Sequence record: PQ850608.1
Direction: 5' to 3' (one strand)
Length of the DNA stretch: 64,000 bases
Source: Escherichia phage HermannAdler_Bas98
Part shown: positions 1 through 64,000 of the stretch, piece by piece
Layout: every line of letters starts with the position of its first letter
Position numbering within the stretch: the stretch's first letter is position 1
Position numbers and translations under genes: made by a program
Notes under the pieces: model-generated
Told to the model about the DNA's origin: nothing
What the model saw: only the letters and a program-made list of their open reading frames with translations
Database searches by the model: none

Positions 1-240
1 TTCATCATTAACCAAAATGATAATTATTCTGGCGAATTTGATGAACACAAGTGTATGCTTGGATTTGATTCAGCAGAAGAAGCGAAAGAAGCTTATCAGG
101 CGTCATTTGGTAACGGTTGGAACGGATTTGACTCAATCCACGAATTGGATGTCAACTCATTCAAGGAGTGGTTGAAGGGTGATTGCTCTCAAGCATATGG
201 AGCACTCAACAATCCTACTAATTCACCGAAGCAAGGTTGA
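1..240 (+). CDS. 3' end of a gene starting upstream of the window (probably portal protein)
   Basis: Frame open from base 1 to TGA 238-240; directly followed by Mu F-like head morphogenesis gene, the usual neighbour of portal; product not recognisable from 80 aa. Confidence 0.35.
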   Translation, partial: FIINQNDNYSGEFDEHKCMLGFDSAEEAKEAYQASFGNGWNGFDSIHELDVNSFKEWLKGDCSQAYGALNNPTNSPKQG

Positions 241-241
241 T

Positions 242-1093
242 ATGGCTTTTAAAGCTTCGAAAAAACGTGAACGCCGCTTACCCGATAGAGTCGGGCGCGG
301 CAGTCCGATAATCCCATCCAACGCAATCGCGATGGCCTATCGTCGTGAGATGAAAGGTCTTTGCTATGCGATGATTGACGACTATCAAGAAGGAATTGCT
401 GAGTGGCTTGAAAAGAAGCAGGTAAAAAAATTCTTTGCGCAAGACTCTGCTGATTCAACTTTTCAAACCTTGATGAAGCGCCTTCAACTGAAATGGGCAA
501 AAGCATTCGCCCGTGTCGGGTCAAAGATTGCCGCAGATTTCATCAAGTCAGTTGAAAAGGGCGCGACTTCTGCTACATTTGCAAGTCTTAAATCTGCAGG
601 AATAGAAGCGCCAAAAGCCACATATAATAAATTCGTTGAGAACACTCTTAAAACAAGCGAGACGTTCAACACGACTTTAGTGACTAAGGTTGGCGAGGAT
701 ATTCACAACAGGGTGTACGAAGCGGTGATGCTTTCGCTGACTTCGCCAGACCCAGCGCAACAAGGCACGTCCGGCATTCAGGCGGCATTAAGGCATGTAA
801 AACACTTCTCTGCAAAACGCGTAGACCTTATCGCCAAAGACCAAACGAGCAAACTTTATTGCGTATTAAGTGATGAAAGAATGCGACAGAATGGCGTTGA
901 GGAATTTGAGTGGGCGCATTCAGGAGCAGGAAAAGAGCCGCGAATATCGCATGAGCATGTCGATGGGATGAGATTCAAGCTTGATGACAAACGCTTATGG
1001 GAAGTAGGTGGAGAACTTAAGTTCAAAAAGGGTGACATCGGTCCTCCTGGATGGGCGATACACTGCAAGTGCAGAAAAATACCAATTATCTGA
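242..1093 (+). CDS. head morphogenesis protein (Mu F / SPP1 gp7-like)
   Basis: C-terminal HEHVDG...PPGWAIHCKCR matches the Mu F domain signature (H..DG ... nCRC); ATG 2 nt after upstream stop. Confidence 0.75.
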   Translation: MAFKASKKRERRLPDRVGRGSPIIPSNAIAMAYRREMKGLCYAMIDDYQEGIAEWLEKKQVKKFFAQDSADSTFQTLMKRLQLKWAKAFARVGSKIAADFIKSVEKGATSATFASLKSAGIEAPKATYNKFVENTLKTSETFNTTLVTKVGEDIHNRVYEAVMLSLTSPDPAQQGTSGIQAALRHVKHFSAKRVDLIAKDQTSKLYCVLSDERMRQNGVEEFEWAHSGAGKEPRISHEHVDGMRFKLDDKRLWEVGGELKFKKGDIGPPGWAIHCKCRKIPII

Positions 1094-1100
1094 GGTCATT

Positions 1101-2021
1101 ATGACGATACCAATCAACACATTCCCTCTATCTGGACAAACTCCAGTCTTGCCTGCGGTGTATGCTAATGGCTTGGCAATTGTCTCAGAATTCACTTCTG
1201 ATAAAAACTTGATTGTTCCACTGAGCCCGCCGCTTGCATCAGGGTATAACTCAGTAGGTCAATTCTTTATGATTGGAAATGATGGCGATTCGACCAGCAA
1301 GCCTAATCTGACATTGTCTGTACCTAAGATGGACATCACAGACGTTCAAACTGGCTTGACTGCATCAACAATCACCATTGCTTTTGGAGAAGCGGTGATT
1401 ATAGGAATGGAGTCTGGAGGGTCCAAGAATGCTGTCGCCGTTAAGGTAGTCAAATCCATCGACAACCAATACACGTTACCAGCTGCGACGGCTTCCGTTC
1501 TCGGCGGCGTCAAAATAGGAAGCGGAATAAGCGTCGCAGGTGACGGTACAATTAGCGTCACCCAATACTCATTGCCGATTGCGTCAGCATCTACTTTAGG
1601 CGGCGTAAAGGTCGGTACAACTCTATCAATTGATGGTTCCGGTGTGCTTAACGCAGCGGAAAGCACCGTCCAGAATGCCACGAACAGTGTTAGCAATCCT
1701 CCAACCACTTTGGTTAATCTGGCGACCTTAAACCTTCCTGCAGGAAAGTGGCTTGTGACGGCAAGTCAGTTGACTGTCGCGACAGCAGGAATTCAAGCGA
1801 ATACCGGAATTACATCCAAATTGTCAACAAGCGATTCAGATATTACGGATGATGCATTTACGATGTCAGCTGGCATTCGGGCTGCAGGTCGTTTCGGCGG
1901 CAATATTCCAACAAAGATAATTACTCTTGCCGCTCCTGGCGATGTGTATCTAAACTATCAATGCACAGATGCGTTGACATCTACCGTTTACGGACAGATC
2001 ACCGCAATCAAGCTGAACTAA
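1101..2021 (+). CDS. hypothetical virion protein with internal Gly/Thr-rich duplicated repeats
   Basis: ATG 1101 preceded by GAGGT; internal repeat ASVLGGVKIGSGISVAGDGTISV / ASTLGGVKVGTTLSIDGSGVLNA; position in head module. Confidence 0.5.
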   Translation: MTIPINTFPLSGQTPVLPAVYANGLAIVSEFTSDKNLIVPLSPPLASGYNSVGQFFMIGNDGDSTSKPNLTLSVPKMDITDVQTGLTASTITIAFGEAVIIGMESGGSKNAVAVKVVKSIDNQYTLPAATASVLGGVKIGSGISVAGDGTISVTQYSLPIASASTLGGVKVGTTLSIDGSGVLNAAESTVQNATNSVSNPPTTLVNLATLNLPAGKWLVTASQLTVATAGIQANTGITSKLSTSDSDITDDAFTMSAGIRAAGRFGGNIPTKIITLAAPGDVYLNYQCTDALTSTVYGQITAIKLN

Positions 2022-2031
2022 AGAGGAAGTT

Positions 2032-2169
2032 ATGCAAAAGATTATTCAGTCACGTTATGTTAAAGTGCGAAATATTAATTGCAACTCTTTGCTTTCTTGG
2101 AAATGGGCCGTTTACGACTCGATGTTAATTGGCGTTTTAGTTGCAGGAGTGCTATTTAATATTCACTGA
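2032..2169 (+). CDS. small hydrophobic protein (45 aa)
   Basis: ATG 2032 after AGAGGAAG; one hydrophobic segment (SMLIGVLVAGVLF); short ORF, weak support. Confidence 0.25.
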   Translation: MQKIIQSRYVKVRNINCNSLLSWKWAVYDSMLIGVLVAGVLFNIH

Positions 2170-2204
2170 ATTCATCGGCAAAGGATTGCCGCGAGTTTTA
2201 TACG

Positions 2205-2480
2205 TATAATGACGTATCATCCGTATCAAGTAAGTTATTGTTTTCAAAAGAATCTTACGGATGATACGGATGATACGCGTTGCCGCCGTACTATATAGGA
2301 ATTCAAATAAATTAATTTAAAATTATATATCTAATTTAATTTTATTTTTTTATAAACTCTTATATATGAAAAGTATCCGTATCATCCGTATCATCCGTAG
2401 CACACCAGTGATAGCGCGGCTTATACACCGATACGGATAAAAATACGCCTCATTTTATCCGTATCATCCGTATCACACTA
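2205..2480. repeat. iteron / AT-rich module A: tandem and inverted copies of the 9-mer ATCCGTATC flanking an AT-rich core
   Basis: ATCCGTATCATCCGTATCATCCGTAG at 2376-2399, ACGGATGATACGGATGATACG at 2259-2277, further copies 2213-2228 and 2458-2476; AT-rich core 2290-2360 contains GAATTC. Confidence 0.7.
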
Positions 2481-2532
2481 ATAAAGGCGCGGCTATATTG
2501 GTTGTTATACATATTCAAACCATAATTATTGT

Positions 2533-2561
2533 TTGCCTAAGTTTTTTTCATTAGATATAAT
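2533..2561 (+). promoter_or_regulatory. sigma70-type promoter candidate for the scaffold/capsid operon
   Basis: TTGCCT - 17 nt - TATAAT, 30 nt upstream of the 2591 start. Confidence 0.45.
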
Positions 2562-2590
2562 ACACAATACTTATTTGAGGGTGGATGCGA

Positions 2591-4006
2591 ATGCAAACGG
2601 CACGCGAAATTGACAAAAATGGATTCTTGACGATTATGGGTTGTCCAATTTCGTCATTTGGCATTTTTGATTATTCTGCTGGTCAAGTCGGTCTTGATGG
2701 TGATCCGAATCGCATCGTAAAAGTCTATCGCCCTGAGTCAGCGGTGAAAGACCCCGAAGCGATAGATTCATTCAAAAATATCCCTTTCATCGACAATCAC
2801 GAAATGCTTTCTGGATTTGAAGGTGATGAGGATAACACAGCACCCGAAGAGTATGGAGTTGATGGCGTTCTGACTGGCAATGTTTATTATGACAAGCCAT
2901 GGATGCGCGGCGACCTTAAAGTGTTTAGCCGTCGTCTGAAGAAGGCCATTGATTCTGGAAAGGTTGACTTGTCTTTGGGCTATGACTGTGAATTCATCAT
3001 ACAGTCTGGAGAGTTTGACGGGCAGCCGTATGAAGTGGTGCAGACAACTCTTCGCGGCAACCACATTGCTCTCGTGGACGTTGGTCGAGTACCAGGTGCA
3101 CGGGTGCTGGATGGTCGTTGCTTTGACCATCTTTGTTTGACGACTGTAACACCATCCAACGAGGATTTAGACATGCCAAAACCGTTAAAAGGTAAAGCGC
3201 GTGATAATGCTGTTGAACAGCTGAAATCACTGATCCCTGCGCTCGAACAATTTCTGAACGAAGAGAGTACTGAAGCTGCTCATCAGGACGAAGTTGAAGT
3301 GAAAGCAGAAGAGAAGGACTCAACCGAAAATCGTGAAGAAGTAATGGTTGATCCAGAAGTCAAGGCAGAAGCAGAAGAAACCCCAGAAGGTGAAGAGAAG
3401 TTTGAAGTTGAAACTGAATCTCACGCTGGCGGCGAACTTCCGCAATTGATCAGCCAAATCGAAGCACTTATTGCAAAACTGAAAGGTGGCGCGGTAGGTG
3501 ATGAAGAAGAAGTTGAAGCCGAAGTCAAAGACGAAGAAGAAGTTGAAGTCAAGGCTGAAGATGTATCACCTTGCGACAAAGCTGAAGATGTGGTTAGCGG
3601 CCTGCAAAACAGCAACGTAAAGGGGGCTTCGGTCGAAAAAGATGACAAACCGACAAAAGCGGCGAAAGCGTCGCCAGGTCCAGCAAAAGGGGAACACTCA
3701 ATGGCATCTGATTCAGCAGTTGCTGCTTTCTACGCTGATTCTGCTCGTAAGAATAGCCTCTACCAGCGCCTGTCTAAAGTTGTTGGTGCCTTTGATCATG
3801 CAACTATGGACTCCAAGTCCGTAGCGAAATATGGCGCTAAAAAGTTAGGCTTGAAGTGCGTTGATGGTGCTGAGTTTGACGTGGTGGATAATTATCTGCG
3901 CGGCGTTGAGCACGGTCAAAAACAGCGTGTAGTCGCAAAACAAAAGGCCGCTGCGGATTCTGCAGCAACTGACGAAGCATTTGAAGCTTGGTTGAAAGGG
4001 GAATAA
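2591..4006 (+). CDS. putative prohead protease / scaffolding protein
   Basis: Globular N-terminal domain followed by a long acidic E/K-rich coiled-coil-like tail (EEVEAEVKDEEE...); sits between head morphogenesis and capsid genes; GAGGGTGG RBS. Confidence 0.45.
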   Translation: MQTAREIDKNGFLTIMGCPISSFGIFDYSAGQVGLDGDPNRIVKVYRPESAVKDPEAIDSFKNIPFIDNHEMLSGFEGDEDNTAPEEYGVDGVLTGNVYYDKPWMRGDLKVFSRRLKKAIDSGKVDLSLGYDCEFIIQSGEFDGQPYEVVQTTLRGNHIALVDVGRVPGARVLDGRCFDHLCLTTVTPSNEDLDMPKPLKGKARDNAVEQLKSLIPALEQFLNEESTEAAHQDEVEVKAEEKDSTENREEVMVDPEVKAEAEETPEGEEKFEVETESHAGGELPQLISQIEALIAKLKGGAVGDEEEVEAEVKDEEEVEVKAEDVSPCDKAEDVVSGLQNSNVKGASVEKDDKPTKAAKASPGPAKGEHSMASDSAVAAFYADSARKNSLYQRLSKVVGAFDHATMDSKSVAKYGAKKLGLKCVDGAEFDVVDNYLRGVEHGQKQRVVAKQKAAADSAATDEAFEAWLKGE

Positions 4007-4008
4007 AC

Positions 4009-4626
4009 ATGACTTTCCAAACTAGTGTAGGCCGTCAATATACAACTGGCTTTCCTGGCGACATCGTTCGCGACGGCCCACAGCGTGGGAAGCCAGGTCG
4101 AATCGTTAGCGCCAACGATGGTGCAAACGTAAACGCCATCAGCCGTGTGTTCGGTTTTAAAGATGACGTATCTTTAATGGGTACTGGTCAAACCAAAACC
4201 TTGGGCGCGCAGGACTTTGAAGTTGAACTGGGCGGCACCAATTACTATGGCATCCTTGGCAACAGCAAGCGTTACGCTCTGTATGGCAACTCTACTGGTC
4301 CTTTGGGCGCCAGCATGGTTCTGCCTCAATATAGCGAAGGCGAGTTCTATGATATGTGCACGGGCCTCGTAGTTGAAGTATTCAACCCAAGCACCAGTCC
4401 GCAGACGCTGAACTACGGCGACCTGCTCGCTTATGTACCTAAAGGCATTTCCAGCGGTAACAACCCGAACAACTTGCCTATCGGTGCAATTATCGCCTAC
4501 ACTGGCTCACTGCCAACTGGCATGGTTGCCATTCCAGGCGGTATCGTGATTGACCCGACTGCTATTGCCCTTTCCGGCCCAAGCGTCCAGTCTTCCACTT
4601 ATACCACTGTACAATTGACTCGTTAA
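4009..4626 (+). CDS. hypothetical protein, possible head decoration / minor capsid protein
   Basis: ORF with AGGGG RBS lying between scaffold-like and major capsid genes (same position as decoration genes in lambda-like head operons); no motif recognised. Confidence 0.4.
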   Translation: MTFQTSVGRQYTTGFPGDIVRDGPQRGKPGRIVSANDGANVNAISRVFGFKDDVSLMGTGQTKTLGAQDFEVELGGTNYYGILGNSKRYALYGNSTGPLGASMVLPQYSEGEFYDMCTGLVVEVFNPSTSPQTLNYGDLLAYVPKGISSGNNPNNLPIGAIIAYTGSLPTGMVAIPGGIVIDPTAIALSGPSVQSSTYTTVQLTR

Positions 4627-4640
4627 TAGGCAGGTGAATA

Positions 4641-5780
4641 ATGACTCGCATTAGCCAAACACACTCTCGCCTCCCAGCGAGCAAGGTGCGCCCTTTTGAT
4701 ATGCAATCCGTCACCGACGCGGCTGTTTCCCAGCTTGCTCGTATCGGTATTGTGTTTGATTCCGCGATTGTGCGTGATCAGATTGAGCACTTAAACCGTG
4801 CAGGCGCTTTTCGCGTAGGTGACGCCGCGTTTACTGCGCCGCAGACTACTCCGTCAATCCCGACCCCGTTGCAGTTCCTGCAGCAGTGGTTGCCTGGCTT
4901 CGTCAAAATCATGACCGCTGCTCGTAAAATCGACGAGCTGGTTGGTATTGATACTGTTGGTCAGTGGGAAGATGCAGAAATCGTTCAGGGTATCGTTGAA
5001 CCAGCTGGCACCGCAGTTGAATATGGTGATTTCACCTCTATTCCTCTGGCAAGCTGGAACGTAAACTTTGAACGTCGTTCTATCGTTCGTGGCGAAATGG
5101 GCATGGCAGTTGGTATGCTGGAAGAAGGCCGCGCGTCTGCGATGCGTCTGAACTCCGCAGAAACCAAGCGCCAGCAGGCTGCTGTATCTCTGGAAATCAT
5201 GCGTAACGCAATCGGCTTCTATGGTTGGTACAACGGGAATAACCGCACGTTCGGATTCCTGAATGATCCAAACCTGCCAGCGGCGATGACTTCCAACACC
5301 ACTTCCGGCTGGGCTACTGCGACCTTCCAACAGGTTACTGCAGACATCCGTTTGATGGTTCGTCAAATTCGTGTGAACTCTCAGGACCAGATTGATCCAG
5401 AGAAGGTTGACATGACTCTTGCGCTGCCGACTAACTCTATCGATTGGCTGTCCAACACCACTGACTTCGGTATTTCTGTACGTGACTGGATCACCCAGAC
5501 TTATCCGAAGATGAAGATCAAATCTGCACCGGAACTCAACGGCGCACTTGGCAGTGACCCGACTTTCTTGAACGTGGCATACCTGTACGCTGATCACATT
5601 GATTCCTCAATCGATGGCTCAAGCGATGATGGTTCCGTATTCAGTCAGCTGGTTCAGACCAAGTTCATGACTCTGGGCGTTGAAAAGCGTGCTAAGAGCT
5701 ATGTCGAAGACTACGCAAACGCAACAGCAGGCGTTCTGCTCAAGCGTCCTTTCGCAGTCGTCCGTATGACTGGTATTTAA
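4641..5780 (+). CDS. major capsid protein
   Basis: 379 aa ORF after scaffold/decoration genes, GGTGA RBS, followed by a stem-loop; size and position typical of lambda E-like capsid proteins. Confidence 0.65.
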
Positions 5781-5805
5781 TTGCTGTGATTACACAGTAA
5801 AACAC

Positions 5806-5835
5806 ATGGGGCGTGGTCGAAAGGCTTCGCCCCAT
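5806..5835 (+). terminator. stem-loop after capsid gene (possible terminator/attenuator)
   Basis: ATGGGGCG - 14 nt loop - CGCCCCAT inverted repeat; no clear T tract. Confidence 0.35.
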
Positions 5836-5895
5836 ATCAATAGACCTCAAGGGCTGTAGGGGCTTATCTGAGGCTTATATAAATAGGACTACAAA

Positions 5896-6360
5896 ATGTC
5901 AAAATACATCGTTTCAACTATGTCTATGTCAGTTAACTACACTTTCTATACGGAAGTGAAAGAAAACCCGAATGCAAAAGCTGGTTCAGGCGCTCTTCCA
6001 AATATTCGCAAACAGATTCTAATCAAGGGCGGCGCTGGTCTTACTTCAGCAACTTCCGGCTTTGGTGAAATGGCAAAAGGCGCTGACGGTGCACCTTTGT
6101 GGACTCCTGAAGGAATCGTCACCGTTGTAAGCGATGCAGATTTTGAGCATCTGAAAGATCATCACGTGTTTAAGCAGCATCTTGAAAAAGGTTTGGTGAA
6201 AGTCGTAAATCACGACATTGTTGGCAATCACAAGGCCGTCGCTAAAGAAGTTCGCGGCATGTCAGACGACCCGTTTGCGCCTATGACGCGCGAAACTGCT
6301 GACAAGCGCATCAAGGTCAAATTGAGCGGCGACCAAGAAGATGATTTATTCCGCGTTTAA
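5896..6360 (+). CDS. hypothetical protein
   Basis: 154 aa ORF in head-tail joining region. Confidence 0.55.
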   Translation: MSKYIVSTMSMSVNYTFYTEVKENPNAKAGSGALPNIRKQILIKGGAGLTSATSGFGEMAKGADGAPLWTPEGIVTVVSDADFEHLKDHHVFKQHLEKGLVKVVNHDIVGNHKAVAKEVRGMSDDPFAPMTRETADKRIKVKLSGDQEDDLFRV

Positions 6361-6374
6361 ATAAGGTGAATGCC

Positions 6375-6830
6375 ATGTCATTAGATTACGAAAAGTTCAG
6401 AATTAAATTTCCACAGTTTGCTGATCAGGTCAAATTCCCTGACGCAACACTTCAAGTATTCTATGACATGGCATGTGAATTTATTGAATCACAAGACAGT
6501 CCTTGTCGTGTTTTAAATGGCAGTAAATTGGAGCTGGCATTGGAATATATGACGGCTCATCTTTTATGCATAGCCGCAGACCAACAAGTGTCTGTGTCTT
6601 CTGGTGACGGAGTTGAACAAGGCGGCTTCGTGACTGGCGCAACAATTGGTGACATCACAGTGAACAAAGTCGCGCCGCCTGCGAGTGATGGCTGGGAATA
6701 CTGGCTATCAAGCACTCCATATGGCATGGCGCTGTGGGCGCTTCTTCAAGCACTGGCCGTTGGCGGCTTGTCATTCGGCGGTCTTCCAGAGCGTGAGGGA
6801 TTTCGTAAAATTGGTGGGGTGTTCTGGTGA
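6375..6830 (+). CDS. putative head-tail connector/adaptor protein
   Basis: AAGGTGA RBS, ATG 6375; N-terminal FRIKFPQF motif resembles a conserved phage head-tail family; assignment from memory only. Confidence 0.4.
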   Translation: MSLDYEKFRIKFPQFADQVKFPDATLQVFYDMACEFIESQDSPCRVLNGSKLELALEYMTAHLLCIAADQQVSVSSGDGVEQGGFVTGATIGDITVNKVAPPASDGWEYWLSSTPYGMALWALLQALAVGGLSFGGLPEREGFRKIGGVFW

Positions 6831-7213
6831 GGATTCCTGGCGTAAACTTATATCGAGTTGCGACAAAGGTTATCGGTCGCCAACCGATTCAATATTACAT
6901 GTACAAGGGGCGCACCCTTGATAAGATGCGCAACTATGCCACTACATATGAAGAACCAATCACCTTACTTGCTTCGGTGCAGGCTGTACTTCGAAACCAA
7001 TACGTTGAGCTTGGCTTAGAGCTTCAAAAGAACTATGTCAAAATCTGGGTGGACAAAGACGTTGTTGACCTTGACCGCGACGCTTCCGGCGACTATTTTG
7101 TGTTTGGTGGCAAAACGTACAAGATGGAAGATGAAACGACATGGTTTGACCAAGATGGTTGGACGTCTTGCCTTGCCGTGGAAGTAAAACAAAGCTTTCC
7201 AGTGTCTACTTGA
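6827..7213 (+). CDS. hypothetical protein
   Basis: GTG start overlapping upstream stop (GTGA), GGTGGGG RBS. Confidence 0.45.
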   Translation: MRIPGVNLYRVATKVIGRQPIQYYMYKGRTLDKMRNYATTYEEPITLLASVQAVLRNQYVELGLELQKNYVKIWVDKDVVDLDRDASGDYFVFGGKTYKMEDETTWFDQDGWTSCLAVEVKQSFPVST

Positions 7214-7220
7214 GGTGTAT

Positions 7221-7796
7221 ATGACAGATGTCGACCTGATTGACATGCTGGCAACGCGAATTGAAGAAGGTCTGGCGGCGTATAGTCGTGCAGACCTTTC
7301 TGCTGTTCCGGTCCAGAAAAAATACCAACCGACTCAACAGGGCATTCCGACTGGTGATCAGATTTGGTTTAACCTTTTATTCTCAGTCCCATTCGGTTGG
7401 TCAATGAGAAAGAATGAATTTGTCAATGATGAATCTCAATTCGTTAATGGCAAATTTAAAGATATTGAAGATCAGATATATGCAACACGTTTTCAAATTA
7501 GCGGCTTATTTCCAGAAGTTCCTGGCAATCCAGAAAAGCCTACGGCTAATGACGTTTTGACTTATTTAGCAAGATTCATAACCCACAAGGCTAATTTGAG
7601 GGATTGGTTTAAAAGGCATCAAGCTTCAGTATATAGAGTCGACATGAACAACAATGAAAAGTTCTATGACGACATGTCTCAGTTTGAATCGTTTCCTTCT
7701 TTTGATTTGGTAATCCTTCACAGAAACGCAATTTCAATTGACACGCCTGCTGTTGCAAGAGCTGTTAATAACGATTTAGGCGATATTCCGGTGTGA
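7221..7796 (+). CDS. hypothetical protein
   Basis: ATG 7221 after GAGGTG. Confidence 0.55.
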   Translation: MTDVDLIDMLATRIEEGLAAYSRADLSAVPVQKKYQPTQQGIPTGDQIWFNLLFSVPFGWSMRKNEFVNDESQFVNGKFKDIEDQIYATRFQISGLFPEVPGNPEKPTANDVLTYLARFITHKANLRDWFKRHQASVYRVDMNNNEKFYDDMSQFESFPSFDLVILHRNAISIDTPAVARAVNNDLGDIPV

Positions 7797-7797
7797 T

Positions 7798-8283
7798 ATG
7801 ACAAAATCAAAAATGATAGAAAAACAGATAAAGGCGCTTCAATCGATGAAGGGTCTTACTGTTGAAGCAGGATGGTTTGATTCTACCAGATACCCTTCAG
7901 AAACTGGTGGGGAAGGAATGTTGGTGTCAGAAGTCGCGCGGCTTAATGAATTTGGTCACATAGCCGTTTTGAACTTTGGGCAAGGGCCAGTCAGGGTAGA
8001 AGTGCCACCCAGACCATTCATGAGATATGCCTATGAATTATTCGTTAGTGAGCGCAGTGAAATAGAGAATAAAATTGCTAAAAAGATTTTTTCCGGTAAA
8101 ATAGACGCTAGACAGGCATTAGGTCAGATTGGGCTTGCGATGGAAGCAAAGATTGTCGAATCAATTAAAAACGGACCTTGGCAAAGAAACGCCAGATATA
8201 CCGTGCGTGTGAAAGGATTCGACAAACCTTTAATTCACAGCGGCCTTATGTGGCAATCTGTCAACAGCCAAGTCATTAAATAA
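7798..8283 (+). CDS. hypothetical protein, possible tail completion/neck protein
   Basis: ATG 2 nt after upstream stop; position just before sheath-like gene. Confidence 0.45.
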   Translation: MTKSKMIEKQIKALQSMKGLTVEAGWFDSTRYPSETGGEGMLVSEVARLNEFGHIAVLNFGQGPVRVEVPPRPFMRYAYELFVSERSEIENKIAKKIFSGKIDARQALGQIGLAMEAKIVESIKNGPWQRNARYTVRVKGFDKPLIHSGLMWQSVNSQVIK

Positions 8284-8295
8284 GAGGACACCGAC

Positions 8296-9834
8296 GTGAT
8301 CAGTCAATCTCGTTATATTAAAATTGTATCAGGGGTCGGAGCAGGCGCGGCTGTTGCAGTTCGCAAACTGTCGCTTCGCATCATGACTTCCAATACAGTT
8401 CTGCCGCCAGGCATTGTCGCAGAATTTTCAACTGCTGATGCCGTTGGATCATATTTCGGTTTTTCTTCCGAAGAATACAAGCGTGCAGCACTGTATTTCG
8501 GATTCATCAGCAAGCAAATCAACTCGCCTGATTCAATCAGCTTTTCTCGCGTTGTATCCACGGCGATTCCTGCAATGGTTATCGGCGACACTGAGCCTAA
8601 AACGCTTGCTACTTTCCAGGCATTCACTGGCGCTATCTTAAGCATCACTTATGACGGCACAGACTACCTGACTGACGCCATCAACCTTTCAGCGGCAACA
8701 AGTCTTGCCAACGTAGCGGAACTTTTGGAAACGGCAATCAACACTAAGTTTGCAGCAGAAGGTGGCACGTCGGTGCCTGCACTTGCTGATGCAGAAGTGT
8801 ATTGGAATGCCAACACCCAGCAGTTCACTTTGGAAGCCGCTACGTCGACCGCTGGCGCTGGAAACCTTTCGATTAACGTCACAGGTCAACCGACAGACCC
8901 ATCTCAGGCGCTTGGTTGGACGACTACTGGCACCGTTACGGTTGCTGGCCAGGGTGTAGCAAGTCCGGTAGAAGCCATCGCGGCATCTGTGGAGATTTCC
9001 AACAACTTTGGCTCATTCCTTTTCGCTGGAGCAGACCGAACGCTGGAAGAAATCACAGCCGTTGCAGCTTGGACTCACTCGCAGAACAACATGTACATGT
9101 ATCTGTTCTCGACTGCATTCGCCAACATCGGCTCATACTATACCGCGTTGAAAGGTTACTCAGGCGTTGGTATGATGATCCGTGCAACTAACCTCGCGAA
9201 TGATTACATCGACCAGGCACCTGCTGAAATTCTCGCGGCGACAAACTATAACACTGTAAATGCAACTCAAAACTACATGTATTATCAGTTTGAAACGCGA
9301 AATGTAACCGTATCGACTGATTCACGCGCAGATACTGCTGATCAAAACCGTGCAAACTATATCGGTGCGACTCAGCAAGCTGGTCAAACTCTCGCGTTCT
9401 TCCAGCGTGGTGTTCTGATGGGCGGGTCTACCGCAGCAGTTGATATGAACACTTATGCCAACGAGATGTGGCTTAAATCTGCTATCACTTCTCAGCTGTT
9501 CAGCATGTTCTTGAATCTTGGTCGCGTGCCTGCAAACGAAGAAGGCAAAGCAACTGTACAAGCAATGATTCAAGTTGCTGTTGACAATGCGAAGGTTAAC
9601 GGCACCATCTCTGTCGGTAAGGCGCTGACGGAAATCCAGAAACAGTACATCACGCAAACTTCCGGTGATAACACTGCTTGGCGGCAGGTTGAGACTATCG
9701 GTTATTGGTTGACTGTCGATTTTGACACTGAAACCACTTCCGATAACCGCACCGAATACTATGCAACATACACGCTAATCTACTCTAAAGATGATGCTGT
9801 GCGTCGCGTTGAAGGTCGTGACGTTCTTATTTAA
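8296..9834 (+). CDS. putative tail sheath protein
   Basis: 512 aa ORF directly upstream of a 155 aa tube-like gene, followed by hairpin GCCGCCGTAACTGGCGGC; family assignment not verified. Confidence 0.45.
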   Translation: MISQSRYIKIVSGVGAGAAVAVRKLSLRIMTSNTVLPPGIVAEFSTADAVGSYFGFSSEEYKRAALYFGFISKQINSPDSISFSRVVSTAIPAMVIGDTEPKTLATFQAFTGAILSITYDGTDYLTDAINLSAATSLANVAELLETAINTKFAAEGGTSVPALADAEVYWNANTQQFTLEAATSTAGAGNLSINVTGQPTDPSQALGWTTTGTVTVAGQGVASPVEAIAASVEISNNFGSFLFAGADRTLEEITAVAAWTHSQNNMYMYLFSTAFANIGSYYTALKGYSGVGMMIRATNLANDYIDQAPAEILAATNYNTVNATQNYMYYQFETRNVTVSTDSRADTADQNRANYIGATQQAGQTLAFFQRGVLMGGSTAAVDMNTYANEMWLKSAITSQLFSMFLNLGRVPANEEGKATVQAMIQVAVDNAKVNGTISVGKALTEIQKQYITQTSGDNTAWRQVETIGYWLTVDFDTETTSDNRTEYYATYTLIYSKDDAVRRVEGRDVLI

Positions 9835-9881
9835 ATAATTGCCGCCGTAACTGGCGGCCATCTCTCTGAGAGGAATCTGTA

Positions 9882-10349
9882 ATGATTAACGTTTCCGGTT
9901 TTGGCGCTTCGATTCGTTTGGTAGCATCAAACACTTTCCCTAATGGTGTGACCCTTTCTGATTTTGCAGATGATGCTGATCCGATTGACGCGCCGGACCT
10001 GCAAATCTCTGAGGCTGCAATGGGCCTTAACGGTGACTTAGTAGTGTGGAACCGTGCAAACCCGCTTGAAGTAGGTGTGAACATCATCCCTACTTCTGAA
10101 AGTGATGTCAACTTGGACGTTCTTGCAGCCGCAAACCGCGTAGGCAAGCGCAAGAACTCCGCAAAAGACGTGATCACACTTGTGCTGACTTATCCTTCTG
10201 GAATGGTTATCACGCTAAACAAAGGCACCTTGACAACTGGTTCAGTAATTCCTGGCATCCAGTCTCAAGGTCGTGTGAAAACACGTCAATATCGCTTCAA
10301 GTTTGAGAACGTAGTCAAAACTGGCGTGAGCAACCAAGAGATTTTATAA
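9882..10349 (+). CDS. putative tail tube protein (copy 1)
   Basis: 155 aa; GAGAGG RBS; clear paralogue of 11300-11797 (MINVSGFGASIRLVA... vs MVNISGFGTSIRIVA...). Confidence 0.5.
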   Translation: MINVSGFGASIRLVASNTFPNGVTLSDFADDADPIDAPDLQISEAAMGLNGDLVVWNRANPLEVGVNIIPTSESDVNLDVLAAANRVGKRKNSAKDVITLVLTYPSGMVITLNKGTLTTGSVIPGIQSQGRVKTRQYRFKFENVVKTGVSNQEIL

Positions 10350-10678
10350 TGTATCAAATACCACTTGACAGCGTACCTAACCAGAATATCAGCTTTAACG
10401 TTGACGGTGCATATTGGCAGTTGCACATTTTTGCCGCTATCGAGCATATGTGTGCCGACGTATATCGCAATGGTGAACTTTTGATTCAAGGGGTGCGCTG
10501 TTTTGGTGGTATCCCAATGGTGCCTTATAAGTATCTCATGATTGGGTACGGTAATTTCATTTTCGACAGCGTACCTGATTATGAAAGGTTTAACTCTGGC
10601 GGCTGTAATCTATATTACATGTCAGAATCTGAGTTGGCTGAATTCCAGGCCACTGCTGAAGCGGAGTTTGCAATTTGA
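10349..10678 (+). CDS. hypothetical protein
   Basis: ATG overlaps upstream TAA (TAATG). Confidence 0.5.
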   Translation: MYQIPLDSVPNQNISFNVDGAYWQLHIFAAIEHMCADVYRNGELLIQGVRCFGGIPMVPYKYLMIGYGNFIFDSVPDYERFNSGGCNLYYMSESELAEFQATAEAEFAI

Positions 10679-11031
10679 CAACTCTAACCATTGAAGTGAA
10701 CGAAAATAATGACCTTTTTCTACCTGATGGAAGAAACTTAAATATTCTTTCAGGAGAAAAAGCGATGGTGCAAGTAATCAAGGCCGCGCATCAGATGCGA
10801 CTTGGTGAAGACTTGTACGATATAGAAAACGGGGTCGATTATTTGGGGACCGTTTTCAAGTCGCCCGTTGACGAAGACGGTGCGCGAAAGTCGATTGCAG
10901 ATGCTATTCTGAAGAAAGCAGACGTTGCCGGAATCGACTCATTGACTGTCACCATCCAAAACGGTATCCTTGGATTCACTGCAGAAGTGGTGACTATTTA
11001 TGGCGAACGTATAAAGGTGAGTAATCAATAA
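10675..11031 (+). CDS. hypothetical protein
   Basis: TTG start overlapping upstream stop; start uncertain. Confidence 0.4.
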   Translation: MTTLTIEVNENNDLFLPDGRNLNILSGEKAMVQVIKAAHQMRLGEDLYDIENGVDYLGTVFKSPVDEDGARKSIADAILKKADVAGIDSLTVTIQNGILGFTAEVVTIYGERIKVSNQ

Positions 11032-11297
11032 TGGCACAAGTAATTCATTTTGCAAATGGCGTCATGAAATTTGGCGAAAAATTTGAAGACGCATCAGAGC
11101 TGTTTAATAAGAAGGTTGAGCCTGTTACAGAAATCAAAGAGCAGGTCGAAGAAAAGTCCGTTGAACAAAAACTCGATTTTGATTCCATGAGCGTTTCAGA
11201 ATTGAAGTCTTATGCCAAAGAAAATGGCATCGACATCAAGGGTCTTTCTTATAAGGATGAAATTCTTGCTGCAGTTAAATCTGCATCTGCGGAGTAA
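11031..11297 (+). CDS. hypothetical acidic protein
   Basis: ATG overlapping upstream stop. Confidence 0.5.
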   Translation: MAQVIHFANGVMKFGEKFEDASELFNKKVEPVTEIKEQVEEKSVEQKLDFDSMSVSELKSYAKENGIDIKGLSYKDEILAAVKSASAE

Positions 11298-11299
11298 AC

Positions 11300-11797
11300 A
11301 TGGTCAATATTAGTGGATTTGGCACAAGCATTAGAATTGTCGCTCTTCAATCTTTTCCTGTTGGGCTGAATATCAGTTCTTTGTCTGATGACCAGGATTC
11401 GCTAATTATTGAGGAAGTTGAATCAGTAGGTTATCAACTTACTTACGACGGCGGCATTTGCATATACGACAAAGCCGCCGTCGTTCGCGTATCCATTGCG
11501 GTCATTCCAAACACTGAAGATGACATAAATCTTAAGCTTTTATTATCTGCCCGTAAAGGTGGATTCAAGTGGTTGCCAATTCAGGATGTGACATCGATGC
11601 TCATTACATATCCTGACGGTGGAAGGGTGGCATTCTCTAACGGAACGATAATCAGCGGTCCGCTTGGTGACTCCATAGAGCAATCAGGCCGTCGCAAGAC
11701 AAACCGATACACATTTGTGTTTGCCAGCTACGGTGGCGCACAGAGCACGTCTCAAATTGCCAAGGGCGTGGTGCAAAGCATATTGGGGTCCATTTAA
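11300..11797 (+). CDS. putative tail tube protein (copy 2, paralogue of 9882-10349)
   Basis: Shared SGFG.SIR.VA, IPN/TSE.D.NL and R.KT.RY.F.F blocks with copy 1. Confidence 0.5.
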   Translation: MVNISGFGTSIRIVALQSFPVGLNISSLSDDQDSLIIEEVESVGYQLTYDGGICIYDKAAVVRVSIAVIPNTEDDINLKLLLSARKGGFKWLPIQDVTSMLITYPDGGRVAFSNGTIISGPLGDSIEQSGRRKTNRYTFVFASYGGAQSTSQIAKGVVQSILGSI

Positions 11798-12330
11798 TGG
11801 CTATCGATTTACTGTCATATAGTCTATCAAACAGAAGCTTCACGATAAAGAGCTTCAACCTTGGAGAAGTATCCACGCTTGGATGGGCCATAGTCAACGT
11901 CAAAATAAGACTCCAAGCGAAGATATTCAAAAACCAAAGGGAAGACGGCAGCTATATTGTCGATGGCAGAGTAAAGATGCCGCGAATACTCACTGTCACC
12001 GTGATAGCTCAGACGAAAAGCGCATCAGATGCAATAGCTAAGATGTTGCAAAACAGGTCGACTATATACACAATTAATTCCCGTGGTCTAATATTCGAAC
12101 GTATGGTGCTGCAAAATAACAACTTCAGCCAGGACGCTGACAATATAACGTCTCAGCCCATACAATTGGTCTTCCATGAGATATTAACACAGCAGGATGT
12201 GTCTATTCAAACAGCGCAGGCAGGCGACTCAACAGTAATAGAGCGCGGCATTGCATACATAAAAGAAACTTCTGCCAGCGTCACTGGCGTCGCTACAAAG
12301 GTGATGAATGGTATCAAGGGGATGTTCTGA
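11797..12330 (+). CDS. hypothetical tail protein
   Basis: ATG overlapping upstream TAA. Confidence 0.5.
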   Translation: MAIDLLSYSLSNRSFTIKSFNLGEVSTLGWAIVNVKIRLQAKIFKNQREDGSYIVDGRVKMPRILTVTVIAQTKSASDAIAKMLQNRSTIYTINSRGLIFERMVLQNNNFSQDADNITSQPIQLVFHEILTQQDVSIQTAQAGDSTVIERGIAYIKETSASVTGVATKVMNGIKGMF

Positions 12331-12890
12331 TGGACTTCGTTTCGATTCTGCTTTCTGGTCAATCTTTGACCATAACGAATGAGTCAACAGGTCTTCCTGT
12401 CTGGACAAGGCTTTCACCTGTTTCTGCAGAAATAACATCCCCAGCAGAAACAACTCAATTCCCTCTTGCTGGTACAGCCATGCAGGTTGTCGAAGTATCA
12501 AGCACGTCATCAGTAAGCAATTTACAGGCGGCAAAGGTTGTAATGCCAGCCCATATGGCGTTAAACGTAATTTGCAATGACCAGTCTACAATTGAAAATA
12601 TCATAAATTCATTTGATGATGACGAAGTCACATTTTCAATAACTTCACGAAGCATCATTGCCAGTAAAATGTCGATGTCCGACGTTGAAATAACCCAGTC
12701 AGAAGAAAACTTGAATGGAGTCTCAATAGTAATAACTTTCGAGCAAACGTCATTTAGCATTCAAGGAAGCTTCGACCCTAAACAATCTGCAGACGAATCA
12801 TCAAATGGTGTTGCTATTAAAGAACCAGTCAGTTTGACTACAACTGTGAGTTCGTTATATAATAAAATAAAATCAACAGTAGGAATATAA
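12330..12890 (+). CDS. hypothetical tail protein
   Basis: ATG overlapping upstream TGA. Confidence 0.5.
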   Translation: MDFVSILLSGQSLTITNESTGLPVWTRLSPVSAEITSPAETTQFPLAGTAMQVVEVSSTSSVSNLQAAKVVMPAHMALNVICNDQSTIENIINSFDDDEVTFSITSRSIIASKMSMSDVEITQSEENLNGVSIVITFEQTSFSIQGSFDPKQSADESSNGVAIKEPVSLTTTVSSLYNKIKSTVGI

Positions 12891-12891
12891 A

Positions 12892-13308
12892 ATGAAGATC
12901 ACCAACAAACAAACTGGTCGTACAGTAGAAATTAAAATCAGCAAAATGACTGCGATGGAAGGCTGGAATATTCAGCGTCGCTTTGTCGAATTTGCAATGT
13001 CGAAAGACCCTGCGTTTCGTTCAGAGTATACGATGGAAGTGTTGAGCTTCGCAAAAGTCGAGCTTGATGTGGGCCAAGAAATCCCATTAAGCACTGGTGC
13101 ACTAATTGACAACCATCTTGGTGACTGGGAAAACCTTAAAGAAGTCTTCGAAGCAGTCCTCATGGAGAACGGTATAAACCCAGATACTCACGCCGAGCGT
13201 GAAGGCTACTGGGAACAAGCTGGCGGCGAAATGGCTGCAGCATTCATCGGCGAATCGATGCGATTAATCGCGCCATTCCTCAGCGGCGAGACTCCAAACA
13301 AGGGGTAA
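12892..13308 (+). CDS. putative tail assembly chaperone
   Basis: 138 aa ORF immediately upstream of tape measure gene. Confidence 0.4.
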   Translation: MKITNKQTGRTVEIKISKMTAMEGWNIQRRFVEFAMSKDPAFRSEYTMEVLSFAKVELDVGQEIPLSTGALIDNHLGDWENLKEVFEAVLMENGINPDTHAEREGYWEQAGGEMAAAFIGESMRLIAPFLSGETPNKG

Positions 13309-13311
13309 ACT

Positions 13312-15492
13312 GTGTCTGACTCATTAGAAAAATTTGTGCTTCAATATACGGTGGACTTGAAAGAGTCCATCAATCGTCTTGAGCAATTGCAAGATAAGGT
13401 TGATCAGACAAACAAAAAGGCAAAATCCGCTGGCAAAGATTTCTCTGGAGCATTCAAAGATGTTTTTGGCGAGCTAAAGCCGCTTACTGGTGAGCTAGGG
13501 TCAATTGACGGAATACTTGCGCGGCTGACATATCGTTTTGCCGCGCTCGTTCCTGTTGTCGCAGGATTGGCAGTCGTCGTCAAATCCATCGTTGATGTTC
13601 GAAAAGAATACGAAGCGCAAAGAAAGCTTGGTTTTGAAGCCGGACTCTCTCCAATGGGTGTCGAACAACTACAACGACAGTTGAATGAAAGTTCAGGTGG
13701 CATCCTTGGCGCACAGGGGTCGCGAGACTTAATCAGCAAAGCTTCTAATCTGGCATTCAATGCATACACCAACCCCGATGTGATGAACAAGGACAACTTG
13801 TTGTTGAACAAGATGGGGACAAGTCCTTTCAACAGTAACGGCGGCATCAAAGACACGAATCAGCTGCTTGATGAAATTGGAACAAAGCTGAGAAGTGTGA
13901 ATGAGCAAACCGCTCGTGCTATTGGTGCTCTGGCAGGTTTTACCGCCGATGAAGTCCGCGCCCTTCGCGAGCGCAACCAGTCTGTGAAAGAAAGCACACG
14001 CATAAGCGATGAGGAAACGGCAAAGCTGCAGCGCCAACAAGCTGCTCTTGAGACTATACGAAATAGTATGGGGCAAATTCAAGAAGATTGGCGGCGTATT
14101 GAGCTGGTTATCGGTGAAAACGTCATGCCTGCATTCTCGACGCTTGTCAGCAAAACCGCCGATACAGTCGAAGGATTCCAGATGATGTTCCAAAGAATGT
14201 CTGACGGATGGAGCGAATTTGTCGACAATTTCATCGCTGACTTGAAACACCCGTTTGATAAACAGGCGGCTGTTAACGAGCGTCACGAGCGTGCCGTTGA
14301 TAGATGGATCACGCAGATGGCCGAAGGCGATGTGAAACGCCAGAGGAACCAGGAGCAAAACGCAGCTGAACAACGTTCTGCGCAAGCACTTTTCACTCGC
14401 GATATAAACCTGTTTTCAAGCGCCGTTTCAACATTTGCTGGCGTCATTGATGAGCGACAAGCATGGGCTGCATGGGCTGGTGAAATAGGACGAAGCGCAG
14501 GTCAATCTGCTATGCCTGGAACACCAGCACTAAGTACTGGCGCGACCGTAGGTAACAACTTGGGATCAGGCAATCCGACCGCTTACGACTCAATCTATGA
14601 GGAAGCATCCAAGCGTTATGGAATCCCTGTTGCGATGATGAAGGCCGTAACAGAAGTCGAATCTGGATTCAACCCAAATGCCGTAAGCGGAGCAGGTGCG
14701 ACCGGACTGATGCAAATCATGCCTTCCAACTTCAAGGGTCTTGGTATCACAGACGGCAACGACCCTAGACAAAACATTATGGGCGGCGCTCAACTGTTGA
14801 AAGAGTATTTAAACGCTGCCAACGGCGATTGGAATCTTGCGCTGACGATGTATCACGGTGGCTACGACCGCAGCGGCTGGGGCAAGAATACACGCGCTTA
14901 TCCTGGAAAGGTCATGGCCGCTCTCGACCGACAATCCAATGGTGAGTATGCCACGGCAGCGCCGCAAGGTGCACCAGTTACTCCAGTACTTAGCGGTAGC
15001 GGAGCGGAAGCACCAAAGGGAAGCTATGCACCAGTACAAGGCCAATCGCGCCAAACGGTGCAATACAGGCAATTGCAAGAAGCCATTGCAGGATACCTGA
15101 ACGTACCAGTTGAGCAGTTGATGCAGGGACAAGTCAACAAAGGTGATATTGACTTTGCTCAAACTTACCTTAAGCTTGGAACGCAAAGGGATTATATTAA
15201 AAATATGCAGCTGGCTTCAACTCCAGGTGTAAGACCGAACATTCAAGCCGAAGCGATGAAAAACGCTCGTCTTGCTGCATTCCAACTTGAAGCATTCCAG
15301 AAATACGGCGGCGACCTTTCCGCGAATAGTCGACCTGGTGGGCGTGATATTACTATGGGTCAGAAAAACGTTGTCATCAACGTCAACGGCGCTCAAGACC
15401 CACGCAGCACGGCATTCGAAACGAAACGGGTGCTTGAACAAGATGATATCAACGACATAAACAACCTTACTGCTACACCTTTGAAGTGGTGA
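13312..15492 (+). CDS. tail tape measure protein with C-terminal lytic transglycosylase (SLT-like) domain
   Basis: 726 aa; N-terminal coiled-coil and hydrophobic segments; GIPVAMMKAVTEVESGFNPNAVSGAGATGLMQIMP matches SLT catalytic region. Confidence 0.7.
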   Translation: MSDSLEKFVLQYTVDLKESINRLEQLQDKVDQTNKKAKSAGKDFSGAFKDVFGELKPLTGELGSIDGILARLTYRFAALVPVVAGLAVVVKSIVDVRKEYEAQRKLGFEAGLSPMGVEQLQRQLNESSGGILGAQGSRDLISKASNLAFNAYTNPDVMNKDNLLLNKMGTSPFNSNGGIKDTNQLLDEIGTKLRSVNEQTARAIGALAGFTADEVRALRERNQSVKESTRISDEETAKLQRQQAALETIRNSMGQIQEDWRRIELVIGENVMPAFSTLVSKTADTVEGFQMMFQRMSDGWSEFVDNFIADLKHPFDKQAAVNERHERAVDRWITQMAEGDVKRQRNQEQNAAEQRSAQALFTRDINLFSSAVSTFAGVIDERQAWAAWAGEIGRSAGQSAMPGTPALSTGATVGNNLGSGNPTAYDSIYEEASKRYGIPVAMMKAVTEVESGFNPNAVSGAGATGLMQIMPSNFKGLGITDGNDPRQNIMGGAQLLKEYLNAANGDWNLALTMYHGGYDRSGWGKNTRAYPGKVMAALDRQSNGEYATAAPQGAPVTPVLSGSGAEAPKGSYAPVQGQSRQTVQYRQLQEAIAGYLNVPVEQLMQGQVNKGDIDFAQTYLKLGTQRDYIKNMQLASTPGVRPNIQAEAMKNARLAAFQLEAFQKYGGDLSANSRPGGRDITMGQKNVVINVNGAQDPRSTAFETKRVLEQDDINDINNLTATPLKW

Positions 15493-15496
15493 TAAT

Positions 15497-16369
15497 TTGA
15501 AAAAGAGAATCCTTAAAGTCACCTTATCTATGCCGGATGGCACAAGCCAAGTGCTTGATGAAGGATTGATGCTTAGATGCCGAATCAAAAAGGCAGCACT
15601 TTCCGTGCAAAATAAGGCCACAATCGAAGTCGCAGGATTGACAGGGTACTTGAGAGAGTACCTGCTTTCCAACTTCACCGCATTCAACAAACGTCTGCGT
15701 GATCAAGGCCAATTGGCGGCGAATTACGTCAACGTAACAATTGAAGCTGGATATAGAGAAGGCAACGTTGTTAGCAGCAACTTGGTATACAAGGGACAGG
15801 TGACGACTGTCGAGATAACAGCGCCGCCGCCGAACATCGTCATACGCATCACTTGCTACACCAACCAGATAAACAGGACTAAGTTTATCACTCAAGCTGC
15901 ACCGTCAAACCCAACCTTCAAAGAGTTTGTGGAGTGGTCAGCAAAGCAAATGGATATTGATACTGTTATATGCGATACGTCGATTAACAATCAACGTCTT
16001 GTGAACCCAGGCCGAACAACATATGTTGCAGCAGCCTTGCTGCTTGAGATTCAGAACTATCAAAGGAACTCTATTGCGGCATATATCGATGATGATACGC
16101 TCATCGTCAAGGATAAAGACAAAATTCTGAATCCAGAACAGATAACGGTGATTGAGGAATTTGTCGGAATACCGATGTGGAACGAGTGGGGCGCTGACTT
16201 CACTTGCATGTATAACGCGGATTTGAAGCTTGCCCAAGGTGTGAAATTCAAATCAGTCTTAAACCCAAGCTTGAACGACACCACATTCGTCATCATGCAA
16301 CTTGAATATGATTTAGCAAGTCGTGATGACATATTTACGGTGACGGGCGGCGTTGCACCATCGGCCTAA
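15497..16369 (+). CDS. tail/baseplate protein (hypothetical)
   Basis: 290 aa ORF directly after tape measure; TTG start assumed. Confidence 0.45.
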   Translation: MKKRILKVTLSMPDGTSQVLDEGLMLRCRIKKAALSVQNKATIEVAGLTGYLREYLLSNFTAFNKRLRDQGQLAANYVNVTIEAGYREGNVVSSNLVYKGQVTTVEITAPPPNIVIRITCYTNQINRTKFITQAAPSNPTFKEFVEWSAKQMDIDTVICDTSINNQRLVNPGRTTYVAAALLLEIQNYQRNSIAAYIDDDTLIVKDKDKILNPEQITVIEEFVGIPMWNEWGADFTCMYNADLKLAQGVKFKSVLNPSLNDTTFVIMQLEYDLASRDDIFTVTGGVAPSA

Positions 16370-16371
16370 AT

Positions 16372-16893
16372 ATGAGAAAGAATAAAGTAATTGAGTTGTT
16401 TGGAGTTACTTATGAAATACATCAATTCAGCGCAATAGATGCGTTTGAAATGGTTGATGCGATAAGCATATTAACTCCACTTGAATTATTAAGTGAATGT
16501 CATGTTATTAAATATGACGGAACTAAAGTCAGGTTGAATTCTGAGAAGGCCATCAGTGAAGAAGTGAAAAGTGTGCCAAATCACTTGCCGCCCAACCTTG
16601 TATTGAAAGTTCTAATGGAAGCGGTAAAGAAGCACAATTTTGGATTCCTCAGTGATTGGAAAGGCACTAAGATTCCAAATAGATTCTTGGCTGATGTTCC
16701 GACCGTAGAGCCTAATTATCTTGAGCCGATGGTTGCAAGCCTAATAAACAATGGTCTTGCTTCGTTAAAAGAATTGGAAGAATATTATTCATTGCGTGAT
16801 GCATTCGCTATGTTTGATGGACTAATAGCAAAATCACTTAATGAAGCCTACTCAAACGAAGCTGCCATTAAAGAATCAAAGTCAAATCGCTAA
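16372..16893 (+). CDS. hypothetical baseplate-region protein
   Basis: ATG 2 nt after upstream stop. Confidence 0.5.
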   Translation: MRKNKVIELFGVTYEIHQFSAIDAFEMVDAISILTPLELLSECHVIKYDGTKVRLNSEKAISEEVKSVPNHLPPNLVLKVLMEAVKKHNFGFLSDWKGTKIPNRFLADVPTVEPNYLEPMVASLINNGLASLKELEEYYSLRDAFAMFDGLIAKSLNEAYSNEAAIKESKSNR

Positions 16894-16950
16894 AATATTG
16901 CTTATAGACTCCTTATAGATTATAATTTGTTGATCAGATATAAGGAGTCT

Positions 16951-17679
16951 ATGATGGCAGAAAAGTTAACCCAACTTACAAGCCCCAACCAAACTGACAA
17001 ATCAAGTATGTTTGCCGCGCTGCAGGGAATGCTGGACCGTGGCAAGTATACCACTGACGGCATGATTCCTGCACAAGTAATATCTTATGACCGCAAACAG
17101 AATTTAGCAGTCATAAAGCCTGTTATTCATTTCGTAAGTCTTGATGATAAACCAGTGGAGCGTCAACCACTGGTGTCAATTCCTGTATTGGCAATCGGCG
17201 GCGGCGGCTTCGTAATCAACTTTCCTCTGAAAGAGGGTGATTTGGGCTGGATATTCGCTGGCGACCGCGAGTTGTCGACATTCCTTGAAGAATTGAAGCC
17301 GACCGCGCCTACCAATGGCCGCGCGAAAACTTTCGCTGATGGACTGTTCATACCGGATGTATTTCGAAAATACACCATAAGCGGAGAGGATGCAGGCTCA
17401 ATGGTGATCCAGTCACTCAGCGGCGCTGTCCGCATTGCATTAAGTGATGACTCGATAAACATAACTGCATCGGCTGGAGTAAATGTGAAAACACCAATAA
17501 CCACTATCGACCAACAATTGATAGTTAATGGAAAGGCAACGTTCAATGGTGGTATAGAAGGGAAAGAAGGAACGACGGCAACGCTTCCGACTGGTACAAC
17601 AATCGGCGGCACAAATGTATCCACTCACGGTCACATAGGTAACGGACCTGGAAACAGAACTGGGGATATGATAGAATGA
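16951..17679 (+). CDS. putative baseplate spike / gpV-like assembly protein
   Basis: TAAGGAG RBS; AQVISYD...PLVSIPVLAIGGGGFVINFPLKEGDLGWIFAGD resembles gpV-type OB-fold spike. Confidence 0.45.
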   Translation: MMAEKLTQLTSPNQTDKSSMFAALQGMLDRGKYTTDGMIPAQVISYDRKQNLAVIKPVIHFVSLDDKPVERQPLVSIPVLAIGGGGFVINFPLKEGDLGWIFAGDRELSTFLEELKPTAPTNGRAKTFADGLFIPDVFRKYTISGEDAGSMVIQSLSGAVRIALSDDSINITASAGVNVKTPITTIDQQLIVNGKATFNGGIEGKEGTTATLPTGTTIGGTNVSTHGHIGNGPGNRTGDMIE

Positions 17680-18947
17680 GTGCACAATATTCTTACATAG
17701 TAAGCACTGGTGTAATAACCATCGACACAGCCGATTTGCTGGCTGACGTTCAAAGTGAATGGATTGAGTCATTAGGGGTCGGGCTTGACGTTGATGCCTC
17801 GACACCGCAAGGCACCCTAATCGCGACAGAGACTTTGGCAAGAACTTCAGTCATGAAGAACAACGCCGAGCTGGGAAGTCTCATCAACCCTAATTATTCA
17901 TATGGCGTATACCTTGATGCCATCGCGGCATTGCTTGGTATTGAGCGAACGAAAAACATCAGCACGATGTTGAAAGGAATTACCGCAGAAGGAACGCCGC
18001 TGTTGGAAATTCCTGCTGGAAGTTTGCTGACGGATTCAAACGGTACATACTGGTATGTTCTTGAAGACGTTCAAATCACTTCGACTGGCAAGACAAGCAA
18101 TATGACTCTTGCATCAAAAGAGTATGGCTCATTTACTGTTGCACCTGATGAAGAGTTTACCGTGGTGCAAGGATATGACGTCATCGGATGGTCAAGAACG
18201 TATTCAACATCAGCAACGACGACCGTACCAGGTACGCAATACATGGGCGACGGAGCGTTAAAGGCCGCTCGCGTTAAGCGCCTTTACCAGCAGGGAATTG
18301 CATCGCTTGGTGCTATTCGCGCTCGCGCCATGTCGGTCGACGGCGTGGAATCGGTGATGGTCGTAGAGAACGACACGGGATTGCCTGGAACGGTGCGCGG
18401 CATCACCTTTTCAACGCCTAACGGTGTCTGGGTGTGCGCAAGCGGAACGTTCGATAAGCAAGTCTTTGCTGAGACTATTTTCAAGGCAAAGATGGGTGGC
18501 CAGCCGTGGGACTTTGGTGCTACCAACCAGGGTGATCCAGTCAACTCGCCTGATGGAATAGAAGTTGTCGACGAAGAATCGCAACTGTCTTATTTCGTAA
18601 AGTTCAACACTGCTGTCATATATGACTTGTATGTCGATATTACTGTTGTAAGAGGCACCGCAACCGCCGATGCCGAATCTATTATTGCCGCTGTGTTGAA
18701 TTACGGTAATGGAAATTTTAACGGCGAGCAAGGATATGCAGTGGGCCAATCTCAATCTTCTTTTGAGATTGCTTCAGCAGTGTCTTGCGAGTATCCAGGT
18801 CTGTACATCAAAGATTGCAAAATTGCAGCAGTAAAAAGCGGACAGGCAGCGCCAAATTATCCATCCGATTACGGCAGCGAGTGGATTGCCAACCCTTGGG
18901 ATAAGGCGAATACTATGCGCGGCTTCATCAACGTTAAATTTGTGTGA
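17676..18947 (+). CDS. putative baseplate protein (J-like)
   Basis: 423 aa; ATGA overlap with upstream gene; position after spike. Confidence 0.4.
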   Translation: MSAQYSYIVSTGVITIDTADLLADVQSEWIESLGVGLDVDASTPQGTLIATETLARTSVMKNNAELGSLINPNYSYGVYLDAIAALLGIERTKNISTMLKGITAEGTPLLEIPAGSLLTDSNGTYWYVLEDVQITSTGKTSNMTLASKEYGSFTVAPDEEFTVVQGYDVIGWSRTYSTSATTTVPGTQYMGDGALKAARVKRLYQQGIASLGAIRARAMSVDGVESVMVVENDTGLPGTVRGITFSTPNGVWVCASGTFDKQVFAETIFKAKMGGQPWDFGATNQGDPVNSPDGIEVVDEESQLSYFVKFNTAVIYDLYVDITVVRGTATADAESIIAAVLNYGNGNFNGEQGYAVGQSQSSFEIASAVSCEYPGLYIKDCKIAAVKSGQAAPNYPSDYGSEWIANPWDKANTMRGFINVKFV

Positions 18948-18953
18948 GGAACT

Positions 18954-21692
18954 ATGCAAAAGTTTGACACAAACCTGTTGCAAAACCTTAAGTGGATGCA
19001 GAACAATGCACCAAACATTACATCTTTGGTGCAAAAGAAAAGTGACTGGTATGAAAGATACCAAGATCAGTTTTGGACTGACTGGTACAATAACATTTTT
19101 AACATTGACACTTGTGATGCAATGGGCATTTATATTTGGTGCGACATTCTTTGCATACCAAGAGACTTTGTGGACTTAAGCAATTATGAGCACAACTGGG
19201 CGTTTGGACCGACGCGCGACAACTTTGAAGGTGCGGACAACATCGGCGGCAACTTCTTTGGTGCTGGCGGGAAGGTTGTAAAGAATATCGAAGAAGCGCG
19301 CATACTTCTTAAGCTTCGTTATCTGACGCTTACAAGTGATGGTCGCATCGAAAGTATCAACCGCATGCTTAAGTGGATTTTCAACCGTGGAGAGGCTTGG
19401 GATTACTCTTCATCACGCTACGCATACGTGACCGACAACACTCAAGGTGCGGTGTCTTCATCTGAATCAACAAATGGATCATTCCTTCTATACGACTGGC
19501 AGGGGTCGACTGAGATTCAGCACGATTATAAGCAGATACTTTTAAGCCATGGCAACAACGCCGGACTGACTATCAGCGGAGTGTCAGGCACCGTGTCACG
19601 GATGGCGCACCCAGATTGGTACTCATGGGGGAATGGTTCCGGCACAGGTCTTGTCGGCGGCGACACCAGACAGTATGGTGGGCCTGATTACTATGGGCAG
19701 TTGTGTGGTGATTACCCAGGCGAGGCCATAGAGAATTTTGCCAACGCAGTAAGGGTCATCAAGACGGCTTCAAGCGGTGATCCTGTGTATTCTTTGGCCA
19801 ATAATCCAAGTGCCAAATCAATTTCGCTTCCTTCGCAGGCTGGCGTCAACGTTTGCTATAGCTTCTACATAAAGGTGCTTTCTGAAAATGTCGCTTCTGT
19901 TTCTGTTACAGAGAATAGTGATGCATCGAGTAATGGAAAGCTGTTTGACCCCGTCACTGGCCAGTTCAACTTGGACCCGTCATTGAGTTATTTCATCAAA
20001 GGCAAATTCGATGGAGTAAGAAGGGAATCAAACCGTGGTGGCATAAAAGCAATTGGCGGCGATTGGTATCGAATCTGGATTGTAGAGCAGACGGCAACCG
20101 CTGCTTCTGGAGTAAGTACCAGCTTTTCAATAGAGTTGAAGGCGACTGCCGCTGGATCAACTCAAACTCGTGAATTGCCTGAAGGGTCTGATGCTCTTTT
20201 GTTTGGATACTCGATTTGCGTCTGCGACCCTGTTCAGAATCCAAATGGACCTGAGCCTTATTTTTATGGAACGCAAAACCCTCCTTCTGACGGAACAGCA
20301 ATCCTGTCTGTAACGGCGGGAACACTCAATAACATCTCCTGTGCAAACGGACCGCTGACGACAAGAAACGGTGTGGTTGGCGAGTCATTCATGCAACCTG
20401 GCTCATCACTTGCATACTCTGGCTCAATCGGTGGCTACCCGTACCCAGGGAACGCCACGCTGATTGCAGAGACTGATGGAATCAGACGCTCATGGAACGT
20501 TAGCAGGCTGGATGGAGTACCGCCGCCGCCGACCGCCGACTATTACATGGAATACGTCATCGGACCTTATTTCGCCAACAACCTGTCTGACAACTTTAAG
20601 ACGCTAGTTGGCGACAGGAATGAAGGATTCTTGCCAGCAAATGCCGGAATACGTTGGCAGCTTTACCAAGAAGTCGCAGACTTATCTGATATTGATTTGA
20701 CCGTCAGCAACATAACAGACACGCGAGTAGGATTCGAAACGGAAGGTGTCGCATGGATTAACACTGACGGCATCATCAGAGTTGGCGGCATTAACGAGTG
20801 GCCGCTGAACAACTTCAACGGTGTGATACGCCAGCTTGAATCTTTGAAAGGTGTAAACCAGGTCGTCGACGGCGCACTTGTCAACGACTATTCAATCTCA
20901 AAAGCATCAAGAGATGACTTTGGTCGTGAAATACCACGCGCGCCAATCACTAACTATTGGCGCTACACACAGCCAAATGACGGTACATCTTTTGGCAATA
21001 TCATTGAGGATGGCGCAAACACTGTCACAGCGACGCCAATCAGCGGTGCGCCCAACCAGTTCCCATCATTCAAGCTTTCCGCTACAATAGGGACTGTGCC
21101 AGCATCCGGTTATGCACGCGCTGTGCTTGCTACTAAATACACTGGCACCCTGACTGGCCCTTTGTCATTTATCGCAATAGTCAAAAACAACACGGTTAAC
21201 GGTCAAAAACTTTTTGTAACTGTACCGGATGGGATGGGTGGCTATATCCCTAAATTCTACAACATAGGCGCAGGTGATTTGCAACGTATCGAAATTGACC
21301 TTGCCGCTGAGATTGTTGAAGGCGCTACCTGGGATGGATCAACAGGCGGCATCAGCATCGGTTTGATATCAGGGAAAGACTTGCCGACCGAAGTTGGTAC
21401 GACTCTTGAACTTGATATTTTAAGCTTGATGCTTGTGTCTGGTAGTACGATGAATGCGCTTGCAATTTCAACAAGCGAAGATTTTGCAAAGAAAACTGCG
21501 ACTTCTATATACATCAAAAACCCAGGATCACTTGCCACTGGAGTTCAATTGATTGCTTCTAATGGTGATGTTGTAGCAACAGTAAACTTTCCGAGAAGTG
21601 CTGCTGGTGGTTATGTTTCAAGCATGAACATAACTGACTTAACTGGTGATTGGGCATCAACCCTTTTATCAAAAATTAAATACATCGTGTAG
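18954..21692 (+). CDS. large tail fibre / baseplate wedge protein
   Basis: 912 aa Gly/Ser/Thr-rich ORF, GAGGAA RBS. Confidence 0.5.
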   Translation: MQKFDTNLLQNLKWMQNNAPNITSLVQKKSDWYERYQDQFWTDWYNNIFNIDTCDAMGIYIWCDILCIPRDFVDLSNYEHNWAFGPTRDNFEGADNIGGNFFGAGGKVVKNIEEARILLKLRYLTLTSDGRIESINRMLKWIFNRGEAWDYSSSRYAYVTDNTQGAVSSSESTNGSFLLYDWQGSTEIQHDYKQILLSHGNNAGLTISGVSGTVSRMAHPDWYSWGNGSGTGLVGGDTRQYGGPDYYGQLCGDYPGEAIENFANAVRVIKTASSGDPVYSLANNPSAKSISLPSQAGVNVCYSFYIKVLSENVASVSVTENSDASSNGKLFDPVTGQFNLDPSLSYFIKGKFDGVRRESNRGGIKAIGGDWYRIWIVEQTATAASGVSTSFSIELKATAAGSTQTRELPEGSDALLFGYSICVCDPVQNPNGPEPYFYGTQNPPSDGTAILSVTAGTLNNISCANGPLTTRNGVVGESFMQPGSSLAYSGSIGGYPYPGNATLIAETDGIRRSWNVSRLDGVPPPPTADYYMEYVIGPYFANNLSDNFKTLVGDRNEGFLPANAGIRWQLYQEVADLSDIDLTVSNITDTRVGFETEGVAWINTDGIIRVGGINEWPLNNFNGVIRQLESLKGVNQVVDGALVNDYSISKASRDDFGREIPRAPITNYWRYTQPNDGTSFGNIIEDGANTVTATPISGAPNQFPSFKLSATIGTVPASGYARAVLATKYTGTLTGPLSFIAIVKNNTVNGQKLFVTVPDGMGGYIPKFYNIGAGDLQRIEIDLAAEIVEGATWDGSTGGISIGLISGKDLPTEVGTTLELDILSLMLVSGSTMNALAISTSEDFAKKTATSIYIKNPGSLATGVQLIASNGDVVATVNFPRSAAGGYVSSMNITDLTGDWASTLLSKIKYIV

Positions 21693-21702
21693 AGGAACGG
21701 CA

Positions 21703-23490
21703 ATGCCAACACTTATTAACAGACCTTTCGCGCAAAGCGGTGATGTATCCGTGGTGCCGGATGCAAGCCCAAGCGGTTATGTGAACTTCCAGCGCGGCTA
21801 CACCCCTGACTATGCACTTGCGCTGGAAGCCGGAAACGTCGCTGCGAAAGCAGTTGAACGTGAGTCGATGAACTGGTTGCTGAATCTGATCACCGACAAC
21901 CTTATGTTCATCCAGGACCACGGCGCTCAACAGTATTTCTCGTCTGACTTGAAGCCAGATGGATACCCGAAAAATGCCATCGTTGTCAGCAACTCTGGCA
22001 CCCCTTCAGCGCCTGAATGGCGCATTTTCCAGAGCGTGGTTGACGGCAACACCAGCGCAGTACCAGCTAACGGCGAAACGGAATCTTGGCAAGAATTGAC
22101 GCTGCCTAGCGAAGCGCGAAAATATATTCCTATGCCTGCTGGCGGCGATGCGCAAAACCCGTATTTTGTTCGCGGACTGATTTCAAACTTTGTGGACTTT
22201 GATAATATCACGACTTCCACAACTATTGTTATTCAATCTGACGCAGTCGCCGCTCTATGCTCTAACATCCCGAACGCGGTTGGTGCGACGAAGGTTGCAG
22301 GTCGTCTACAGGTTTGCGCTTGGCAGGTTGATGCGCAGACTTTCGCCCTGCAACAATACACGTCAATGAACGGATATGTTTTCACCCGCTCTTATACGTC
22401 TGGTGCTTGGAGTGCTTGGATTCAAAATGCAACTGTTCAAGACGTGCAAATCGGCACGCCGAATCTTGCATCAGGTAAAGGCGCACAAGATATAATCCTT
22501 ACCGTTCCGGCAGGTTATGCATGGCCGCCGTCAGCAGGTAGTCGCCTGACAATTGTCAATGATGTAACGACTACCGGACCTGTTACCGTGACCATTGGTG
22601 CAAACAAAGTTGCAGTCCTTGGATTCGACGGCGGCGAGCTGCCAGCAGGGTCCATCGTCGGCCTTCTTCCTTTTACTATTATTTATGACGGCACCGTTTG
22701 GCGTCTTCTTCAAGCATTCGGCGCGGCGCAAATCGGTGTCGATGCTAGTGAGCCGCAACAGTTTGTTACAAAGCGCCAACTCGATGCTCTGGCCGCGAAG
22801 TTGATCACTATGGGTGATGTGTTCGAAGTCGGTGAGACTCGATTCTTGACTAATGGCACCAACCCAAATACTAAACTGGGCGCTTACGGTCAGGTATGGA
22901 CCAGATTGCCTGATAACATGGTCATCAGGACGTCTGGCACGGCAAGAAACGGTCTTGACACTGGAGGTGCAGACTCTGTTACTCTTACTGCCGCCATGCT
23001 TCCTCTGCACAATCACAGCGTGAACATAACTACGCGACAAAGTGGTCCATGGTCCAATACCACTGGAGACGCAGGCAACCATAACCACACAGGCGATACC
23101 AGTCAAAACGGTGCTCACGTGCACGGAATGGATTCAGCAGGTAACCACCACCATGACAGTAGCTGGGGTGAAGCAAATACGAATGATGCGCGGTATGGCG
23201 TGTATGATGGGACGCACAACAACTTCGGAAGTCGAAAGGGCGGCGACTGGGACAACTATAAATACAACACCTCAACTAACGGCAACCACGTTCACAATAT
23301 TCAATCTTCTGGGTCACACACTCATGGGTTGAATATAAATTACGCTGGCAATCACAGCCATGGATATACCCTCCCCGCTCACACTCACGATGTGGTCGGT
23401 AACACTGGCGATGCAGGGCAGTCCGTCCCAACGGCTGTTTCAACTCTGCCGCGATATGTCGTCTTGAACGGCTGGTACAGAAGCGCATAA
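21703..23490 (+). CDS. tail fibre protein with C-terminal histidine-rich repeats
   Basis: GAGGAA RBS; C-terminal NHNHTGDTSQNGAHVHGM...NHHHDS...HTHGLNINYAGNHSHGYTLPAHTHDV repeats. Confidence 0.55.
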   Translation: MPTLINRPFAQSGDVSVVPDASPSGYVNFQRGYTPDYALALEAGNVAAKAVERESMNWLLNLITDNLMFIQDHGAQQYFSSDLKPDGYPKNAIVVSNSGTPSAPEWRIFQSVVDGNTSAVPANGETESWQELTLPSEARKYIPMPAGGDAQNPYFVRGLISNFVDFDNITTSTTIVIQSDAVAALCSNIPNAVGATKVAGRLQVCAWQVDAQTFALQQYTSMNGYVFTRSYTSGAWSAWIQNATVQDVQIGTPNLASGKGAQDIILTVPAGYAWPPSAGSRLTIVNDVTTTGPVTVTIGANKVAVLGFDGGELPAGSIVGLLPFTIIYDGTVWRLLQAFGAAQIGVDASEPQQFVTKRQLDALAAKLITMGDVFEVGETRFLTNGTNPNTKLGAYGQVWTRLPDNMVIRTSGTARNGLDTGGADSVTLTAAMLPLHNHSVNITTRQSGPWSNTTGDAGNHNHTGDTSQNGAHVHGMDSAGNHHHDSSWGEANTNDARYGVYDGTHNNFGSRKGGDWDNYKYNTSTNGNHVHNIQSSGSHTHGLNINYAGNHSHGYTLPAHTHDVVGNTGDAGQSVPTAVSTLPRYVVLNGWYRSA

Positions 23491-23498
23491 GGTGATTT

Positions 23499-24143
23499 AT
23501 GATTAATGCAAACGTAATATCTAAAGGGACCGGATGCAGCATGGATGTTGCTGAAAAATGGGTCGACCCCTTCAAGCAGGCTTGTGAGCACTACGGAATC
23601 AAAAGCAAGAATGCCATCGCTGCGCTGCTTGCAAACGTAGGAGTGGAAACAGGCAGTCTGAAGACCTTTGTGGAAAACCTGAATTATTCCGCTCAAGGTC
23701 TTGCTAATACGTGGCCTAGCCGTTACAGCGCCAGCGGTCGTTTCGGTGGCGCACCAAACTCCTTGGCATTGTCGATTGCCCGTAAACCAATGGAAATCGC
23801 CAATAATACATATGCAAACCGAATGGGAAATGGTTCGGTAGCATCTGGCGACGGTTGGAAGTACCGTGGCCGTGGTGCCATTCAGCTGACTGGAAAGGAT
23901 AACTATGCAGAGTATTCAAAGCAATCAGGGTATGACGCATTGAATAACCCTGACATTTTGACTGAGCCGAAATACATTGCTGACAGCGCGGCATGGTTCT
24001 TCAAGAACAGCGGTTGCATTCCACTTGCCGATGCGGGCGCATTTGATTCGACCGTGAAGCGGATTAACGGGGCCGCGCCAAATACGGCTAACCATGGGGA
24101 TTTGCGACGGAAGCGTTACAAGGAAGCACTAGCAGTTATGTAA
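23499..24143 (+). CDS. endolysin, glycoside hydrolase family 19 (chitinase-like lysozyme)
   Basis: AALLANVGVETGSL and YRGRGAIQLTGKDNY match GH19 catalytic blocks. Confidence 0.7.
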   Translation: MINANVISKGTGCSMDVAEKWVDPFKQACEHYGIKSKNAIAALLANVGVETGSLKTFVENLNYSAQGLANTWPSRYSASGRFGGAPNSLALSIARKPMEIANNTYANRMGNGSVASGDGWKYRGRGAIQLTGKDNYAEYSKQSGYDALNNPDILTEPKYIADSAAWFFKNSGCIPLADAGAFDSTVKRINGAAPNTANHGDLRRKRYKEALAVM

Positions 24144-24144
24144 G

Positions 24145-24175
24145 AAAAGGCCCATATGGGCCTTTGTTTATTTTA
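24145..24175. terminator. bidirectional terminator between convergent modules
   Basis: Perfect palindrome AAAGGCCCATATGGGCCTTT followed by T-rich tract. Confidence 0.55.
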
Positions 24176-24398
24176 CGGCTTCAACCTGGACGGGCGGCGC
24201 GGAACTTGTATCGATGTCTGGCAAGTCGAAGTAATACCCCGCCATGCCAATCACGCCAACAATCGCGGCCCGTGCCACCTTGTTGCTAATTGACTCCCCA
24301 ATAAGCTTTACCAACAGGGACAAGATTTGAGACGTCAAAGCCTTTTTCAGCCTTTTGTTTTCTTCCAAATCTTTCTGCATAACTACCACCCATGTCAA
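24168..24398 (-). CDS. small membrane protein (possible holin)
   Basis: 76 aa; hydrophobic segment AAIVGVIGMAGYYF; adjacent to endolysin. Confidence 0.3.
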   Translation of the reverse strand: MTWVVVMQKDLEENKRLKKALTSQILSLLVKLIGESISNKVARAAIVGVIGMAGYYFDLPDIDTSSAPPVQVEAVK

Positions 24399-24937
24399 CG
24401 CACATCCTGTGTCTTAACATTACCTGAAGCATCTCTTAATGGCAGTGGATAGTAGGCCATTTGGTAGTCTGATACGCCTTCAACATGATAAAACACGATT
24501 ACGTCTTTGCTGTTGATGAGCATGTTAACGACATCTGATTTATCTTCTGGAGTGAGTATGAGTGCGCCGCCTGTCCTGCTGTCTACTGCAACAGGGTATG
24601 TCTTATCGACAAGGCCGCTGTCCAATGTATTATACCTGACAACGATTTCAGGGGCATCAACTTTTGCAATTGACATTCCGAACACAAACGACACGACTTG
24701 GCGACCGCGATCATTCATTACGCACATCTTTTCCTTGTCAAACCTTTCCTTTATCACATCGTATTTATTCCAGCAAAATTCGAACGATTGGCCGTTGTTA
24801 AAATATCTCGTTAACACTTTGGCATTACTATTTGGCGGCGTAAACATACTTTCAGCCGCTGCACTTTTGGTGAAGAACAAAACTGTCAGCATAGCCATGA
24901 TGATGATCAAAACAATCTTTAAGTTTTTCGATTTCAT
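24395..24937 (-). CDS. secreted protein of unknown function
   Basis: N-terminal signal peptide MKSKNLKIVLIIIMAMLTVLFFTKSAAA. Confidence 0.5.
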   Translation of the reverse strand: MKSKNLKIVLIIIMAMLTVLFFTKSAAAESMFTPPNSNAKVLTRYFNNGQSFEFCWNKYDVIKERFDKEKMCVMNDRGRQVVSFVFGMSIAKVDAPEIVVRYNTLDSGLVDKTYPVAVDSRTGGALILTPEDKSDVVNMLINSKDVIVFYHVEGVSDYQMAYYPLPLRDASGNVKTQDVR

Positions 24938-25113
24938 TATAATTCACCTTTTGATTACGAATATTAATAGTATAGGCCGAAGGTTTTGAAAGTAAATAAG
25001 GCGAAAGGTAAATAAAAGAAAAGCCGGAGATTTCCGGCTTTATGTATACACTGTATATTAAATTCTATAAAACGACGCGATAGATTATCCGCACCAATTA
25101 CTTATCTAGTGTC

Positions 25114-26091
25114 TTAAAAATACTCCATATCGGTAATATCACGGAAGCATTTATACAAAGCAGAGCGCGGCACGTCGACGATGCCAAAGTTAAAGAATTT
25201 ATACGTTAGGTATTTATCGCGATAGTTCTCGCGATTCTCCCAAAGCATTTTACGCTCTGCCATAGGCATTGAACCAGCGGAGACGCGGAAAGGAATCATT
25301 TCACCTTTCTCATCCACATATTTTGGATTGACGACTACGAATGAGCCAAGGTATCCTTTCGCAACTAAACCTTCAGCCTCTTTTGAACGCTTGGTGCGAC
25401 CCAATTCGTCAATGAATGCTTCGTTGTTGTTCTCCATCATCTCAACGAAGTCTATGATCAACCCTTCTTCATCGGTCCACGGCTTGTCCTTCCACACATC
25501 ACGTGACTTCGGCGTCGCGCGGCCATGCTTATATTTGCCCGTCCAAGACTTGCCATACAAGCCTTCATAGCCAAGCTGGTCTGCTTCGATTTGCATTGCC
25601 GCGTACTGGTCCATATTTTCGATGTTGCGATATTCGAGAGCGCGAAGGAATGGACGTCGGCCATGGTCAATGAGATGTTGATTGACCTCAGCAACACGTC
25701 GATTGTACTTCTCATAACGGGCCGAGAATGGCAAATCAGGTTCGCTAAAGTCATCAAACACCCACCATGTAAAGTTAGTGATTGCATCAGTGTTCATGCA
25801 TGCAGTATAGGCCTGTTGCATGACGTTCTTGTCATTTGGATTGCCGTCGATTAGCTCTCCATCAAGTCCGTGAATTAATTCACCCAAGAAGAGGAACTCT
25901 TTTTTGATTTGAATGTTGCGCAGCGCCATGCCGGACGTGCCCATTGGCAAGTTGTCATACGCCATTGCGCGTATGCCATCGACCTTGAATGACAATCCGC
26001 AAGGCAGCGGCACGTCTTCGCCGCGCTCGATTATTTGCTTACGCTGGCAACCCTTCATTGGTTTTAATGCTTTGATTTCTCCTGCCATCAC
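25114..26091 (-). CDS. ATP-dependent DNA ligase
   Basis: Motif I FKVDGIR (KxDG) and motif IV-like EGLVAKG. Confidence 0.65.
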   Translation of the reverse strand: MMAGEIKALKPMKGCQRKQIIERGEDVPLPCGLSFKVDGIRAMAYDNLPMGTSGMALRNIQIKKEFLFLGELIHGLDGELIDGNPNDKNVMQQAYTACMNTDAITNFTWWVFDDFSEPDLPFSARYEKYNRRVAEVNQHLIDHGRRPFLRALEYRNIENMDQYAAMQIEADQLGYEGLYGKSWTGKYKHGRATPKSRDVWKDKPWTDEEGLIIDFVEMMENNNEAFIDELGRTKRSKEAEGLVAKGYLGSFVVVNPKYVDEKGEMIPFRVSAGSMPMAERKMLWENRENYRDKYLTYKFFNFGIVDVPRSALYKCFRDITDMEYF

Positions 26092-26681
26092 TCAAACTCC
26101 TTATTCATCACTTGTTCCAGCGCATAGGCGTAATCCTGATCAGTCGATTTGATAAACGTGCCGTTGTACATGACGCCTTTGCGGTCTTTGATGTCTTCGT
26201 AGGCAGCTTGCGCACAGTCGGATAAGCGAAGGCCATAATCATGAGCTACGCCGGAAAGGTAATCGACTGCGGCCATGATGGTGACGTCAATATCCATGGT
26301 TTGATTCTTGGCAATAGCATCACCAAGTCGTCCAAGGGTCTTTGCCAGGCGAAGGATAAATGAATGAGGGTGAGCGCCTTTATCAGCGCAACCGCCGCCA
26401 TTAATGTTTTCGATTTCAGCACCGTTTTGCGCTGCCAGGATGGTCAACACAACAAGGCAATCGCCAATGTCGTCCTTAATTGCAGCTTGCAAGTCACAGA
26501 TGGCCTGCTCTGTATATCCAATTTCAGGGTCGAAGAACACAAGGTCATGGAGTTGATCAACGTGGTCGGTTAACTCCCCAAACTCGCTGATAAGCTTCGG
26601 GTATTGGTCCTTAAGGTCGCAACCTTGGATGATGTTACGGTCAGAAGCCCACTGGCGAATGTTTGCATAAATCTGTTTCAT
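26088..26681 (-). CDS. MazG-like nucleotide pyrophosphohydrolase
   Basis: Two all-alpha repeats with EFGELTDHV...DIGDCLVVLTILAAQNG pattern. Confidence 0.5.
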   Translation of the reverse strand: MKQIYANIRQWASDRNIIQGCDLKDQYPKLISEFGELTDHVDQLHDLVFFDPEIGYTEQAICDLQAAIKDDIGDCLVVLTILAAQNGAEIENINGGGCADKGAHPHSFILRLAKTLGRLGDAIAKNQTMDIDVTIMAAVDYLSGVAHDYGLRLSDCAQAAYEDIKDRKGVMYNGTFIKSTDQDYAYALEQVMNKEFE

Positions 26682-27196
26682 TTATTTTCCTTTGATGCAT
26701 TGAATTGATCGATTTTTATTTTAGCCTGATTATAAGTATCAATCAAGCCATTAACTTTCTCTTTTAATCGATTTGTTTCTGCGGCGAACTGAACAAGAAA
26801 TCTGACATCTTCTTCTGATAGTCCACAGTTTCCTTCTGGGATAGAGAGGCGTCCAGTGGTCGCAGAGTCGGGCACACTCCTGAGTAACTCACGGGAGCAG
26901 CTGAGTTGCTCGCGCAGCTTGATATTCCCAGACTTGTAACGAGCAATAGTGTCATCAGCAACCAGTTGCGCTTCCTGGCGACCTTTCTCATATGCCGATG
27001 CCGATTCAACCTGTAAAGATGCAATTTGCTCTTCGAGTGCATTTATCTTGTCCTTACGCTCATTAAGCGATGTCAGATATTGATTATCCTTGGCCAGTGA
27101 TGCGTTGGTTTGCTGCAGGTCTTCAACGTATGATCCAGCGGCAAACGCGCCAACAAGGGCCAGAATCTTCAGGAGCGGTACAATTCTTTCTATCAT
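26678..27196 (-). CDS. i-spanin (Rz-like)
   Basis: N-terminal TM anchor LLKILALVGAFAAGSYV then coiled-coil-rich periplasmic domain; contains embedded lipoprotein ORF. Confidence 0.5.
   Translation of the reverse strand: MIERIVPLLKILALVGAFAAGSYVEDLQQTNASLAKDNQYLTSLNERKDKINALEEQIASLQVESASAYEKGRQEAQLVADDTIARYKSGNIKLREQLSCSRELLRSVPDSATTGRLSIPEGNCGLSEEDVRFLVQFAAETNRLKEKVNGLIDTYNQAKIKIDQFNASKENK
26764..26991 (-). CDS. o-spanin (Rz1-like), embedded in +1 frame within the i-spanin gene
   Basis: MRKVARKRNWLLMTLLLVTSLGISSC: lipoprotein signal with lipobox-like ISSC, Pro-containing mature part; entirely inside 26678-27196. Confidence 0.4.
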   Translation of the reverse strand: MRKVARKRNWLLMTLLLVTSLGISSCASNSAAPVSYSGVCPTLRPLDASLSQKETVDYQKKMSDFLFSSPQKQID

Positions 27197-27253
27197 GATG
27201 CACCAGATAAATAAAAGGCCGCCAATCGGCAGCCTTGTTGATTTGATTGTCGA

Positions 27254-28114
27254 TTAAAACTCTTCTGCGTCGGTCGGAGTTTCATTGACAGGACCAGCGG
27301 CACCGCTTGCTTCTTCCTGCTTGCTGCGGTCGATGTTGACGTTGCCGCCCACTACGTCATTGTGGAATGCCTTGGCGACTTCGTACAGACCTTTGTCCTG
27401 CACCAGACCTTCCAACTCAAACTTCAGAACGGACCAGGTGTTGCCGTCTTTGGACTGAGATGCAGTGCCCATGCGAACAATGTTCATAAAGGTCGGCGGC
27501 GTTTTCAGGCCCTGCGGAGTCTGAACTTTCTTCTGCTGCAGAGCGGTCATCAGCATGCGAGACGGCTTGATCATGGAAGAAGTCAGGGACAGCATTGCGC
27601 TACCAAATTCACCCGTTTCTTCGTTCAACAGAATCACGAAGTGGTTACGTGTATCTGCATAGTAAGGAGATTTCTTCTCGTGCACTTTGCCGTTTTCGTC
27701 CGGCACAAATACCTTACCGTTGATCTCAACAGCGCGGCCTGCCGCGACTTCTGCATCAACGTGCTCTTTGGTGAATTCACCTTTAAAGCCTTTATCGTCG
27801 GACTCGCGACCGCCCCAAAGGATGAAGGTGCGTTTGAATGCGCAAGGGATGATCTGCACGCCTTTCTTGCCGTCATACAACTCACCAGTGACGGTGTTGT
27901 ACAGCATGCCAGCTTTTGCGCCAGGAACGTGTTTAGGATCATCTTCGTCGACCATAGGTGACATCTTCTGCAGGACGACGATAAAAGGAATGGCATACGC
28001 ATCGGCATCGGCACCTTCAAAACCAGCGCCAAAATCGGTCATGTCGACAAAATCAGCCATAGCGGACATCTGGGTGTTTTTCACTGCAACTTCGGTGGTT
28101 TCTTTCTTAGACAT
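27254..28114 (-). CDS. putative ssDNA-binding protein (gp2.5-like)
   Basis: Acidic C-terminal tail ending ...ETPTDAEEF (terminal Phe as in T7 gp2.5-type SSBs); location in replication module. Confidence 0.3.
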   Translation of the reverse strand: MSKKETTEVAVKNTQMSAMADFVDMTDFGAGFEGADADAYAIPFIVVLQKMSPMVDEDDPKHVPGAKAGMLYNTVTGELYDGKKGVQIIPCAFKRTFILWGGRESDDKGFKGEFTKEHVDAEVAAGRAVEINGKVFVPDENGKVHEKKSPYYADTRNHFVILLNEETGEFGSAMLSLTSSMIKPSRMLMTALQQKKVQTPQGLKTPPTFMNIVRMGTASQSKDGNTWSVLKFELEGLVQDKGLYEVAKAFHNDVVGGNVNIDRSKQEEASGAAGPVNETPTDAEEF

Positions 28115-28173
28115 TTGATATTTTCCTATAGTATCAAGTTTCGTGGCAACCTGATTTCAAGATAAAGGTTAAA

Positions 28174-28731
28174 TTACTTTTTGCTTTTAGGCAAGGTTAT
28201 TTTAGCTTCTTTGTATTCAAAAACGCTAATATCTTCACTAACTGGATTGCCTGCTTCCAGCTGTTCTTTTACAAACGACTTCAGTGTAGCAGAATGAACG
28301 CCTTGTTTCAATGTGGCTTCAACACCATCTTCACGCAGCGCGGCAACAATCTCTTGCGCCTGTTCGATTTCTTCGCGACCGAACTCAGCCGTGACGCTGG
28401 ACTTGATCAGGCCGCCGTAACCGTTGTTGACAAGCCAATCGAAAACTTTTAATTCGTTTTCTTTCTTGATCGAAGCATTCACCTTGGACTCGACCTTGAT
28501 TTTGGTCTTGTCCTCAAGCTTGATCTCAGACACGCCAAGCTCCTCCATAACGCCAGGAAGCAGAACAGTTTTGATTTCACTGATGCGCTGCTTTTGCATA
28601 TCAGCTTCATCTTCAAGCTCTGTCAAAGCCTCTTGGCGTTCTGCCAGTTCAGATACTAAGCGCGCAAGGCGCTCTTGAATGCTCTCAGGAGCGACCTGCG
28701 GCAAATCATCTTCCCAATTAATATTGCTCAT
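28174..28731 (-). CDS. hypothetical protein
   Basis: 185 aa coiled-coil-rich ORF. Confidence 0.5.
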   Translation of the reverse strand: MSNINWEDDLPQVAPESIQERLARLVSELAERQEALTELEDEADMQKQRISEIKTVLLPGVMEELGVSEIKLEDKTKIKVESKVNASIKKENELKVFDWLVNNGYGGLIKSSVTAEFGREEIEQAQEIVAALREDGVEATLKQGVHSATLKSFVKEQLEAGNPVSEDISVFEYKEAKITLPKSKK

Positions 28732-28991
28732 ATTTTACCTTCTTGCATTAACCCTTCAACACGGGTCATTTGATAACGTTCAGGTTTCCAAGCAGCCAAA
28801 GCCTTCTCAGCGCCTTTTAAGGTTTTATACGCCTTGATGCCAGGCATAATAACGGTATTCACCCCAGCACCGTTGCCATGATCAAACTCTTTAACAACGC
28901 GAAACATTCCGTCAATTTCTTTGACCAAAAGACGTTTGAAAGCGATTGCGCCAGTAGCTTCATTTTTGTAACGTTCAAGGATGCGTACCAT
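28728..28991 (-). CDS. hypothetical protein
   Basis: 87 aa ORF overlapping downstream gene start. Confidence 0.5.
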   Translation of the reverse strand: MVRILERYKNEATGAIAFKRLLVKEIDGMFRVVKEFDHGNGAGVNTVIMPGIKAYKTLKGAEKALAAWKPERYQMTRVEGLMQEGKI

Positions 28992-29065
28992 TTTGTATTC
29001 CTCTGTTTCGTTTCGATGAAGTAATTATGACTCATCTTCCGTGACAAGTCAAATTATTTTTGATA

Positions 29066-30589
29066 TTAATTCATCTTTTTGCCGTCGAGGATGTGATCAG
29101 CAAGCATAGATTTCATGCTCAGTGAACGCTGAATTTCTTCGTCGATGGTATCAACACCAATAAAATCAACATACAACACGCTTGATTTGGTGCCGATGCG
29201 GTGATTTCGGTCTTCGGATTGCTTGCGCAACTCGTTGTCATAGTTGCAAGAATAATAGATTGCCAAGTCAGCGGCGGTAAGCGTGATTCCGATGCCTGCC
29301 GCAGCTGCGTGACACACCAACACTTGCGTTCCACCGTTCTCGACTGTGTTTTTCTGGAAGTCATCAATCAAGAACTCGCGCTGCTCTTTTGATGTTTCAC
29401 CGTTGTACGCACCAGTGACCACGCCTTCAGACTCAAGCCAATCCTTAATCTGGTTCATCTCTTCCTTAAAGATGGCCCACACGATGAATTTGCGCTCTGG
29501 GTCGTCTTCCAGCACCCCTTCCACATAGTCCTTAAAGGCCGTGAATCGTGGGTTGTCTTCCATGTAGACCATCTCATCATACACCTTAACAAAGCCTGAT
29601 GTCACCTGCTTCATCTTGGTGCGAGATGCGATCATCTCAAACTTAACGTTTTCTTCTTCGCCTTTGTACTCCATCAAATAGTTGTACTCATTCTTGAGTT
29701 CATCGTAGACATCGCGCTGCTTAGGCGACAACTCGAAGTCGATAAACTTGTACACCTTCTCTGGAAGGTCCGGCAAGTATTCCGCTTTTGTCGCGCGGAA
29801 ATAGTGCGGCTCCATCAGCCGGATAAGCTTGTCAAGGTTTTTGTACATCGGTCGACCAAACTGGTCTTTGCGCGGCACTTGCGGAATGCCATAACCGTTG
29901 CCGCCGATTTTCTTGAGAATGGCCTGCATCTCTGGGTCGTGCGCTTCAAGTAGAACTGTGAATTCAGAGTTGAATGCACGGAACGATTTGGTGCCAAGCA
30001 AGCCAGCTTCAAGGAAGTGATATTGCATGTAAATATCAGCAGGCGAGCGTGGCAGCGGCGTACCAGAAAGGATTCGACGGGCCTTTGCCAGCCGTCCCAA
30101 TTCCACAACCTTGATGGAGCGTTTGGCTGTGTTATTTTTGATACGCGTCGATTCATCAATGATCATCAAACAGCGGTATTTCTTCAAGACCGACTCAATG
30201 TGTTGATAACCGACTGGTGTGTTGACGGTGTCAATGTTGAATGAGAAGATGCGCGCAGGCACTTCGCCTTCAGGGTAGTGATCAGCAAACATCTTCTCCC
30301 AAAGCGCCTTGCCCTTTTTAGTCTTCATCTTGTCATTGCCGCGCCAGTAATGCCCAATCCACTTGATGGAAAGGTGCTCTGGCGCTTCACGACGAATCCA
30401 GTTTGAGTGGACACCGTTTGGAGCAATAACAACCATGGCATCAAACGCGCCAGCAGTGAAGTGCTTTTCAAACTCTGCCAAAGCAGTCCAGGTTTTGCCA
30501 AGACCCTGCTCCATAAAATAAGCAAAGTATTTTCTGCGGCCTGCTTTATCAAGCGCCAATAATTGGTGGCGCATTCCTTGTGTTTTCAT
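29066..30589 (-). CDS. SNF2-family helicase
   Basis: GLGKTWTA Walker A, DESTRIKN DExx box, C-terminal helicase domain. Confidence 0.75.
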   Translation of the reverse strand: MKTQGMRHQLLALDKAGRRKYFAYFMEQGLGKTWTALAEFEKHFTAGAFDAMVVIAPNGVHSNWIRREAPEHLSIKWIGHYWRGNDKMKTKKGKALWEKMFADHYPEGEVPARIFSFNIDTVNTPVGYQHIESVLKKYRCLMIIDESTRIKNNTAKRSIKVVELGRLAKARRILSGTPLPRSPADIYMQYHFLEAGLLGTKSFRAFNSEFTVLLEAHDPEMQAILKKIGGNGYGIPQVPRKDQFGRPMYKNLDKLIRLMEPHYFRATKAEYLPDLPEKVYKFIDFELSPKQRDVYDELKNEYNYLMEYKGEEENVKFEMIASRTKMKQVTSGFVKVYDEMVYMEDNPRFTAFKDYVEGVLEDDPERKFIVWAIFKEEMNQIKDWLESEGVVTGAYNGETSKEQREFLIDDFQKNTVENGGTQVLVCHAAAAGIGITLTAADLAIYYSCNYDNELRKQSEDRNHRIGTKSSVLYVDFIGVDTIDEEIQRSLSMKSMLADHILDGKKMN

Positions 30590-31008
30590 GACAATTCCTC
30601 TAAATACTTGATGATGTGATGAATAGTTCCCTTCACGATTATCTCACGTTGAACGTCTGCAGTATTATAACGCTTTAATTCAATAGAAGGGTGGACTAAA
30701 TAAAACATCTTCTCAGAATCAACCTTAAGCAAAACGAATGATGGGTATCGCCAATCATTCCACGAAGAAAGGAAGCTGCACTGTCCTTTCTCAAATGCAT
30801 TTCTGAAAGGTGCAGTGGTGGCCCTTGCAGGCCACGATTCAAAGAACTTCATTTCAAGCCAAAAGCCGCGCCCTTTCCGGTTGGTGCCGATTACGTCCGG
30901 CACGCCATCACCAGTCATTGACTCGATTCGTTGAAGCTTCAATACTGATTCTGAATGCTTCTTCAAAGGTACGAATATGTATTTCTGCTCACGGTTATTT
31001 GTTGCCAT
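30586..31008 (-). CDS. VRR-NUC (PD-(D/E)xK) nuclease
   Basis: GVPDVIG...GFWLEMK motif; adjacent to SNF2 helicase. Confidence 0.55.
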   Translation of the reverse strand: MATNNREQKYIFVPLKKHSESVLKLQRIESMTGDGVPDVIGTNRKGRGFWLEMKFFESWPARATTAPFRNAFEKGQCSFLSSWNDWRYPSFVLLKVDSEKMFYLVHPSIELKRYNTADVQREIIVKGTIHHIIKYLEELS

Positions 31009-33892
31009 CTGGATACACCTGTTTGATCACGTCAACGATGAACATGTCAATGCCTTCAAGCTTACGACCTTTCATCAGGAAGAATGCGCCGTTCCCGACG
31101 TTTTCAGCAATGTACTTCCCGTACTTCTGGAACTTCTCTGGACGAATCCTGAAGCGCATTGGCGAGTCGGTCGAGTCGTCTTTGCACATAAGGTCAATGA
31201 ACTGAGTCTCAAGCTTGTTTCCATACTGGTCAAACTCTGCGTAGCGGCCATCAGCTTGAAGACCCTTTTTAAGTTTGCCGTGCTTTGTATAAATGCCGCG
31301 CTCAAGACGTTTACGGATGCGTGTTGCTTCGTTCTCGTCCGCAAGCACTTTCTTTGTCAACTTGCCGATTACTATTGCGCGCTCGTCATCACCGACTTCC
31401 TTCATCTGGCGTATTGAAGCGCCGGACGTCACACCAATCAGATACGGGTCATTATACGCCCAGCCAAACTTTGTGTGCATCTCTGTAAGGTCGCCGTATT
31501 TGACTTCAGCATTGGCCAATGCGTCCTTTTGCTTCTGCGTTAAGGTTCCGGCTTCACGCGCTTCGATGTACTTCATCGCCTTCACCATTCCGTACCCTTT
31601 CGCGTTCATAATGCCGCCGATTAGCTTTCCGTTCGCGATTGTCCAGTTCATTGAAGAGTGATCAGGGTCGATTGGAACGTAATCCACGCCTTCCTTCGCA
31701 AGTTCACGTAATATCGCAATCGTCTGGTCTTCGTCCTTAGCAGCGCGTAAGCAGGCTGCGGCAAATTCCAACGGGTAGTGTCGCTTAAGCCACAATGTCC
31801 AGTAGGTCACGACCGCGTATGACACGGAGTGTGACTTGTTAAAGCCCCATGACCCGAACGTAGCCATCGCTTGCCAAAGCTTTCTTGCATCCGCTTCCGG
31901 TACTCCGTTATTGATTGCGCCTGCAACAAAGTCCTCGCCAAGCTTGTTAAAGTATTCTTCACCCTTACGGCCTGACATCGCCTTACGCACAGCTGACGTT
32001 TTCGCCCAGTCAAATGAACCAATCTCTTTAACCACGGCCATGATTTGCTCTTGGTAAAGAAACACGCCGTAAGTCTCTTTCAAGTACGGCTCAAGCTGCG
32101 GCACGTCGTACTCAATCGGCGCACGTCCTGCCGCGCGTTCAATGTATTTCTGGGCCATACCGGATGACAACGGGCCAGGTCGACCCAAAGCTGTCAGGTT
32201 GTCGATTTTGTTAAAGTTGTCGACGTGCACAAAGTTTGTTACTGAGCGTACAGCGTCACCTTCAAACTGGAAGATGCCTGACATCTTGTTTTCGTTAAGA
32301 ATGTCAAGTACGCTTTGATCATCAAGCTTGATTCCGTAGAGCGTTTCAGCATCAATAACGCCTGTATCAGAAATAATGCCGAGAGTACGAAGGCCCAGCG
32401 CATCAAGCTTCAAAAGGTTAAGGTATTCGCTGTCAGGCTTATCGATTTGTGCAATCCCTTCCGCAGTTACAGTACAGTAATCAGAGATTGGGTCATTACA
32501 CACAATGATTCCCGCTGCGTGAACACCTGTGTGAGACGGGTGAATCTCAAGGTCACCCATGCAACGCGCGGCGTCAGGATATTTCGCCACGAACTCTTGG
32601 CCCGTGGTCGTTGTTGCAAAGGTATCCTCCAGGCCGTGGCCATAACGGGCGTCACCTGACGAGTATTCAAGCAGTGCGTTTTTAATGTTGGCCGTTTCGT
32701 GGTATCCAATGTTGAACTTCTTACCAACCTGCGCCATTACTGAGTTGGCCTTAAGCGTGTTGATGTTGCCAAGCTTTGCAACATTCATTTCGCCGTATTT
32801 CTCTTTAAGATAATCAAACACCATATAGCGTTTGGTATCTTCAAAGTCGATGTCGATGTCAGGGAGGTCGGCGCGGCTTACGTCGATGAATCGGGCAAAC
32901 AGCAGCTTATACGGGATTGGGTCCACTTCCGTGATGCCGAGGCAATAGCAAACAAGTGAACCAGCCGATGAGCCGCGAGCAGGACCGACGAGCATTTTTG
33001 TTTTTGCGAATCGTACAAGGTCCGCTACTACCAGAAAGTATGAGTCGAAATCTTTCAGCTGAATCTGGTGAATTTCTTCGTTGAAGCGGTCCTCATATTC
33101 CTGAGTCCATTCTTTGATGTGACCTGCTTTGAGACGGTACTCCATCCCCTCACGCGCAAGCTTTACCATATCACCAGCAAGGTGGATAATCGGTGCCTTG
33201 CGTAATTTCAGGTCAAGTCCGACTATGCCGTTTGCTATGTCAACAGCATTGGCCGTTGCCTGATTCAGCTCATCTTCCGTCAAGATGCCTTTAAGCTGTT
33301 TGCGCAAGTCTTCCGCGTCAACGATGCAGTGCGGCTTGACCGTGTCGCGCACTTCCCAAGCATAAGCAAAGTCAACGTGCTCAGGTGAAGGCATGTGGTT
33401 GTATCCGGTTAAAACCAGCGGCCTTCCACCGCTACGATGAGCCAATGCCTGGCGCTTTGCCAAAAGGAACGATGATGGGTTGACGTCTATATAGTCGTAG
33501 TCCTCTGGCCGCAGCAACTCCACGGCACCGCCACAGAATTTAACGACGCCATCGAGCGCCCCGAACTCTGCACGGGTAAGTCCACCGCGCTGCGTTGCAA
33601 GTGTTGTAGCGTTGTAAAAAGATTTTAAGTCAAGGGCCAATATCCAAGCCTTCGGTTTGAATCCCTTTTTCGGGTCCGCATCAGGGTCGATGATTGGAAT
33701 CTCCATTCCAAACATAGGCTTAATATCATTTTTCTGGCATTCCTTTTCCCAGCGAACGTGACCCCATGTATTGTTATCAACTAATGCCGCGACTTCGCAG
33801 CCCAACTCTTTGAGCCGTGCTATAATTTCAGGATGCCGTCCATATACTTCTTTGAACGTGTAACCGCTGCGAACTCTCAATTGTGGAAACAT
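30995..33892 (-). CDS. DNA polymerase III alpha-like (DnaE-type) replicative polymerase
   Basis: 965 aa; N-terminal PHP-like domain; polymerase core blocks. Confidence 0.75.
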   Translation of the reverse strand: MFPQLRVRSGYTFKEVYGRHPEIIARLKELGCEVAALVDNNTWGHVRWEKECQKNDIKPMFGMEIPIIDPDADPKKGFKPKAWILALDLKSFYNATTLATQRGGLTRAEFGALDGVVKFCGGAVELLRPEDYDYIDVNPSSFLLAKRQALAHRSGGRPLVLTGYNHMPSPEHVDFAYAWEVRDTVKPHCIVDAEDLRKQLKGILTEDELNQATANAVDIANGIVGLDLKLRKAPIIHLAGDMVKLAREGMEYRLKAGHIKEWTQEYEDRFNEEIHQIQLKDFDSYFLVVADLVRFAKTKMLVGPARGSSAGSLVCYCLGITEVDPIPYKLLFARFIDVSRADLPDIDIDFEDTKRYMVFDYLKEKYGEMNVAKLGNINTLKANSVMAQVGKKFNIGYHETANIKNALLEYSSGDARYGHGLEDTFATTTTGQEFVAKYPDAARCMGDLEIHPSHTGVHAAGIIVCNDPISDYCTVTAEGIAQIDKPDSEYLNLLKLDALGLRTLGIISDTGVIDAETLYGIKLDDQSVLDILNENKMSGIFQFEGDAVRSVTNFVHVDNFNKIDNLTALGRPGPLSSGMAQKYIERAAGRAPIEYDVPQLEPYLKETYGVFLYQEQIMAVVKEIGSFDWAKTSAVRKAMSGRKGEEYFNKLGEDFVAGAINNGVPEADARKLWQAMATFGSWGFNKSHSVSYAVVTYWTLWLKRHYPLEFAAACLRAAKDEDQTIAILRELAKEGVDYVPIDPDHSSMNWTIANGKLIGGIMNAKGYGMVKAMKYIEAREAGTLTQKQKDALANAEVKYGDLTEMHTKFGWAYNDPYLIGVTSGASIRQMKEVGDDERAIVIGKLTKKVLADENEATRIRKRLERGIYTKHGKLKKGLQADGRYAEFDQYGNKLETQFIDLMCKDDSTDSPMRFRIRPEKFQKYGKYIAENVGNGAFFLMKGRKLEGIDMFIVDVIKQVYPDGNK

Positions 33893-34434
33893 TATTTACT
33901 CCAGATGTCATATACGCCAATTTGTTGGCAGACTTTGTGCAGTAATATTACGTCGTCTAATGCACGGTGCTTCTGTTCATATTTTCCGAAATATAATTCA
34001 TACAGCTCTTGAAGCTTAACTCTTCGGCCAAAAATAGGCAAGGTTTGCTCGACCGTACAAACGTTTATTTCTGGGAAATTAACATCATCAAGTGTAAGTC
34101 CTTCGCGCTGTAATGCATAATCAAGAATGTTTTTATCGAACGCATGGTTGTGCGCGATAGTGGCATCAGTTTTCTTGAAGATTTCTTTTAGCTGTGGAAC
34201 GAAGTTGATGAATGGTGGATTGCACTCAAGGTCTTCATTGGTTAATCCGGTAATCTTTGTAATGATTTCTTCAATCACAATTTCAGGATTAATTATGAAT
34301 TCAAACGTTTCAAGAATCTCTTTGCCGTCCGTCAACAGGCCTGCAAATTCAATAGGGCGCGGCTGCATTCCAAGCGGCGCTTTCGGGTGCACGGTCAGTC
34401 CGGTTGTTTCGAAGTCATAAGGGAGAAATAACAC
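33892..34434 (-). CDS. DnaQ-like 3'-5' proofreading exonuclease
   Basis: Exo I YDFETTGL, Exo II AHNHAFD, Exo III HRALDD. Confidence 0.8.
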   Translation of the reverse strand: MLFLPYDFETTGLTVHPKAPLGMQPRPIEFAGLLTDGKEILETFEFIINPEIVIEEIITKITGLTNEDLECNPPFINFVPQLKEIFKKTDATIAHNHAFDKNILDYALQREGLTLDDVNFPEINVCTVEQTLPIFGRRVKLQELYELYFGKYEQKHRALDDVILLHKVCQQIGVYDIWSK

Positions 34435-34488
34435 ATTAGCCTCCTACAAAAAGGCCGCCCATTAGGACGGCCACAGATTCACGATTCG

Positions 34489-35040
34489 TTATACAGTGTA
34501 CGGAGTACCTTCTTGATTCAAGCGCACGATAAACTTCAAATCAACGCCGATGATTTCACGCGTATCAAAGATCACATAGTTGTAACGACGTTGGCCAGCG
34601 ATGTTTGGGTTGGTGTGAGAATCAGTTACGACTTCCTGTGCAACCTGAATGCCTTCTTCGCTAAAGAACTTACGCCATTCAGCAAGTTCAGCAGCAGTCA
34701 CGTGCATACCAAGGTGGCTGACCTGATTATCGTGCGCATCGAGCATGTCGATGTTTTCATTAATCCAGTTGCAACCTTTTGTGTAGTCAAGGATTTCAAG
34801 CTCAAGAGGCTTACCAGCGCCGCCATCAGTACCGTTGCCAGCCTGATAGTTGAAGCGCAAGTCAGCTTCATTGGTGCAATCGCCGCGCTGACCTTTAAAG
34901 TCATCAGCTTCAAATACGCGACCAGTAGCAACAACGTGATCATGGAACCACTCTGTCAGGCCGATTTTAGCCAGGAAGTCCTGAGCGCGTTGAGCATCTG
35001 GAATGGACAGGGCGATTTGTTCAATTTTAAAATGTGGCAT
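34489..35040 (-). CDS. hypothetical protein, possibly glyoxalase/VOC-fold
   Basis: Two beta-alpha-beta-like halves with His-containing motifs (HDH, HLGMHV); weak. Confidence 0.3.
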   Translation of the reverse strand: MPHFKIEQIALSIPDAQRAQDFLAKIGLTEWFHDHVVATGRVFEADDFKGQRGDCTNEADLRFNYQAGNGTDGGAGKPLELEILDYTKGCNWINENIDMLDAHDNQVSHLGMHVTAAELAEWRKFFSEEGIQVAQEVVTDSHTNPNIAGQRRYNYVIFDTREIIGVDLKFIVRLNQEGTPYTV

Positions 35041-35060
35041 TTTGTTTCCTTAATTAAATA

Positions 35061-35276
35061 TTATTGATTAATTACTGTGTTGTCTTCGTCCTGTTTCTTT
35101 TCAGGAGCGGGTGTGACAACTTCAAATTTAGGTTTGGGTAATTCACCTTTAGCGCCTGGGACTTCAACGACAATCTTTTTGTCAGGCTCAACAGGATTTG
35201 GAACTTCAAATTTGATTGTGTATCCTAATACAACAAGAAGCACTAAACCGATTACCGCTACCCAGGCTTTGTTCAT
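35061..35276 (-). CDS. small membrane-anchored protein
   Basis: N-terminal anchor MNKAWVAVIGLVLLVVLGY followed by Pro/Lys-rich tail. Confidence 0.5.
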   Translation of the reverse strand: MNKAWVAVIGLVLLVVLGYTIKFEVPNPVEPDKKIVVEVPGAKGELPKPKFEVVTPAPEKKQDEDNTVINQ

Positions 35277-35278
35277 GG

Positions 35279-35446
35279 TTATTCGCCCTTATCTTTGCCT
35301 TCTATGGAATAAGTCTCAATGGAACCGACGCGCTCGTGGTTAACCTTTGCGTTTTCGATTCTTATTACTTCAAATCCAACGCCTTCTTGATCAATCTTCA
35401 CTTCTGCCACGTCGCCAATCACTTCTACAACAACTTTGATAGTCAT
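35279..35446 (-). CDS. small protein (55 aa)
   Basis: Short ORF below ORF-track cutoff, packed between neighbours. Confidence 0.3.
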   Translation of the reverse strand: MTIKVVVEVIGDVAEVKIDQEGVGFEVIRIENAKVNHERVGSIETYSIEGKDKGE

Positions 35447-35449
35447 GAT

Positions 35450-36133
35450 TTATTTCCCAAATGGAATATCAGTACCAGACATAAAGCGCCATGCGCCCGT
35501 AATTAAGATATGGCGAATGAAGTCAGCAATTACTTGCGGCTCAGTCTCCAATCCATTCATCAATGCCTTTTTCTGGTATTCAGCGGCGTATTCAGGAGTC
35601 CATCCGCGAGTCGCGCAAACAGCATCTTCAATCTGTTTAGACATACCAGTGCCGCGCAACTTGTTAGGACTAATAGAGAATACCGTGATGCCGTATTTAG
35701 GCGTAAGCTCGTGAGCCATCTGCTTGCTAATCATAAGCGCAGCAGCCTTGGATGCATTATAACACAAGCTGGACGTCATAGGAATATGCGCAGCGTTAGA
35801 AACGATATTGATCACAAAACCTTTGTTGTCGATAAGACTTTTCAGCGCGGCCTGAGTCGTGTTGACGAAAGAGAAGGCGTTGGTGTGCATAACGCGATTG
35901 AACTCTTCGTAGTTAACATCTTCGAACCAGTTGTTGGAGTTGACGCCAGCGCAGTTGATCAAGCCTTCTACATCATATGGGCTTAAAATTTCTTTCATCT
36001 GTTTAGCGTCGCGGACGTCATATCCGTATGCTGAATCGATTCCAAGCACGTTATGACCGTAAGCGCCAAGGGTGTCAAAAATAGATTTACCAAGACCGGA
36101 ATTGGAACCTGTTACAACAATTACTTTTTTCAT
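35450..36133 (-). CDS. short-chain dehydrogenase/reductase (SDR)
   Basis: TGSNSGLGKS (TGxxxGxG) and YNASK (YxxxK) motifs. Confidence 0.75.
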   Translation of the reverse strand: MKKVIVVTGSNSGLGKSIFDTLGAYGHNVLGIDSAYGYDVRDAKQMKEILSPYDVEGLINCAGVNSNNWFEDVNYEEFNRVMHTNAFSFVNTTQAALKSLIDNKGFVINIVSNAAHIPMTSSLCYNASKAAALMISKQMAHELTPKYGITVFSISPNKLRGTGMSKQIEDAVCATRGWTPEYAAEYQKKALMNGLETEPQVIADFIRHILITGAWRFMSGTDIPFGK

Positions 36134-36198
36134 TTATTTATCCTTTTTGGACTTCGTTTCGATGAGGTAAATATAACTCATCGAAACGCACAAGTAAA

Positions 36199-37074
36199 CT
36201 ATTTATTGAAATTAATATTATGGGTGTTAACAAGACGTTCACACATGGCGCTATAAACACCATCGTCGTGTATTGAGTCTTCGTGCTTCAGGCCGCTGAT
36301 TGCGAAGCGTGTAAGCTTGACAATCTTAAGCTCGAACAGATGCCACATGTGGTAGTCTTCCGGTGTCTTCAAAGTTACGCCATTAGGGAACAACACCTGC
36401 ATAACCTGACCTACCATCACAGCGTTATCGCCATAAACGGCATTGCGCTCACGGAAGGTCGCGGCCATCGCATCAAGAATATCAGCAGCGGTTGCTGGGG
36501 CTTGTTGTTCAACTTCAACAAGTTTAGTCTCTTCTTTCCCTGTTGCACTTGGATCAACTGCTAATTGTTGCACCACTTCACCTGCCTTGCAAAGATTAAA
36601 TGTAAAGGCGATTTTATTTTGCGCCATGGAATTATAGTGCAAAGCTTCTTCTTGCATCCGCGCGAGTACGTCTTGTCGGTCGTCGAATACATTGATGATT
36701 CGATAATCGCCGTGCCGCAAAGCGTGCGATAGCCATGCAGATTTCATAATAGTTGATGGACGTTTGTCGCCATAGTCTCTCATCTTGATTGTAAATTCAT
36801 CAAAAGGGAAAACATTGTCCAGACGTTCAAAAGTCACTTGTCTGTATTTTTCTGGCCTTGCAGTCCAATATTCAACCGCCTCACCGCGAAGAGATGCCGA
36901 CTCTACTGCTGATGCAATGTGAGGATAGAACTGATCATAACCAATACCGCTGTGATAGTCATCATAGTCTGACAACGGACCTGCCACCTTGATGCGGTCT
37001 AAGCGCCAACGGTCATCAAACAGCGTTCCGTCAAGGTCGAATACGTTTAAGATTTCGCTGTTTTTAATGCTCAT
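36199..37074 (-). CDS. HAD-superfamily hydrolase with C-terminal domain of unknown function
   Basis: N-terminal VFDLDGTLFDD (HAD motif I DxDGT); C-terminal ~130 aa unrecognised. Confidence 0.55.
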   Translation of the reverse strand: MSIKNSEILNVFDLDGTLFDDRWRLDRIKVAGPLSDYDDYHSGIGYDQFYPHIASAVESASLRGEAVEYWTARPEKYRQVTFERLDNVFPFDEFTIKMRDYGDKRPSTIMKSAWLSHALRHGDYRIINVFDDRQDVLARMQEEALHYNSMAQNKIAFTFNLCKAGEVVQQLAVDPSATGKEETKLVEVEQQAPATAADILDAMAATFRERNAVYGDNAVMVGQVMQVLFPNGVTLKTPEDYHMWHLFELKIVKLTRFAISGLKHEDSIHDDGVYSAMCERLVNTHNINFNK

Positions 37075-37880
37075 CCTTTTGATACTCCATCTTTAGCAAC
37101 TGGATTGTTGGTGATTGGCATTGCACTCCAAAACTGGATGCGCAACTCTTCTTGCTGTGCCGTGGTATCCATCCAATCACGATACCAAGGGCAATGGGCT
37201 TTGCCATGACGAGGAAACGCGCATTTACCCATACCGATGCATTGCGGCTGTAATAGTGGATTTGCCCACGGGTGCACCTTGAGGACTTCCGCAACCATTG
37301 CGCGGAATACTTCTTGATACTCGCCTTGGGTGCGCGTGCACAAGCGGTTTGACGCCATCTGCTGCAGCGTGCGCAAGTTGAACTTTGCCATGATATGCGT
37401 TTGCATATTAGAAGGCAACACGGCACGTGCATCTTGAATCTCTGCGCCAGCCGCGCGAAGCTCTTGGTATAGAGCGTCAATCGTGGCCATCGCATCATCC
37501 CACTTCTCTGCCAATGAGTGATTTCTTATGTGCACATCATCAAATGCATTTTCATCATTGCAGTCAAAAGGGTGCTCGAATGCCTTCGGACGAATCGCAT
37601 CAAATGCAGACGACTCCTGAGCGCGGCTGGTGCGTTCTTGATATGCGCCTGTGCGTGTGCGTACCATCTGATGGGTCATGTTCTTTGATACAGCTGTGAT
37701 ATCAAAGATATAGTCCACAAAGTCAAAAGGAGACCTGATTGTATCAAGCATGTAGCGCCAGTGCTCTTGCTTCTCTGATTCTGTCATCTCAGAGACTGGC
37801 TTACCAGTCATGCGCGTGTTCTTTGTTTCCAGCAAAAGGTCAAGTGCATCTTGGGTGTATCGAATTAATTCAACTTTCAT
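37071..37880 (-). CDS. thyX: ThyX-like flavin-dependent thymidylate synthase homologue (divergent)
   Basis: ThyX-like blocks but signature reads RTR-X8-S (MVRTRTGAYQERTSR) instead of RHR; VLPSNMQT...NLRTLQQM block; Cys-rich C-terminal extension. Confidence 0.5.
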   Translation of the reverse strand: MKVELIRYTQDALDLLLETKNTRMTGKPVSEMTESEKQEHWRYMLDTIRSPFDFVDYIFDITAVSKNMTHQMVRTRTGAYQERTSRAQESSAFDAIRPKAFEHPFDCNDENAFDDVHIRNHSLAEKWDDAMATIDALYQELRAAGAEIQDARAVLPSNMQTHIMAKFNLRTLQQMASNRLCTRTQGEYQEVFRAMVAEVLKVHPWANPLLQPQCIGMGKCAFPRHGKAHCPWYRDWMDTTAQQEELRIQFWSAMPITNNPVAKDGVSKG

Positions 37881-37893
37881 TTTAATTATCCTA

Positions 37894-38340
37894 TTAACGG
37901 TAATTCACTAGTTGCTGATCACCAGAGAAGGTGCAATGATAAACGAATTGTGCGTTATAAAGCAACTGAAAACTTTTCTTTGGTTCATTATTAGAACTCA
38001 TTGATGTAAAGATTTCTGCACCAGAACGGTTTTCACCAATCAGGTTAATAAAGTCGCCAGTTGAACGAGGCTGAACGAAAGTGAAACGCTGCATCCACGG
38101 AGTCCGGTTGGCACCTTTTCCGGTGAATCCCTGAATCTGAATATTCAGACCTTCTTGCTCGTTCACACCGATGTAAGTGGTAATTGTTGCGCCAGTCGTC
38201 GCTGCAGTCTTGCCGTCCATCGCTTCGCAATCGTAAACAGCGATTGAATCGGAAGTACGGACAGCGGCTTCAGTCGCTTCCATATACATGGTTCCGAGAA
38301 TAGCAGTTGCGGCAAGCGCGATTCCAGTGATGCGTTTCAT
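37894..38340 (-). CDS. secreted protein of unknown function
   Basis: Signal peptide MKRITGIALAATAILGTMYMEA; two Cys in mature part. Confidence 0.5.
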   Translation of the reverse strand: MKRITGIALAATAILGTMYMEATEAAVRTSDSIAVYDCEAMDGKTAATTGATITTYIGVNEQEGLNIQIQGFTGKGANRTPWMQRFTFVQPRSTGDFINLIGENRSGAEIFTSMSSNNEPKKSFQLLYNAQFVYHCTFSGDQQLVNYR

Positions 38341-38405
38341 TTTCGTTTCCTCTATGAGTTCTGCTTCAATGATTAAAGTATACGCCCATTGAAGCAGAAA
38401 GCAAA

Positions 38406-39401
38406 TTATTTATTAGCAATATAAGCAAATTTTTGATAGTTATTTGCTTTGATGAGTTTTTCAACTTCAGCAAGGTCATGAGCGACGTCATCAAGCAAAA
38501 TGTTTCGCCAAGTAGCGAATCGACCGACACTAAATACGTTCAAATCCATGGTCAGTTGCAGGAGTAGAGCGTGTCGCAAGTCTTTCGGAATGTCGACAAT
38601 CTTGCCATACTTCTGGTCGACCTTTTCAACTTCTTCGAGAGCGATGTCACTCCATGATAGGCCAAAGGCTGTCAATACTTCGTCAACTTCTGCACGCAAC
38701 TTAATGTCACGGTAACGAGTAATGCCGCCAGCGGCTTCAACTGCGGCTTCACTTACGCTAACCAAAGGAATTGTTTCGATGATCAGCGTGTCACCAGTGA
38801 TTGATGCGCGGTAAGTTCTGACGGAGTAGTCAGGGAAGTAAATTGTCTGATACAACTCACACTTACGTTTAATCTTAAAGCGGTAAACACGAATGTTTGC
38901 TTTATCAAATGAAAAATCAAGCTTTTGATCAATCCCAGCCAGCTTCATCATAACTGGCAGCGGCGACGTGTTGATGATTGGCGTCTCGCTATAGCCGCAA
39001 AGAGTATCAACAGGAGTATTAAAGAATATGCGGTCGCCCAGTTTGTCGACAAGCTGATCATAAAAGTCATCAGGCGCAATATAACGCGTTGCAGTTTTAA
39101 GCTTCATGATTGAACGGCTGCCAAACTGATTGGTGACCTTCATGGAATACATATTGGCAAGGTTGATTGGACAATGGTCGTGGTAGTAGTTGCCGCGAAA
39201 ATACACAGCCTTGTCAACTGTCACGGCCTTAAAAGGGATTCCGGTAATACGGCTTACTTCTTCGCCGCGAAAGCGTAGCAGTGCCTTGTGCTGTGGCGCT
39301 CGCTCCCCTGCTTCGTACACAATAGAGTTCGGGAAGTGACACGCGGTGATAAGTCCTGCCAAACCGCCGCCGATAATCATTACAGGTTGTTTCATGTTCA
39401 T
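38406..39401 (-). CDS. FAD/NAD(P)-binding oxidoreductase
   Basis: N-terminal VMIIGGGLAGL dinucleotide-binding motif. Confidence 0.45.
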   Translation of the reverse strand: MNMKQPVMIIGGGLAGLITACHFPNSIVYEAGERAPQHKALLRFRGEEVSRITGIPFKAVTVDKAVYFRGNYYHDHCPINLANMYSMKVTNQFGSRSIMKLKTATRYIAPDDFYDQLVDKLGDRIFFNTPVDTLCGYSETPIINTSPLPVMMKLAGIDQKLDFSFDKANIRVYRFKIKRKCELYQTIYFPDYSVRTYRASITGDTLIIETIPLVSVSEAAVEAAGGITRYRDIKLRAEVDEVLTAFGLSWSDIALEEVEKVDQKYGKIVDIPKDLRHALLLQLTMDLNVFSVGRFATWRNILLDDVAHDLAEVEKLIKANNYQKFAYIANK

Positions 39402-39535
39402 TTGTCCTTTGTGGGTGATATGAGAAGTATAATAGCTAAATTATTTTACAGCAACAAGTCATTTCTATTTAGTACAGACGAAAAAAGACCCACAACAAGT
39501 GTGGGTCAATTACCGCTATATAACCGTCCTACAGG

Positions 39536-40381
39536 TTATTCCGCTTGATCACCGTCTTCGGCATCGTCGTTGGATTCAACATCGACAAACTCGATGTGGC
39601 CCATCTCTTCCAGCTTGCTCAGGTAGGAGCGAACGGAAGCGCCAAACAGCTGATCTTTAACTTTCTCGCCCAGCTCATCGATAGACTGCGCCACGCCAAC
39701 TTCGCCTTCTTTGATCGCCGCCAGAACGCGCCCACGGGTGGAGTGCTCCTGCGGCTGGCTCAGGCCGTTGCCAGTGTAGATGAAGTGAGTAGCTTTTGCA
39801 CGGCGCTGACCGTTTGCCTTTTTGGCAGCCTTGCGCTCTGCGATGGCTTTGCGACGTTCTTCAGCTTCTTTCTTACGCTGTTCTTTTTGCTGTTCTGCAG
39901 CTTCTTTCGCCGCGATCTTAGCAGCTTCACGCTCTGCCTTGCGTTTCGCTTTCGCTTCTTCTTTAGCCTTCTCTTTTTCGGCCTTTGCTGCAGCACGGGC
40001 TTGATCACGCTCTGCTTTCTTAGCAGCAGCTTGTTCAGCTTTCAGGCGCTTGGCTTCTTCTTTGGCCTTTGCCTTTTCGATTTCTTTTGCTGCTTTAGCG
40101 GCTTCACGCTCTGCTTTCTTAGCAGCAGCCTTTTCTGCACGCTCTTTAGCTTTCTTAGCTGCTTCTTCAGCACGCTTCTGAGCCTTCTCATCAGCAGCCT
40201 GTTTGCGCTTCAGCGCGGCTTCTTCACGCTTGGCTTGTTTTTCCTGCTCACGCTTCTGGCGTTTTTCTTCGGCTTCTTTCTTTTTAGCCAGGCGTTTTTC
40301 TTCAGCCACGCGACGACGTTCTGCTGCGGCTGCTTGTTTTTCTTCTTTAGATAATACTTTGATTGCTTCGGCCATATTCAC
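39536..40381 (-). CDS. charged low-complexity (K/E/A repeat, TolA-like) protein with C-terminal globular domain
   Basis: About 190 aa of AEEKRQKREQEKQAKR / AKKAEREAAKAAKE repeats; DNA repeats such as CACGCTCTGCTTTCTTAGCAGCAGC occur twice. Confidence 0.6.
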   Translation of the reverse strand: MNMAEAIKVLSKEEKQAAAAERRRVAEEKRLAKKKEAEEKRQKREQEKQAKREEAALKRKQAADEKAQKRAEEAAKKAKERAEKAAAKKAEREAAKAAKEIEKAKAKEEAKRLKAEQAAAKKAERDQARAAAKAEKEKAKEEAKAKRKAEREAAKIAAKEAAEQQKEQRKKEAEERRKAIAERKAAKKANGQRRAKATHFIYTGNGLSQPQEHSTRGRVLAAIKEGEVGVAQSIDELGEKVKDQLFGASVRSYLSKLEEMGHIEFVDVESNDDAEDGDQAE

Positions 40382-40534
40382 AGTCCTTAAATAAATTAGT
40401 TTATTTTATATTCCCCGTTTGGGATAACTTAATTATGCCTTCAGTCGCCGCCAGTAGCAACTAAAAACTATGGCGGCAATGCCACTTTAATTAAACTGAT
40501 TTTCAGTTTTATTTTTCGTAAATTTACGTCAACA

Positions 40535-41719
40535 TTAACGCGCTTTCAAATCACGGTACACGGTCAGATTCTTCTTAGCACGGGTGATAGCGGTGTACAT
40601 CATCTTGGAGTACGGAACGCCGCGCAGGATTTCTTCCAGCACGCACACATTGTCCCACTCGCTGCCTTGCGATTTGTGCACCGTGATGACATAGCCATAG
40701 TCCATGCCTCCAACAGCGCGTTGCGCTTCTTTGCGCACTTCCTGATCAGTAGAGAAGGAAAGAGGATTGATCTTCACCTTTATATCTTTACCATCAGTTA
40801 ATGAACGTAAGTTGACATACATTATTTCATTCGACTCATCTTCATCCCTTTCGAAGTCCGGCACTGGCTCATAGCTAATAACAATCCCTTGCTCGCCATT
40901 ACAGAATCCTGGCCCGTGTTGGTTGAAGGTGCAAATAACCTTCTCACCGATTCCTGGCATTGGCGTTATACGTCCGCTCACTTGCCGTAATAATGAATTC
41001 CATTTATCTTTTGTGCTATTATAGGAGCAAATAATTTGATCATCTTCGCCCATGAATTTCTTCAATGCAGTAACGCGCGGCGATTCTGCCAATACTTTGA
41101 CGTCATCGTATTCACGCGGAGGAAGGCGGTTGCCTTGGCGCACGAAGAAGGAGGCGCGGATTATATTGGACTCTTTCCCTTGCCGCATGATTTCTGTTAA
41201 CAGTACGTCAACGGCATCTTCAGTAAAGTAGGCGGCGGCTTTTACCGGAGGGACTTGTCCAATGTCGCCTAATGCCAGGACAGGGATGCGGTGATCAAGA
41301 AGGCGCTCTGTGTCCCACTCGCCAACCATCGACGCTTCATCGAGTACAACAAGATGCGGCCTTTCATCCAGCTTTGACTTTCTCGAAAAGATTGGCTCAT
41401 TGTCGTCATTTACGCCGCGCACGTTATAGATGAACTGGTGAAGGGTCTTAGCGCCACGACAGCCTTTTTGCTTTAATCGGCTTGCAGCCTTTCCGGTCGG
41501 CGCAATATAGATAGCTCCATACTCACCGACACAACGGCGCACAATCTCGCGAGCAATAGAGGTTTTACCAGTCCCTGCATAGCCAGCAATGAAAAACACG
41601 CGCTTCGTCGTTTTACCGTCCTGCAATCGCTTGTACCATGCAACGGCTTTCTCGATGGCGTCGATTTGTTGCGCGTTAAACTGAATCACTGGCTCATCAT
41701 TAAATTCTGGAATGTTCAT
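40535..41719 (-). CDS. Dda/RecD-like SF1 DNA helicase
   Basis: AGYAGTGKTS Walker A, VVLDEASMV Walker B, VITVHKSQGSEWD and YTAITRAKKNL motifs. Confidence 0.75.
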   Translation of the reverse strand: MNIPEFNDEPVIQFNAQQIDAIEKAVAWYKRLQDGKTTKRVFFIAGYAGTGKTSIAREIVRRCVGEYGAIYIAPTGKAASRLKQKGCRGAKTLHQFIYNVRGVNDDNEPIFSRKSKLDERPHLVVLDEASMVGEWDTERLLDHRIPVLALGDIGQVPPVKAAAYFTEDAVDVLLTEIMRQGKESNIIRASFFVRQGNRLPPREYDDVKVLAESPRVTALKKFMGEDDQIICSYNSTKDKWNSLLRQVSGRITPMPGIGEKVICTFNQHGPGFCNGEQGIVISYEPVPDFERDEDESNEIMYVNLRSLTDGKDIKVKINPLSFSTDQEVRKEAQRAVGGMDYGYVITVHKSQGSEWDNVCVLEEILRGVPYSKMMYTAITRAKKNLTVYRDLKAR

Positions 41720-42045
41720 TATAACTCCACTACGCTGTCAAGGTCCAGATATACTGGAATAAAATGGCAATCTTCTTTTCGTTCAAACATCTCACCATCA
41801 ACATGGCTGAAGAAAACAGTTGTGTTTGGTATCTTCCATCCTTTCTCGTCGCGCACTAAGTACGCCATGGATTCAACAGGGATGTACAGCGATACCGGAT
41901 TTGCGGCAAAAATAAATTTGATTCTGTCTGGTTGACCCAGAAATCGCATGATTGTTAGGCTTGAATTCAATCTTGTATTAAGGAAGGACTCAACGATTCC
42001 GACGTGTGTTGCACGTTCGCGTTGCTTCGTCTCTTTTTCGTTCAT
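41719..42045 (-). CDS. hypothetical protein
   Basis: First gene of leftward operon; ATG overlaps downstream gene. Confidence 0.5.
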   Translation of the reverse strand: MNEKETKQRERATHVGIVESFLNTRLNSSLTIMRFLGQPDRIKFIFAANPVSLYIPVESMAYLVRDEKGWKIPNTTVFFSHVDGEMFERKEDCHFIPVYLDLDSVVEL

Positions 42046-42148
42046 TTCAGGCGACCTTTGTTAGTGCGGAAATATTTTCTGATAGTATAATTGCAGATAT
42101 AGTATAAAGCAAAGTAAATCGAAATTGTGAACTAAATGGTAAATATTG

Positions 42149-42176
42149 TTGACTTTGTATCACTCAATATTATACT
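42149..42176 (+). promoter_or_regulatory. sigma70-type promoter in divergent intergenic hub
   Basis: TTGACT - 16 nt - TATACT, about 30 nt upstream of 42206. Confidence 0.5.
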
Positions 42177-42205
42177 GCAGGTATTGATCACCGAAGGAAA
42201 GAAAG

Positions 42206-43288
42206 ATGGCTAGTTTAAGAGAAGAAGCAAAAATAATCGAAGAGTTTTTGACGGAACTCCAAAGAGGCATTCCAGAAGACGAACGCGTCATGACCGTGTT
42301 TGCGCCTGAAGCGACAGTGCAGACTGACGAGCGCGGCAAGAAGATCAACAGCAGCTTCTGGCCTAAGCCTTGGAAGTTGGGCAAGTCGCTCATGCAGCAC
42401 CAAAACGGCTATGCGTGCATCAGTTCAATGCGTAAGTCTCCCAACCCAAAGACGGGTGAGATGCGATACTGGCGTACAGAGTCGGCCTTTGGTCACGGCA
42501 TGGCGATGATGGTCGACGACATCGGTCACGGTAAAGGGTCCAAAGGCGATTTAGATTTGGAATTCTTTTTTGAGCGACTGAAGCCGACTGTCATCGTCGA
42601 GACTTCACCGAACAACCACCAGCTTTGGTACTTCTTTAAAGAACCGATTGACCATCTTATTCAGTTCAAAGCGTTCCTTGGGTCTTTCGTTAACATGGTA
42701 CTCAAGAAGGGCGGCGACAACACGATTAAAGACGTAACGCGCGTGGGCCGTGTTCCTGGGTGCATCAACAACAAGCGTGTGACTCACGACGGCCCCTATA
42801 AATATGTCGATGAGAACGGCGACCCGTTCCGCTGCCGACTTGTCCATGCAGACTACTCATTGCGCTACACCATCGAAGACATTTGTCAGGCATTTGGCTT
42901 TCACGTCGTCATGCCGCAAAAGCGTGAGATTCAAATTGACGTCGATGAATACAAGTATGATGCTGTTTGGTATAAAATAGCCCAGCAGATTCTATCGCGC
43001 AACAAAATGGGTGAAGGGTCTGATGGCGACGTCATCGAGAACATGTCAGGCAAGTGCCGCATAATCTGTCCTTGGGGTGAAGAACACACCAACGGCGACC
43101 CGTATGGCGCTTACTTTCGCGGCCCTATTCCTGGTGCAGAACATGAGTTTGTGTTCGGTTGCGCCCACGACTGTCACCGGAAAGGGGAAGGCAAGAAAGG
43201 TTGGACTGCTTTTGTTGAAGCAATCGTCATGCCTTATATTGAGAATCAACTTGACATGATAAATCGTCGTGCAGGTGGCATAAAATAG
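42206..43288 (+). CDS. primase-polymerase (AEP-family) protein with C-terminal Cys/His cluster
   Basis: MVDDIGHGKG, SPNNHQLWYFF and TRVGRVPGCINNK blocks resemble prim-pol motifs; C-terminal CPWGEEH...GCAHDCH. Confidence 0.5.
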   Translation: MASLREEAKIIEEFLTELQRGIPEDERVMTVFAPEATVQTDERGKKINSSFWPKPWKLGKSLMQHQNGYACISSMRKSPNPKTGEMRYWRTESAFGHGMAMMVDDIGHGKGSKGDLDLEFFFERLKPTVIVETSPNNHQLWYFFKEPIDHLIQFKAFLGSFVNMVLKKGGDNTIKDVTRVGRVPGCINNKRVTHDGPYKYVDENGDPFRCRLVHADYSLRYTIEDICQAFGFHVVMPQKREIQIDVDEYKYDAVWYKIAQQILSRNKMGEGSDGDVIENMSGKCRIICPWGEEHTNGDPYGAYFRGPIPGAEHEFVFGCAHDCHRKGEGKKGWTAFVEAIVMPYIENQLDMINRRAGGIK

Positions 43289-43346
43289 TTTGCTTTTATT
43301 TTCATAGCAACTATAATCATTTTATGAACTGAAGCAGAGGTGATTC

Positions 43347-43493
43347 ATGCAAAGCGAAGAATTGAACATCGAGGTTGAATGTCTGTTAAAGTCGTTAGAA
43401 CCTAAACCAGCAGAGCTTCCGACCCTTCAAGGAGTCATGGCTCACCATCAAGCGGCTGCGGCCCAACACTACTCTGAATTTGTTAAGGAATAA
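43347..43493 (+). CDS. small protein (48 aa)
   Basis: GAGGTG RBS; short. Confidence 0.35.
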   Translation: MQSEELNIEVECLLKSLEPKPAELPTLQGVMAHHQAAAAQHYSEFVKE

Positions 43494-43495
43494 AA

Positions 43496-43786
43496 ATGAA
43501 CGAACCAAAAATGATGACCGTTGAAGAAGCACAAAATCTTCGTGTTGAAAACGAGCTTAAGCTTGTCAACCAGATTCTTCCCTTGTTTGCAGGCTACGCA
43601 GTGGAGGAAGTTGTTGGTGCAATCCTTAACGTATCCACGCATGTCGCTATGAATCTTCAGGCCGAACGATTCAACACGCTGCTGACTATTAAAAACCTTA
43701 CGGTCAGTGCAACGTTCACCGTTGAGCCAGTCAATTTTGACGAAGCTTCAGCCGCGATTCAACAGCAAAGAGATCAAGAGGTGTAG
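43496..43786 (+). CDS. hypothetical protein
   Basis: ATG 2 nt after upstream stop. Confidence 0.5.
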   Translation: MNEPKMMTVEEAQNLRVENELKLVNQILPLFAGYAVEEVVGAILNVSTHVAMNLQAERFNTLLTIKNLTVSATFTVEPVNFDEASAAIQQQRDQEV

Positions 43787-43787
43787 C

Positions 43788-44051
43788 ATGGGCGCTTTCC
43801 GTAACGAGTTCATCTGGAACGTTACCAGCAATCTCTCGACCTGCCCTAACTGTGCAAGCGATGTTATCAAGGTGCGGCAACATCGCAACGCGGAGGAAGG
43901 TGCCTGGGAAGATGGCGACCTTGTAGAGTGCCAGTGCTGCTCTCATGAAGGAGTTGTTGAGCTTCAAGCTGGTGAAGGTTGCCCACCAGCAGAGCGCACA
44001 GCACGCGTTGAATGGGATGCGACAGACTCCATTGGTGATCCTCAACAGTAA
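43788..44051 (+). CDS. small Cys-rich (zinc-ribbon-like) protein
   Basis: CPNC ... CQCC pairs; ATG 1 nt after upstream TAG. Confidence 0.45.
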   Translation: MGAFRNEFIWNVTSNLSTCPNCASDVIKVRQHRNAEEGAWEDGDLVECQCCSHEGVVELQAGEGCPPAERTARVEWDATDSIGDPQQ

Positions 44052-44069
44052 ATTTAGGTATAGATACTT

Positions 44070-44174
44070 ATGAAAGCCGTAAAGAAATACACATTAATCA
44101 TTTCCCTTGTTATCATCCTGGGGCTATTATATGTATTGGATATGGCATATTATTTGGCAGGGGTGAGTAAATGA
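44070..44174 (+). CDS. small membrane peptide (34 aa)
   Basis: Single hydrophobic helix; stop overlaps next start (ATGA). Confidence 0.3.
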   Translation: MKAVKKYTLIISLVIILGLLYVLDMAYYLAGVSK

Positions 44175-44461
44175 ATATTGTAATTCTTTATGGTGAAAAT
44201 ATCAGCGATGACGACATCGAAGTTGCCGTTGATGTTTACGGTATCGATGAGGTGAAACGTGTTGAAGAAATTAGTGGCGCAAATCTCAATGAGATTGTCA
44301 AAGAAGCTGGCTGTCCTTCGGAAGAGATTCTGGTGGTTACTAACGATGACCTGTCTTCTATGGATCATTTGCGCCGCATCTTCACCGATTGCCAATACCT
44401 TCATGCTGTTCAATCAGTAAACAAATTGAGAAAGGCATACGCTGACCAATTTCCTTGCTGA
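44171..44461 (+). CDS. hypothetical protein
   Basis: 96 aa ORF, GGGGTGAG RBS. Confidence 0.5.
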   Translation: MNIVILYGENISDDDIEVAVDVYGIDEVKRVEEISGANLNEIVKEAGCPSEEILVVTNDDLSSMDHLRRIFTDCQYLHAVQSVNKLRKAYADQFPC

Positions 44462-44510
44462 TAGTTCACCAGTTATATTGCTTTAAATTGAGTTTTACTA
44501 TATTAATATA

Positions 44511-44536
44511 CAACGCCAGATTTCTGGCGTTTATTT
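44511..44536 (+). terminator. rho-independent terminator candidate
   Basis: AACGCCAGA-TT-TCTGGCGTT stem-loop followed by TATTT. Confidence 0.45.
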
Positions 44537-44597
44537 ACCGCACCCTGAAAGGATATATCCATGCAACAATATAACAAAGCCGTATCAGGAGGATTAA

Positions 44598-46268
44598 ATG
44601 TCAATTAATAATGACAATCTTCCAGAGGATACAGGTGATGAATTTGGTGCAATCTTTGACGAAATTCAAGATGCAGGCGTTTCGGAAGAAATGCAGGCAG
44701 CAGAGCAGCAAGGCACCAGAGCTAAAATCAGCCTTCAACACAAAGCCGTTGAAAAAGATTCAGAGCGCATGGAATGCTACGGTGAAGAAGACTTGGTTGA
44801 AAGAGCACGCTTGCTCGCCTCACTTCAGGTAATCAAGTTCCCTCACTACAAGCCTACCAAAGATGACTTCGTTCTACAGGCAGACCGGACGAGTGACATG
44901 AACCGTTATGCGGTTTTCGACGCGTTGTTTGATAAGGGAAGTGGCGTTGTTCCATTCCCTCACAAAGATACTTTTCGTGGGCGCTTAGTCGACCATCGCG
45001 GCGAAACTTTCACCGACCGGACGTTGGAAGTCACAGAGATAGTTGCCGCTGTCGACGCAGCAGGTCTGTCCAACCCAAACTCACGTCAGGTAGCTCAATC
45101 CTATAAGGAATGGGCTATGCGTTATCAGCGTGACGACCTGATGGACTTCTTCTACAAGAAGCTGCCTGAATGGGACGGTACTGCGCGCATTGAGAAATAC
45201 CTTATCGAGCTATTCCGACCGTTCGATACAGAGTTAAACCGACAAATCGGTGTGTATTTTTGGCTATCGCTCTACAACCGACTGACCAACCCTGGCTGTC
45301 AAGCGCCAATCTCCATCGCGCTCATCGGCGGCCAGAACGCAGGGAAGAGTTATTTTAGCAAGCTACTTTGCGAAGCTATTATGAACGACCGCCACGCAAC
45401 ACCGATTCCGTTGAACTTAGCCGCGCAGAACTTCAACCCGTTCTTGCGAGCTATTACGGGTCGCTCAATTATCGCGAACGTCGGCGAGATGACAGGCTTT
45501 AAAAAGGCCGACATCGAAAACATGAAAGCATTCCTGACTAAGACGGAAGATGACCTGGACTTCAAATTTGAAGATACTCAGGTTAAACCACGCCAGTGGA
45601 TTGCTATCATGGACGGCAACGAATACGCAGGCATGCAGCGTGATGACACGGGCAACCGTCGTGTGTATCCTATCTTTGTTGGCCAACTCGCTGACAAGGA
45701 CGGGCAACCGAACTGGTCGAAAGATTTCCAAGCTGACCTTTCCACTTTGAAAGAAGACGTTTGGCAGTTGATGGCTGAGTGCGCTGCATGGATGGAGAAG
45801 CACGGCGAAGCAGGCTATAACGCGTTTGTTGGTGAAACATCTCGCATGCTTACTGAGTTCAGTAAAAACGAAATGGAACGTGCACGCGGCGTTATTCGTG
45901 ATGAGATGGTTGACAACGACCTTGTTGAAGTCGTCATCACCGCGCCTTATGACCGACATCACAGCGGACGCTGGCACATCACCAGTGGTGCTATTGCTAT
46001 GGGATTCAGAGCGAAGTGCGGCAAGTCGCCTTTCTCTCGTACCCTTGCGCCGCACATGTCGAAGCTTGGTTTTGAGCCTGCGACCTATCGCAACCAGCGC
46101 GGTTACTTTACGCCGCTGATTAAGAATGAAGCAGGGGAATACATTTCCGACTTGATGACCATCTTAGCGTATCTTATCCGTGATGAGTCTGACCCTGAAG
46201 ATATTGAATTCTTGAAGAAGGTTATCGAGCGTAAACGTTCTTTGGGAAGAGATAAGGATGAATTCTGA
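44598..46268 (+). CDS. VirE/D5-like P-loop NTPase (putative primase-associated helicase)
   Basis: Walker A GGQNAGKS; downstream acidic Walker B-like region; AGGAGG RBS; partner of prim-pol gene. Confidence 0.55.
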   Translation: MSINNDNLPEDTGDEFGAIFDEIQDAGVSEEMQAAEQQGTRAKISLQHKAVEKDSERMECYGEEDLVERARLLASLQVIKFPHYKPTKDDFVLQADRTSDMNRYAVFDALFDKGSGVVPFPHKDTFRGRLVDHRGETFTDRTLEVTEIVAAVDAAGLSNPNSRQVAQSYKEWAMRYQRDDLMDFFYKKLPEWDGTARIEKYLIELFRPFDTELNRQIGVYFWLSLYNRLTNPGCQAPISIALIGGQNAGKSYFSKLLCEAIMNDRHATPIPLNLAAQNFNPFLRAITGRSIIANVGEMTGFKKADIENMKAFLTKTEDDLDFKFEDTQVKPRQWIAIMDGNEYAGMQRDDTGNRRVYPIFVGQLADKDGQPNWSKDFQADLSTLKEDVWQLMAECAAWMEKHGEAGYNAFVGETSRMLTEFSKNEMERARGVIRDEMVDNDLVEVVITAPYDRHHSGRWHITSGAIAMGFRAKCGKSPFSRTLAPHMSKLGFEPATYRNQRGYFTPLIKNEAGEYISDLMTILAYLIRDESDPEDIEFLKKVIERKRSLGRDKDEF

Positions 46269-46915
46269 TGAATAAAGCAATCAACATCGCTAAATTCTTT
46301 CAACATCTTGGTGAACTGAACAAAGAAAGTGACGTTCACGGCGAAGAAATGAACCGGATGATCTCAACCGTGTTGCGTGGCTTTGGTTATGATAAGGACT
46401 CAATCACTTGCAAGCGTACAAAGCTTGTTGATGAGTCTTATCTTTACTACGTAGAGCTGCGCATCGGGAAAGATGTGATGATCATTGACCCTAAACTGGA
46501 AGGGGCGCACTGTTTTGGCGCTCACCCTCGTGCGAGTGAATTCAAGGGGCGCGGTCGCAACCGAATCCAGAAGCTTGATGACGCAGGCGACTTGAACATT
46601 GCAATGTTCCTTAAAGAGTTCCTTGCGCTACCGAAGGTTGCATCATCCACTGGCCGTGATGACCCTTGCAAGATTGGATTCAGAACTAAAGATTTGCGCA
46701 ATGCGCTACGCAAGAAGGGATTTGTGCCTTCTTATGACAACGTCGCCGCGCTGATGGCTTCAATGGAGGAAGCTGAAGCAATGGATAAAGTGCGCGGCTA
46801 TTTCCTGAATACAGGCTTCACCATGTATGAATGGCACACGAAGGGATTGACTGTCGCCGACTTCATCTATTCATTAGAGCAGAAGTATGTACGCAATATG
46901 CAGGCCACAGGATAA
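46268..46915 (+). CDS. hypothetical protein
   Basis: ATGA overlap with upstream gene. Confidence 0.55.
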   Translation: MNKAINIAKFFQHLGELNKESDVHGEEMNRMISTVLRGFGYDKDSITCKRTKLVDESYLYYVELRIGKDVMIIDPKLEGAHCFGAHPRASEFKGRGRNRIQKLDDAGDLNIAMFLKEFLALPKVASSTGRDDPCKIGFRTKDLRNALRKKGFVPSYDNVAALMASMEEAEAMDKVRGYFLNTGFTMYEWHTKGLTVADFIYSLEQKYVRNMQATG

Positions 46916-46954
46916 TTATCATCAAAATATTTGCTTTTCTGACGAGGTGATATT

Positions 46955-47179
46955 ATGATTAATTTAGACAGGATTGAGTTAGCACTTAGTACCTTAATCA
47001 AATATTACCAGTTTGCTTTTAAGGCTAGTTTGTTTGGCTTGTTCAATCCTCATCAAGCAGCAAAGGCGCGAAGCAATGCCAACCGCCTGCGCTGCACTGG
47101 TATAGTTATCCACGACCGGATATTGACAGAGGGTAGATTCAGCCATGAATACACAAGGGAGAATAACAAAGCAACGTAG
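46955..47179 (+). CDS. hypothetical protein
   Basis: GAGGTGA RBS. Confidence 0.35.
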   Translation: MINLDRIELALSTLIKYYQFAFKASLFGLFNPHQAAKARSNANRLRCTGIVIHDRILTEGRFSHEYTRENNKAT

Positions 47180-47350
47180 GGCTTTACAAGTCCTCATCCA
47201 CTACCTGTCACGCCTTTATCCAACGGCGCACGAGCAGAATCCAGCAACTGGTCATCTGTTTAAGCGCCGTAACCTTTCGCTAAAAACATTCGCTTTAATC
47301 CAACATGACCGCTACCTGGACGGGCGCTATTGCGGCCCGAAGGATTCTCT

Positions 47351-47629
47351 ATGATTACTACATACAAAGTATTCTTCGTCAAGTGCACATCATCTATTGA
47401 TGACCAATTTACTGCTGGCAAGAATTATCCCGTGATTTCTGAGTCAAAGCTAGATATAATCTTGAACGATCATGAAATCTATGAGCCGATGCCAGCGACT
47501 GCGTTTGATGTTATCGGTCACGTTCGGATTAAGACGAATGTTGAAACGATGCATGATCCGTTGTTCAAGAAGCAAATTAAGAATGCCATGCAAGACTTTT
47601 GCGCGGCTATGTTTAAATATTATAAGTGA
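47351..47629 (+). CDS. hypothetical protein
   Basis: AAGGA RBS, ATG 47351. Confidence 0.4.
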   Translation: MITTYKVFFVKCTSSIDDQFTAGKNYPVISESKLDIILNDHEIYEPMPATAFDVIGHVRIKTNVETMHDPLFKKQIKNAMQDFCAAMFKYYK

Positions 47630-47636
47630 GTTGAAG

Positions 47637-47858
47637 ATGAGCAAGAAAACCCTTAAGGCTGGCGACCGTATCCGTTGGGTATCAGGACAGCACATGCGTG
47701 CAGGCACCATCCTTGAGCTGGACGAATACCTTACCGATTCGCGCGGTCGTAATCACTACCGTGTAAGAATCGATACAGTAAAAGAAGATGACAAGTCGCT
47801 GGTTGGTGAAGTCGTCATTGTAACTCCACGTCAAATAAAGGCGGCTTGTGAAGCATGA
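47637..47858 (+). CDS. hypothetical protein
   Basis: 73 aa ORF. Confidence 0.45.
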   Translation: MSKKTLKAGDRIRWVSGQHMRAGTILELDEYLTDSRGRNHYRVRIDTVKEDDKSLVGEVVIVTPRQIKAACEA

Positions 47859-48010
47859 ATAAATATCAATTTAACGATAATAAAATCAGTAAGGCAGACG
47901 CAATCAAGCAGCTTCGCCGCGTACTTGAAGCCAGCGGCCATACGAAAGAGCGCGCACGCGTCCTAGCCAAAGAACATTATAAACGTTTTGTGTCACAAAT
48001 CAGAGGTTAA
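47855..48010 (+). CDS. small protein (51 aa)
   Basis: ATGA overlap with upstream gene. Confidence 0.35.
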   Translation: MNKYQFNDNKISKADAIKQLRRVLEASGHTKERARVLAKEHYKRFVSQIRG

Positions 48011-48012
48011 TT

Positions 48013-48507
48013 ATGATCATCCATCGCCCTTTAATGTTAAACAAAGAAGAGTGTGAAGAAATTTTACACGCATTGAGACGTGCAGAAGCAGATGTTAACC
48101 TTCGTGTAAGGGTAAGAGACTTCATCATGAAGGAGTTTGAAAGTGATGATGTTGACTATGCCATTGATGAATTGCTGAAGCGCAACGTCAAGGGTGCAAC
48201 AAGACCTATTCACCATCAATCACGTTGCGTACAAGTTCCTATTCAAACTTATGTTGATAAAAAGCCGCGCCTTAAGCCTGTTCCGGCTGATAAGATAGAA
48301 GTTGGTGACGTTATTGTTTGCGTATATTACGGCAGTCAGATTTTCAATGCTGTTGTGGTAAGGCGATACAGCATAAACGGTTGCCAATACATGGAAGTGA
48401 CAAACACAAAGAAAGAACCTGGCAGCTTGAACGTGGCTTACGCATTAAGTGAATGCAGCAGTCCTTCTTGCACTCTTTATAAGGTACTCGACCATGGCTC
48501 ATGTTAA
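48013..48507 (+). CDS. hypothetical protein
   Basis: 164 aa ORF. Confidence 0.5.
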   Translation: MIIHRPLMLNKEECEEILHALRRAEADVNLRVRVRDFIMKEFESDDVDYAIDELLKRNVKGATRPIHHQSRCVQVPIQTYVDKKPRLKPVPADKIEVGDVIVCVYYGSQIFNAVVVRRYSINGCQYMEVTNTKKEPGSLNVAYALSECSSPSCTLYKVLDHGSC

Positions 48508-48841
48508 AGACGAAGTGCTTTTTGGCGCAGAGATTAAGAAACGTGTCAGAGAAATGGCAGGAGAAGAAAGAATGAAGCCGTTGCGAAAAGGTTTTGATCA
48601 CATCAATGGCGTATCCGGCACGAAGGAGATGGGCGTGTTGGTAAAAGACATTCGCATTGGCGATGTCATGGTCATCGACCGACAAGCGCGCGTCGTTATC
48701 CAGGTGCAACCGAACGATGATGAAGGTTGTGTTCTATTGAAGCTGAAGAAGCTTTCATCCAGCCCAGCGAAGGCCGTCATCAAGAAGGTATGGCCCGAAG
48801 GATTACGCAAACTCATTCGTCGACCCGTGGAGAATGTTTAA
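48494..48841 (+). CDS. hypothetical protein
   Basis: ATG 48494 overlapping upstream gene by 14 nt. Confidence 0.4.
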   Translation: MAHVKDEVLFGAEIKKRVREMAGEERMKPLRKGFDHINGVSGTKEMGVLVKDIRIGDVMVIDRQARVVIQVQPNDDEGCVLLKLKKLSSSPAKAVIKKVWPEGLRKLIRRPVENV

Positions 48842-49077
48842 TGGAAGATTATATTAACGCGATGTATATGGCATTCTATGTCGTGCAAATTCCCAATGGC
48901 GCGGTATTCTATGGCGAGTATACCTTTGACGTTCAATATGACGTTTCAGAGCGTACAGTGTTAACAAGGGAGCTAATCGCGGACCTTAAGGACGACATCA
49001 AGCGCGTCGCGCGGCAGCAGTTCAATTTAGATGACACCGTAATCGTTCGCATTACCGGAATAACAGAGGTGCAGTGA
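48841..49077 (+). CDS. hypothetical protein
   Basis: ATG overlapping upstream TAA. Confidence 0.45.
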   Translation: MEDYINAMYMAFYVVQIPNGAVFYGEYTFDVQYDVSERTVLTRELIADLKDDIKRVARQQFNLDDTVIVRITGITEVQ

Positions 49078-49406
49078 TGACCCGTGATCAGATACTCGCC
49101 GCGCATGAGCGTGGGTTGATAAAGGAAGTGTGGAAGAAGGCCAATGCCTTTGCTGATTCTTATTACTTCTTAAAGAAGTGCATAAAAGAAAATGCAAGAA
49201 TGGGCAATACAGTATTGACTTTTAATCTTCTTTCTTATGGCGAAAAGCTTAATGCAATATATGCTTGTCGACTAGCCAGCATGAAGTTCGATAGAGGAAA
49301 TGACGGAGAGTTGACCATCTATCGATTCTCCCACAGGACGGGAGATACAAAGATAACAAGGACGCGTGACCAGATAGAGATTGACTTACTCCACTATGCA
49401 AAATGA
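49074..49406 (+). CDS. hypothetical protein
   Basis: ATGA overlap. Confidence 0.5.
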   Translation: MMTRDQILAAHERGLIKEVWKKANAFADSYYFLKKCIKENARMGNTVLTFNLLSYGEKLNAIYACRLASMKFDRGNDGELTIYRFSHRTGDTKITRTRDQIEIDLLHYAK

Positions 49407-49409
49407 ATA

Positions 49410-49491
49410 TCAAAAAGGTGAGCTAAATGCTTGCCTTTTCTTTTATCAATACTTATACTCTTTTCATCAAGACGAACAAGTGAGGTGAATT
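49410..49491 (+). promoter_or_regulatory. repeated promoter cassette copy 1 (conserved 30-mer + sigma70-type promoter)
   Basis: TCAAAAAGGTGAGCTAAATGCTTGCCTTTT identical to 50947-50976; TTGCCT - 17 nt - TATACT; conserved TCATCAAG. Confidence 0.55.
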
Positions 49492-49809
49492 ATGATTTAC
49501 TTAGGAATGGACGAAGATGCGCACAAAGACCTTTCAAGGGTGCCAAACGTTAAGTTAGACACAGCCGTACACATCAAGCCTTGGCCAATCGTCCACCCAA
49601 ACGTAGTTGTACCAGTCGCGCCTGGCACGCGTTACGTGGCCATTGATGACGACGGAGTCATTCACTGTTATTCGGAAAAACCAAAGTACATAGAGCAATA
49701 TCACGGTTGGTTCTTGGATGAGCGTGCAATGGCGCGTTACTGCGGCGAAGTCGGTCTGGAAGGCTGGGGATTCAAGGCTAGTGAATCGTGTGTCGAGGTG
49801 CAATTATGA
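49492..49809 (+). CDS. hypothetical protein
   Basis: GAGGTGA RBS. Confidence 0.5.
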   Translation: MIYLGMDEDAHKDLSRVPNVKLDTAVHIKPWPIVHPNVVVPVAPGTRYVAIDDDGVIHCYSEKPKYIEQYHGWFLDERAMARYCGEVGLEGWGFKASESCVEVQL

Positions 49810-50024
49810 ATGCCGCGCTGGGTAAGCTGTCTTTCAACAAGCGTAATGAGCTGAGAATGGTGTCGCGCTTTCAACAAACATATTCATCACTAATAAAGAT
49901 TACAAATAAGGCCGACTCTCGTGTTTGCTCTAAAGAAGAATGGGAAGAATTGAACGAGCGTCGTAAACAATTACAACATGCCGCATTCAAGCTGCAGCAA
50001 TATGCTATGGAGTATGCAAAATGA
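49806..50024 (+). CDS. hypothetical protein
   Basis: ATGA overlap. Confidence 0.45.
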   Translation: MNAALGKLSFNKRNELRMVSRFQQTYSSLIKITNKADSRVCSKEEWEELNERRKQLQHAAFKLQQYAMEYAK

Positions 50025-50305
50025 AGATGCAAAGATGTCCCCATTGCTTGTCCACGATGCAGCTTACTGCTGAAGAATATTTACATCACGTTAACGTTTG
50101 TGAGGCTAATCCTGAAAACTCGACGCGTTACTATTATCATTATCACGCAGAAGCGGAAGATGGATCAGGCGCAACAGGCATCGTCACCACTAAAGAAATG
50201 GTGATAACTAAAAAGGCATATGAAAGCTTGCTGGAGACGATTAAAGAAGTTTCTGGCAAAGAAATCACCTGTATTAAATCTTTATCTTTCTTGCACGAGG
50301 TATAA
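50021..50305 (+). CDS. small protein with N-terminal Cys/His zinc-finger-like module (paralogue A)
   Basis: MKMQRCPHCLSTMQL..EEYLHHVNVCEANPEN. Confidence 0.5.
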   Translation: MKMQRCPHCLSTMQLTAEEYLHHVNVCEANPENSTRYYYHYHAEAEDGSGATGIVTTKEMVITKKAYESLLETIKEVSGKEITCIKSLSFLHEV

Positions 50306-50306
50306 A

Positions 50307-50690
50307 ATGAGAATGAAGCGTTGCCCTTACTGCCACGATGTGATGCATCTTCCACACGAAGAGTTTGTGCAGCACATGACTAACTGTGATAAGAATCCTA
50401 ATAGCGAAAGCCAACTTGAAGAAAGAATGTTTCTTGTGTCATTCAAAGCTTCTGCTTATGAAGTGCAACGGGCTTACGGCGCACCAAGTACGATTTACTG
50501 TCCAACAACATTGAGAAGCGACATCGACTCAATTCAGCTTGCGGCCTGGATTAACGTTAAGGAAGGCATCACGCCGCACTTTATTGCGCGCATCCAATCT
50601 CAGATTCTACAAATGAAGCGCGAATACAACCGTGACATCACTGAAGTGAAGGTGCTGTCTATCACGCCGATGAATAAGGAGTTGCCGTGA
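50307..50690 (+). CDS. small protein with N-terminal Cys/His zinc-finger-like module (paralogue B)
   Basis: MRMKRCPYCHDVMHL..EEFVQHMTNCDKNPNS; same module as 50021-50305 with different C-terminus. Confidence 0.5.
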   Translation: MRMKRCPYCHDVMHLPHEEFVQHMTNCDKNPNSESQLEERMFLVSFKASAYEVQRAYGAPSTIYCPTTLRSDIDSIQLAAWINVKEGITPHFIARIQSQILQMKREYNRDITEVKVLSITPMNKELP

Positions 50691-50947
50691 ACAAGGGTCC
50701 GATGACTAAGTTAGCCGTTGCCGCGCGGAAGCTTCGACAAGCCGTTAATGGGTCGCGGCCCGTGGCGTTAACACTCGACGATGCAAAGGCACTGGTAGAG
50801 CTACTCGACGAGCACAACCGACGCAAGAATCTGGAGAACACATTACGCTGGCGCGTTACTCCGAAAGGGCGGGAGAGCGAAAAGAAAGCTTACTTGCGGC
50901 GCAAACTAAGGTCGGTCGGCCTTCACGAAGAGGCGAAGAATATTTAA
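50687..50947 (+). CDS. hypothetical basic protein
   Basis: AAGGAG RBS before GTG 50687. Confidence 0.45.
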   Translation: MNKGPMTKLAVAARKLRQAVNGSRPVALTLDDAKALVELLDEHNRRKNLENTLRWRVTPKGRESEKKAYLRRKLRSVGLHEEAKNI

Positions 50948-51019
50948 TTCAAAAAGGTGAGCTAAATGCTTGCCTTTTTATTTGCCTGTATTATACTTAG
51001 TTCATCAAGCAAAGGAGAA
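50946..51019 (+). promoter_or_regulatory. repeated promoter cassette copy 2
   Basis: Same 30-mer as 49411-49440; TTGCCT - 16 nt - TATACT. Confidence 0.55.
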
Positions 51020-51328
51020 ATGATTATGAGTTACGACGAAAGGTTTGGCAGAAGCGGATTATTTCATGACGCTGTACACAAAGACAGCAAAGATGTTGTC
51101 TGCGCATTCAAGGTTGATTCTTACGGTACGCTGAAACCATTTAAGGTCGGCGAAACATACAAGCTGTTTCACGGATGGTTGACGCGTCGCAACAACTTGC
51201 CTGACATGGAAGTCTGGTGGATAGAATACAAGGGTCAGGCTCATCGTTGCAAGGTTGTAGAGGTGCGCGGCGTGGAATACTATCAATCTGTTATCAGCGG
51301 CTTTGTTTTTAAAGAGGGTGAGCTATGA
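51020..51328 (+). CDS. hypothetical protein
   Basis: AAGGAG RBS. Confidence 0.5.
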   Translation: MIMSYDERFGRSGLFHDAVHKDSKDVVCAFKVDSYGTLKPFKVGETYKLFHGWLTRRNNLPDMEVWWIEYKGQAHRCKVVEVRGVEYYQSVISGFVFKEGEL

Positions 51329-51510
51329 GTACCGAAGTCCACAACGCATCAGCCTTGGTCAGCTTTTACCGTAACAAAGGCGTGTCACTCGTTAAAACGC
51401 CGCAAGGCATGCTGTTCTTTGGCACGCGCTTCCTTAAGGCTTCGGAGCGTGAAACGCTGTCCAAGTTCGACCAGAAAACATTACACGCAGTTTGGAGAAG
51501 ACAACCATGA
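51325..51510 (+). CDS. hypothetical protein
   Basis: ATGA overlap. Confidence 0.4.
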   Translation: MSTEVHNASALVSFYRNKGVSLVKTPQGMLFFGTRFLKASERETLSKFDQKTLHAVWRRQP

Positions 51511-51743
51511 CATCCAACCTTAAGGCCCGTTTATTATTCATCAAGCCGCATGTGCCGTATAAGATTAGTAAGCGCACCTGGCTTAACATTTACAACCGCA
51601 GCGGCGACCGTTGTTTGTACAAGGCGAAGCGGCGCAAGAAGGTATATTTAAAGGCTGTGATGTCGCAGCCAGTCGATGCATTCATCGTCGGCGAAAATGA
51701 ATTATCAATCGGCTATCAAATTGAACTCGGAGTAAAGAAATGA
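51507..51743 (+). CDS. hypothetical basic protein
   Basis: ATGA overlap. Confidence 0.45.
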   Translation: MTSNLKARLLFIKPHVPYKISKRTWLNIYNRSGDRCLYKAKRRKKVYLKAVMSQPVDAFIVGENELSIGYQIELGVKK

Positions 51744-52243
51744 AAATCGAACAACTCGAAGCAGTATTGGAAATGGCTGTTAAAGCAGGCGCAATCAAAA
51801 GCTGGCATCGCGAGAAGTCGGATGACGCCGCGCACTTTTGTCGCAACTTCTATATCGTTGGCAACCTTAATGACCACTACACCATCGAGTGGTATACTAA
51901 TATGATGACGCTTAAGTCGCGCACCATGGAGCTTTGGTGCAATGACATTTGCTTATCCAACACTCATCCATCCTACGACGTGGCATTGGCATTCTATTAC
52001 GGAAGTCATCAACCAGTAGCCCACATTGGTGAGAAGCACGAACACCTGAAGGCGGGACCAGAAGATTCAATGGAAGGTTGGATTGAATGGTCTGGCGGCA
52101 AGAATCCGGTGCCTGGTAAAAAGGTCATGTTGATGTGGAGGAATGGCGCAAAGTCATCATACGCTTTCAATTCAAAAGGATACATATGGACTCACGACGG
52201 AAGCACCCATGACATCATTGCTTATCGCGTCGTGGAGGAATAA
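51740..52243 (+). CDS. hypothetical protein sharing a C-terminal module with 53125-53550
   Basis: C-terminal W..GG.NPVPGK.V......G..S...W.......I.AYRVV.E shared with 53125-53550. Confidence 0.55.
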   Translation: MKIEQLEAVLEMAVKAGAIKSWHREKSDDAAHFCRNFYIVGNLNDHYTIEWYTNMMTLKSRTMELWCNDICLSNTHPSYDVALAFYYGSHQPVAHIGEKHEHLKAGPEDSMEGWIEWSGGKNPVPGKKVMLMWRNGAKSSYAFNSKGYIWTHDGSTHDIIAYRVVEE

Positions 52244-52584
52244 TGGAAGAGCAAGAAGGCCGTGAGCTAACGTTCGATGAACAGATGGCCGAACTTCAGC
52301 GCACATCGCCGCTGCGCGGTAAGGTTGTTGACATCGAGGCAAGCGAATCCAACCTCACCCAGTGGCGGCTCATGTGCACCAGCGCAGGCAAAGAGTTGTC
52401 AAGCTTCAAAGTCGGTCAGTCTTATTTGCTTTATGAGGCAAAAGGACTTATTATTGATGGAAGGCAAATCGTCTTCACTGTAGTCAGCGGAATGCGTTGG
52501 TTCGTGAAGCGTGATGTCGAGGGTCGTGACATGTTTGTCGCAGGCTTTCCAGAAACAAGATTCCAATTGGAGAAGGTTAAATGA
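52243..52584 (+). CDS. hypothetical protein
   Basis: ATG overlapping upstream TAA. Confidence 0.5.
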   Translation: MEEQEGRELTFDEQMAELQRTSPLRGKVVDIEASESNLTQWRLMCTSAGKELSSFKVGQSYLLYEAKGLIIDGRQIVFTVVSGMRWFVKRDVEGRDMFVAGFPETRFQLEKVK

Positions 52585-52913
52585 AATTGAAATGGTATGT
52601 GGACCCTGAGCCGACAGGCTCATACAGGTCATTCCAACGTCGCGGCTGGCCGATTTGTTACAGCGGCAATCCCGATAAAGAAGACTGCGAGGTGCTTGCC
52701 GCGATAGTAAGTCTTAATCATGACGGCTATGAAGGCCACTACGCGAGAGCAACCAACCTTCGTCTCAAGGTGCGCATCCATTTCAAGGTCGCAGGCGAGG
52801 ACCGCACCGGACTCTCCAAGGAAGAGTTCAGCAGCATTGCCGAAGCAAAGGCATGGCTCAAGGCGTTCTACAAGAACAATCCTAAATTTTATCCAACTAA
52901 GGGTGCATTATGA
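52581..52913 (+). CDS. hypothetical protein
   Basis: ATGA overlap. Confidence 0.5.
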   Translation: MKLKWYVDPEPTGSYRSFQRRGWPICYSGNPDKEDCEVLAAIVSLNHDGYEGHYARATNLRLKVRIHFKVAGEDRTGLSKEEFSSIAEAKAWLKAFYKNNPKFYPTKGAL

Positions 52914-53128
52914 CCGATAATCAATACGCAGTCGGGCAACGTGACATCGAGCAACTCGACGAGGGCGGCTATTATACGCGCCACATCTATGCCATGACTC
53001 ATGAAGGACTTTACAGCAAGTCGGACATCGCCGCTGAACTGGCCCATCGTGACTTGCAAATTGACCTTCTCAAGATAGAAATTCAAAACTTACGCAACAC
53101 CCTGTTAAACACCTGGAGCTTAAAATGA
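52910..53128 (+). CDS. hypothetical protein
   Basis: ATGA overlap. Confidence 0.45.
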   Translation: MTDNQYAVGQRDIEQLDEGGYYTRHIYAMTHEGLYSKSDIAAELAHRDLQIDLLKIEIQNLRNTLLNTWSLK

Positions 53129-53550
53129 TACAGCGTTACGACCTGACATATGACGTGGCATCAGACGATTTCGCCGTCACTCCCGTTCCAGAAAGTCATG
53201 AAGGACGTTTTGTTGCATATGAGGACTATGAATCACTACTCAAGCTTAATGAGTCGCTAACAAAAGAGATTGAGCAATACCGCGAGCGCATCAAAGCCGC
53301 TGAAGATGTTATCAAGCTTTTTAGCGAGGCTGTTGAGAAATACAAGGAGCGCAACGTGCCGATTAAGGAGGAAGCGTGGACCGTGTGGTTTGGTGGCGTG
53401 AATCCGGTGCCTGGGAAGATGGTTGAGTTTGAATTACTCAACGGTTATAAATCAAAAGGTGCTGTTCCTTCGGATAGTTTGACATGGGATAAAGTCACAA
53501 GCCCGACTGGTGCAAAGATTGTTGCTTATCGGGTCGTTAAGGAGGGGTGA
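53125..53550 (+). CDS. hypothetical protein sharing a C-terminal module with 51740-52243
   Basis: Coiled-coil N-terminus; same C-terminal NPVPGK...AYRVV module. Confidence 0.55.
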   Translation: MIQRYDLTYDVASDDFAVTPVPESHEGRFVAYEDYESLLKLNESLTKEIEQYRERIKAAEDVIKLFSEAVEKYKERNVPIKEEAWTVWFGGVNPVPGKMVEFELLNGYKSKGAVPSDSLTWDKVTSPTGAKIVAYRVVKEG

Positions 53551-53999
53551 TGGGTAACAAGCTTATCGCCGCTGGTTGGGCCATACCGAAGTGGGCTCAT
53601 CGTGCGCACTACTTTGATGAAGGAGAAGTGCAAAGCCTTTGCGGTCGCGCAACATACTTTGGTGATGAGCGCGTCAGCGGCGATTACATCGACTCGCTTT
53701 TAGGCAAAGGTGATTGCAAGAAATGTCAGGATATATTAAGAGATATTCTAACGCAAAAAGGACTGCTTGAGCTTGATGAGTCGGAGGAAGTAATAGAGCT
53801 TAAGCTTGAAGCCAATCACCTTATTAATATGTTCAAGAATTATTACTCAACGAATATGCGCTCAAAGATGCGTGAGGAAGTAATAAAAGAGGTGCTCACT
53901 TACAATCCGTTAAGGATGAATAAAACTAAACTGAAGAAGTTTAATGCAATAGTAAGAAAGGAATTTAGACGGCTTGGAGTGAAGAATTTTATATTTTAA
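53547..53999 (+). CDS. hypothetical protein
   Basis: Last gene of + strand operon; followed by terminator. Confidence 0.5.
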   Translation: MMGNKLIAAGWAIPKWAHRAHYFDEGEVQSLCGRATYFGDERVSGDYIDSLLGKGDCKKCQDILRDILTQKGLLELDESEEVIELKLEANHLINMFKNYYSTNMRSKMREEVIKEVLTYNPLRMNKTKLKKFNAIVRKEFRRLGVKNFIF

Positions 54000-54016
54000 T
54001 TATGATTAATGTTAAG

Positions 54017-54037
54017 AGGGCCGATTGGCCCTTTTTA
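54017..54037 (+). terminator. rho-independent terminator
   Basis: GGGCC-GATT-GGCCC hairpin followed by TTTTT; then TTTGCCT resembling cassette -35. Confidence 0.55.
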
Positions 54038-54529
54038 TTTGCCTGTGTAATGGGAGGCTTTTGTGGTTATTTACGATTCAAGGCTGTAATTTAAGAGAGC
54101 GAAAATATTATAATAATTTATCAAGATTATTGCATATTGTGGCAATCAACGTTTATACGTATTTATGACAGTTTAATCCACTAAATAATACGGATAGAAC
54201 AGTGAGGAAAATACAGCGGTGTATTTTAGTGTAAATATTGAATCAAAAATAAATAATTATGGTGCTATTATATACGCAGATTGTTTGTAATTTATAGGAT
54301 ATTTTATCGTGGAGTATTGGCTAACGGTGCGTTAGCCGTGGGTCTTGGTGCTTGTGGTGTTGATGCTCAGAATTTTAATAATGTTTTTAGTTTTAGTAAT
54401 CGTAGTCAATGATGATACGTATAAGAAAATGAGAGTCACCCCTTCACAGGATATTGTACCGTGGCCCTGTGGTGCGCCGCGCCTGGGATTGCTGGTATAC
54501 ACTGGTGCTATTTTGCCGCGAAGGCAGTC

Positions 54530-54790
54530 ATTCATACGTATCATGACGTATCATTGGGCTATTGATTTATAAGGAAAAATACGCTGATACGGATGATACG
54601 GGTGCAAACATAATATATATAGAATTCCAGAAAATTAATTAACTCCATTTTGAATTAATTTAAATTAATTTTTTTCTACATCCTCATACTTATACTAAAC
54701 TTATATTCATACGTATCATCCGTAAGATATAAGTAAAAACAAGGACTTGCGGCAATACGGATGATACGTCATGATACGCTTCGACCAGCC
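54530..54790. repeat. iteron / AT-rich module B (homologous to 2205-2480)
   Basis: CATACGTATCATGACGTATCAT, GATACGGATGATACG, AT-rich core with GAATTC and AATTAATTTAAATTAATTTTTTT, then CATACGTATCATCCGTA and AATACGGATGATACGTCATGATACG. Confidence 0.7.
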
Positions 54791-54943
54791 AGCAGCGGCT
54801 AAGTCATTGATTTGCATAGCAAGCGGCGAAAGGGATGGATTTCTTTTATACGTATCAAACAGTACACCACGCACCACGGTCCGCAATCCTATTTGCAATA
54901 TGATTTGTGTACGTTTATAGCCATAATGAACATCAATCTGCAC

Positions 54944-54972
54944 TTGAATATAATGTCCATCCATTGTATAAT
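54944..54972 (+). promoter_or_regulatory. sigma70-type promoter candidate
   Basis: TTGAAT - 17 nt - TATAAT. Confidence 0.45.
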
Positions 54973-54992
54973 TCACACTATTAATTTGCACT

Positions 54993-55481
54993 ATGGGATT
55001 TTGCACTATGAGTCAAGATTATGTAGCGATGCCTGAAGACTTTGAAGACCCGCGATTCGCAGAGCACAATCAGGCTTTATTCGATGAGTTCATTGACCTT
55101 GTTATTCAGGGTCATGACATGCGCGCAGCTTTTGCACTAGTATTTGGAATGGAAGTTGCAACGGATAACTACACTGGCCAGCGAATCCTTTGCACGCAAC
55201 GCAATCCATACTACAAGATGCGCTTCAAAAAGCGTATGGAAGAGATGCCACTCAAGGATTTGTGGAGCGTAAAAGGTGCAATTCACAATTTGGTCAAGCT
55301 TGTGCGTGATCCAGAAGTCGCGGCGTCAGCCAAGCTTAATGCTATTCGTGAACTGAATATCATCTACGGCATCACGATGATTGATGAAAACGGCAATAGT
55401 AAAATGGGCCGTTCTATGGACGATTTCTACAAGGATTTTGGAGAGGCTGCCAAAGAAGGAGAGCAATTCTCCCGCCACTAG
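54993..55481 (+). CDS. hypothetical protein (possible helix-turn-helix; terminase small subunit-like)
   Basis: 162 aa ORF; no Shine-Dalgarno; the repeat motif TTTGCACTATG lies on its start region; functional call speculative. Confidence 0.4.
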   Translation: MGFCTMSQDYVAMPEDFEDPRFAEHNQALFDEFIDLVIQGHDMRAAFALVFGMEVATDNYTGQRILCTQRNPYYKMRFKKRMEEMPLKDLWSVKGAIHNLVKLVRDPEVAASAKLNAIRELNIIYGITMIDENGNSKMGRSMDDFYKDFGEAAKEGEQFSRH

Positions 55482-55500
55482 CCAATTTGCACTATAAAAC

Positions 55501-55534
55501 GGCCCTAGAACACATGTTCTCCACTTCTAGGGCC
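55501..55534 (+). terminator. stem-loop (possible terminator)
   Basis: GGCCCTAGAA - 14 nt - TTCTAGGGCC; no T tract. Confidence 0.35.
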
Positions 55535-55595
55535 ATCGGTAATACGACGGGGAAGGTCGCACCCATAAACGCGTTAGAAAGTGTATTATTATAAG

Positions 55596-55859
55596 TCATC
55601 TTTTAGTCGCTTTACGTAACAATTTACGACCTTCAACCGTCCAATCGAACGACTCCACCAGCAGATTCGCACTATAACCTAAGACGATGCGCCCTTTCTC
55701 GTTATCGACCCGCCAACAAGTCTCGAATAGCATTCGATTTGCACTATTAACTATTGCCGCAACGCGCGTAGGGTAAGCGCAATTTGCACTATGGTCGTAA
55801 AGGGATAAGGTGCGACCACTTCCGATGGACAATGTAGCGATGAGAATAAGCGTATTCAT
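55596..55859 (-). CDS. hypothetical protein (doubtful ORF within repeat array)
   Basis: 87 aa ORF with GGTGG RBS, but contains three motif copies (translated as SAN). Confidence 0.3.
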   Translation of the reverse strand: MNTLILIATLSIGSGRTLSLYDHSANCAYPTRVAAIVNSANRMLFETCWRVDNEKGRIVLGYSANLLVESFDWTVEGRKLLRKATKR

Positions 55860-55909
55860 AAGCCACCAATTTGCACTATGAAAAGCGACCCCGAAGGGCC
55901 GCCATTCGA

Positions 55910-56536
55910 TTAGATAATCTGGAAGGTGTAGGACTTGTTGCCGAACTCGAAGTTCAAGCGTCCAGCTTCTTTAAGCTTCATGCGGAAGCGAATGTGCTTG
56001 CTATCCGGTAATCCCAGCGCGGCGAAGGCTACGCGGACCGATTTGAACTCGCCTACACCCTCGACCATAACGCCGTTACGGGTGAGACGCTTTTGCGCCA
56101 CTTCCTTATTATCCCAACTTTTTGCAATACCTTCGCTATTCGAACGGCGATGGGAAGGAGTTCCATTTTGCACTACGCAATTTGCACTATCGTTTAAGCC
56201 GCTCTTAACGAAGGCTTCATACTCTTCATCGCTCATCGCGTCGAGTTCTTCCTGGGTCGGCTCAGCCTTTTTAACGACCGCACGCGCCTTATGCGTTTTT
56301 ACATCACTGGACACTTCCTCACGCGGCTTCGCGTCGGGAATGGGCGATTCGTTGGACGGCTCATCGAGCGCGTTTAAGGACTCGATTAACGCGATTACGC
56401 GAGTCTCGGCGGTCCGGCGGTCCGCAAATTTCTTAATCGGCTTCGAACCGGAATTTGCATTATAAAATGCAACGAGGTCGGCGGTCTTAGTTGCGATAAC
56501 GTCGCCGCTAGTAGAAAAGCGATTTAAGCTAACCAT
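55910..56536 (-). CDS. hypothetical protein (candidate DNA-binding protein of the island)
   Basis: 208 aa; RBS context AGGAGTTTATTATGG identical to the next gene; two motif copies inside coding sequence. Confidence 0.5.
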   Translation of the reverse strand: MVSLNRFSTSGDVIATKTADLVAFYNANSGSKPIKKFADRRTAETRVIALIESLNALDEPSNESPIPDAKPREEVSSDVKTHKARAVVKKAEPTQEELDAMSDEEYEAFVKSGLNDSANCVVQNGTPSHRRSNSEGIAKSWDNKEVAQKRLTRNGVMVEGVGEFKSVRVAFAALGLPDSKHIRFRMKLKEAGRLNFEFGNKSYTFQII

Positions 56537-56616
56537 AATAAACTCCTATTTGTTAGGGCGCTAGGCGCGAAAGAATTTTATTAAAGCGCCGCGCACGACG
56601 CTCTAAAAATCCTCTC

Positions 56617-56931
56617 TTACTCTTCGTCGTCTTCGATTAATTCGAGGGCGAAGGCGTAAGCTTTGCTATCGTAATTAACTAAAACGGCGAGTTCGAACTC
56701 GTTAATAAACGCCGTTTTACCGCATAAATTTAATTCCGCATCGACTTCGAAGAATCCGTTTTCGTCGCGCTCTAAGCGAGAAGCAGCGAGTTGCTCGATT
56801 ACCGTCGCGTCGTTAATTTCTTCGCCTAAGCGAACGCCGGAGAATTTCGCGAGAATTTCGCCGTAAGTAAGCGTAACGCCCTGGACTTCGGCGGCGGCGT
56901 TTTCGAGGGTAAAGCGGGTAACGATAGCCAT
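56617..56931 (-). CDS. small very acidic protein (104 aa)
   Basis: 22 Asp/Glu vs 7 Lys/Arg; AGGAGTTTATTATGG start context; C-ending codon bias distinct from neighbouring early genes. Confidence 0.6.
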   Translation of the reverse strand: MAIVTRFTLENAAAEVQGVTLTYGEILAKFSGVRLGEEINDATVIEQLAASRLERDENGFFEVDAELNLCGKTAFINEFELAVLVNYDSKAYAFALELIEDDEE

Positions 56932-56999
56932 AATAAACTCCTAGTTGGGAGAGGCGTTAACGACCTATTCGTTAACTCATCCCGTCCCGATATGAGTAC

Positions 57000-57027
57000 A
57001 TTATAATATAGTGTAGAAAAAAGTAAA
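57000..57027 (-). promoter_or_regulatory. promoter cassette copy (minus strand) driving 56617-56931
   Basis: Minus strand reads GTGCTTTACT - 16 nt - TATAAT ... ATATCGGGACGGG, matching the two plus-strand cassettes. Confidence 0.5.
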
Positions 57028-57071
57028 GCACTTTTTCGATAAAAATGCGATAAATTATTTTATCTTTTTTC

Positions 57072-57099
57072 TTTACTTCTTCGTACACTCGCGTATACT
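57072..57099 (+). promoter_or_regulatory. promoter cassette copy driving 57156-57458
   Basis: CTTTACTTCTTCGTACACT ... TATACT (16 nt spacer) ... TTTATATCGAGACGGG. Confidence 0.5.
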
Positions 57100-57155
57100 T
57101 GTTTATATCGAGACGGGCGATGGCCCTTTCTTCTACTAGCATCGGGAGCTTTATT

Positions 57156-57458
57156 ATGACTACTTTAATCTCTTCCATCCTTACTTACGACGAAGACCGC
57201 TTAACCGTTCGCTCTCTTATCGCCGCCGTTAACGCGGAACTAGAATCTAGCGCCATTAAGGTCCGCGCGGTCGCCTTCATCGGCCTTTCCTTCGACGATA
57301 TGAAGTATGCCGAACGTAGCGCCATCCGCTTCGCGAAGACCGACGACGAAGCCGTTACCCTTATCGAGACGGTTACGCCGCGCGGCGAAGCGTTAATTAT
57401 CGTCGAGTATATCGACGTAGAAGGCGATAAATCTTATAAACATTTTATCGCAGAATAA
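57156..57458 (+). CDS. small acidic protein (100 aa)
   Basis: 18 Asp/Glu vs 11 Lys/Arg; C-ending codon bias. Confidence 0.6.
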   Translation: MTTLISSILTYDEDRLTVRSLIAAVNAELESSAIKVRAVAFIGLSFDDMKYAERSAIRFAKTDDEAVTLIETVTPRGEALIIVEYIDVEGDKSYKHFIAE

Positions 57459-57470
57459 CGAAAAAAGTGC

Positions 57471-57499
57471 TTTACTTCTTCGTACACTAAGACTATAAT
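57471..57499 (+). promoter_or_regulatory. promoter cassette copy driving 57567-57857
   Basis: GTGCTTTACTTCTTCGTACACT ... TATAAT (17 nt spacer) ... TTTATATCGAGAGGGG. Confidence 0.55.
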
Positions 57500-57566
57500 G
57501 TTTTATATCGAGAGGGGATGAGGTAGCGAATAGGTCACTACCCTCCCGACTAACTAGGAGAATATT

Positions 57567-57857
57567 ATGATTACTTTAGCCGCTATCCGTTCCGCTCGCG
57601 TCGAAACTTCCGAAAACTCTAACGTATTTGGCGAAAAACTTAAAAACGTTTATCTCTTTAACGTAGATGCGACTATCGAGGAGCTTCACAGTCCTATCGA
57701 TTTTAGCGAATTTACGGAACTCGAAGAGGAAGATATTTCTACCTTCCGCGTTACTATCGAAGGCAAGGTTTATTTTGCTACGGAGTTCGGCGGCGAATAT
57801 CTCGCGGTATCCGAAGGCGAAGGCCGTTACTCTTTCTTTAAAATCGTTTCCTTATAA
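57567..57857 (+). CDS. small acidic protein (96 aa)
   Basis: 18 Asp/Glu vs 8 Lys/Arg; TAGGAG RBS. Confidence 0.6.
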   Translation: MITLAAIRSARVETSENSNVFGEKLKNVYLFNVDATIEELHSPIDFSEFTELEEEDISTFRVTIEGKVYFATEFGGEYLAVSEGEGRYSFFKIVSL

Positions 57858-57877
57858 TACCCTTCCGTTACTAATAG

Positions 57878-57900
57878 GCCGCGCTTAGTCGCGGCTTTTC
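57878..57900 (+). terminator. rho-independent terminator
   Basis: GCCGCG-CTTAGT-CGCGGC followed by TTTT. Confidence 0.6.
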
Positions 57901-57904
57901 TTCG

Positions 57905-58555
57905 TCCCTATCTCGATGCGCTCCTACGCGAAAACTCCTTTATCCTTCCCTTCGTCGTCGCATAATCTTCTTCGAGATGCGTCTTAGTTCGCATAACAGG
58001 TATTACGTTAAATGGAGAACATCGCGTAAGTCCTTGTTTTATATAGACACCTATATCGGACCGTTAGGGCGGGTCGCGTAAGTCGTTGTTTTATAAAGGC
58101 ACAAAACTTTCCCTTCGTTCCGAACTAAAACGAGAAATATGCCGACCCTTCGCCCGAAAATAGTACGTATGCGAAATTACATTCATCTCGAATAATCCCT
58201 CCCGATATTATCCTACACGCAATCATTCGCTTTCGAATCATTATGCTTCATATTATTATGCGTCGAATCATTCGCTTTCGAATTGTAACGCTGGAAACTG
58301 TAACGTCGATTGATTATTGCGTTCGTGTGGTTTTTATGGCATGGGTCTTTTGGTGCGTTTTGCTACTTGATGGAATTTGCGGTACACTAATCAAAATACG
58401 ACACATTTGGTCCACTAACTTTTCAAAGAAAAAGTCCTAGACAGTACCGTACTATTTTGTACCCACAGGAAATTTGCAGTACACTCCTGAGCGGCAGGCA
58501 AAATAAAGGGCCGCACTAAGCGACCCACGATTCACGGTTAAATCAGCAACACCCA
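57905..58555. repeat. noncoding repeat-rich region
   Basis: No credible ORF; duplicated GCGTAAGTC(C/G)TTGTTTTATA, duplicated AATCATTCGCTTTCGAAT (ATTCG...CGAAT arms), duplicated TTTGC(G/A)GTACACT. Confidence 0.55.
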
Positions 58556-58936
58556 CTATTCGCTCTTATGGGCATCACCAAAGCCATCCGCAATCTGGCT
58601 GATCAATGATTCAATGGACACAGTTTTACCAATTGATCGAGCGGTAATAGCAAGCATATTATCAATCAAACCATGATTGGATGCATATGGTCCAGGTTTT
58701 GAATCATCTTCAGGACAACCAAAAAGCTGGTCGCGCAAACTTTCGAGAGAACGCTCAATATTTTCCAGCTTCTCTTCTAAATCAGATTGGCGACGTAAAA
58801 CCCATGTTAAGTCTCGGTTGCCGACTTCCAATCCATCGAAATCGCAAGCTGGAACGTCAATTTTAATACTTGGATTAAAAGCAGTACCGCTGCCTTTAGT
58901 ATATTTGTGGTGATTGCGATCAATAGTTTGTGACAT
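58556..58936 (-). CDS. hypothetical protein
   Basis: Start MSQTIDR chosen (AAGGT RBS). Confidence 0.45.
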   Translation of the reverse strand: MSQTIDRNHHKYTKGSGTAFNPSIKIDVPACDFDGLEVGNRDLTWVLRRQSDLEEKLENIERSLESLRDQLFGCPEDDSKPGPYASNHGLIDNMLAITARSIGKTVSIESLISQIADGFGDAHKSE

Positions 58937-59030
58937 ATCATTACCTTTAATATTTGGGTGATTAACAATAACTATAATAAAGCCGCATAGCGCGGCATTC
59001 AAATCGGTTTGTTAATTGTAACGATTGAAT

Positions 59031-59126
59031 TTACTTATCCAACCAATCAATAAGCGCAATCATAGCAACAACAAATACTGCGCTGATTGCTAATATGATC
59101 AAGAACATCACAAAATCAACATTCAT
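59031..59126 (-). CDS. small membrane peptide (31 aa)
   Basis: MNVDFVMFLIILAISAVFVVAMIALIDWLDK; overlaps upstream gene end. Confidence 0.3.
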   Translation of the reverse strand: MNVDFVMFLIILAISAVFVVAMIALIDWLDK

Positions 59127-59352
59127 CAATCGATACCAATTGTGCAGGGTCGCCGGATACAGTTGCGCCGATGATACCCATATGAGAGAAAAATTCTGAA
59201 TAAACTTCTTTCCAGTACTTGCGCGCAGCTTTCTGGGCTTGCCCTTTGCGCTTGTAGCTTTTACCTTGGAAGATGAAGCGGTCGTTTGCTGCGTTATATT
59301 CCACCACACCTTCCAGCCATTGTAAGAAAGCTACTGATTCATTTTGATTCAT
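59116..59352 (-). CDS. hypothetical protein
   Basis: 78 aa ORF. Confidence 0.45.
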   Translation of the reverse strand: MNQNESVAFLQWLEGVVEYNAANDRFIFQGKSYKRKGQAQKAARKYWKEVYSEFFSHMGIIGATVSGDPAQLVSIDEC

Positions 59353-59359
59353 GTTAACC

Positions 59360-59755
59360 TCAACAATCTAATAAGAAAATTTTTAACCAGCTTTCTGCAA
59401 CCTCGCGGCCCGTAGCCAATCGGTCGGTATTTTCCATTGGTCTGGATTTACCGCATGGCAATCCTTTCTGTAGTTGTGTCCCACTGCCAATTCTTATCCA
59501 AATTTCCCCATCCTTGTCGACGTAGGCTTGGCAACCCATAATATCAAGTCTACTCATTAGGGTGTTAAAAACCTTGAGCCTTTCTTTGGCGATGTTGGCT
59601 GTTCCTCCATTTCTTGGACCACGGCGATTAACAGTCCGCTTCACAACCGGAATATCATTGGTGCGTCGCGGCTTGGGGCGGTAGTAGGCTTCTTCACCAG
59701 GAGTGACACCTGGCGTCAGTTCGCGCTTAAGCGCCTTTTCAATATCAATGATCAT
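59360..59755 (-). CDS. hypothetical protein
   Basis: 131 aa basic ORF. Confidence 0.5.
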   Translation of the reverse strand: MIIDIEKALKRELTPGVTPGEEAYYRPKPRRTNDIPVVKRTVNRRGPRNGGTANIAKERLKVFNTLMSRLDIMGCQAYVDKDGEIWIRIGSGTQLQKGLPCGKSRPMENTDRLATGREVAESWLKIFLLDC

Positions 59756-59849
59756 GATTTATGCCGCAGCAGCGTGGATGATTGCGTAAACTATGCCAAA
59801 CAGGGCAACAACACAAACTGTGCCCCAAAATGCAAAGCGTCGTGCCTCT

Positions 59850-60146
59850 TTATCCATTAGAGCCTTCTCCGCTGTTAATGTTGTCCAGAATCAAGGTTGG
59901 AATTTCATCTTGAGTCCTGACTTTGTAATGCGAAGGCATTTTGCTTTCTAACAATGCTTGTTCAGCTTCTCCCTTTGTCTCAAAGAGCGGGATGCACCAA
60001 TCAACTGCATTGCCGTGTTCATCACCCTTGACGGCTTTCAAAAAGACAAGGCGCTTGTCTTCAGGGTCGATGCCGCAAATTAAGTATTTTGGAAGAGCTT
60101 TTGCTTTTTGAGCTTTATCAATATCTTCAAATTTCATTTCATTCAC
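59850..60146 (-). CDS. hypothetical protein
   Basis: 98 aa ORF immediately downstream of tail fibre gene. Confidence 0.5.
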   Translation of the reverse strand: MNEMKFEDIDKAQKAKALPKYLICGIDPEDKRLVFLKAVKGDEHGNAVDWCIPLFETKGEAEQALLESKMPSHYKVRTQDEIPTLILDNINSGEGSNG

Positions 60147-60220
60147 CTCACTTGTTAACGTATAATGAGTATAACTTAATAGTGAATAAAGTAAAGGCGC
60201 TTTTCAGCGCCTTGAGTGAA

Positions 60221-62554
60221 TTATTTCGCTGCTTTCAGCGCGGCTATCTCTGCCTCTAGTGACTCGACCTTTTTCATCAACTCCTGCACCACGTGCATCG
60301 TATCCAAAAGCATAGGTGTGGTGTCAAGTTGCTTTTGCTCGACCTCTACACCTTCACTCGGATAAAACTTCACCGTTTTTACATACAACGGGTCGATTAT
60401 CTCTGCTTTTTGAGCGATGATGCCCCTTCTTACCCTTTCCTTTTCATCATTGTTGTAGATGAACGTTACATACTCCAGCGATGAAAGGTTGCTCCATGCT
60501 TTTTCAACCGTTCCTGGTTGTATGTCATGCTTCAAATTCTCATCAGAGATGGCATTCTTCTGAAGAGTGTAAAAGCTATCTGATCCAAGAATTGACACAG
60601 AGAAAAATACATCATGAGAGTTAGGCTGTATGTTCATCCTTGTCTGGTACTGAGCGTTGTCATCACCAACAACAAGCCAAGTCCCCTGCGCAAAACTTCC
60701 GTTATTATTATGGATCAAACCGTGATGAAGAGTGGTTGCATAGCCTGTATCTACTTGTTGACCGCCGCTGAAAAGGCTGTTGAATGCATAGTTTTGACCT
60801 ATTGACTGTCTCACCGTTGCATAAGTGCCGATTCTTGTGCCAGTCTCGCTCCAAGACATGAGACTTCCATATCTCGCAGCAAATCTGTCACTGCTAAGGG
60901 TGCCCGCATCGTCAAATGCAAGGTCTTTAGTCACCCCTTTTGTTTTATTGTACACAGACAGGATTGCATAATAAAACCCATCCATGTATGCATCACACCG
61001 CAATCCAGCATCCGCTTCAACAACAGCACCAATTTTGTATTGTGCTCTTACCTGCCCTGAAGATGCCTTGACTCCTGAACCTGGGCGAACAGCATCAGCA
61101 TTGATTACTTGCCATTGCGTATTCGCGGCAACAAATCCACCCGATGCACGAATCACCCAAACGCCGACAAAGTTGCGCGGAACGATTTCCGCTGCTGAAC
61201 GACCATAAACAGGACTGCAGCGAGAAGCGTCAAAGTTTGTTTGTATGAATCTTGACCCAGAGCCTGCTGCCGCAGGAGAGTCACCCGAAGTTATTGACTG
61301 AAAAGCACCATTAGTTGCCACCTGGCTTGGTGCAGAAGCCAGCGTCACCATTGTGTGCGGCGCTGCGTAAGTTATATTTGGCGCGCCTGATTCAGACACG
61401 ATACCGTTGGCTGATGAATTACCGCCATCACCTCTTCCAAACAAGGCCTGTATGGAACCAGTTTGAACACCGTTCCTGTCAGGCACTCGAAACGTCGTCG
61501 TTCCGTTACCCAGAGAATACTTGCCGCGTTTCGCTGGGTCCGCTAACCAATCTGCATCTGCAATAGGTGAAAGCATTTGCGCATACGCCCAAAGCTCAGG
61601 CCAATCCGCTCGATTCAGCAATTGCCCATCAGCAACGACTTCATACGGTTGAATATATGCACGACTGTCGCGTAAGTGGAAGTCGCCGACGCCATAGTTC
61701 ATAACACCGTTCATGCTTGGGCCAACGGTGCCTGTGTTTACTAAGTTCTCAACCCAACGCTTGGTCGCGGCATCATAATCGTTAACTGGGTCACCAGCCA
61801 GTGGCGTTGAACCTTGTGGGCGAATATTTAACCATGCTTGCGCATTATCTGCTGAGCCTGTGCCGCCCATGGAAGTTGGAACGATGTCTTGATCAGCAAC
61901 AGTCCCGAATCCAAAAGCAGACTTCATCCCTTGGATTGTCGTTTGGCCTGTGCCGCCATTAGCTACTGGGATTATGCTTGACTCGGAATAAATCATGACC
62001 CAAGGAGACCATGATTGAGTTTCCATGGTGAATCTTCTTTGATATGTATTGTTGGAATCGAATGTCGTATATCGCTGAATGCAACTTTCTGATATAACGC
62101 CTGTCTGCAATACTTCTAATACTCCTGCTTGCTGCGCAGGGTAATTCAAAGCTGAAGATGCACCACCGTTTGAATTTTGGAAGTACTGCCCAAACCAAGT
62201 CCCTGTAAGCGCATTAAGATTCATGCCGGATGGAACAATCCCAAAGTTTCGGACAGTACCCGTCAAAGTCGCGGCAGTTGTTCGAATGGAAAGCATATCG
62301 CCAGCCTCCCATGCACGCGCTGCAGTTCCTTCCTGTGCACGCTGTACTGTCAGCACGTTTCCAACCACGGCTGTTACTGTGACGATTTCGAATTGGAGGC
62401 CTGTTGCAGCGTCGACGATTGTCGCCACTACACGCTCATTTGCACTCAAGGTCGGAAAGCCCGACCCTGAGCGAATTGTGATTGTGGTGTCTGAAGTCGT
62501 CATTGGTTGGGCAAGCGCGACCTCAAAGTTGTTTTTGAATATTAGCCTTGGCAT
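60221..62554 (-). CDS. tail fibre protein with C-terminal intramolecular chaperone (peptidase S74-like) domain
   Basis: 777 aa; PVANGGTGQTT fibre motif; C-terminal ...AISDENLKHDIQP...coiled-coil tail resembles self-cleaving chaperone domain of endosialidase-type fibres. Confidence 0.6.
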   Translation of the reverse strand: MPRLIFKNNFEVALAQPMTTSDTTITIRSGSGFPTLSANERVVATIVDAATGLQFEIVTVTAVVGNVLTVQRAQEGTAARAWEAGDMLSIRTTAATLTGTVRNFGIVPSGMNLNALTGTWFGQYFQNSNGGASSALNYPAQQAGVLEVLQTGVISESCIQRYTTFDSNNTYQRRFTMETQSWSPWVMIYSESSIIPVANGGTGQTTIQGMKSAFGFGTVADQDIVPTSMGGTGSADNAQAWLNIRPQGSTPLAGDPVNDYDAATKRWVENLVNTGTVGPSMNGVMNYGVGDFHLRDSRAYIQPYEVVADGQLLNRADWPELWAYAQMLSPIADADWLADPAKRGKYSLGNGTTTFRVPDRNGVQTGSIQALFGRGDGGNSSANGIVSESGAPNITYAAPHTMVTLASAPSQVATNGAFQSITSGDSPAAAGSGSRFIQTNFDASRCSPVYGRSAAEIVPRNFVGVWVIRASGGFVAANTQWQVINADAVRPGSGVKASSGQVRAQYKIGAVVEADAGLRCDAYMDGFYYAILSVYNKTKGVTKDLAFDDAGTLSSDRFAARYGSLMSWSETGTRIGTYATVRQSIGQNYAFNSLFSGGQQVDTGYATTLHHGLIHNNNGSFAQGTWLVVGDDNAQYQTRMNIQPNSHDVFFSVSILGSDSFYTLQKNAISDENLKHDIQPGTVEKAWSNLSSLEYVTFIYNNDEKERVRRGIIAQKAEIIDPLYVKTVKFYPSEGVEVEQKQLDTTPMLLDTMHVVQELMKKVESLEAEIAALKAAK

Positions 62555-62592
62555 TTTACGGTCCTCGTTTTGTCGACAACCGTATTATAACC

Positions 62593-62934
62593 TTAATTTC
62601 TTTTGAGAGGAATATGACGGTGGCCGCCATTATTTGGTTTAATAATGAGCATAAAAACGATTAGAAAGATGATGGCTGATATACTTAATTCAATCAGCGC
62701 GGCTTGAGATATAGATTGATCTTCATGATACTGCTTTTGCATTTCCGCTTTCTTCTGAGCGCAAACTTCAGGTGATATGTAATCTCCTTTTGAGTTGCCA
62801 TAATAAATTTCGCCGTTTTCAGAAATCAGTCTGCCGCAAATATCCGTTTCAGCCTTTGCACTTGACATCATAATAACGGTGCCGATAATAGCGGCGATGG
62901 TCCAAATTAACAGTTGTGATAAAGTGTTGTTCAT
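62593..62934 (-). CDS. membrane-anchored exported protein
   Basis: AAGAGG RBS; signal peptide MNNTLSQLLIWTIAAIIGTVIMMSSAKA; C-terminal TM ALIELSISAIIFLIVFMLI. Confidence 0.5.
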   Translation of the reverse strand: MNNTLSQLLIWTIAAIIGTVIMMSSAKAETDICGRLISENGEIYYGNSKGDYISPEVCAQKKAEMQKQYHEDQSISQAALIELSISAIIFLIVFMLIIKPNNGGHRHIPLKRN

Positions 62935-62951
62935 GATAACCTCTTTAAATT

Positions 62952-62972
62952 CCCTTCCCATTTCGGGAAGGG
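62952..62972 (-). terminator. stem-loop (possible terminator/attenuator)
   Basis: CCCTTCCC-ATTTC-GGGAAGGG. Confidence 0.35.
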
Positions 62973-63130
62973 TGATAATCATTTTACGCGAAAGAATAGG
63001 CGCGTGCCACACAGCGAGTCCCAACGGCCCTCACCATCCCATATCGACCCAACACCAGCAGTGATTGGGCCAGCAGAATTGGCGGCATTGGCCCAGGCGA
63101 GACGTTTCAACTTCCAACTGCACCAACGAT

Positions 63131-63364
63131 TCACAGTTCGCCTCCAGACTGCAAAATCAGACCCGCATAGAGGATTGCCAGAGCTAAAGGCGCACCGCTT
63201 CCAGCCTCTCTATTCTCTTTAATTTGAAGCGTGTCCTTAAGGAATTGCAATTGAACGTTGAATTCATTTTCAATCCCAAGCACCACGGCCAATTCTTTTA
63301 CAGAATCTGCATATGCCTTATCTAGCACTTCTTTTGGTACTTTTAAAGTTAATTCACTTGCCAT
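63131..63364 (-). CDS. small protein with C-terminal hydrophobic segment
   Basis: ATG 63364; PLALAILYAGLILQ. Confidence 0.4.
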   Translation of the reverse strand: MASELTLKVPKEVLDKAYADSVKELAVVLGIENEFNVQLQFLKDTLQIKENREAGSGAPLALAILYAGLILQSGGEL

Positions 63365-63575
63365 TTTCTTTCCACTCCACAAATGTGCTGCCGCTTGTTT
63401 CTCTGTTTAGCAGGTATCTGCCGCGCATCCCATGAAGGCTGAACTCAACCGTCGATGGATTAGATTTTGAAAGCCATATAGGTTGCCCGTCGAATGGACC
63501 GCCTACGCATGTATATTTCGCTTTTGGCTCACTCCTTTTGGGACGTTTTGCCCGCTCTTTGATTGATAGTCTCAT
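63354..63575 (-). CDS. hypothetical basic protein
   Basis: 73 aa ORF. Confidence 0.45.
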   Translation of the reverse strand: MRLSIKERAKRPKRSEPKAKYTCVGGPFDGQPIWLSKSNPSTVEFSLHGMRGRYLLNRETSGSTFVEWKENGK

Positions 63576-63790
63576 CAGTCTTCACCTTGAGATTCCAGAC
63601 AAGTAAGGACAAGCCACGTCATCGGAAGAATCAAAACCAGAGAAATGAGGGACCAGATAGACCAGCACAAGATGACAGACTTAAATGTGTGAACGTCGCC
63701 AAACGCAGCAGTAAAACAGAATCCCATTACGAATGCAATAGCTGTGGAATGGTTATCTATGGCTTTGATGGCACGGTCGATGAGTTTCAT
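63575..63790 (-). CDS. small membrane protein with two predicted TM segments
   Basis: IAFVMGFCFTAAFG and ILCWSIWSLISLVLILPMTWLVLTCL. Confidence 0.45.
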   Translation of the reverse strand: MKLIDRAIKAIDNHSTAIAFVMGFCFTAAFGDVHTFKSVILCWSIWSLISLVLILPMTWLVLTCLESQGED

Positions 63791-63872
63791 ATTACCTCCG
63801 GTTTTGAGTTAATATGATTATAACGCAGACTTTCAGAAAGGCAAACTTTTTGTGAATTTTAATCAAAAAAAT

Positions 63873-63891
63873 GGCCAGAAAAAATCTGGCC
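63873..63891 (-). terminator. hairpin with flanking A/T run (possible minus-strand terminator)
   Basis: GGCCAG-AAAAAAT-CTGGCC preceded on plus strand by CAAAAAAA. Confidence 0.4.
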
Positions 63892-64000
63892 GAAAGATCA
63901 CCCTTTATCCACTACTAAGCTGGAATCATAATTTTACTTGATATAGCTTGTACAAGCAAACTATAATATGAATAAAATATTAACACATAATTGGAAATTC

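Follow-up and report, generated by a model that had tools for sequence, protein, structure and literature searches.

Small acidic genes packed behind repeated copies of one promoter sequence raise the question of what such a cluster does for the phage that carries it, and of what maintains its form. The cluster considered here lies in a 64,000-nt stretch of DNA (the window) whose source genome is a Wifcevirus myophage, and a preliminary description had read it as an anti-defence or host-takeover module resembling the T7 left end, where the DNA mimic Ocr is encoded. We think the balance tips towards a module of immediate-early accessory genes carried in the direct terminal repeat (DTR) of the phage. 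The locus also carries a composition signature and an RNA hairpin that pose questions of their own.

The module lies within the terminal repeat

In the WFC record, the initial 3784 bases are repeated at the right end, and both copies map to window positions 54647-58431. The Mansfield record has 1-3673 labelled as a DTR by PhageTerm, and Korf et al. give a terminal repeat of ~3.7 kb. The region first described, 55480-58555, is the inner portion of this repeat. As part of the DTR, the island occurs at each end of the genome, so that every virion carries it twice. The features are as follows.

54647-58431, no strand: DTR, ~3.8 kb, a single copy in the collapsed window
54993-55481, plus strand: small-terminase-like gene, phrog_4783, inside the DTR, base composition normal
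55596-55859, minus strand: orfA, 87 aa, basic, pI 9.7, a CDS in the WFC and Mansfield records
55910-56536, minus strand: orfB, 208 aa, phrog_4730 (an unannotated PHROG), adjoining the terminase-like gene
56350-58100, no strand: CA/TG-poor, CG- and TA-rich segment by dinucleotide odds, ~1.7 kb
56617-56931, minus strand: orfC, 104 aa, pI 4.07, net charge -15, most acidic in the window
57156-57458, plus strand: orfD, 100 aa, pI 4.65, net charge -7
57567-57857, plus strand: orfE, 96 aa, pI 4.40, net charge -10
57876-57897, plus strand: intrinsic-terminator-like hairpin after orfE, a terminator in the WFC and Mansfield annotations
57898-58555, no strand: noncoding repeat-rich stretch, crossing the inner DTR boundary at 58431

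The Mansfield annotation calls the terminase-like gene a terminase small subunit (HHpred), and its dN/dS is 0.04. OrfB, with a dN/dS of 0.01-0.09, is kept across PB1-like phages (355 phage records by tblastn, including Pbunavirus, Serratia and Xanthomonas phages), and its position beside the terminase-like gene is maintained in Pbunavirus and Myosmarvirus. As had been pointed out, two minus-strand genes share an identical start context: AGGAGTTTATTATGG has exactly two occurrences, one at the start of orfB and one at that of orfC. The noncoding repeat region was also correctly recognized. It holds direct repeats at 58022 and 58074, two copies of GAATCATTCGCTTTCGAAT (58222-58240 and 58267-58285) and an inverted repeat (57968-57995 with 58168-58195), and AATTTGCACTAT motifs are clustered on one strand near the island.

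A portable promoter cassette with a leader hairpin

Three promoters and two leader hairpins organize the module.

57000-57027, minus strand: P1, TTTACT (-35 at 57027-57022), 16 nt, TATAAT (-10 ending at 57000), A-tract upstream
56956-56976, minus strand: P1 leader hairpin, GUUAACG-AAUAGGU-CGUUAAC
57072-57099, plus strand: P2, TTTACT, 16 nt, TATACT, divergent from P1, predicted driver of orfD
57471-57499, plus strand: P3, TTTACT, 17 nt, TATAAT, predicted driver of orfE
57522-57542, plus strand: P3 leader hairpin, GGUAGCG-AAUAGGU-CACUACC

P1-P3 are copies of one portable cassette, made up in order of an A-tract, the -35 TTTACT, a 16-17 nt spacer, the -10 TATAAT or TATACT, a conserved transcript start and a 5' hairpin. 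The host-type promoters of the preliminary description are real repeats of sigma-70 type: with hexamers at the 16-18 nt spacing of that class, P1 and P3 match 10 of 12 consensus positions and P2 matches 9 of 12, and the -10 boxes are perfect or near-perfect. The triplicated cassette described there, with two copies on the plus strand and one on the minus strand, likewise stands, except in its wording: P2 reads TTTCTTTACT instead of GTGCTTTACT, and the minus-strand copy runs on as CATATCGGGACGGG. Homology between P1 and P3 spans ~120 nt of promoter and leader, while the P2 leader is shorter. P1 and P2 form a back-to-back pair, from which P1 is predicted to drive orfC and probably also orfB. Promoter strength and early timing are predictions from the sequence of these elements.

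The cassettes are conserved in eight genomes, with 3-4 copies per genome, and P1 was found in seven other Wifcevirus genomes. In phage F13, P3 has been duplicated along with its downstream DNA.

A hairpin in the leader, whose loop is invariant and whose stems covary, is a new finding. The loop AAUAGGU is also present in Serratia phage SMP, and five of the seven stem pairs show compensatory change among the P1, P3 and Serratia phage copies, a covariation drawn from three independent lineages only. In the alignment, 98% of cells are paired. Folding energies were no better than those of shuffled sequence, and Rfam gave no match at E<=1 across 54000-59500.

Fast-evolving acidic proteins in variable slots

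The three acidic ORFs of 96-104 aa had been correctly placed, and they are coding: dN/dS is 0.18-0.53, a looser constraint than that on orfB and the terminase-like gene. Among the 93 window ORFs, orfC ranks first in acidity and orfE fourth, and orfC ends in a DDEE tail. Acidity is not unique to the island, as 12 of 40 small ORFs have a pI<5. The products are genus-restricted and fast-evolving. A match to structural or housekeeping families would have pointed elsewhere, but the acidic proteins matched nothing in Pfam, PHROG, PADLOC or the PDB, and no Pfam or PHROG family was found for orfA either.

Each gene has its own history. OrfC homologs fall into just four clusters, every one from Wifcevirus-size contigs, and its slot is variable: Mansfield, SP13, F13 and AV128 carry instead an unrelated 94-aa acidic protein, itself a paralog of orfE, and in RCIP0319 the slot is empty. 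Extra genes of 50 aa (in AV128) and 69 aa (in three isolates) also occur. When 1.84 billion proteins were searched with a profile of orfD (dN/dS 0.18-0.29), only two distant relatives emerged; one lies on a phage contig of 141 kb, normal in composition, within an array of many small genes with consensus-type promoters that looks like an early-gene array. OrfE occurs as two deeply diverged allele types (dS 0.65, dN/dS 0.42-0.53). Its AlphaFold model (pLDDT 71.7) is a beta-rich meander with no fold relative among PDB or viral folds; this comparison covers orfE only, the sole usable model, since that of orfC was too poor to judge.

A segment that excludes CA and TG

The CA/TG-poor segment is a new finding. 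It spans the promoters, orfC, orfD, orfE, the 5' half of orfB and the initial ~200 nt of the noncoding stretch. Between 56350 and 58000 the CA/TG odds are 0.27 vs 1.18 elsewhere (z = -14 against 66 other equal-size windows), with CG at 2.14 vs 1.09 and TA at 1.21 vs 0.67; these two steps stand in for the missing ones, even where codons meet. The C-ending codons noticed earlier are part of this picture: C at third position reaches 0.43-0.45 in orfC and orfD and 0.34 in orfE, vs 0.254 +/- 0.049 in 60-odd other genes (z = 3.7, 4.0 and 1.8 for orfC, orfD and orfE). Described as codon usage, however, the effect is understated, as the bias is an exclusion of CA/TG at the dinucleotide level and not codon adaptation. 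Depletion is strongest at codon junctions, where orfC, orfD and orfE have 13 CA/TG observed vs 64.6 expected; leucine is encoded by TTA, CTT or CTA, and the avoided CTG is the trinucleotide with the greatest depletion. In Gln, His, Cys, Trp and Met the island proteins rank at the bottom of the proteome, and even their acidity may be aided by composition, because C-ending codons need next codons that start with G (D, E, G, A, V).

The signature has sharp edges, there is one island per genome, and no window of odds <0.5 was found in 921 kb of unrelated viral contigs. The island recurs, together with the promoter type and hairpin loop, in SMP, whose orfB is ~43% identical, and the depletion is kept in orfE alleles diverged at dS 0.65; it is absent from the Pseudomonas relative (Pbunavirus). 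The 3' half of orfB is not depleted. SMP has a second, short orfB paralog inside its own island, and the paralog outside that island is normal in composition.

The exclusion most likely reflects continuing selection at the nucleic-acid level, specific to the island's early DNA in enterobacterial hosts. More tentatively, and with rather less than even confidence, we propose that selection on first-expressed DNA or RNA maintains CA:TG avoidance, which would betray some agent able to sense nucleic acid two bases at a time; the hairpin would belong to the same control system. On the host side, a sensor or nuclease that acts on DNA as it enters, or on early transcripts, would qualify, as a bacterial analogue of CpG sensing by ZAP in animals; alternatively, the phage may make a nuclease of its own to which the early module must be immune.

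A narrower form of selection, in which CA/TG exclusion frees the first-expressed DNA of host restriction or methylation targets until its products act, appears unlikely to us. In its tally of distinct known restriction sites the island does fall below all control windows (258 vs 322 +/- 15, minimum 285), as it does for enterobacterial-named enzymes (17 vs 33.6 +/- 3.5, minimum 27), with similar values in SMP; GATC, the most under-represented tetranucleotide given trinucleotide content, is missing from both islands; and the island was seen only in the two enterobacterial-host genera examined. T5 first-step-transfer DNA is not known to carry EcoRI sites. Yet only ~1/3 of known sites contain CA/TG, total site hits are not reduced, enrichment is seen instead for many short palindromes (TCGA, CGCG, CTAG, TTCGAA, GTTAAC), and the GATC-poor zone (50163-58601) is far wider than the island. 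A site-free leader, moreover, would be useful only under the hypothetical condition that the remaining genome enters later.

It is about equally improbable that the odd composition is a mere trace of foreign origin, taken from an unknown donor and maintained by no selection. Sharp boundaries, a single island per genome, the absence of the island genes from Pbunavirus and the evident flux of genes via cassettes would all fit such an origin, but no donor is in sight among the 921 kb of viral contigs, and the orfD relative in another phage is normal in composition. The signature reaches the same extreme in both genera and in both orfE alleles, and should have decayed by now, because ~43% identity in orfB and a dS of 0.65 in orfE mark long divergence. 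It also tracks position and not gene family, as the two halves of orfB and the normal SMP paralog illustrate.

A candidate immediate-early module and restriction resistance

If the region is an immediate-early module, host sigma-70 RNA polymerase would transcribe it in the first minute of infection, whichever genome end enters first; no RNA polymerase gene of the phage's own was found in its genome. The acidic proteins would then bind host proteins as host-takeover or anti-defence factors, and the cassettes may also serve as recombination points for swapping genes. The AAUAGGU hairpin could be bound by a factor, or else control the stability or translation of early mRNAs. The anti-defence or host-takeover reading of the preliminary description keeps its sigma-70-type promoters, its small, genus-restricted and fast-evolving acidic products and its isolate-variable slots; no sequence match ties any of the three proteins to Ocr or another DNA mimic, and T7 is not the nearest parallel. 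Wifcevirus phages have been described as very fast (PMC11990801).

Wifcevirus isolates resist all tested restriction systems but one, across types I, II and III, and the mechanism of protection is without explanation. The resistant isolates carry 36-38 EcoRI, 6-10 EcoRV and about 90 type III sites, so some anti-defence function must be encoded somewhere in the phage genome. The action of the acidic proteins could include this resistance, whose determinant could equally lie at any other genome position, or which could be a matter of DNA modification.

One specific version, that one or more acidic proteins are DNA mimics that block restriction enzymes as T7 Ocr does, we regard as improbable, somewhat more so than the two compositional alternatives above. 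The charge of orfC (-15 in 104 aa, with its DDEE tail) and of orfE (-10), probable first expression and the genus's resistance to type I systems are what would be expected of a mimic. The known Ocr-type mimics target type I and BREX systems; the resistance here extends to EcoRI and EcoRV despite their sites. Acidity is common across the proteome, none of the three proteins resembles a solved structure (PDB chain) in sequence, and the orfE beta-meander is unlike the helical Ocr fold.

We give as little credence to the idea that the module serves the genome ends (packaging, repeat duplication, concatemers or stepwise entry signals, with the small proteins assisting): although it lies within the DTR next to a terminase-like gene, beside which orfB stays in two other genera, with one-strand AATTTGCACTAT motifs close by, a repeat-rich stretch at the inner boundary that recalls the T5 injection stop signal, and a CTG depletion that would fit a priming-free zone leaving long single-stranded ends (CTG is the E. 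coli primase start site), its slots are variable, fast-evolving and dispensable-looking (RCIP0319 lacks the orfC-slot gene), unlike core packaging functions, its promoters are host-type whereas packaging genes are usually late, and Pbunavirus has the common packaging genes without such an island.

With only three to five small genes, simple to delete or express, the module is the natural starting point in the search for the type I, II and III restriction resistance of Wifcevirus, and its cassette architecture shows how early genes are swapped in such phages. The avoidance of CA/TG is pronounced enough to shift the amino-acid make-up of proteins and holds from one genus to another; should selection be what maintains it, the avoidance marks an undescribed pressure on phage DNA as it enters or on early RNA. 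As a simple signature, CA/TG-free composition could be used to find similar modules in other phages.

Comparison with known systems

In layout, as compared from sequence, the island appears closest to the T5 pre-early genes. Both have genes within a kilobase-scale direct terminal repeat, divergent host-type promoters, small genes mostly of unassigned function, and a terminator with a repeat-rich noncoding stretch at the repeat's inner end. In CpG, too, the T5 repeat stands apart from the DNA outside it (1.3-1.5 vs 0.5-0.95), but its CA/TG is not depleted (0.81-1.07). It is also longer (10.2 kb vs 3.8 kb) and belongs to a siphovirus and not a myovirus, and no homologs of A1, A2 or dmp were found here, as judged by Pfam/PHROG family matches only. 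T5 restriction resistance maps to the pre-early region and, like that of Wifcevirus, has no known explanation.

This layout fits better than the T7 left end to which the region was first likened. Strong host promoters near a genome end and a small, acidic, first-expressed protein are shared with T7 gene 0.3 (Ocr), but the T7 terminal repeat is 160 bp with the genes beside it, while the island genes lie within a long repeat and have three promoters, each with its own gene, in two directions. OrfC, orfD and orfE show no sequence similarity to their T7 counterpart, and orfE shows no fold similarity. The host-takeover module of Bacillus phage SPO1, about 24 genes in 13 kb, likewise places small genes with strong early promoters and ribosome-binding sites in a long terminal repeat, but in a different host and sigma factor context.

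The final comparison is with the PeSL cassettes of T4-type phages, in which the stem-loop is terminator-like and upstream of the promoter. PeSLs are repeated units in which a stem-loop accompanies an early sigma-70 promoter (Arbiol et al. 2010, PMC2839356; Comeau et al. 2014, PMC4122927); like the cassettes here, they border small novel genes in variable stretches of the genome, whose gain, loss and shuffling they appear to mediate. The sequences are unrelated, and the island differs in having an invariant-loop hairpin within the transcribed leader, downstream of its promoter, and in being confined to a terminal repeat and tied to extreme dinucleotide bias. The resemblance is functional only, and it extends to the repetition of promoter and stem-loop units, to the variable slots and to the cassette duplication in F13.

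Genome position and terminal repeat

A megablast search of GenBank phages with the island (55480-58555) returned 28 records, all of them Escherichia or Shigella phages of the genus Wifcevirus, with vB_EcoM_WFC as the top match (97.8% identity, full length). In linear records that begin at the physical genome end, the island occupies bases 833-3909. Bases 1-3784 of the WFC record, equivalent to window 54647-58431, are repeated at its right end; bases 1-3673 of the Mansfield record are annotated as a direct terminal repeat (DTR) from a PhageTerm prediction, and a terminal repeat of ~3.7 kb has been reported for WFC and WFH (Korf et al., PMC6563267). The island thus makes up the inner three-quarters of the DTR, of which the collapsed window sequence has a single copy, and this location changes which known system offers the best analogy. 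The features discussed below are:

54993-55481, plus strand, terminase-like gene
55596-55859, minus strand, orfA
55910-56536, minus strand, orfB (208 aa, phrog_4730)
56617-56931, minus strand, orfC (104 aa)
56956-56976, minus strand, leader hairpin of P1, 7 bp, loop AAUAGGU
57027-57000, minus strand, promoter P1, TTTACT-16-TATAAT (promoter scan)
57072-57099, plus strand, promoter P2, TTTACT-16-TATACT (promoter scan)
57156-57458, plus strand, orfD (100 aa)
57471-57499, plus strand, promoter P3, TTTACT-17-TATAAT (promoter scan)
57522-57542, plus strand, leader hairpin of P3, 7 bp, loop AAUAGGU
57567-57857, plus strand, orfE (96 aa)
57876-57897, terminator-like hairpin directly 3' of orfE

At the inner DTR boundary, the noncoding DNA includes two pairs of tandem-like repeats (58022-58102 and 58222-58285), which read TCGCGTAAGTC(C/G)TTGTTTTATA and GAATCATTCGCTTTCGAAT. 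Two GTACAC-containing motifs also lie near this boundary (58374-58393 and 58470-58489), and motifs with the complement, GTGTAC, adjoin the corresponding island of Serratia phage SMP. Two AT-rich noncoding regions, 2180-2480 and 54410-54860, the latter straddling the left DTR boundary, have in common the elements CGTATCA / CCGTATCATCCGTATCA, repeated in direct and inverted orientation (ATACGGATGATACG, for instance, is present twice, and CGTATCATGACGTATCAT has a perfect inverted copy); a phage regulator or replication protein may bind there. A further motif, AATTTGCACTAT, has 19 matches in the window against 9.6 expected. Six are outside the terminase zone, at chance level, and 13 (at most two mismatches) lie in or beside the terminase-like gene, at 54890-56463 and 58471-58482, all on the plus strand even within the minus-strand orfA and orfB. 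They could be small-terminase binding sites of a pac- or cosB-like kind, or alternatively phage-specific rightward promoters antisense to the leftward early genes.

Promoter cassettes and the leader hairpin

The triplicated promoter cassette of the preliminary description is borne out, and all three copies are among the top matches of the promoter scan. Homology between P1 and P3 covers ~120 nt, starting at an upstream A-tract and reaching to the start codon, while P2 aligns with them over the promoter and first transcribed bases and has a shorter leader; P1 and P2 stand back to back with 45 bp between them. The identical start context reported for two minus-strand genes also holds: AGGAGTTTATTATGG has just two occurrences, one at the orfB start and the other at that of orfC. 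Two more promoter-like sites of the form TTTACT-N16-18-TATA(A/C)T are found upstream of minus-strand genes (24969-24996 and 60168-60195, minus strand), so TTTACT may be the phage's usual -35 form. A literature search on Pbunavirus transcription yielded nothing relevant.

Transcripts are predicted to begin ~7 nt past the -10 boxes, near 56993 (minus strand) for P1 and near 57106 and 57506 (plus strand) for P2 and P3, and the leader hairpins lie directly 3' of the predicted P1 and P3 starts. In SMP, the same AAUAGGU loop sits on a different stem (CGGGCG/CGCCCG), again after a promoter of this type. Across eight distinct versions of the hairpin, which represent only three independent lineages, 98% of cells are paired and five of the seven pairs have changed on both sides, a level of pairing that no shuffle or register shift came near; the loop and closing pair do not vary. 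Folding energies are no better than those of shuffled sequence. That the stem covaries while the loop stays invariant suggests that a specific factor recognizes the hairpin. Ribosome recruitment is an alternative, consistent with the AGGU within the loop, as is stabilization of the 5' end; an RNase III site can be dismissed because the stem is just 7 bp. No Rfam family matches the hairpin. When IMG/VR was scanned for TATAAT-N12-40-CGAATAGGTC, the matches listed were mostly due to chance, the true ones among them being an SMP-like contig and ECML-117.

Exchangeable small genes

Among eight Wifcevirus genomes, P1 and P2 are kept in every one and an exact P3 match in seven, the exception being RCIP0319. 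Downstream of P1, the slot is filled by the 104-aa orfC in the window and WFC and by an acidic 94-aa protein in Mansfield, SP13, F13 and AV128, and it is empty in RCIP0319; hhalign identifies the 94-aa protein as an orfE paralog (probability 87%, E 4e-6). AV128 has an additional 50-aa gene ahead of P3, ECML-117, SP13 and F13 have an additional 69-aa gene 3' of orfE, and in F13 P3 is duplicated along with ~300 bp.

The three small acidic proteins are present as first described, with pI values of 4.07, 4.65 and 4.40 and net charges of -15, -7 and -10 for orfC, orfD and orfE. By acidity per residue, orfC ranks first and orfE fourth among the window's 93 ORFs. A pI below 5 is found in 12 of the 40 small ORFs of the window, so acidity alone is not distinctive. 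Elsewhere, in a plus-strand region of small genes (43496-44461), three adjacent proteins of 96, 87 and 96 aa have pI values of 4.3-4.5, acidity equal to that of orfE, and normal base composition.

Neither orfC, orfD and orfE nor their counterparts in relatives have a meaningful match in Pfam, PHROGs or PADLOC, or any match to PDB chains by sequence search. A word-indexed search of 5.8 billion proteins found orfC, orfD and orfE only in other Wifcevirus genomes. An exhaustive profile search with an orfD alignment added two distant relatives (E 2e-12 and 4e-7); two further matches are repeat proteins that we judge spurious. One of the relatives is encoded on a 141-kb phage contig, within a long array of genes for 60-130 aa proteins with consensus TTGACA/TATAAT promoters that looks like an early-gene array. 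By hhalign, orfC shows no relation to orfE, nor orfD to the 98-aa protein of SMP. The suggestion that the island encodes a DNA mimic like T7 Ocr gained no positive evidence from profile, PDB or model searches: the AlphaFold model of orfC is unusable (pLDDT 45), and for orfE there is weak evidence against an Ocr-like fold.

In pairwise comparisons with other isolates, orfD has a dN/dS of 0.18-0.29 and orfE one of 0.42-0.53, compared with 0.01-0.09 for orfB and 0.04 for the terminase-like gene; the small genes genuinely code for protein and are less tightly constrained. Two old allele types of orfE differ at 35-39% of residues (dS 0.65, against 0.1-0.3 in flanking genes), with an invariant N-terminal 38 residues, a pattern that indicates allele replacement or old balanced variation.

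Exclusion of CA and TG

The most unusual feature of the locus is its composition. The C-ending codon usage of the preliminary description is confirmed on computation, with third-position C at 0.43-0.45 in orfC and orfD and 0.34 in orfE, compared with 0.254 ± 0.049 in other genes. This belongs to a broader pattern. In 56350-58000, the symmetric CA/TG odds ratio is 0.27 vs 1.18 in the rest of the window (z = -14 against 66 other 1650-bp windows), with CG raised (2.14 vs 1.09) and TA raised (1.21 vs 0.67). All words containing CA or TG are depleted: CATG is absent, TTGA/TCAA is observed once where ~37 are expected, and CAG/CTG is down eight-fold. Enrichment is seen for TCGA, CGCG and TTCGAA, and also for CTAG, a word that is usually rare.

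Genes of either orientation are depleted in CA and in TG to the same extent on their sense strand, and the depletion continues ~200 nt beyond the terminator into noncoding DNA. It peaks at codon junctions, where C|A and T|G in orfC, orfD and orfE total 13 vs 64.6 expected from position-specific base frequencies, and C|G and T|A are in excess. A tRNA-level cause can be rejected because codon junctions are hit hardest, and codon optimization for this reason and because leucine is encoded by TTA, CTT and CTA. A single mutational bias is rejected since replacing CA/TG by both CG and TA requires all four transition types. The bias carries over into the proteins: Gln, His, Cys, Trp and Met together make up 0.02-0.04 of orfC, orfD and orfE, the lowest in the proteome (0.109 ± 0.035). 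Part of the acidity might be a by-product of the composition, because C-ending codons require G-starting codons next, but an orfB paralog of SMP that is equally biased is basic. A search of the literature for dinucleotide bias in early genes of phages turned up nothing relevant.

The same island in a second genus

orfB has tblastn matches in 355 phage records, mainly Pseudomonas Pbunavirus, plus Serratia, Xanthomonas and other phages, and there too it adjoins the terminase-like gene. Its profile matches nothing in PDB; a NusA N-terminal match of the window orfB (E 0.23) is not significant and we do not count it as evidence. The orfB of SMP (Myosmarvirus) is only ~43% identical in amino acids to that of the window. 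SMP has two paralogs, a short one of 167 aa inside its CA/TG-poor island and a long one of 344 aa with normal composition and an N-terminal extension, whose NusA-like KH match (19 bits vs a cut-off of 27) is sub-threshold and likewise not evidence:

8078-8581, minus strand, short SMP orfB paralog (167 aa)
12109-13143, minus strand, long SMP orfB paralog (344 aa)

SMP contains exactly one CA/TG-poor segment, about 1.9 kb long (odds CA/TG 0.12-0.35, CG 1.8-2.4, TA 1.1-1.4). It carries promoters GCTTTACT-17-TATAAT and TAGACT-17-TATAAT, the hairpin and a terminator, encodes the short orfB paralog and two acidic proteins (104 and 98 aa), and includes ~400 noncoding nt; nearby, a 172-aa ORF stands, by position only, where the terminase-like gene would be. 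Three comparison sets lack any such segment: the initial 50 kb of Bas99, the complete Pbunavirus PA8P1 genome, where the odds fall no lower than 0.62, and unrelated viral contigs totalling 921 kb, where the minimum is 0.51. Within the orfB family the bias tracks position rather than gene, and base composition is normal for an orfD relative from another phage. These two observations, together with the persistence of the bias across diverged genera and across the orfE alleles, argue for continuing selection tied to the module, and not for the fading mark of a foreign origin.

What could select against CA and TG

Restriction-site avoidance could be the cause of this selection. The island has fewer distinct known sites than any control window (258 vs 322 ± 15), enzymes named from enterobacteria account for 17 vs 33.6 ± 3.5, and GATC is absent from both the window island and the SMP island. 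However, total site matches are not reduced, many other palindromes are enriched, and the GATC-poor zone, with one site in 50163-58601, is much wider than the island, so avoidance of GATC specific to the island is rejected. That zone (8.4 kb) spans the upstream small-gene region and the whole DTR; its lone site, at 55308, lies between the window's two longest GATC-free intervals, and the longest such intervals of SMP are likewise in its small-gene region and island. Another idea is a module-encoded nuclease to which the module's own DNA is immune; such immunity must exist in some form for the first-step-transfer DNA of T5. The exclusion could also clear both strands of ATG, GTG and TTG start codons and TTGACA-like boxes, or keep a zone near the genome end free of primase start sites.

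Comparison with known systems

Published phenotypes have Wifcevirus resistant to EcoKI, EcoCFT_I, EcoRI, EcoRV and EcoCFT_II, and sensitive only to EcoP1_I. They are resistant even though they have 36-38 sites for EcoRI and about 90 for type III enzymes, and the genome encodes no methyltransferase or RNA polymerase. Thus, an early-expressed protective function is plausible in these phages, with the module not specifically implicated. The module is best read as an array of immediate-early accessory-gene cassettes in the terminal repeat, a function that we infer. Two genera share the CA/TG exclusion and the invariant-loop hairpin; neither feature has an earlier report that we could find, and it is these two that make the locus worth experimental work.

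The likeness to the T7 left end proposed in the preliminary description is weak, and T5 and the PeSL cassettes of T4-type phages are better analogies. PeSLs are repeated promoter-hairpin units that border exchangeable small genes (PMC2839356, PMC4122927), and the Wifcevirus cassettes are an unrelated instance of the same design. The closest layout is that of the T5 record, in which the terminal repeat enters first and contains divergent promoters, small genes and a terminator, with a repeat-rich injection stop signal at its inner end. Family searches of Pfam and PHROGs pointed to no homology between T5 pre-early genes and the module, and the T5 repeat differs in having no CA/TG shift from the adjoining DNA. 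Its CpG odds, in contrast, are 1.3-1.5 within the repeat (1-10219 of NC_005859) vs 0.5-0.95 in 10220-30000, and this step at the repeat boundary raises the possibility that a compositional distinction of the first-entering DNA is more general.

What the first reader, a model, noticed from the sequence alone, without database searches (positions are those of the whole stretch)
56956..57542. Conserved 5' UTR hairpin with compensatory stem changes
Between promoter and ribosome-binding site, the leaders of 57567-57857 (plus strand, 57522-57542) and 56617-56931 (minus strand, 56956-56976) each form a 7 bp stem around the same loop AATAGGT: GGTAGCG...CACTACC versus GTTAACG...CGTTAAC. Two stem positions change as pairs (G-C to T-A and G-C to A-T), which argues for selection on RNA structure rather than on a DNA half-site. 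Both leaders also share ATATCG(A/G)GA(C/G)GGGATGAG before the hairpin and CTC(T)CC...CTAGGAG after it. This looks like a translational operator or processing site.
Basis: seen in the sequence. Interest (0 to 1): 0.6.

Follow-up and report, generated by a model that had tools for sequence, protein, structure and literature searches.

The report
Conserved leader RNA hairpin, phage early genes
Two divergently transcribed early genes in the terminal repeat of a Wifcevirus coliphage start their mRNAs with the same small RNA stem-loop (conserved loop, co-varying stem); it is a real, undescribed regulatory-looking RNA element of a familiar kind, and what binds it or what it does is still unknown.

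Summary
The window is a WFC-like Wifcevirus, and the finding lies in its ~3.7 kb direct terminal repeat. Three paralogous sigma70 promoter-leader modules drive three small ORFan genes. Leaders A (57522-57542, +) and B (56976-56956, -) carry a 7-bp stem closed by AAUAGGU. The stems differ by two fully compensated pairs.

One correction: in this window, stem A has a C.A mismatch (57527/57537). All other A copies found pair 7/7 except phage kaset's, which has an A.A mismatch at another position.

Over 17 distinct leader variants, 98.3% of stem cells pair, G.U intermediates occur, and the loop never varies. The hairpin sits on a lower stem shared by all three leaders. Kylevirus phages have a hairpin with a different stem and the loop AAUAGA. 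It lies in the orthologous leader, behind the same promoter class and in front of a homologue of gene B.

Rfam, IMG/VR, metagenomes, E. coli genomes and the literature hold nothing like it outside this phage group.

Selection on RNA structure is supported, but by few independent events. A Wifcevirus-only covariance model does not significantly detect the Kylevirus copy. A strand-asymmetry test was inconclusive.

The function is inferred. The most likely role is a loop-specific recognition hairpin (operator) controlling translation or stability of immediate-early mRNAs. A generic 5' stabiliser or insulator is the main rival.

The parts
57471..57499 (+). Promoter P_A (TTTACT-17-TATAAT), part of the extended conserved core AAAAAGTGCTTTACTTnTTnnTACACT
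   Evidence: 3 copies of the core in 64 kb, 0 expected by chance. The same core occurs in Kylevirus. No experimental TSS exists.
57505..57566 (+). Leader A, from the inferred TSS (first A of ATATCG) to the base before the ATG of gene A
   Evidence: The conserved block ATATCGAGAGGGG begins 6-7 nt after the -10 box in all three modules. R1 scores 89.2 bits here.
57511..57551 (+). Extended bipartite stem-loop A. Lower stem: G-run 57511-57518 with C-rich 57544-57551. Then an internal loop and the upper hairpin.
   Evidence: RNAfold and RNAalifold.
57522..57542 (+). Upper hairpin A: GGUAGCG [AAUAGGU] CACUACC. There is a C.A mismatch at 57527/57537 in this window only.
57556..57560 (+). Shine-Dalgarno AGGAG of gene A
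   Evidence: annotated as an RBS in phage Mansfield.
57567..57857 (+). Gene A (96 aa, acidic ORFan). It is a paralogue of the Mansfield-type allele of gene B.
57580..57604 (+). Candidate long-range competitor: codons 5-13 of gene A, complementary to leader nt +4..+24. Uncertain, and not conserved in other alleles or lineages.
   Evidence: duplex -25.7 kcal/mol, 0/200 shuffles and 0/100 synonymous recodings as extreme. Absent in the FEC19 allele, Kylevirus and L269.
57000..57027 (-). Promoter P_B (TTTACT-16-TATAAT), divergent from P_C
56932..56993 (-). Leader B, from the inferred TSS (56993) to the base before the ATG of gene B
   Evidence: R1 scores 91.6 bits here.
56947..56988 (-). Extended bipartite stem-loop B. 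Lower stem GGGA.GGG with CCU.UCCC.
   Evidence: The 3' strand occurs in three versions among relatives, and all of them still pair.
56956..56976 (-). Upper hairpin B: GUUAACG [AAUAGGU] CGUUAAC, 7 of 7 paired
56938..56942 (-). Shine-Dalgarno AGGAG of gene B
56617..56931 (-). Gene B (104 aa, acidic ORFan), homologous to the Kylevirus genes that follow the Kylevirus hairpin
57072..57099 (+). Promoter P_C (TTTACT-16-TATACT)
57110..57130 (+). Leader C hairpin: the shared lower stem only, GAGA.GGGC [GAUG] GCCC UUUC, without the AAUAGGU hairpin
   Evidence: Replaced by differently sequenced hairpins in Mansfield and ECO71P1.
57156..57458 (+). Gene C (100 aa ORFan)
57876..57897 (+). Intrinsic terminator ending the rightward unit
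   Evidence: annotated in WFC and Mansfield.

Best explanation
**What it is.** The element is a cis-acting RNA stem-loop in the 5' leaders of two divergently transcribed, sigma70-driven genes in the phage's terminal repeat. These genes are presumably immediate-early.

**Anatomy.**
- About 5 unpaired nucleotides (AUAUC) at the 5' end.
- A lower G-run/C-run stem that all three early leaders share.
- In leaders A and B, an upper 7-8 bp hairpin on top of it, presenting the invariant loop (A)AUAGG(U).

**Proposed mechanism (inferred, not shown).** The upper hairpin is a sequence-specific recognition site, an RNA operator, for a trans-acting factor. The factor is most likely a protein made during infection. 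Binding 13-25 nt upstream of the Shine-Dalgarno sequence would co-ordinately repress translation and/or change the stability of the two hairpin-bearing early mRNAs. The lower stem is a generic 5' module that sequesters the SD-like G-run and structures the 5' end.

**Shown versus inferred.**
- Shown: the sequences, their position between predicted promoter and RBS, their conservation, and the pairing pattern.
- Inferred: the TSS, that the structure forms in RNA, the existence of a binding factor, and the regulatory outcome.
For: - **Copy number.** There are two copies only in 64 kb, each about 90 bits with model R1 and nothing else significant.
- **Upper stem over 17 distinct leader variants.** 98.3% of cells are paired. 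Pairs 19-37 (G-C/U-A) and 22-34 (G-C/A-U, with G.U in 3 variants) change on both sides. 0 of 500 shuffles reach the observed pairing or covariation score. Most slid registers collapse, though the +2 slide keeps a covariation score of 0.286 against 0.306.
- **Loop and closing pairs.** CGAAUAGGUCG is invariant in every A and B copy from GenBank, IMG/VR and metagenomes. Meanwhile protein A drops to 58-70% identity, and the neutral promoter positions of A and B differ at most sites.
- **Lower stem.** The 3' flank of leader B exists as GCCUCUCCC, GCCGCUCCC and GCCCGUCGAG, and all three pair with the invariant CGGGACGGG. G12.U becomes A12-U in L177. In Mansfield, C-to-U gives a G.U pair.
- **The hairpin travels with the promoter and leader, not with a gene.** It precedes gene A, two unrelated alleles of gene B, or the 208-aa gene directly.
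- **Kylevirus (PA1, Kyle).** Same promoter class and same divergent layout. The leader hairpin GGC-GA-CGG[AAUAGA]CCG-AA-GCC is 100% identical between two phages whose downstream proteins are 45% identical. It folds with z = -3.4 and precedes a full-length homologue of gene B.
- **Uncultivated relative L269-271.** It has GGUG-A-GCG[AUAGG]CGC-CACC between a sigma70-like promoter and its SD/ATG (z = -3.6).
- **Orientation.** Both window copies have the same orientation relative to transcription while lying on opposite DNA strands.
Against: - **Few independent events.** The two double changes are one A/B split. Within the genus there are about 7 pairing-compatible changes and 2 that break a pair: the window's own C.A and kaset's A.A.
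- **No significant detection of distant copies.** R1, built from Wifcevirus only, does not detect the Kylevirus or L269 hairpins significantly (E about 3-5).
- **The descriptor is not enriched genome-wide.** My helix-plus-AUAG(G/A) descriptor gave 19 hits against 22-51 in shuffles, and it was defined after seeing the cases.
- **No strand asymmetry.** Sense and antisense strands fold about equally well, so thermodynamics does not single out the sense RNA.
- **No direct data.** There is no TSS, transcript or binding-factor data, and no candidate RNA-binding protein was found nearby.
- **Position.** The upper hairpin ends 13 nt before the SD and does not overlap it, unlike many translational operators.
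- **Leader C and two Kylevirus leaders lack the conserved loop.** Part of the selected feature is therefore generic structure.
Confidence: 0.42

Rival explanations
1. Generic 5' structural module with no specific ligand. The stem-loop near the 5' end protects very early mRNAs from 5'-end-dependent decay (RppH/RNase E). It may also insulate the ribosome-binding site by sequestering the SD-like G-run (GAGAGGGG) that the initial transcribed sequence imposes. On this view the loop is conserved for folding or promoter-proximal reasons.
For: - All three window leaders share the lower stem, starting at about +6.
- Leader C has only this stem. In Mansfield and ECO71P1 it is replaced by differently sequenced hairpins at the same place: AGAGGC[GAUGG]GCCUCU and GGGAG[GCGUU]CUCCC.
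- The second Kylevirus leader has GAAGGGG[AAAUGAA]CCUCUUC in Kyle and GAAAGC[GAAGUGA]GCUUUC in PA1. These are mutually compensated and both start right after AUAUCG.
- So a hairpin right after AUAUCG is kept even where its sequence is not.
Against: - This does not explain why CGAAUAGGUCG is invariant in all A and B copies, or why an AUAG(G/A) loop recurs on unrelated stems in Kylevirus and L269.
- It does not explain why the whole Kylevirus hairpin is 100% conserved next to a 45%-identical gene.
- With the inferred TSS about 5 nt stay unpaired at the 5' end. From memory of the ompA-type rules, that is at the limit for protection.
- Other Kylevirus leaders of the same promoter class have no hairpin at all.
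Confidence: 0.25
2. Self-timing folding switch. The local hairpin forms first during transcription (ON). The thermodynamically preferred fold pairs leader nt +4..+24 with codons 5-13 of the gene, which frees CUCC to pair with the SD (OFF). Each transcript is then translatable only while ribosomes keep the coding start open.
For: - Leader A against its own coding start gives -25.7 kcal/mol over 20 bp. 0 of 200 shuffles are as good, and this is better than any other window in the gene.
- With the native coding start, the equilibrium probability of the local hairpin is 0.00-0.11 for gene A. The mean over synonymous recodings is 0.64-0.86, and 0 of 100 are as low.
- Gene B alleles: 5/100 and 6/100.
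Against: - Not conserved. It is absent for the FEC19/Eco4M-7 gene A allele (39/100), the 208-aa gene behind leader B (44/100), leader C, Kylevirus (91/100 and 14/100) and L269 (40/100).
- The direct duplex for leader B is no better than shuffles.
- SD accessibility is no different from shuffled controls.
- Several combinations were tested, so a single p<0.01 result is weak.
- It does not explain loop conservation.
Confidence: 0.1
3. Transcription-level signal in the nascent RNA. This would be a nut/put-like site that modifies RNA polymerase for read-through of downstream terminators, or a hairpin-dependent promoter-proximal pause.
For: - The hairpin has a conserved loop and lies immediately downstream of early promoters, with one copy in each transcription direction.
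- Intrinsic terminators lie downstream in both units.
- In the leftward unit, genes continue beyond an internal terminator.
Against: - No boxA-like sequence is visible (inspection).
- The loop is not a GNRA-like pentaloop.
- No N-like or other recognisable factor was found.
- Rightward read-through past 57897 would run antisense into minus-strand genes, so antitermination there makes little sense.
- No U-tract follows the hairpin.
Confidence: 0.07
4. Double-stranded DNA operator. The inverted repeat would be bound by a dimeric repressor that shuts off the early promoters as a roadblock at +18..+38.
For: - The 7-N7-7 inverted repeat lies just downstream of the promoters.
- The sense/antisense folding test does not favour RNA.
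Against: - The half-sites differ between A and B at 2 of 7 positions, and both arms change together. A protein reading the same half-site would not require that.
- A natural variant makes the arms asymmetric while keeping G.U pairing.
- The non-palindromic centre is the most conserved part.
- Its orientation follows transcription, not the genome.
- The Kylevirus and L269 versions have short, interrupted arms.
Confidence: 0.05
5. No present function. The hairpin would be a relic carried along when the promoter-leader-gene module was duplicated in inverted orientation. The palindrome would be kept perfect by template-switch (quasipalindrome) mutation rather than by selection.
For: - Gene A and the Mansfield-type gene B allele are paralogues, so the whole module was duplicated.
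- Phage F13 carries an extra, truncated copy of the leader A module.
- There are few independent substitutions.
Against: - Neutral promoter positions have diverged heavily between A and B, while the loop, closing pairs and flanks have not.
- The leader block stays at least 92% identical where the protein falls to about 60%.
- The Kylevirus hairpin is fully conserved next to a 45%-identical protein.
Confidence: 0.08

Closest known systems
Phage translational operator hairpins in 5' leaders, e.g. the T4 gene 43 (DNA polymerase) operator; the MS2/PP7 coat-protein operators work on the same principle (from memory)
   Same: A short stem with a sequence-specific loop lies a few tens of nucleotides upstream of the start codon. 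The loop is conserved and the stem is free to covary. The geometry here is -45 to -25 relative to the AUG.
   Different: - No binding protein is known or predictable here.
- The hairpin does not overlap the SD or AUG.
- The same hairpin serves two or more unrelated genes rather than the regulator's own gene.
- Proteins A and B are acidic ORFans and unlikely RNA binders.
5'-terminal stabiliser stem-loops of E. coli mRNAs (ompA-type; from memory)
   Same: A stable stem close to the 5' end of a highly expressed mRNA. The structure is kept while the sequence changes (leader C and the second Kylevirus leader).
   Different: About 5 unpaired nucleotides are predicted at the 5' end. The strictly conserved loop and flanks of the A and B hairpins are not expected for a pure stabiliser.
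Lambdoid nut sites (boxA + boxB), HK022 put, and rrn antiterminators (from memory)
   Same: A hairpin with a conserved loop lies in the nascent RNA just downstream of divergent early promoters, with one copy per direction and terminators downstream.
   Different: There is no boxA, no GNRA-like pentaloop, no N-like protein, and no sensible target for rightward read-through.
MS2 maturation-gene leader, where a long-distance interaction and folding kinetics limit translation to nascent RNA (from memory)
   Same: For gene A only: a local leader hairpin competes with a more stable long-range pairing that would close off the ribosome-binding site.
   Different: The long-range pairing is not conserved across alleles or lineages, and here it involves the coding start rather than an upstream sequence pairing with the SD.

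Membership tests
Any Rfam 15 family | Covariance-model score at or above the family's gathering threshold | tested here: not met
   0 matches in the whole window at gathering thresholds. In the permissive search of 56900-57600 there were only two chance-level hits, to an intron and a miRNA model, far below threshold.
Lambdoid nut site (boxA/boxB) | A boxA element (CGCUCUUA-like) next to the hairpin | tested here: not met
   Inspection of both leaders and all variants. The nearest resemblance is CCUCUCCCAAC after hairpin B, which lacks the GCUCUUUA core.
Lambdoid nut site (boxA/boxB) | A 5-bp stem with a GNRA-like pentaloop, bound by an arginine-rich N protein encoded in the same early operon | tested here: not met
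   The stem is 7-8 bp and the loop is AAUAGGU/AUAGG. Neighbouring proteins have no Pfam or PHROG function and no evident arginine-rich N-terminus.
Intrinsic terminator / attenuator | A G+C-rich hairpin followed directly by a U-tract | tested here: not met
   The hairpins are followed by CCUCCCGAC and GCCUCUCCC, and the terminator scan does not list them.
RNase III processing site (T7 early R sites) | An irregular helix of roughly two turns (about 20 bp) | tested here: not met
   The extended stem has 13 predicted pairs including the lower stem.
5'-terminal stabiliser stem-loop | The stem begins within about 2-4 nt of the 5' end of the transcript | tested here: inconclusive
   The first paired base is +6/+7 if the TSS is the A of ATATCG. 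The TSS is inferred only from the -10 spacing, with an uncertainty of 2 nt.
Translational operator | A specific protein binds the hairpin and lowers initiation at the adjacent RBS | not testable with these tools
   Only the geometry could be checked. The upper hairpin ends 13 nt, and the lower stem 4 nt, upstream of AGGAG.
Palindromic DNA operator | The same half-site sequence in both arms and in all copies bound by one repressor | tested here: not met
   The arms differ between A and B at 2 of 7 positions, changing in both arms together. The ECML-117-type variant is asymmetric.
CsrA/RsmA binding hairpin | A GGA motif presented in the loop | tested here: not met
   The loops are AAUAGGU (Wifcevirus), AAUAGA (Kylevirus) and AUAGG (L269). 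None contains GGA.
One RNA family spanning Wifcevirus, Kylevirus and L269 | Significant covariance-model match of distant members to a model built from Wifcevirus alone | tested here: not met
   R1 scores the Kyle hairpin leader at 11 bits (E 3.3) and L269 at 10.6 bits (E 4.4). For Kylevirus, homology rests on the promoter class and the orthologous downstream gene. For L269 there is no such support.

The most novel reading that the evidence does not exclude
The AAUAGGU hairpin is the RNA address of a still unknown regulator, phage-encoded or a hijacked host protein, that co-ordinately switches the immediate-early, terminal-repeat genes of Wifcevirus and Kylevirus phages. In gene A it may work together with a competing leader-to-codon 5-13 helix as a built-in timer. 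That would make it a new phage RNA-protein regulatory pair in a genus reported to complete its cycle within minutes.
Probability: 0.15. Interest if true: 0.6.

Novelty: new member of a known kind. Interest (0 to 1): 0.36.

Why it matters
Wifcevirus phages are barely studied. They have only recently become tractable on E. coli K-12, and they are reported to replicate unusually fast (bioRxiv 10.1101/2024.09.12.612763, read). Nothing is published on their transcription or on their early genes.

A compact, conserved promoter-leader module with a defined RNA hairpin offers several things:
- A handle on how the first genes expressed from the terminal repeat are controlled.
- A bait for finding the factor that reads the loop.
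- A possible strong, self-contained expression part.

In kind it is a leader hairpin like many known in phages, so a specialist would find it useful rather than surprising.

Tried and rejected
- **Rfam.** Gathering and permissive searches found nothing.
- **IMG/VR scans.** Scans anchored on the promoter and on the loop returned only 4 Wifcevirus genomes. All other hits were chance matches or coding sequence.
- **Metagenome scan** (promoter-anchored). Six more Wifcevirus contigs, but no new stem types.
- **GTDB genome scan.** 120+ chance hits, of which 1 had 6 of 7 pairs, in unrelated coding sequence.
- **E. coli genomes.** No match to the promoter plus leader.
- **Other Lindbergviridae genera** (Myosmarvirus, Carpasinavirus, Pbunavirus). 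No such promoter or hairpin in the regions fetched around the 208-aa homologue.
- **Contiguous-stem scan for AUAG loops, and a looser descriptor.** Neither is enriched over shuffles, so a loop match alone is not evidence.
- **MAFFT alignment of the three lineages' hairpins.** It gave a register that breaks L269's pairs. I therefore built no cross-lineage covariance model.
- **Wifcevirus-only model.** It does not significantly detect the distant leaders.
- **Sense-versus-antisense folding energies.** No consistent difference.
- **SD accessibility with and without the hairpin.** Not distinguishable from controls.
- **Mini-ORF inside the 5' arm** (AUG-AGG-UAG in A, AUG-AGU-UAA in B). Considered and rejected. 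The SD-like G-run abuts the AUG, and the AUG is lost in kaset, L226 and ECO71P1.
- **Upstream in-frame AUG in leader C.** The frame is not conserved (Ro157lw and kaset have a 1-nt deletion, and ECO71P1 has no AUG).
- **Loop-to-start-region pseudoknot** (AAUA with UAUU). Rejected because many leader B variants read UUAAAAUG.
- **T4 MotA-box resemblance of GTGCTTTAC.** The spacing does not fit (from memory). Not pursued.
Full report
**1. Where we are**

The window is a Wifcevirus, an E. coli myovirus now placed in Lindbergviridae.
- It is 97.8% identical to vB_EcoM_WFC over 55500-58500, and 99.9% identical over 56900-57600.
- In phage Mansfield the homologous stretch lies inside the direct terminal repeat (1-3673), as predicted by PhageTerm.
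- WFC and WFH are reported to have a ~3.7 kb repeat (PMC6563267).
- In window coordinates the repeat spans roughly 54650-58320, so the finding sits in its centre.

**2. The observation**

- Hairpin A is GGTAGCG-AATAGGT-CACTACC at 57522-57542 (+).
- Hairpin B is GTTAACG-AATAGGT-CGTTAAC at 56976-56956 (-).
- Each follows a near-consensus sigma70 promoter (TTTACT-17-TATAAT and TTTACT-16-TATAAT) and precedes AGGAG and an ATG.

The one inaccuracy concerns stem A. In this window it has a C.A mismatch (57527/57537). All other A copies recovered carry CGCTACC and pair 7/7, except phage kaset's, which has an A.A mismatch at another position. This includes WFC, which is 99.9% identical over the 701-bp block, equivalent to about one mismatch.

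The motif is not a chance repeat.
- It occurs twice in 64 kb against 0.14 expected.
- Both 34-nt hairpins fold better than shuffles (z = -2.9 and -2.4).
- Four random substitutions would keep seven Watson-Crick pairs only 0.24% of the time.

**3. Anatomy**

There are three paralogous promoter-leader modules, not two.
- P_A drives gene A (96 aa).
- P_B, divergent from P_C, drives gene B (104 aa).
- P_C drives gene C (100 aa).
- They share AAAAAGTGCTTTACTTnTTnnTACACT, the -10 box, and a block ATATCGAGAnGGG. That block begins 6-7 nt after the -10 box, which is where transcription should start.
- At the unconstrained positions between these blocks, modules A and B differ at most sites. The identical loop, closing pairs and flanks therefore reflect constraint rather than a recent copy.

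- The G-run at +6..+13 pairs with the C-rich run after the hairpin.
- Leader C has this lower stem only, capped by CGAUGG.
- Rfam has no family for any of this.
- Proteins A, B and C have no Pfam or PHROG family.

**4. Comparative evidence within the genus**

I collected leaders anchored on the promoter only, from 17 GenBank loci, 4 IMG/VR genomes and 6 metagenome contigs. There are 9 distinct A leaders and 8 distinct B leaders (alignment A2).

RNAalifold predicts the bipartite stem. For the 7-bp upper stem:
- 98.3% of cells pair.
- Pair 19-37 is G-C in A and U-A in B.
- Pair 22-34 is G-C in A, A-U in B, and G.U in three B variants.
- Pair 20-36 is U.G in Bas99.
- No shuffle of 500 reaches the observed pairing or covariation score. 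Most slid registers collapse, though the +2 slide keeps a covariation score of 0.286 against 0.306.

Lower-stem changes are also compatible.
- Leader B's 3' flank occurs as GCCUCUCCC, GCCGCUCCC or GCCCGUCGAG. Each pairs with the invariant CGGGACGGG.
- G12.U becomes A-U in one metagenome contig (L177).
- C-to-U gives a G.U pair in Mansfield.

Two changes break a pair: the window's own C.A and kaset's A.A.

The loop and closing pairs (CGAAUAGGUCG) never vary. The leader block stays at least 92% identical while protein A falls to 58-70% identity. The hairpin stays with the promoter when the downstream gene changes. Leader B precedes a 104-aa allele, an unrelated-looking 94-aa allele (a paralogue of gene A), or the 208-aa gene directly.

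The caveat is that the clade is narrow. The two double changes are a single A/B split, so formal covariation statistics would have little power.

**5. Beyond the genus**

Pantoea phages PA1 and Kyle (Kylevirus) have the same promoter class and the same divergent layout.
- Their first leader on one side carries GGC-GA-CGG[AAUAGA]CCG-AA-GCC. It is identical in both phages although the downstream proteins are 45% identical.
- It folds far better than shuffles (z = -3.4).
- That downstream protein is a full-length homologue of window gene B (32-34% identity, pairwise E about 1e-4). The leaders are therefore orthologous.
- Aligned by structure, nearly every helix position differs from Wifcevirus while the loop keeps AAUAG.
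- A second Kylevirus leader has a generic hairpin right after AUAUCG, with mutually compensated stems in the two phages.
- Two further Kylevirus leaders have no hairpin.

An uncultivated relative (L269-271) has GGUG-A-GCG[AUAGG]CGC-CACC between a sigma70-like promoter and its SD/ATG (z = -3.6). Its gene is unrelated to A or B.

Limits on this evidence:
- A covariance model built from Wifcevirus alone finds only the two window copies (about 90 bits). It scores the Kylevirus and L269 leaders at E about 3-5.
- My helix-plus-AUAG(G/A) descriptor is not enriched genome-wide. However, apart from one weaker hit inside coding sequence (window 51221), every hit lying just after a -10 box and just before an SD is one of these leaders.
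- Other genera of the family showed nothing comparable in the regions fetched.
- The element is absent from E. coli genomes. In a sample of bacterial genomes it appears only at chance level.

**6. RNA or DNA?**

Arguments for sense-strand RNA:
- The position is exactly between the predicted TSS and the RBS.
- The orientation is the same relative to transcription, on opposite DNA strands.
- There are wobble intermediates.
- The two arms change together, which a repressor reading a fixed half-site would not require.
- The non-palindromic centre is the most conserved part.

A direct test of sense against antisense folding energies over all variants was inconclusive. The TSS is inferred, not measured.

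**7. Mechanism**

The pattern is a strictly conserved loop and closing pairs on a stem that is free to covary. It is placed 13-25 nt upstream of the SD and shared by two or more unrelated early genes. That is what a sequence-specific RNA-binding factor would select. I therefore rank [quoted passage not shown] first, at about 0.4.

The generic lower stem, and the sequence-variable hairpins of leader C and the second Kylevirus leader, argue that part of the feature is plain 5' structure acting as a stabiliser or insulator. I give this rival about 0.25.

Nut-like antitermination, a duplex-DNA operator, RNase III processing, attenuation and CsrA sites each fail a defining feature (see the membership table).

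**8. An unexpected lead**

With the first 45 nt of coding sequence included, the predicted equilibrium fold abandons the local hairpin.
- Leader A +4..+24 pairs with codons 5-13 (57580-57604), and CUCC pairs with the SD.
- The duplex is -25.7 kcal/mol. 0 of 200 shuffles and 0 of 100 synonymous recodings are as extreme, and the result holds for two gene A alleles.
- It is weaker for both gene B alleles.
- It is absent for the FEC19-type allele, the 208-aa gene, leader C, Kylevirus and L269.

It is therefore not a property of the element as a family. I keep it as a low-probability rival, a kinetic ON/OFF timer.

**9. Novelty and verdict**

No paper on Wifcevirus mentions promoters, leaders or early regulation, and Rfam has no such family. 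The element is a real, previously undescribed cis-regulatory-looking RNA hairpin of a familiar kind.
- The structural claim is reasonably, not overwhelmingly, supported.
- The function is open.
- Interest is moderate. The element is a good experimental entry point into an unstudied, very fast phage group, but it is not a conceptual surprise.

Noticed in passing
window 54889-56464, minus strand: About 11 same-orientation copies of (C/T)ATAGTGCAAAT(T)G. They cluster in the left half of the terminal repeat: after terminators, in intergenic DNA, and inside the 87-aa and 208-aa ORFs. Only about 6 weak matches occur in the rest of the 64 kb. This could be a phage-specific promoter, a regulator array, or a packaging or repeat-boundary signal.
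   Followed up: partly
window 57537 (hairpin A, 3' arm): The window is 99.9% identical to WFC over 56900-57600, equivalent to about one mismatch. One difference, A here against G in WFC, lies in the hairpin stem and breaks a pair that is kept in every other A copy found. It may be a sequencing error, a neutral variant or an adaptive change.
   Followed up: partly
window 57468-57488, 57010-57031 (-), 57068-57089; L066 and L254: This promoter class has unusual conserved elements besides the -35 and -10 boxes: GTGCTTTAC overlapping the -35, and TACACT inside the spacer. Both are shared between Wifcevirus and Kylevirus. That suggests a factor reads the promoter DNA as well. GTGCTTTAC recalls the T4 MotA box (from memory), but the spacing differs.
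   Followed up: no
window 56617-56931 (-) and the homologous loci L001, L068, L071, L075, L076: The gene B slot is polymorphic. It holds a 104-aa allele (window, WFC, WFH, Bas101), a 94-aa allele that is a paralogue of gene A (Mansfield, AV128, Bas99 and others), or no gene at all, with leader B fused to the 208-aa gene (ECML-117, Ro157lw, RCIP0319, Eco4M-7). The conserved leader looks like a recombination joint for swapping early genes.
   Followed up: partly
L078 (phage F13) 2046 and 2349; L067, L069 2053-2205: F13 carries two copies of the P_A-leader-hairpin module, the first one not followed by an ATG. AV128, ECO71P1 and RCIP0363 have an extra 50-aa gene inserted between gene C and P_A.
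   Followed up: no
window 57518-57526 and 56980-56972 (-): A two-codon mini-ORF overlaps the 5' arm in both leaders: AUG-AGG-UAG in A, and AUG-AGU-UAA (or UAG) in B. It is probably not translated, because the G-run abuts the AUG, and it is lost in kaset, L226 and ECO71P1.
   Followed up: partly
window 58207-58342, minus strand: Near the right boundary of the terminal repeat lie several tandem units of gaatcattcgctttcgaat. Each scores as a promoter-like site (TCGAAA-18-AATAAT).
   Followed up: no
window 55910-56536 (-): The 208-aa early protein (phrog_4730, unknown function) is conserved across all Lindbergviridae searched, with 355 phage records including nearly 300 Pseudomonas PB1-like phages. 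Its C-terminal 75 residues are the best-kept part. It is the only widely conserved gene of this early cluster.
   Followed up: partly

What the first reader, a model, noticed from the sequence alone, without database searches (positions are those of the whole stretch)
57905..58555. 650 bp noncoding region with three families of short duplicated motifs
Downstream of the island terminator there is no credible ORF. The region carries duplicated GCGTAAGTC(C/G)TTGTTTTATA (58024, 58076), duplicated AATCATTCGCTTTCGAAT with ATTCG...CGAAT arms (58220, 58264), and duplicated TTTGC(G/A)GTACACT (58376, 58472), which echoes both the cassette element GTACACT and the AATTTGCAC array motif. It may hold a cluster of early promoters/operators, a small RNA, or the physical genome terminus.
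Basis: seen in the sequence. Interest (0 to 1): 0.5.

Follow-up and report, generated by a model that had tools for sequence, protein, structure and literature searches.

The report
Phage terminal-repeat boundary and end-cutting signal
This noncoding stretch is where the 3.7 kb terminal repeat of a Wifcevirus coliphage ends, so the right end of the packaged chromosome falls inside it; one of its repeated motifs belongs to a sequence kept at a fixed distance from that end in three phage genera, which makes it a candidate DNA-packaging signal.

Summary
All three duplicated motif families are real and non-random, and the region has no conserved ORF. The window is a Wifcevirus (PB1-like E. coli myovirus) assembled with one copy of its ~3.7 kb direct terminal repeat (DTR). 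Five relatives have defined DTR ends. Four (WFH, Ro157lw, SP13, Mansfield/PhageTerm) put the right boundary at ...GGGTCTTT|TGGTGCG, window 58350|58351. WFC is the outlier, ~82 bp further right. The left boundary is 54646|54647.

The finding is therefore a spacer between convergent terminators (57876-57897 +, 58508-58526 -) that straddles the right genome end.
- Motifs 1 and 2 lie in the last ~330 bp of the repeat.
- Both motif 3 copies lie just outside it.

New here: the 41 nt after the cut (TGGTGCG.TTT...GTACACTAA, including motif 3a) are conserved at the same offset in Pantoea phage Kyle and Serratia phage MyoSmar.
- The AATCATT core of motif 2 also recurs inside the Kyle boundary.
- Motif 1 is genus-specific and resembles the -35 half of the early promoter cassettes.

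Most likely this is the right-end terminase recognition and cut region. I found no support for a small RNA and no strong promoter cluster; a weak promoter at motif 3a remains possible. The T5 injection-stop region is a structural analogue, but DnaA boxes are absent. Interest is moderate.

The parts
54646..54647 (.). Left boundary of the direct terminal repeat (AATTAACTCC|ATTTTGAATT). It lies outside the finding but defines the repeat as 54647-58350, 3704 bp.
   Evidence: Identical junction sequence in WFH, WFC, Ro157lw and SP13 (records carry the repeat at both ends with 0 mismatches) and at position 1 of Mansfield, which was opened at the PhageTerm boundary.
55008..55481 (+). Small terminase subunit gene (terS) inside the terminal repeat; the candidate reader of the signals described here.
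   Evidence: A profile of this protein with its Kyle and MyoSmar homologues hits PDB 7UXE (small terminase of Pbunavirus E217) at E 1.2e-47 (identity of 7UXE from PMC9611059). It is annotated as terminase small subunit in Mansfield.
57876..57897 (+). Intrinsic terminator that ends the rightward early gene cassettes.
   Evidence: Terminator scan. Annotated as a terminator at the homologous place in Mansfield, WFH and WFC. Invariant in all 17 aligned sequences.
58022..58050 (+). Motif 1, copy a.
   Evidence: Lies in the most conserved 100 bp of the neighbourhood (0.9% mismatches across 8 relatives). Aligns with the -35 half of the cassette early promoters.
58074..58102 (+). Motif 1, copy b.
58221..58238 (+). 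Motif 2, copy a. It contains the AATCATT core, which is found at 58221, 58236 and 58266.
   Evidence: This copy is missing in phage Bas100 through a 45-bp deletion, exactly one repeat period.
58266..58283 (+). Motif 2, copy b.
58350..58351 (.). Right boundary of the direct terminal repeat, i.e. the inferred right physical end of virion DNA (...ATGGCATGGGTCTTT|TGGTGCG...).
   Evidence: Same junction in WFH (3701 bp repeat), Ro157lw (3533 bp), SP13 (3899 bp) and Mansfield (3673 bp, PhageTerm). The surrounding bases 58340-58362 are invariant in 17 sequences. WFC alone places the boundary about 82 bp further right.
58351..58391 (+). Cut-proximal block conserved across genera: TGGTGCGTTTTGCTACTTGATGGAATTTGCGGTACACTAAT.
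   Evidence: Anchored at the cut, 27/41 nt are identical to Serratia phage MyoSmar (2.5e-6 of random pairs score as high). Pantoea phage Kyle gives 21/41 with a 1-nt shift (6e-4). GTACACTAA starts 32-34 nt after the cut in all three genera.
58371..58388 (+). Motif 3, copy a; part of the conserved block.
58468..58485 (+). Motif 3, copy b. This is a second GTACACT element in the unique DNA, starting 118 nt after the cut (its GTACACT at +129).
   Evidence: MyoSmar and Kyle also carry a second same-strand GTACACT downstream of the cut, at about +64 and +372.
58508..58526 (-). Intrinsic terminator that ends the leftward operon beginning with gene 58556-58936.
   Evidence: Terminator scan. Annotated at the homologous place in WFH and WFC.

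Best explanation
The region is the untranslated spacer between two convergent transcription units that straddles the right-hand boundary of the phage's 3.7 kb direct terminal repeat. In replicating DNA the repeat is present once between unique segments. Terminase (TerS from 55008-55481 plus a large subunit encoded elsewhere) must cut at 54646|54647 and at 58350|58351, and the repeat is copied so that every virion carries it at both ends.

I propose that the conserved sequence just outside the right boundary (TGGTGCG.TTT, about 20 nt, then GTACACTAA, which includes motif 3a) is the recognition and positioning signal for the right-end cut. Motif 3b and the AATCATT repeats of motif 2 would be auxiliary binding sites on either side of the cut. 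Motif 1 is a genus-specific, promoter-cassette-derived element whose role is unknown.

Shown: the motifs exist, the region is noncoding, the boundary position by homology, and the cross-genus conservation at fixed spacing. Inferred: that terminase reads these sequences, and the way the repeat is duplicated.
For: - The window is a Wifcevirus, 92-98% identical to 28 records over this stretch.
- The genus has a ~3.7 kb terminal repeat (PMC6563267; PMC6753283).
- Four independently handled genomes give the same right junction, identical to window 58350|58351, and the same left junction.
- The region is bracketed by convergent terminators (annotated in relatives) and has no conserved ORF.
- It is better conserved than the genes on either side. 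Mismatch rates are 0.9% at 58000-58099 and 2.4-3.1% at 58300-58499, against 15-31% at 57600-57899 and 13-41% at 58800-59700. Invariant runs surround the cut.
- Kyle (exact 3603 bp repeat at both record ends) and MyoSmar (PhageTerm repeat 1-3559) belong to other genera; their TerS proteins are 43% and 36% identical over the tblastn-aligned region. Both have the same block immediately after the right cut, with GTACACTAA starting 32-34 nt after it. Anchored identity is 27/41 and 21/41, p about 2.5e-6 and 6e-4.
- AATCATT/AATGATT occurs 3 times within 130 bp inside the cut here and 4 times within 140 bp inside the cut in Kyle. In the 5 kb views it is found elsewhere only once, in the window.
- The last 100 nt inside the cut are G+T-rich on the top strand in all three genera.
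- TerS identity is confirmed.
Against: - The termini of this particular isolate were not measured; the boundary is transferred by homology.
- The WFC record places the right repeat end about 82 bp further right, between motifs 3a and 3b. This is unexplained.
- No binding or cleavage data exist. The homologous E217 TerS showed no appreciable DNA binding in vitro (PMC9611059).
- The block is promoter-like in two of the three genera: TTGCTA-N17-TACACT here and TTCACA-N17-TACACT in MyoSmar. Conservation could therefore reflect transcription rather than packaging.
- A MyoSmar relative has GGACACT in place of the first GTACACT.
- A Pbunavirus (Ab27) has no GTACACT in the first 7 kb after its presumed left end. 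The signal is therefore not family-wide.
- Motif 2 is the least conserved part, and one copy is dispensable in Bas100.
- Motif 1 has no counterpart in Kyle.
Confidence: 0.6

Rival explanations
1. The conserved block at motif 3a is a host-type (sigma-70) promoter firing rightward from just outside the repeat. It would make an antisense or regulatory transcript, or, as proposed for T7 phiOR, couple transcription to end formation. Motifs 1-3 would be operators for a phage regulator that also acts on the early cassette promoters.
For: TACACT keeps the two critical -10 positions. It sits 17 nt after TTGCTA in the window and after TTCACA in MyoSmar (read directly from the sequences). GTACACT also lies in the spacer of the two + strand cassette promoters, at 57083 and 57482. 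Motif 1 aligns with the -35 half of those promoters.
Against: The match is only 8/12 here and poor in Kyle (TTAGTA-N18). The consensus scan reports nothing on the + strand between 57905 and 58555. A transcript would run head-on into the leftward operon. GTACACT is absent from the homologous Kyle promoter. Motif 1 has no usable -10. The fixed distance to the cut is not explained by a promoter role alone.
Confidence: 0.15
2. The repeat-rich untranslated end of the terminal repeat is an injection-stop or first-step-transfer signal like the iss region of phage T5. It would hold DNA entry until early genes in the repeat have been expressed.
For: The overall layout matches T5. There is a long terminal repeat with strong early promoters and small genes, then a conserved untranslated region full of direct and inverted repeats that overruns the repeat boundary into unique DNA. 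In T5, Repeat Region 3 overruns by 270 bp (bioRxiv 10.1101/866236); here the overrun is about 155-200 bp. The noncoding part is better conserved than the neighbouring genes, as in T5.
Against: There is no DnaA box in the region: only 2 TTWTNCACA sites in the whole window, both elsewhere. No A1/A2/dmp-like proteins were found; the repeat-encoded proteins have no Pfam hits and only unannotated PHROGs. The repeat carries terS, a late function. Which end enters first is unknown. Two-step entry has never been reported for these phages.
Confidence: 0.07
3. Motifs 1 and 2 are non-functional scars: remnants of duplicated or decayed promoter cassettes and slippage duplications in a recombination-prone spacer. 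On this view only the boundary itself matters.
For: Motif 1 plus the following TATATCGGACC aligns with a cassette promoter that has lost its -10. Cassettes come and go between relatives; a 210-nt gene is present next to the spacer in Eco4M-7, ECML-117, F13 and others but absent here. One motif 2 copy is lost in Bas100 by a one-period deletion, and the 58200-58275 stretch is the most variable part.
Against: The motif 1 pair sits in the best-conserved 100 bp of the neighbourhood (0.9% mismatches; invariant runs at 57999-58032 and 58080-58134). The AATCATT core of motif 2 recurs as a local cluster in another genus.
Confidence: 0.25
4. The region encodes a small RNA or holds an origin of replication with iteron-like repeats.
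For: Pairs of direct repeats are spaced 45-97 bp apart in noncoding DNA. Folding of 57955-58205 as single-stranded DNA is slightly better than shuffles (z = -2.3).
Against: No Rfam match at E<=1 inside 57905-58555 (the two weak hits lie outside it). No promoter-plus-terminator unit lies inside. The sequence around the cut folds worse than shuffles (z = +1.7). No DnaA boxes and no IHF consensus in the region. There are only two copies per motif rather than an array.
Confidence: 0.05

Closest known systems
Concatemer-junction packaging signals of T7/T3-type phages (terminal repeat with adjacent pac sequences and short repeat arrays)
   Same: Non-permuted genome with exact direct terminal repeats. 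The cut sites are fixed in sequence. Short repeated motifs and a promoter-like element lie in the unique DNA next to the repeat. This comparison rests on my own knowledge of the T7 literature; it was not checked here.
   Different: The repeat is 3.7 kb, not 160-230 bp, and carries genes including terS. The terminase is of the PB1/E217 type. No hairpin-forming sequence lies at the cut. There is no sequence similarity.
Phage T5 left-terminal-repeat untranslated Repeat Region 3 / injection stop signal (bioRxiv 10.1101/866236)
   Same: A long terminal repeat holds early genes. At its inner end lies a conserved untranslated stretch packed with nested direct and inverted repeats that overruns into unique DNA. 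This stretch is more conserved than the adjacent genes.
   Different: The region is 0.65 kb rather than 1.2 kb. There are no DnaA boxes, no long IRC/IRD inverted-repeat pair and no A1/A2 homologues. Two-step injection is not known for these phages.
Lambda cos (cosN nicking site plus cosB with repeated small-terminase R sites and an IHF site)
   Same: As a working analogy only: a defined cut with repeated short motifs, presumed small-terminase sites, within about 30-140 bp of it.
   Different: The ends here are a 3.7 kb duplicated repeat, not 12-nt cohesive ends. No IHF consensus is present. There is no sequence similarity.
Annotated direct terminal repeats of Wifcevirus, Kylevirus and Myosmarvirus genomes (Mansfield MK903282, WFH MK373776, Kyle NC_048796, MyoSmar MN062189)
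   Same: This is the same feature. The boundary in the window is the orthologue of the annotated or duplicated repeat ends.
   Different: Those records and papers report only the repeat length. In the papers I found and the passages I read, none describes the motifs or the conserved cut-proximal sequence.

Membership tests
Direct-terminal-repeat boundary / terminase end-cleavage site | Coincides with a mapped end of virion DNA | tested here: met
   By homology only. The sequence at 58350|58351 equals the right repeat end of WFH, Ro157lw and SP13 (repeat present at both record ends, 0 mismatches) and of Mansfield (PhageTerm). WFC differs by about 82 bp.
Direct-terminal-repeat boundary / terminase end-cleavage site | Termini of this very isolate shown by read pile-up or end sequencing | not testable with these tools
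   No reads or virion DNA are available. The window holds a single repeat copy.
Direct-terminal-repeat boundary / terminase end-cleavage site | Conserved sequence at a fixed distance from the cut in diverged relatives | tested here: met
   The TGGTGCG.TTT...GTACACTAA block starts at the first base after the cut in Wifcevirus and MyoSmar and is recognisable in Kyle. Anchored identity is 27/41 and 21/41, p 2.5e-6 and 6e-4. It is absent from Pbunavirus Ab27.
Direct-terminal-repeat boundary / terminase end-cleavage site | Sequence is bound or cut by terminase and needed for packaging | not testable with these tools
   This needs EMSA or footprinting, in vitro cleavage, or mutant phage.
T5-type injection stop signal | Large untranslated repeat-rich region at the inner end of the terminal repeat, overrunning into unique DNA | tested here: met
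   About 445 bp inside plus 155-200 bp outside the repeat, with three repeat families and no conserved ORF. T5 description.
T5-type injection stop signal | Paired DnaA boxes (TTWTNCACA) | tested here: not met
   Two matches in the whole window, at 23669 and 35884; none in 54000-59000.
T5-type injection stop signal | Long inverted repeat with a partner kilobases away in the same repeat | tested here: inconclusive
   The only case is a 13-nt inverted match of motif 1 at 54736, which is 12/13 in relatives.
T5-type injection stop signal | Pre-early A1/A2/dmp-type genes in the repeat | tested here: not met
   The six repeat-encoded proteins and the first gene beyond it (58559-58936) give no Pfam family and only two PHROGs of unknown function.
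Sigma-70 promoter/operator cluster | Good -35/-10 matches with proper spacing, oriented toward genes | tested here: not met
   No + strand site of >=9/12 within 57905-58555. Four weak 9/12 sites lie on the - strand. The best candidate found by hand is 8/12 at motif 3a.
Known small RNA / cis-regulatory RNA (Rfam) | Match to a curated covariance model | tested here: not met
   No hit inside 57905-58555 at E<=1.
Lambda-type cos site | Short cohesive ends and an IHF site beside the cut | tested here: not met
   The ends are a 3.7 kb exact repeat. No WATCAANNNNTTR site lies in the region.

The most novel reading that the evidence does not exclude
The GTACACT-containing block is a dual-purpose signal: a weak host-type promoter and the terminase right-end site in one. 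Transcription, or a TerS-type protein acting on both the early cassette promoters and the cut site, would then couple shut-off of early genes to the start of genome end formation. More radically, the whole spacer could be a DnaA-independent injection-stop signal, so that these very fast phages enter in two steps as T5 does.
Probability: 0.1. Interest if true: 0.6.

Novelty: new member of a known kind. Interest (0 to 1): 0.38.

Why it matters
How terminases of phages with long direct terminal repeats find and cut their two end sites is poorly understood. For the PB1/E217-type terminase, the review I consulted reports no appreciable DNA binding by E217 TerS in vitro, and I found no described recognition sequence. 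A 41-nt block that begins exactly at the right-end cut and is conserved across three genera gives a concrete, mutable candidate site. It would allow correct opening and annotation of Wifcevirus, Kylevirus and Myosmarvirus genomes from sequence alone. It also matters for engineering these therapy-relevant, very fast-growing coliphages. Beyond that, the feature is an expected component of a known genome architecture.

Tried and rejected
- **DnaA boxes:** none in the region.
- **IHF consensus:** none in the region.
- **Rfam at E<=1:** nothing inside the region.
- **Single-strand folding:** only a mild signal for 57955-58205 (z = -2.3). Less structure than chance around the cut (z = +1.7), so a T7-style hairpin is unlikely.
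- **Small ORFs, including those annotated in kaset, Mansfield and SP13:** most are broken in relatives.
- **Shared words between the left-junction and right-junction regions:** only one 13-mer, the inverted motif 1 core at 54736, which is 12/13 in relatives. The two cut sites therefore do not share an obvious sequence.
- **Exact-pattern scans of IMG/VR:**
  - Motif 1 and motif 3 recovered only Wifcevirus contigs plus single chance hits.
  - A looser gapped pattern gave 120+ chance hits.
  - A tighter one recovered only Wifcevirus and MyoSmar, plus hits that lack terS.
- **TerS-based locus search:** added one MyoSmar relative with the block. Four uncultivated contigs carried no same-strand GTACACT downstream of terS.
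- **Pbunavirus:** Ab27 lacks the motif. The PS44 record is not a clean two-ended repeat, having only a 573-bp internal overlap, so it was not used.
- **Pfam and PHROGs on the repeat genes:** uninformative.
- **Literature:** the E217 terminase paper (PMC10026623) is not held.

Full report
**What the sequence shows**

The stretch 57905-58555 lies between two convergent intrinsic terminators. One is on the + strand at 57876-57897, after the small rightward genes 57156-57458 and 57567-57857. The other is on the - strand at 58508-58526, after the leftward gene 58556-58936. The same terminators are annotated at the homologous places in phages Mansfield, WFH and WFC.

All three duplicated motifs are present:
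- Motif 1 at 58022-58050 and 58074-58102, 26/29 identical.
- Motif 2, exact, at 58221-58238 and 58266-58283.
- Motif 3 at 58374-58388 and 58471-58485.

None has another copy in the window. In 200 dinucleotide-preserving shuffles, repeats this strong are essentially absent: a mean of 0.11 segments scoring >=11, against 3 observed. Motifs 1 and 2 exceed every shuffle.

The ORFs of 31-65 aa in the stretch are not conserved. Five of the seven lose their start, are frameshifted, or gain or lose stops in 2-13 of 16 relatives.

**Where the window comes from**

The stretch is 89-98% identical to all 28 Wifcevirus records in the phage collection. These are E. coli/Shigella myoviruses of 66-72 kb, related to the PB1-like pbunaviruses. 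Two papers report a direct terminal repeat of about 3.7 kb for this genus:
- WFC and WFH (PMC6563267).
- Mansfield, 3,673 bp by PhageTerm (PMC6753283).

**The boundary**

Four records carry the repeat at both ends with zero mismatches: WFH (3701 bp), WFC (3784 bp), Ro157lw (3533 bp) and SP13 (3899 bp). Mansfield annotates the repeat as 1-3673.
- All five have the same left junction, AATTAACTCC|ATTTT, which is window 54646|54647.
- Four of the five have the same right junction, ...GGGCATGGGTCTTT|TGGTGCG..., which is window 58350|58351.
- WFC alone ends about 82 bp further right. I could not explain this.

So the window is an assembly with one repeat copy, 54647-58350 (3704 bp), and the finding straddles its right end. 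Motifs 1 and 2 lie in the last ~330 bp of the repeat. Both motif 3 copies lie in the unique DNA just beyond it.

**Conservation within the genus**

Across eight relatives with long flanks, the noncoding stretch is better conserved than the genes on either side:

| Window range | Mismatch rate |
|---|---|
| 58000-58099 | 0.9% |
| 58300-58499 | 2.4-3.1% |
| 57600-57899 | 15-31% |
| 58800-58999 | 13-15% |
| 59400-59699 | 21-41% |

In a 17-sequence alignment the longest invariant runs include 57999-58032, 58102-58134, 58281-58336 and 58340-58362, the last of which holds the cut. The motif 2 area (58200-58275) is the most variable. Phage Bas100 lacks one motif 2 copy through a 45-bp deletion, exactly one period.

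**Conservation across genera (the main new result)**

The TerS homologue search showed that terS sits a few hundred bp inside one repeat end in other genera too.
- Pantoea phage Kyle has an exact 3603-bp repeat at both record ends.
- Serratia phage MyoSmar has a PhageTerm repeat at 1-3559, in the opposite record orientation.

Read in terS orientation, the right junctions are:
- Window: ...GGGTCTTT|TGGTGCGTTTTGCTACTTGATGGAATTTGCGGTACACTAATCAAAAT
- MyoSmar: ...GCAAGGGC|TGGTGCGATTTCACACAAAATGGATTGGCACGTACACTAAATTCGC
- Kyle: ...GTGCCCTT|GACCGCGATTTAGTACCTGGTCCAATTTCACAGTACACTAATCAGAAT

GTACACTAA begins 32-34 nt after the cut in all three. Anchored at the cut without gaps, window and MyoSmar share 27 of 41 positions, a score reached by 2.5e-6 of random pairs from the same 5-kb regions. 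Window and Kyle share 21 of 41 with a 1-nt shift (6e-4).

Further shared features:
- Each genus has a second same-strand GTACACT further into the unique DNA.
- The AATCATT core of motif 2 occurs three times within 130 bp inside the cut here. As AATCATT/AATGATT it occurs four times within 140 bp inside the cut in Kyle, with only one other copy in either 5-kb view. It is absent in MyoSmar.
- The last 100 nt inside the cut are G+T-rich on the top strand in all three genera.

Limits of the conservation:
- A MyoSmar relative keeps the block with two substitutions, GGACACT for the first GTACACT.
- Pbunavirus Ab27 has no GTACACT in the first 7 kb after its presumed left end.
- Motif 1 has no counterpart in Kyle.

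**What motif 1 looks like**

When aligned with the three early cassette promoters (TTTACT-N16/17-TATAAT/TATACT at 57027-57000, 57072-57099 and 57471-57499), motif 1 matches their upstream half: AAGTGCTTTACTT against AAGTCCTTGTTTT. The following TATATCGGACC matches the post-promoter element TATATCGAGAC, and the -10 is missing in between. Motif 1 is therefore a promoter-cassette-derived sequence without a usable promoter. Yet it sits in the best-conserved 100 bp of the neighbourhood. Its role is open.

**Mechanism proposed**

The gene at 55008-55481 is a small terminase: a profile hits PDB 7UXE, the E217 TerS, at E 1.2e-47 (PMC9611059). I propose that the cut-proximal block is the recognition and positioning signal for the right-end cut, with motif 3b and the AATCATT repeats as auxiliary sites. 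The analogy is to repeated small-terminase sites beside cosN in lambda, or the pac sequences beside the T7 terminal repeat; both comparisons come from my own knowledge.

Shown: the position of the boundary by homology, the noncoding nature of the region, and conservation at fixed spacing. Inferred: terminase binding, and how the repeat is duplicated.

**Rivals**

- *Promoter.* TACACT is a plausible -10, and it lies 17 nt after TTGCTA here and after TTCACA in MyoSmar, so a weak rightward promoter is possible. It is poor in Kyle, scores below the scan threshold, and would fire into the opposing operon.
- *T5 injection stop.* The layout matches the untranslated Repeat Region 3 at the inner end of the T5 terminal repeat, which also overruns into unique DNA and is more conserved than its neighbours (bioRxiv 10.1101/866236). 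However, DnaA boxes are absent, no A1/A2-like genes were found, and the repeat carries the late gene terS.
- *Scars.* This is plausible for motif 2 and for the origin of motif 1, but it does not explain their conservation or the AATCATT cluster in Kyle.
- *Small RNA or origin.* There is no Rfam hit in the region, no internal transcription unit, no DnaA or IHF sites, and no excess structure at the cut.

**Novelty**

The terminal repeat of this genus is published and annotated. In the papers I found and the passages I read, only its length is reported, not the motifs or the conserved cut-proximal sequence. I file this as a new member of a known kind, a terminase end-site region of a phage with direct terminal repeats. 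Interest is moderate.

Noticed in passing
window 2203-2393 and 54536-54778: A ~190-bp quasi-palindromic element occurs twice: inverted CGTATCATCCGT/ACGGATGATACG repeats around an AT-rich core. The copies are 70% identical (E 1.6e-21) and align in both orientations. The exact 12-mer occurs 9 times in the window, only at these two places. One copy lies upstream of the DUF2213 head gene 2585-4006. The other contains the left terminal-repeat cut and lies upstream of terS. It may be a shared late-promoter or regulator module.
   Followed up: partly
window 54985-56189: TTTGCACTA occurs exactly 10 times in 64 kb. Nine copies are on the + strand in this 1.2 kb of the repeat, inside and between genes of both orientations, and several follow - strand terminators or overlap start codons. 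This suggests a strand-specific DNA-level signal; its function is unknown.
   Followed up: partly
window 54463-54488; L069 (MyoSmar) about 74-99 nt outside its repeat end at 3559: A 26-nt noncoding block, TGGCyCTrTGGTGCGCCGCGmCTGGG, is 88% conserved between Wifcevirus and MyoSmar in the unique DNA upstream of the left cut. It contains the same TGGTGCG that starts the unique DNA after the right cut.
   Followed up: no
window 58520-58545: Variable-number short tandem repeats (GACCCAC / CACGATT units) sit next to the - strand terminator. Mansfield has about five extra copies, and SP13, F13 and Bas99 have one extra unit.
   Followed up: no
window 57882-57902 and 58502-58522: The two convergent terminators are imperfect inverted copies of each other, sharing CGCTTAGT(C)GCGG (21 nt, 71%). 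The whole spacer is thus bracketed by an inverted repeat.
   Followed up: no
L004/L005 (WFC, MK373777): The WFC record's terminal repeat is 3784 bp and ends at CAAAGAAA|AAGTCC (window about 58431), roughly 82 bp beyond the junction used by WFH, Ro157lw, SP13 and Mansfield. The WFC sequence at the common junction is intact.
   Followed up: partly
window 54000-54580: The ~600 bp of unique DNA upstream of the left cut is replaced by unrelated sequence in most relatives; only 1-2 of 8 align. Conservation resumes about 65 bp before the cut.
   Followed up: no
window 56960-57100; L067 (Kyle) about 2240-2430: The divergent early promoter region is the only other noncoding stretch of the repeat recognisably conserved with phage Kyle (81% over 48 nt). 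The promoter cassette is therefore older than the genus.
   Followed up: no
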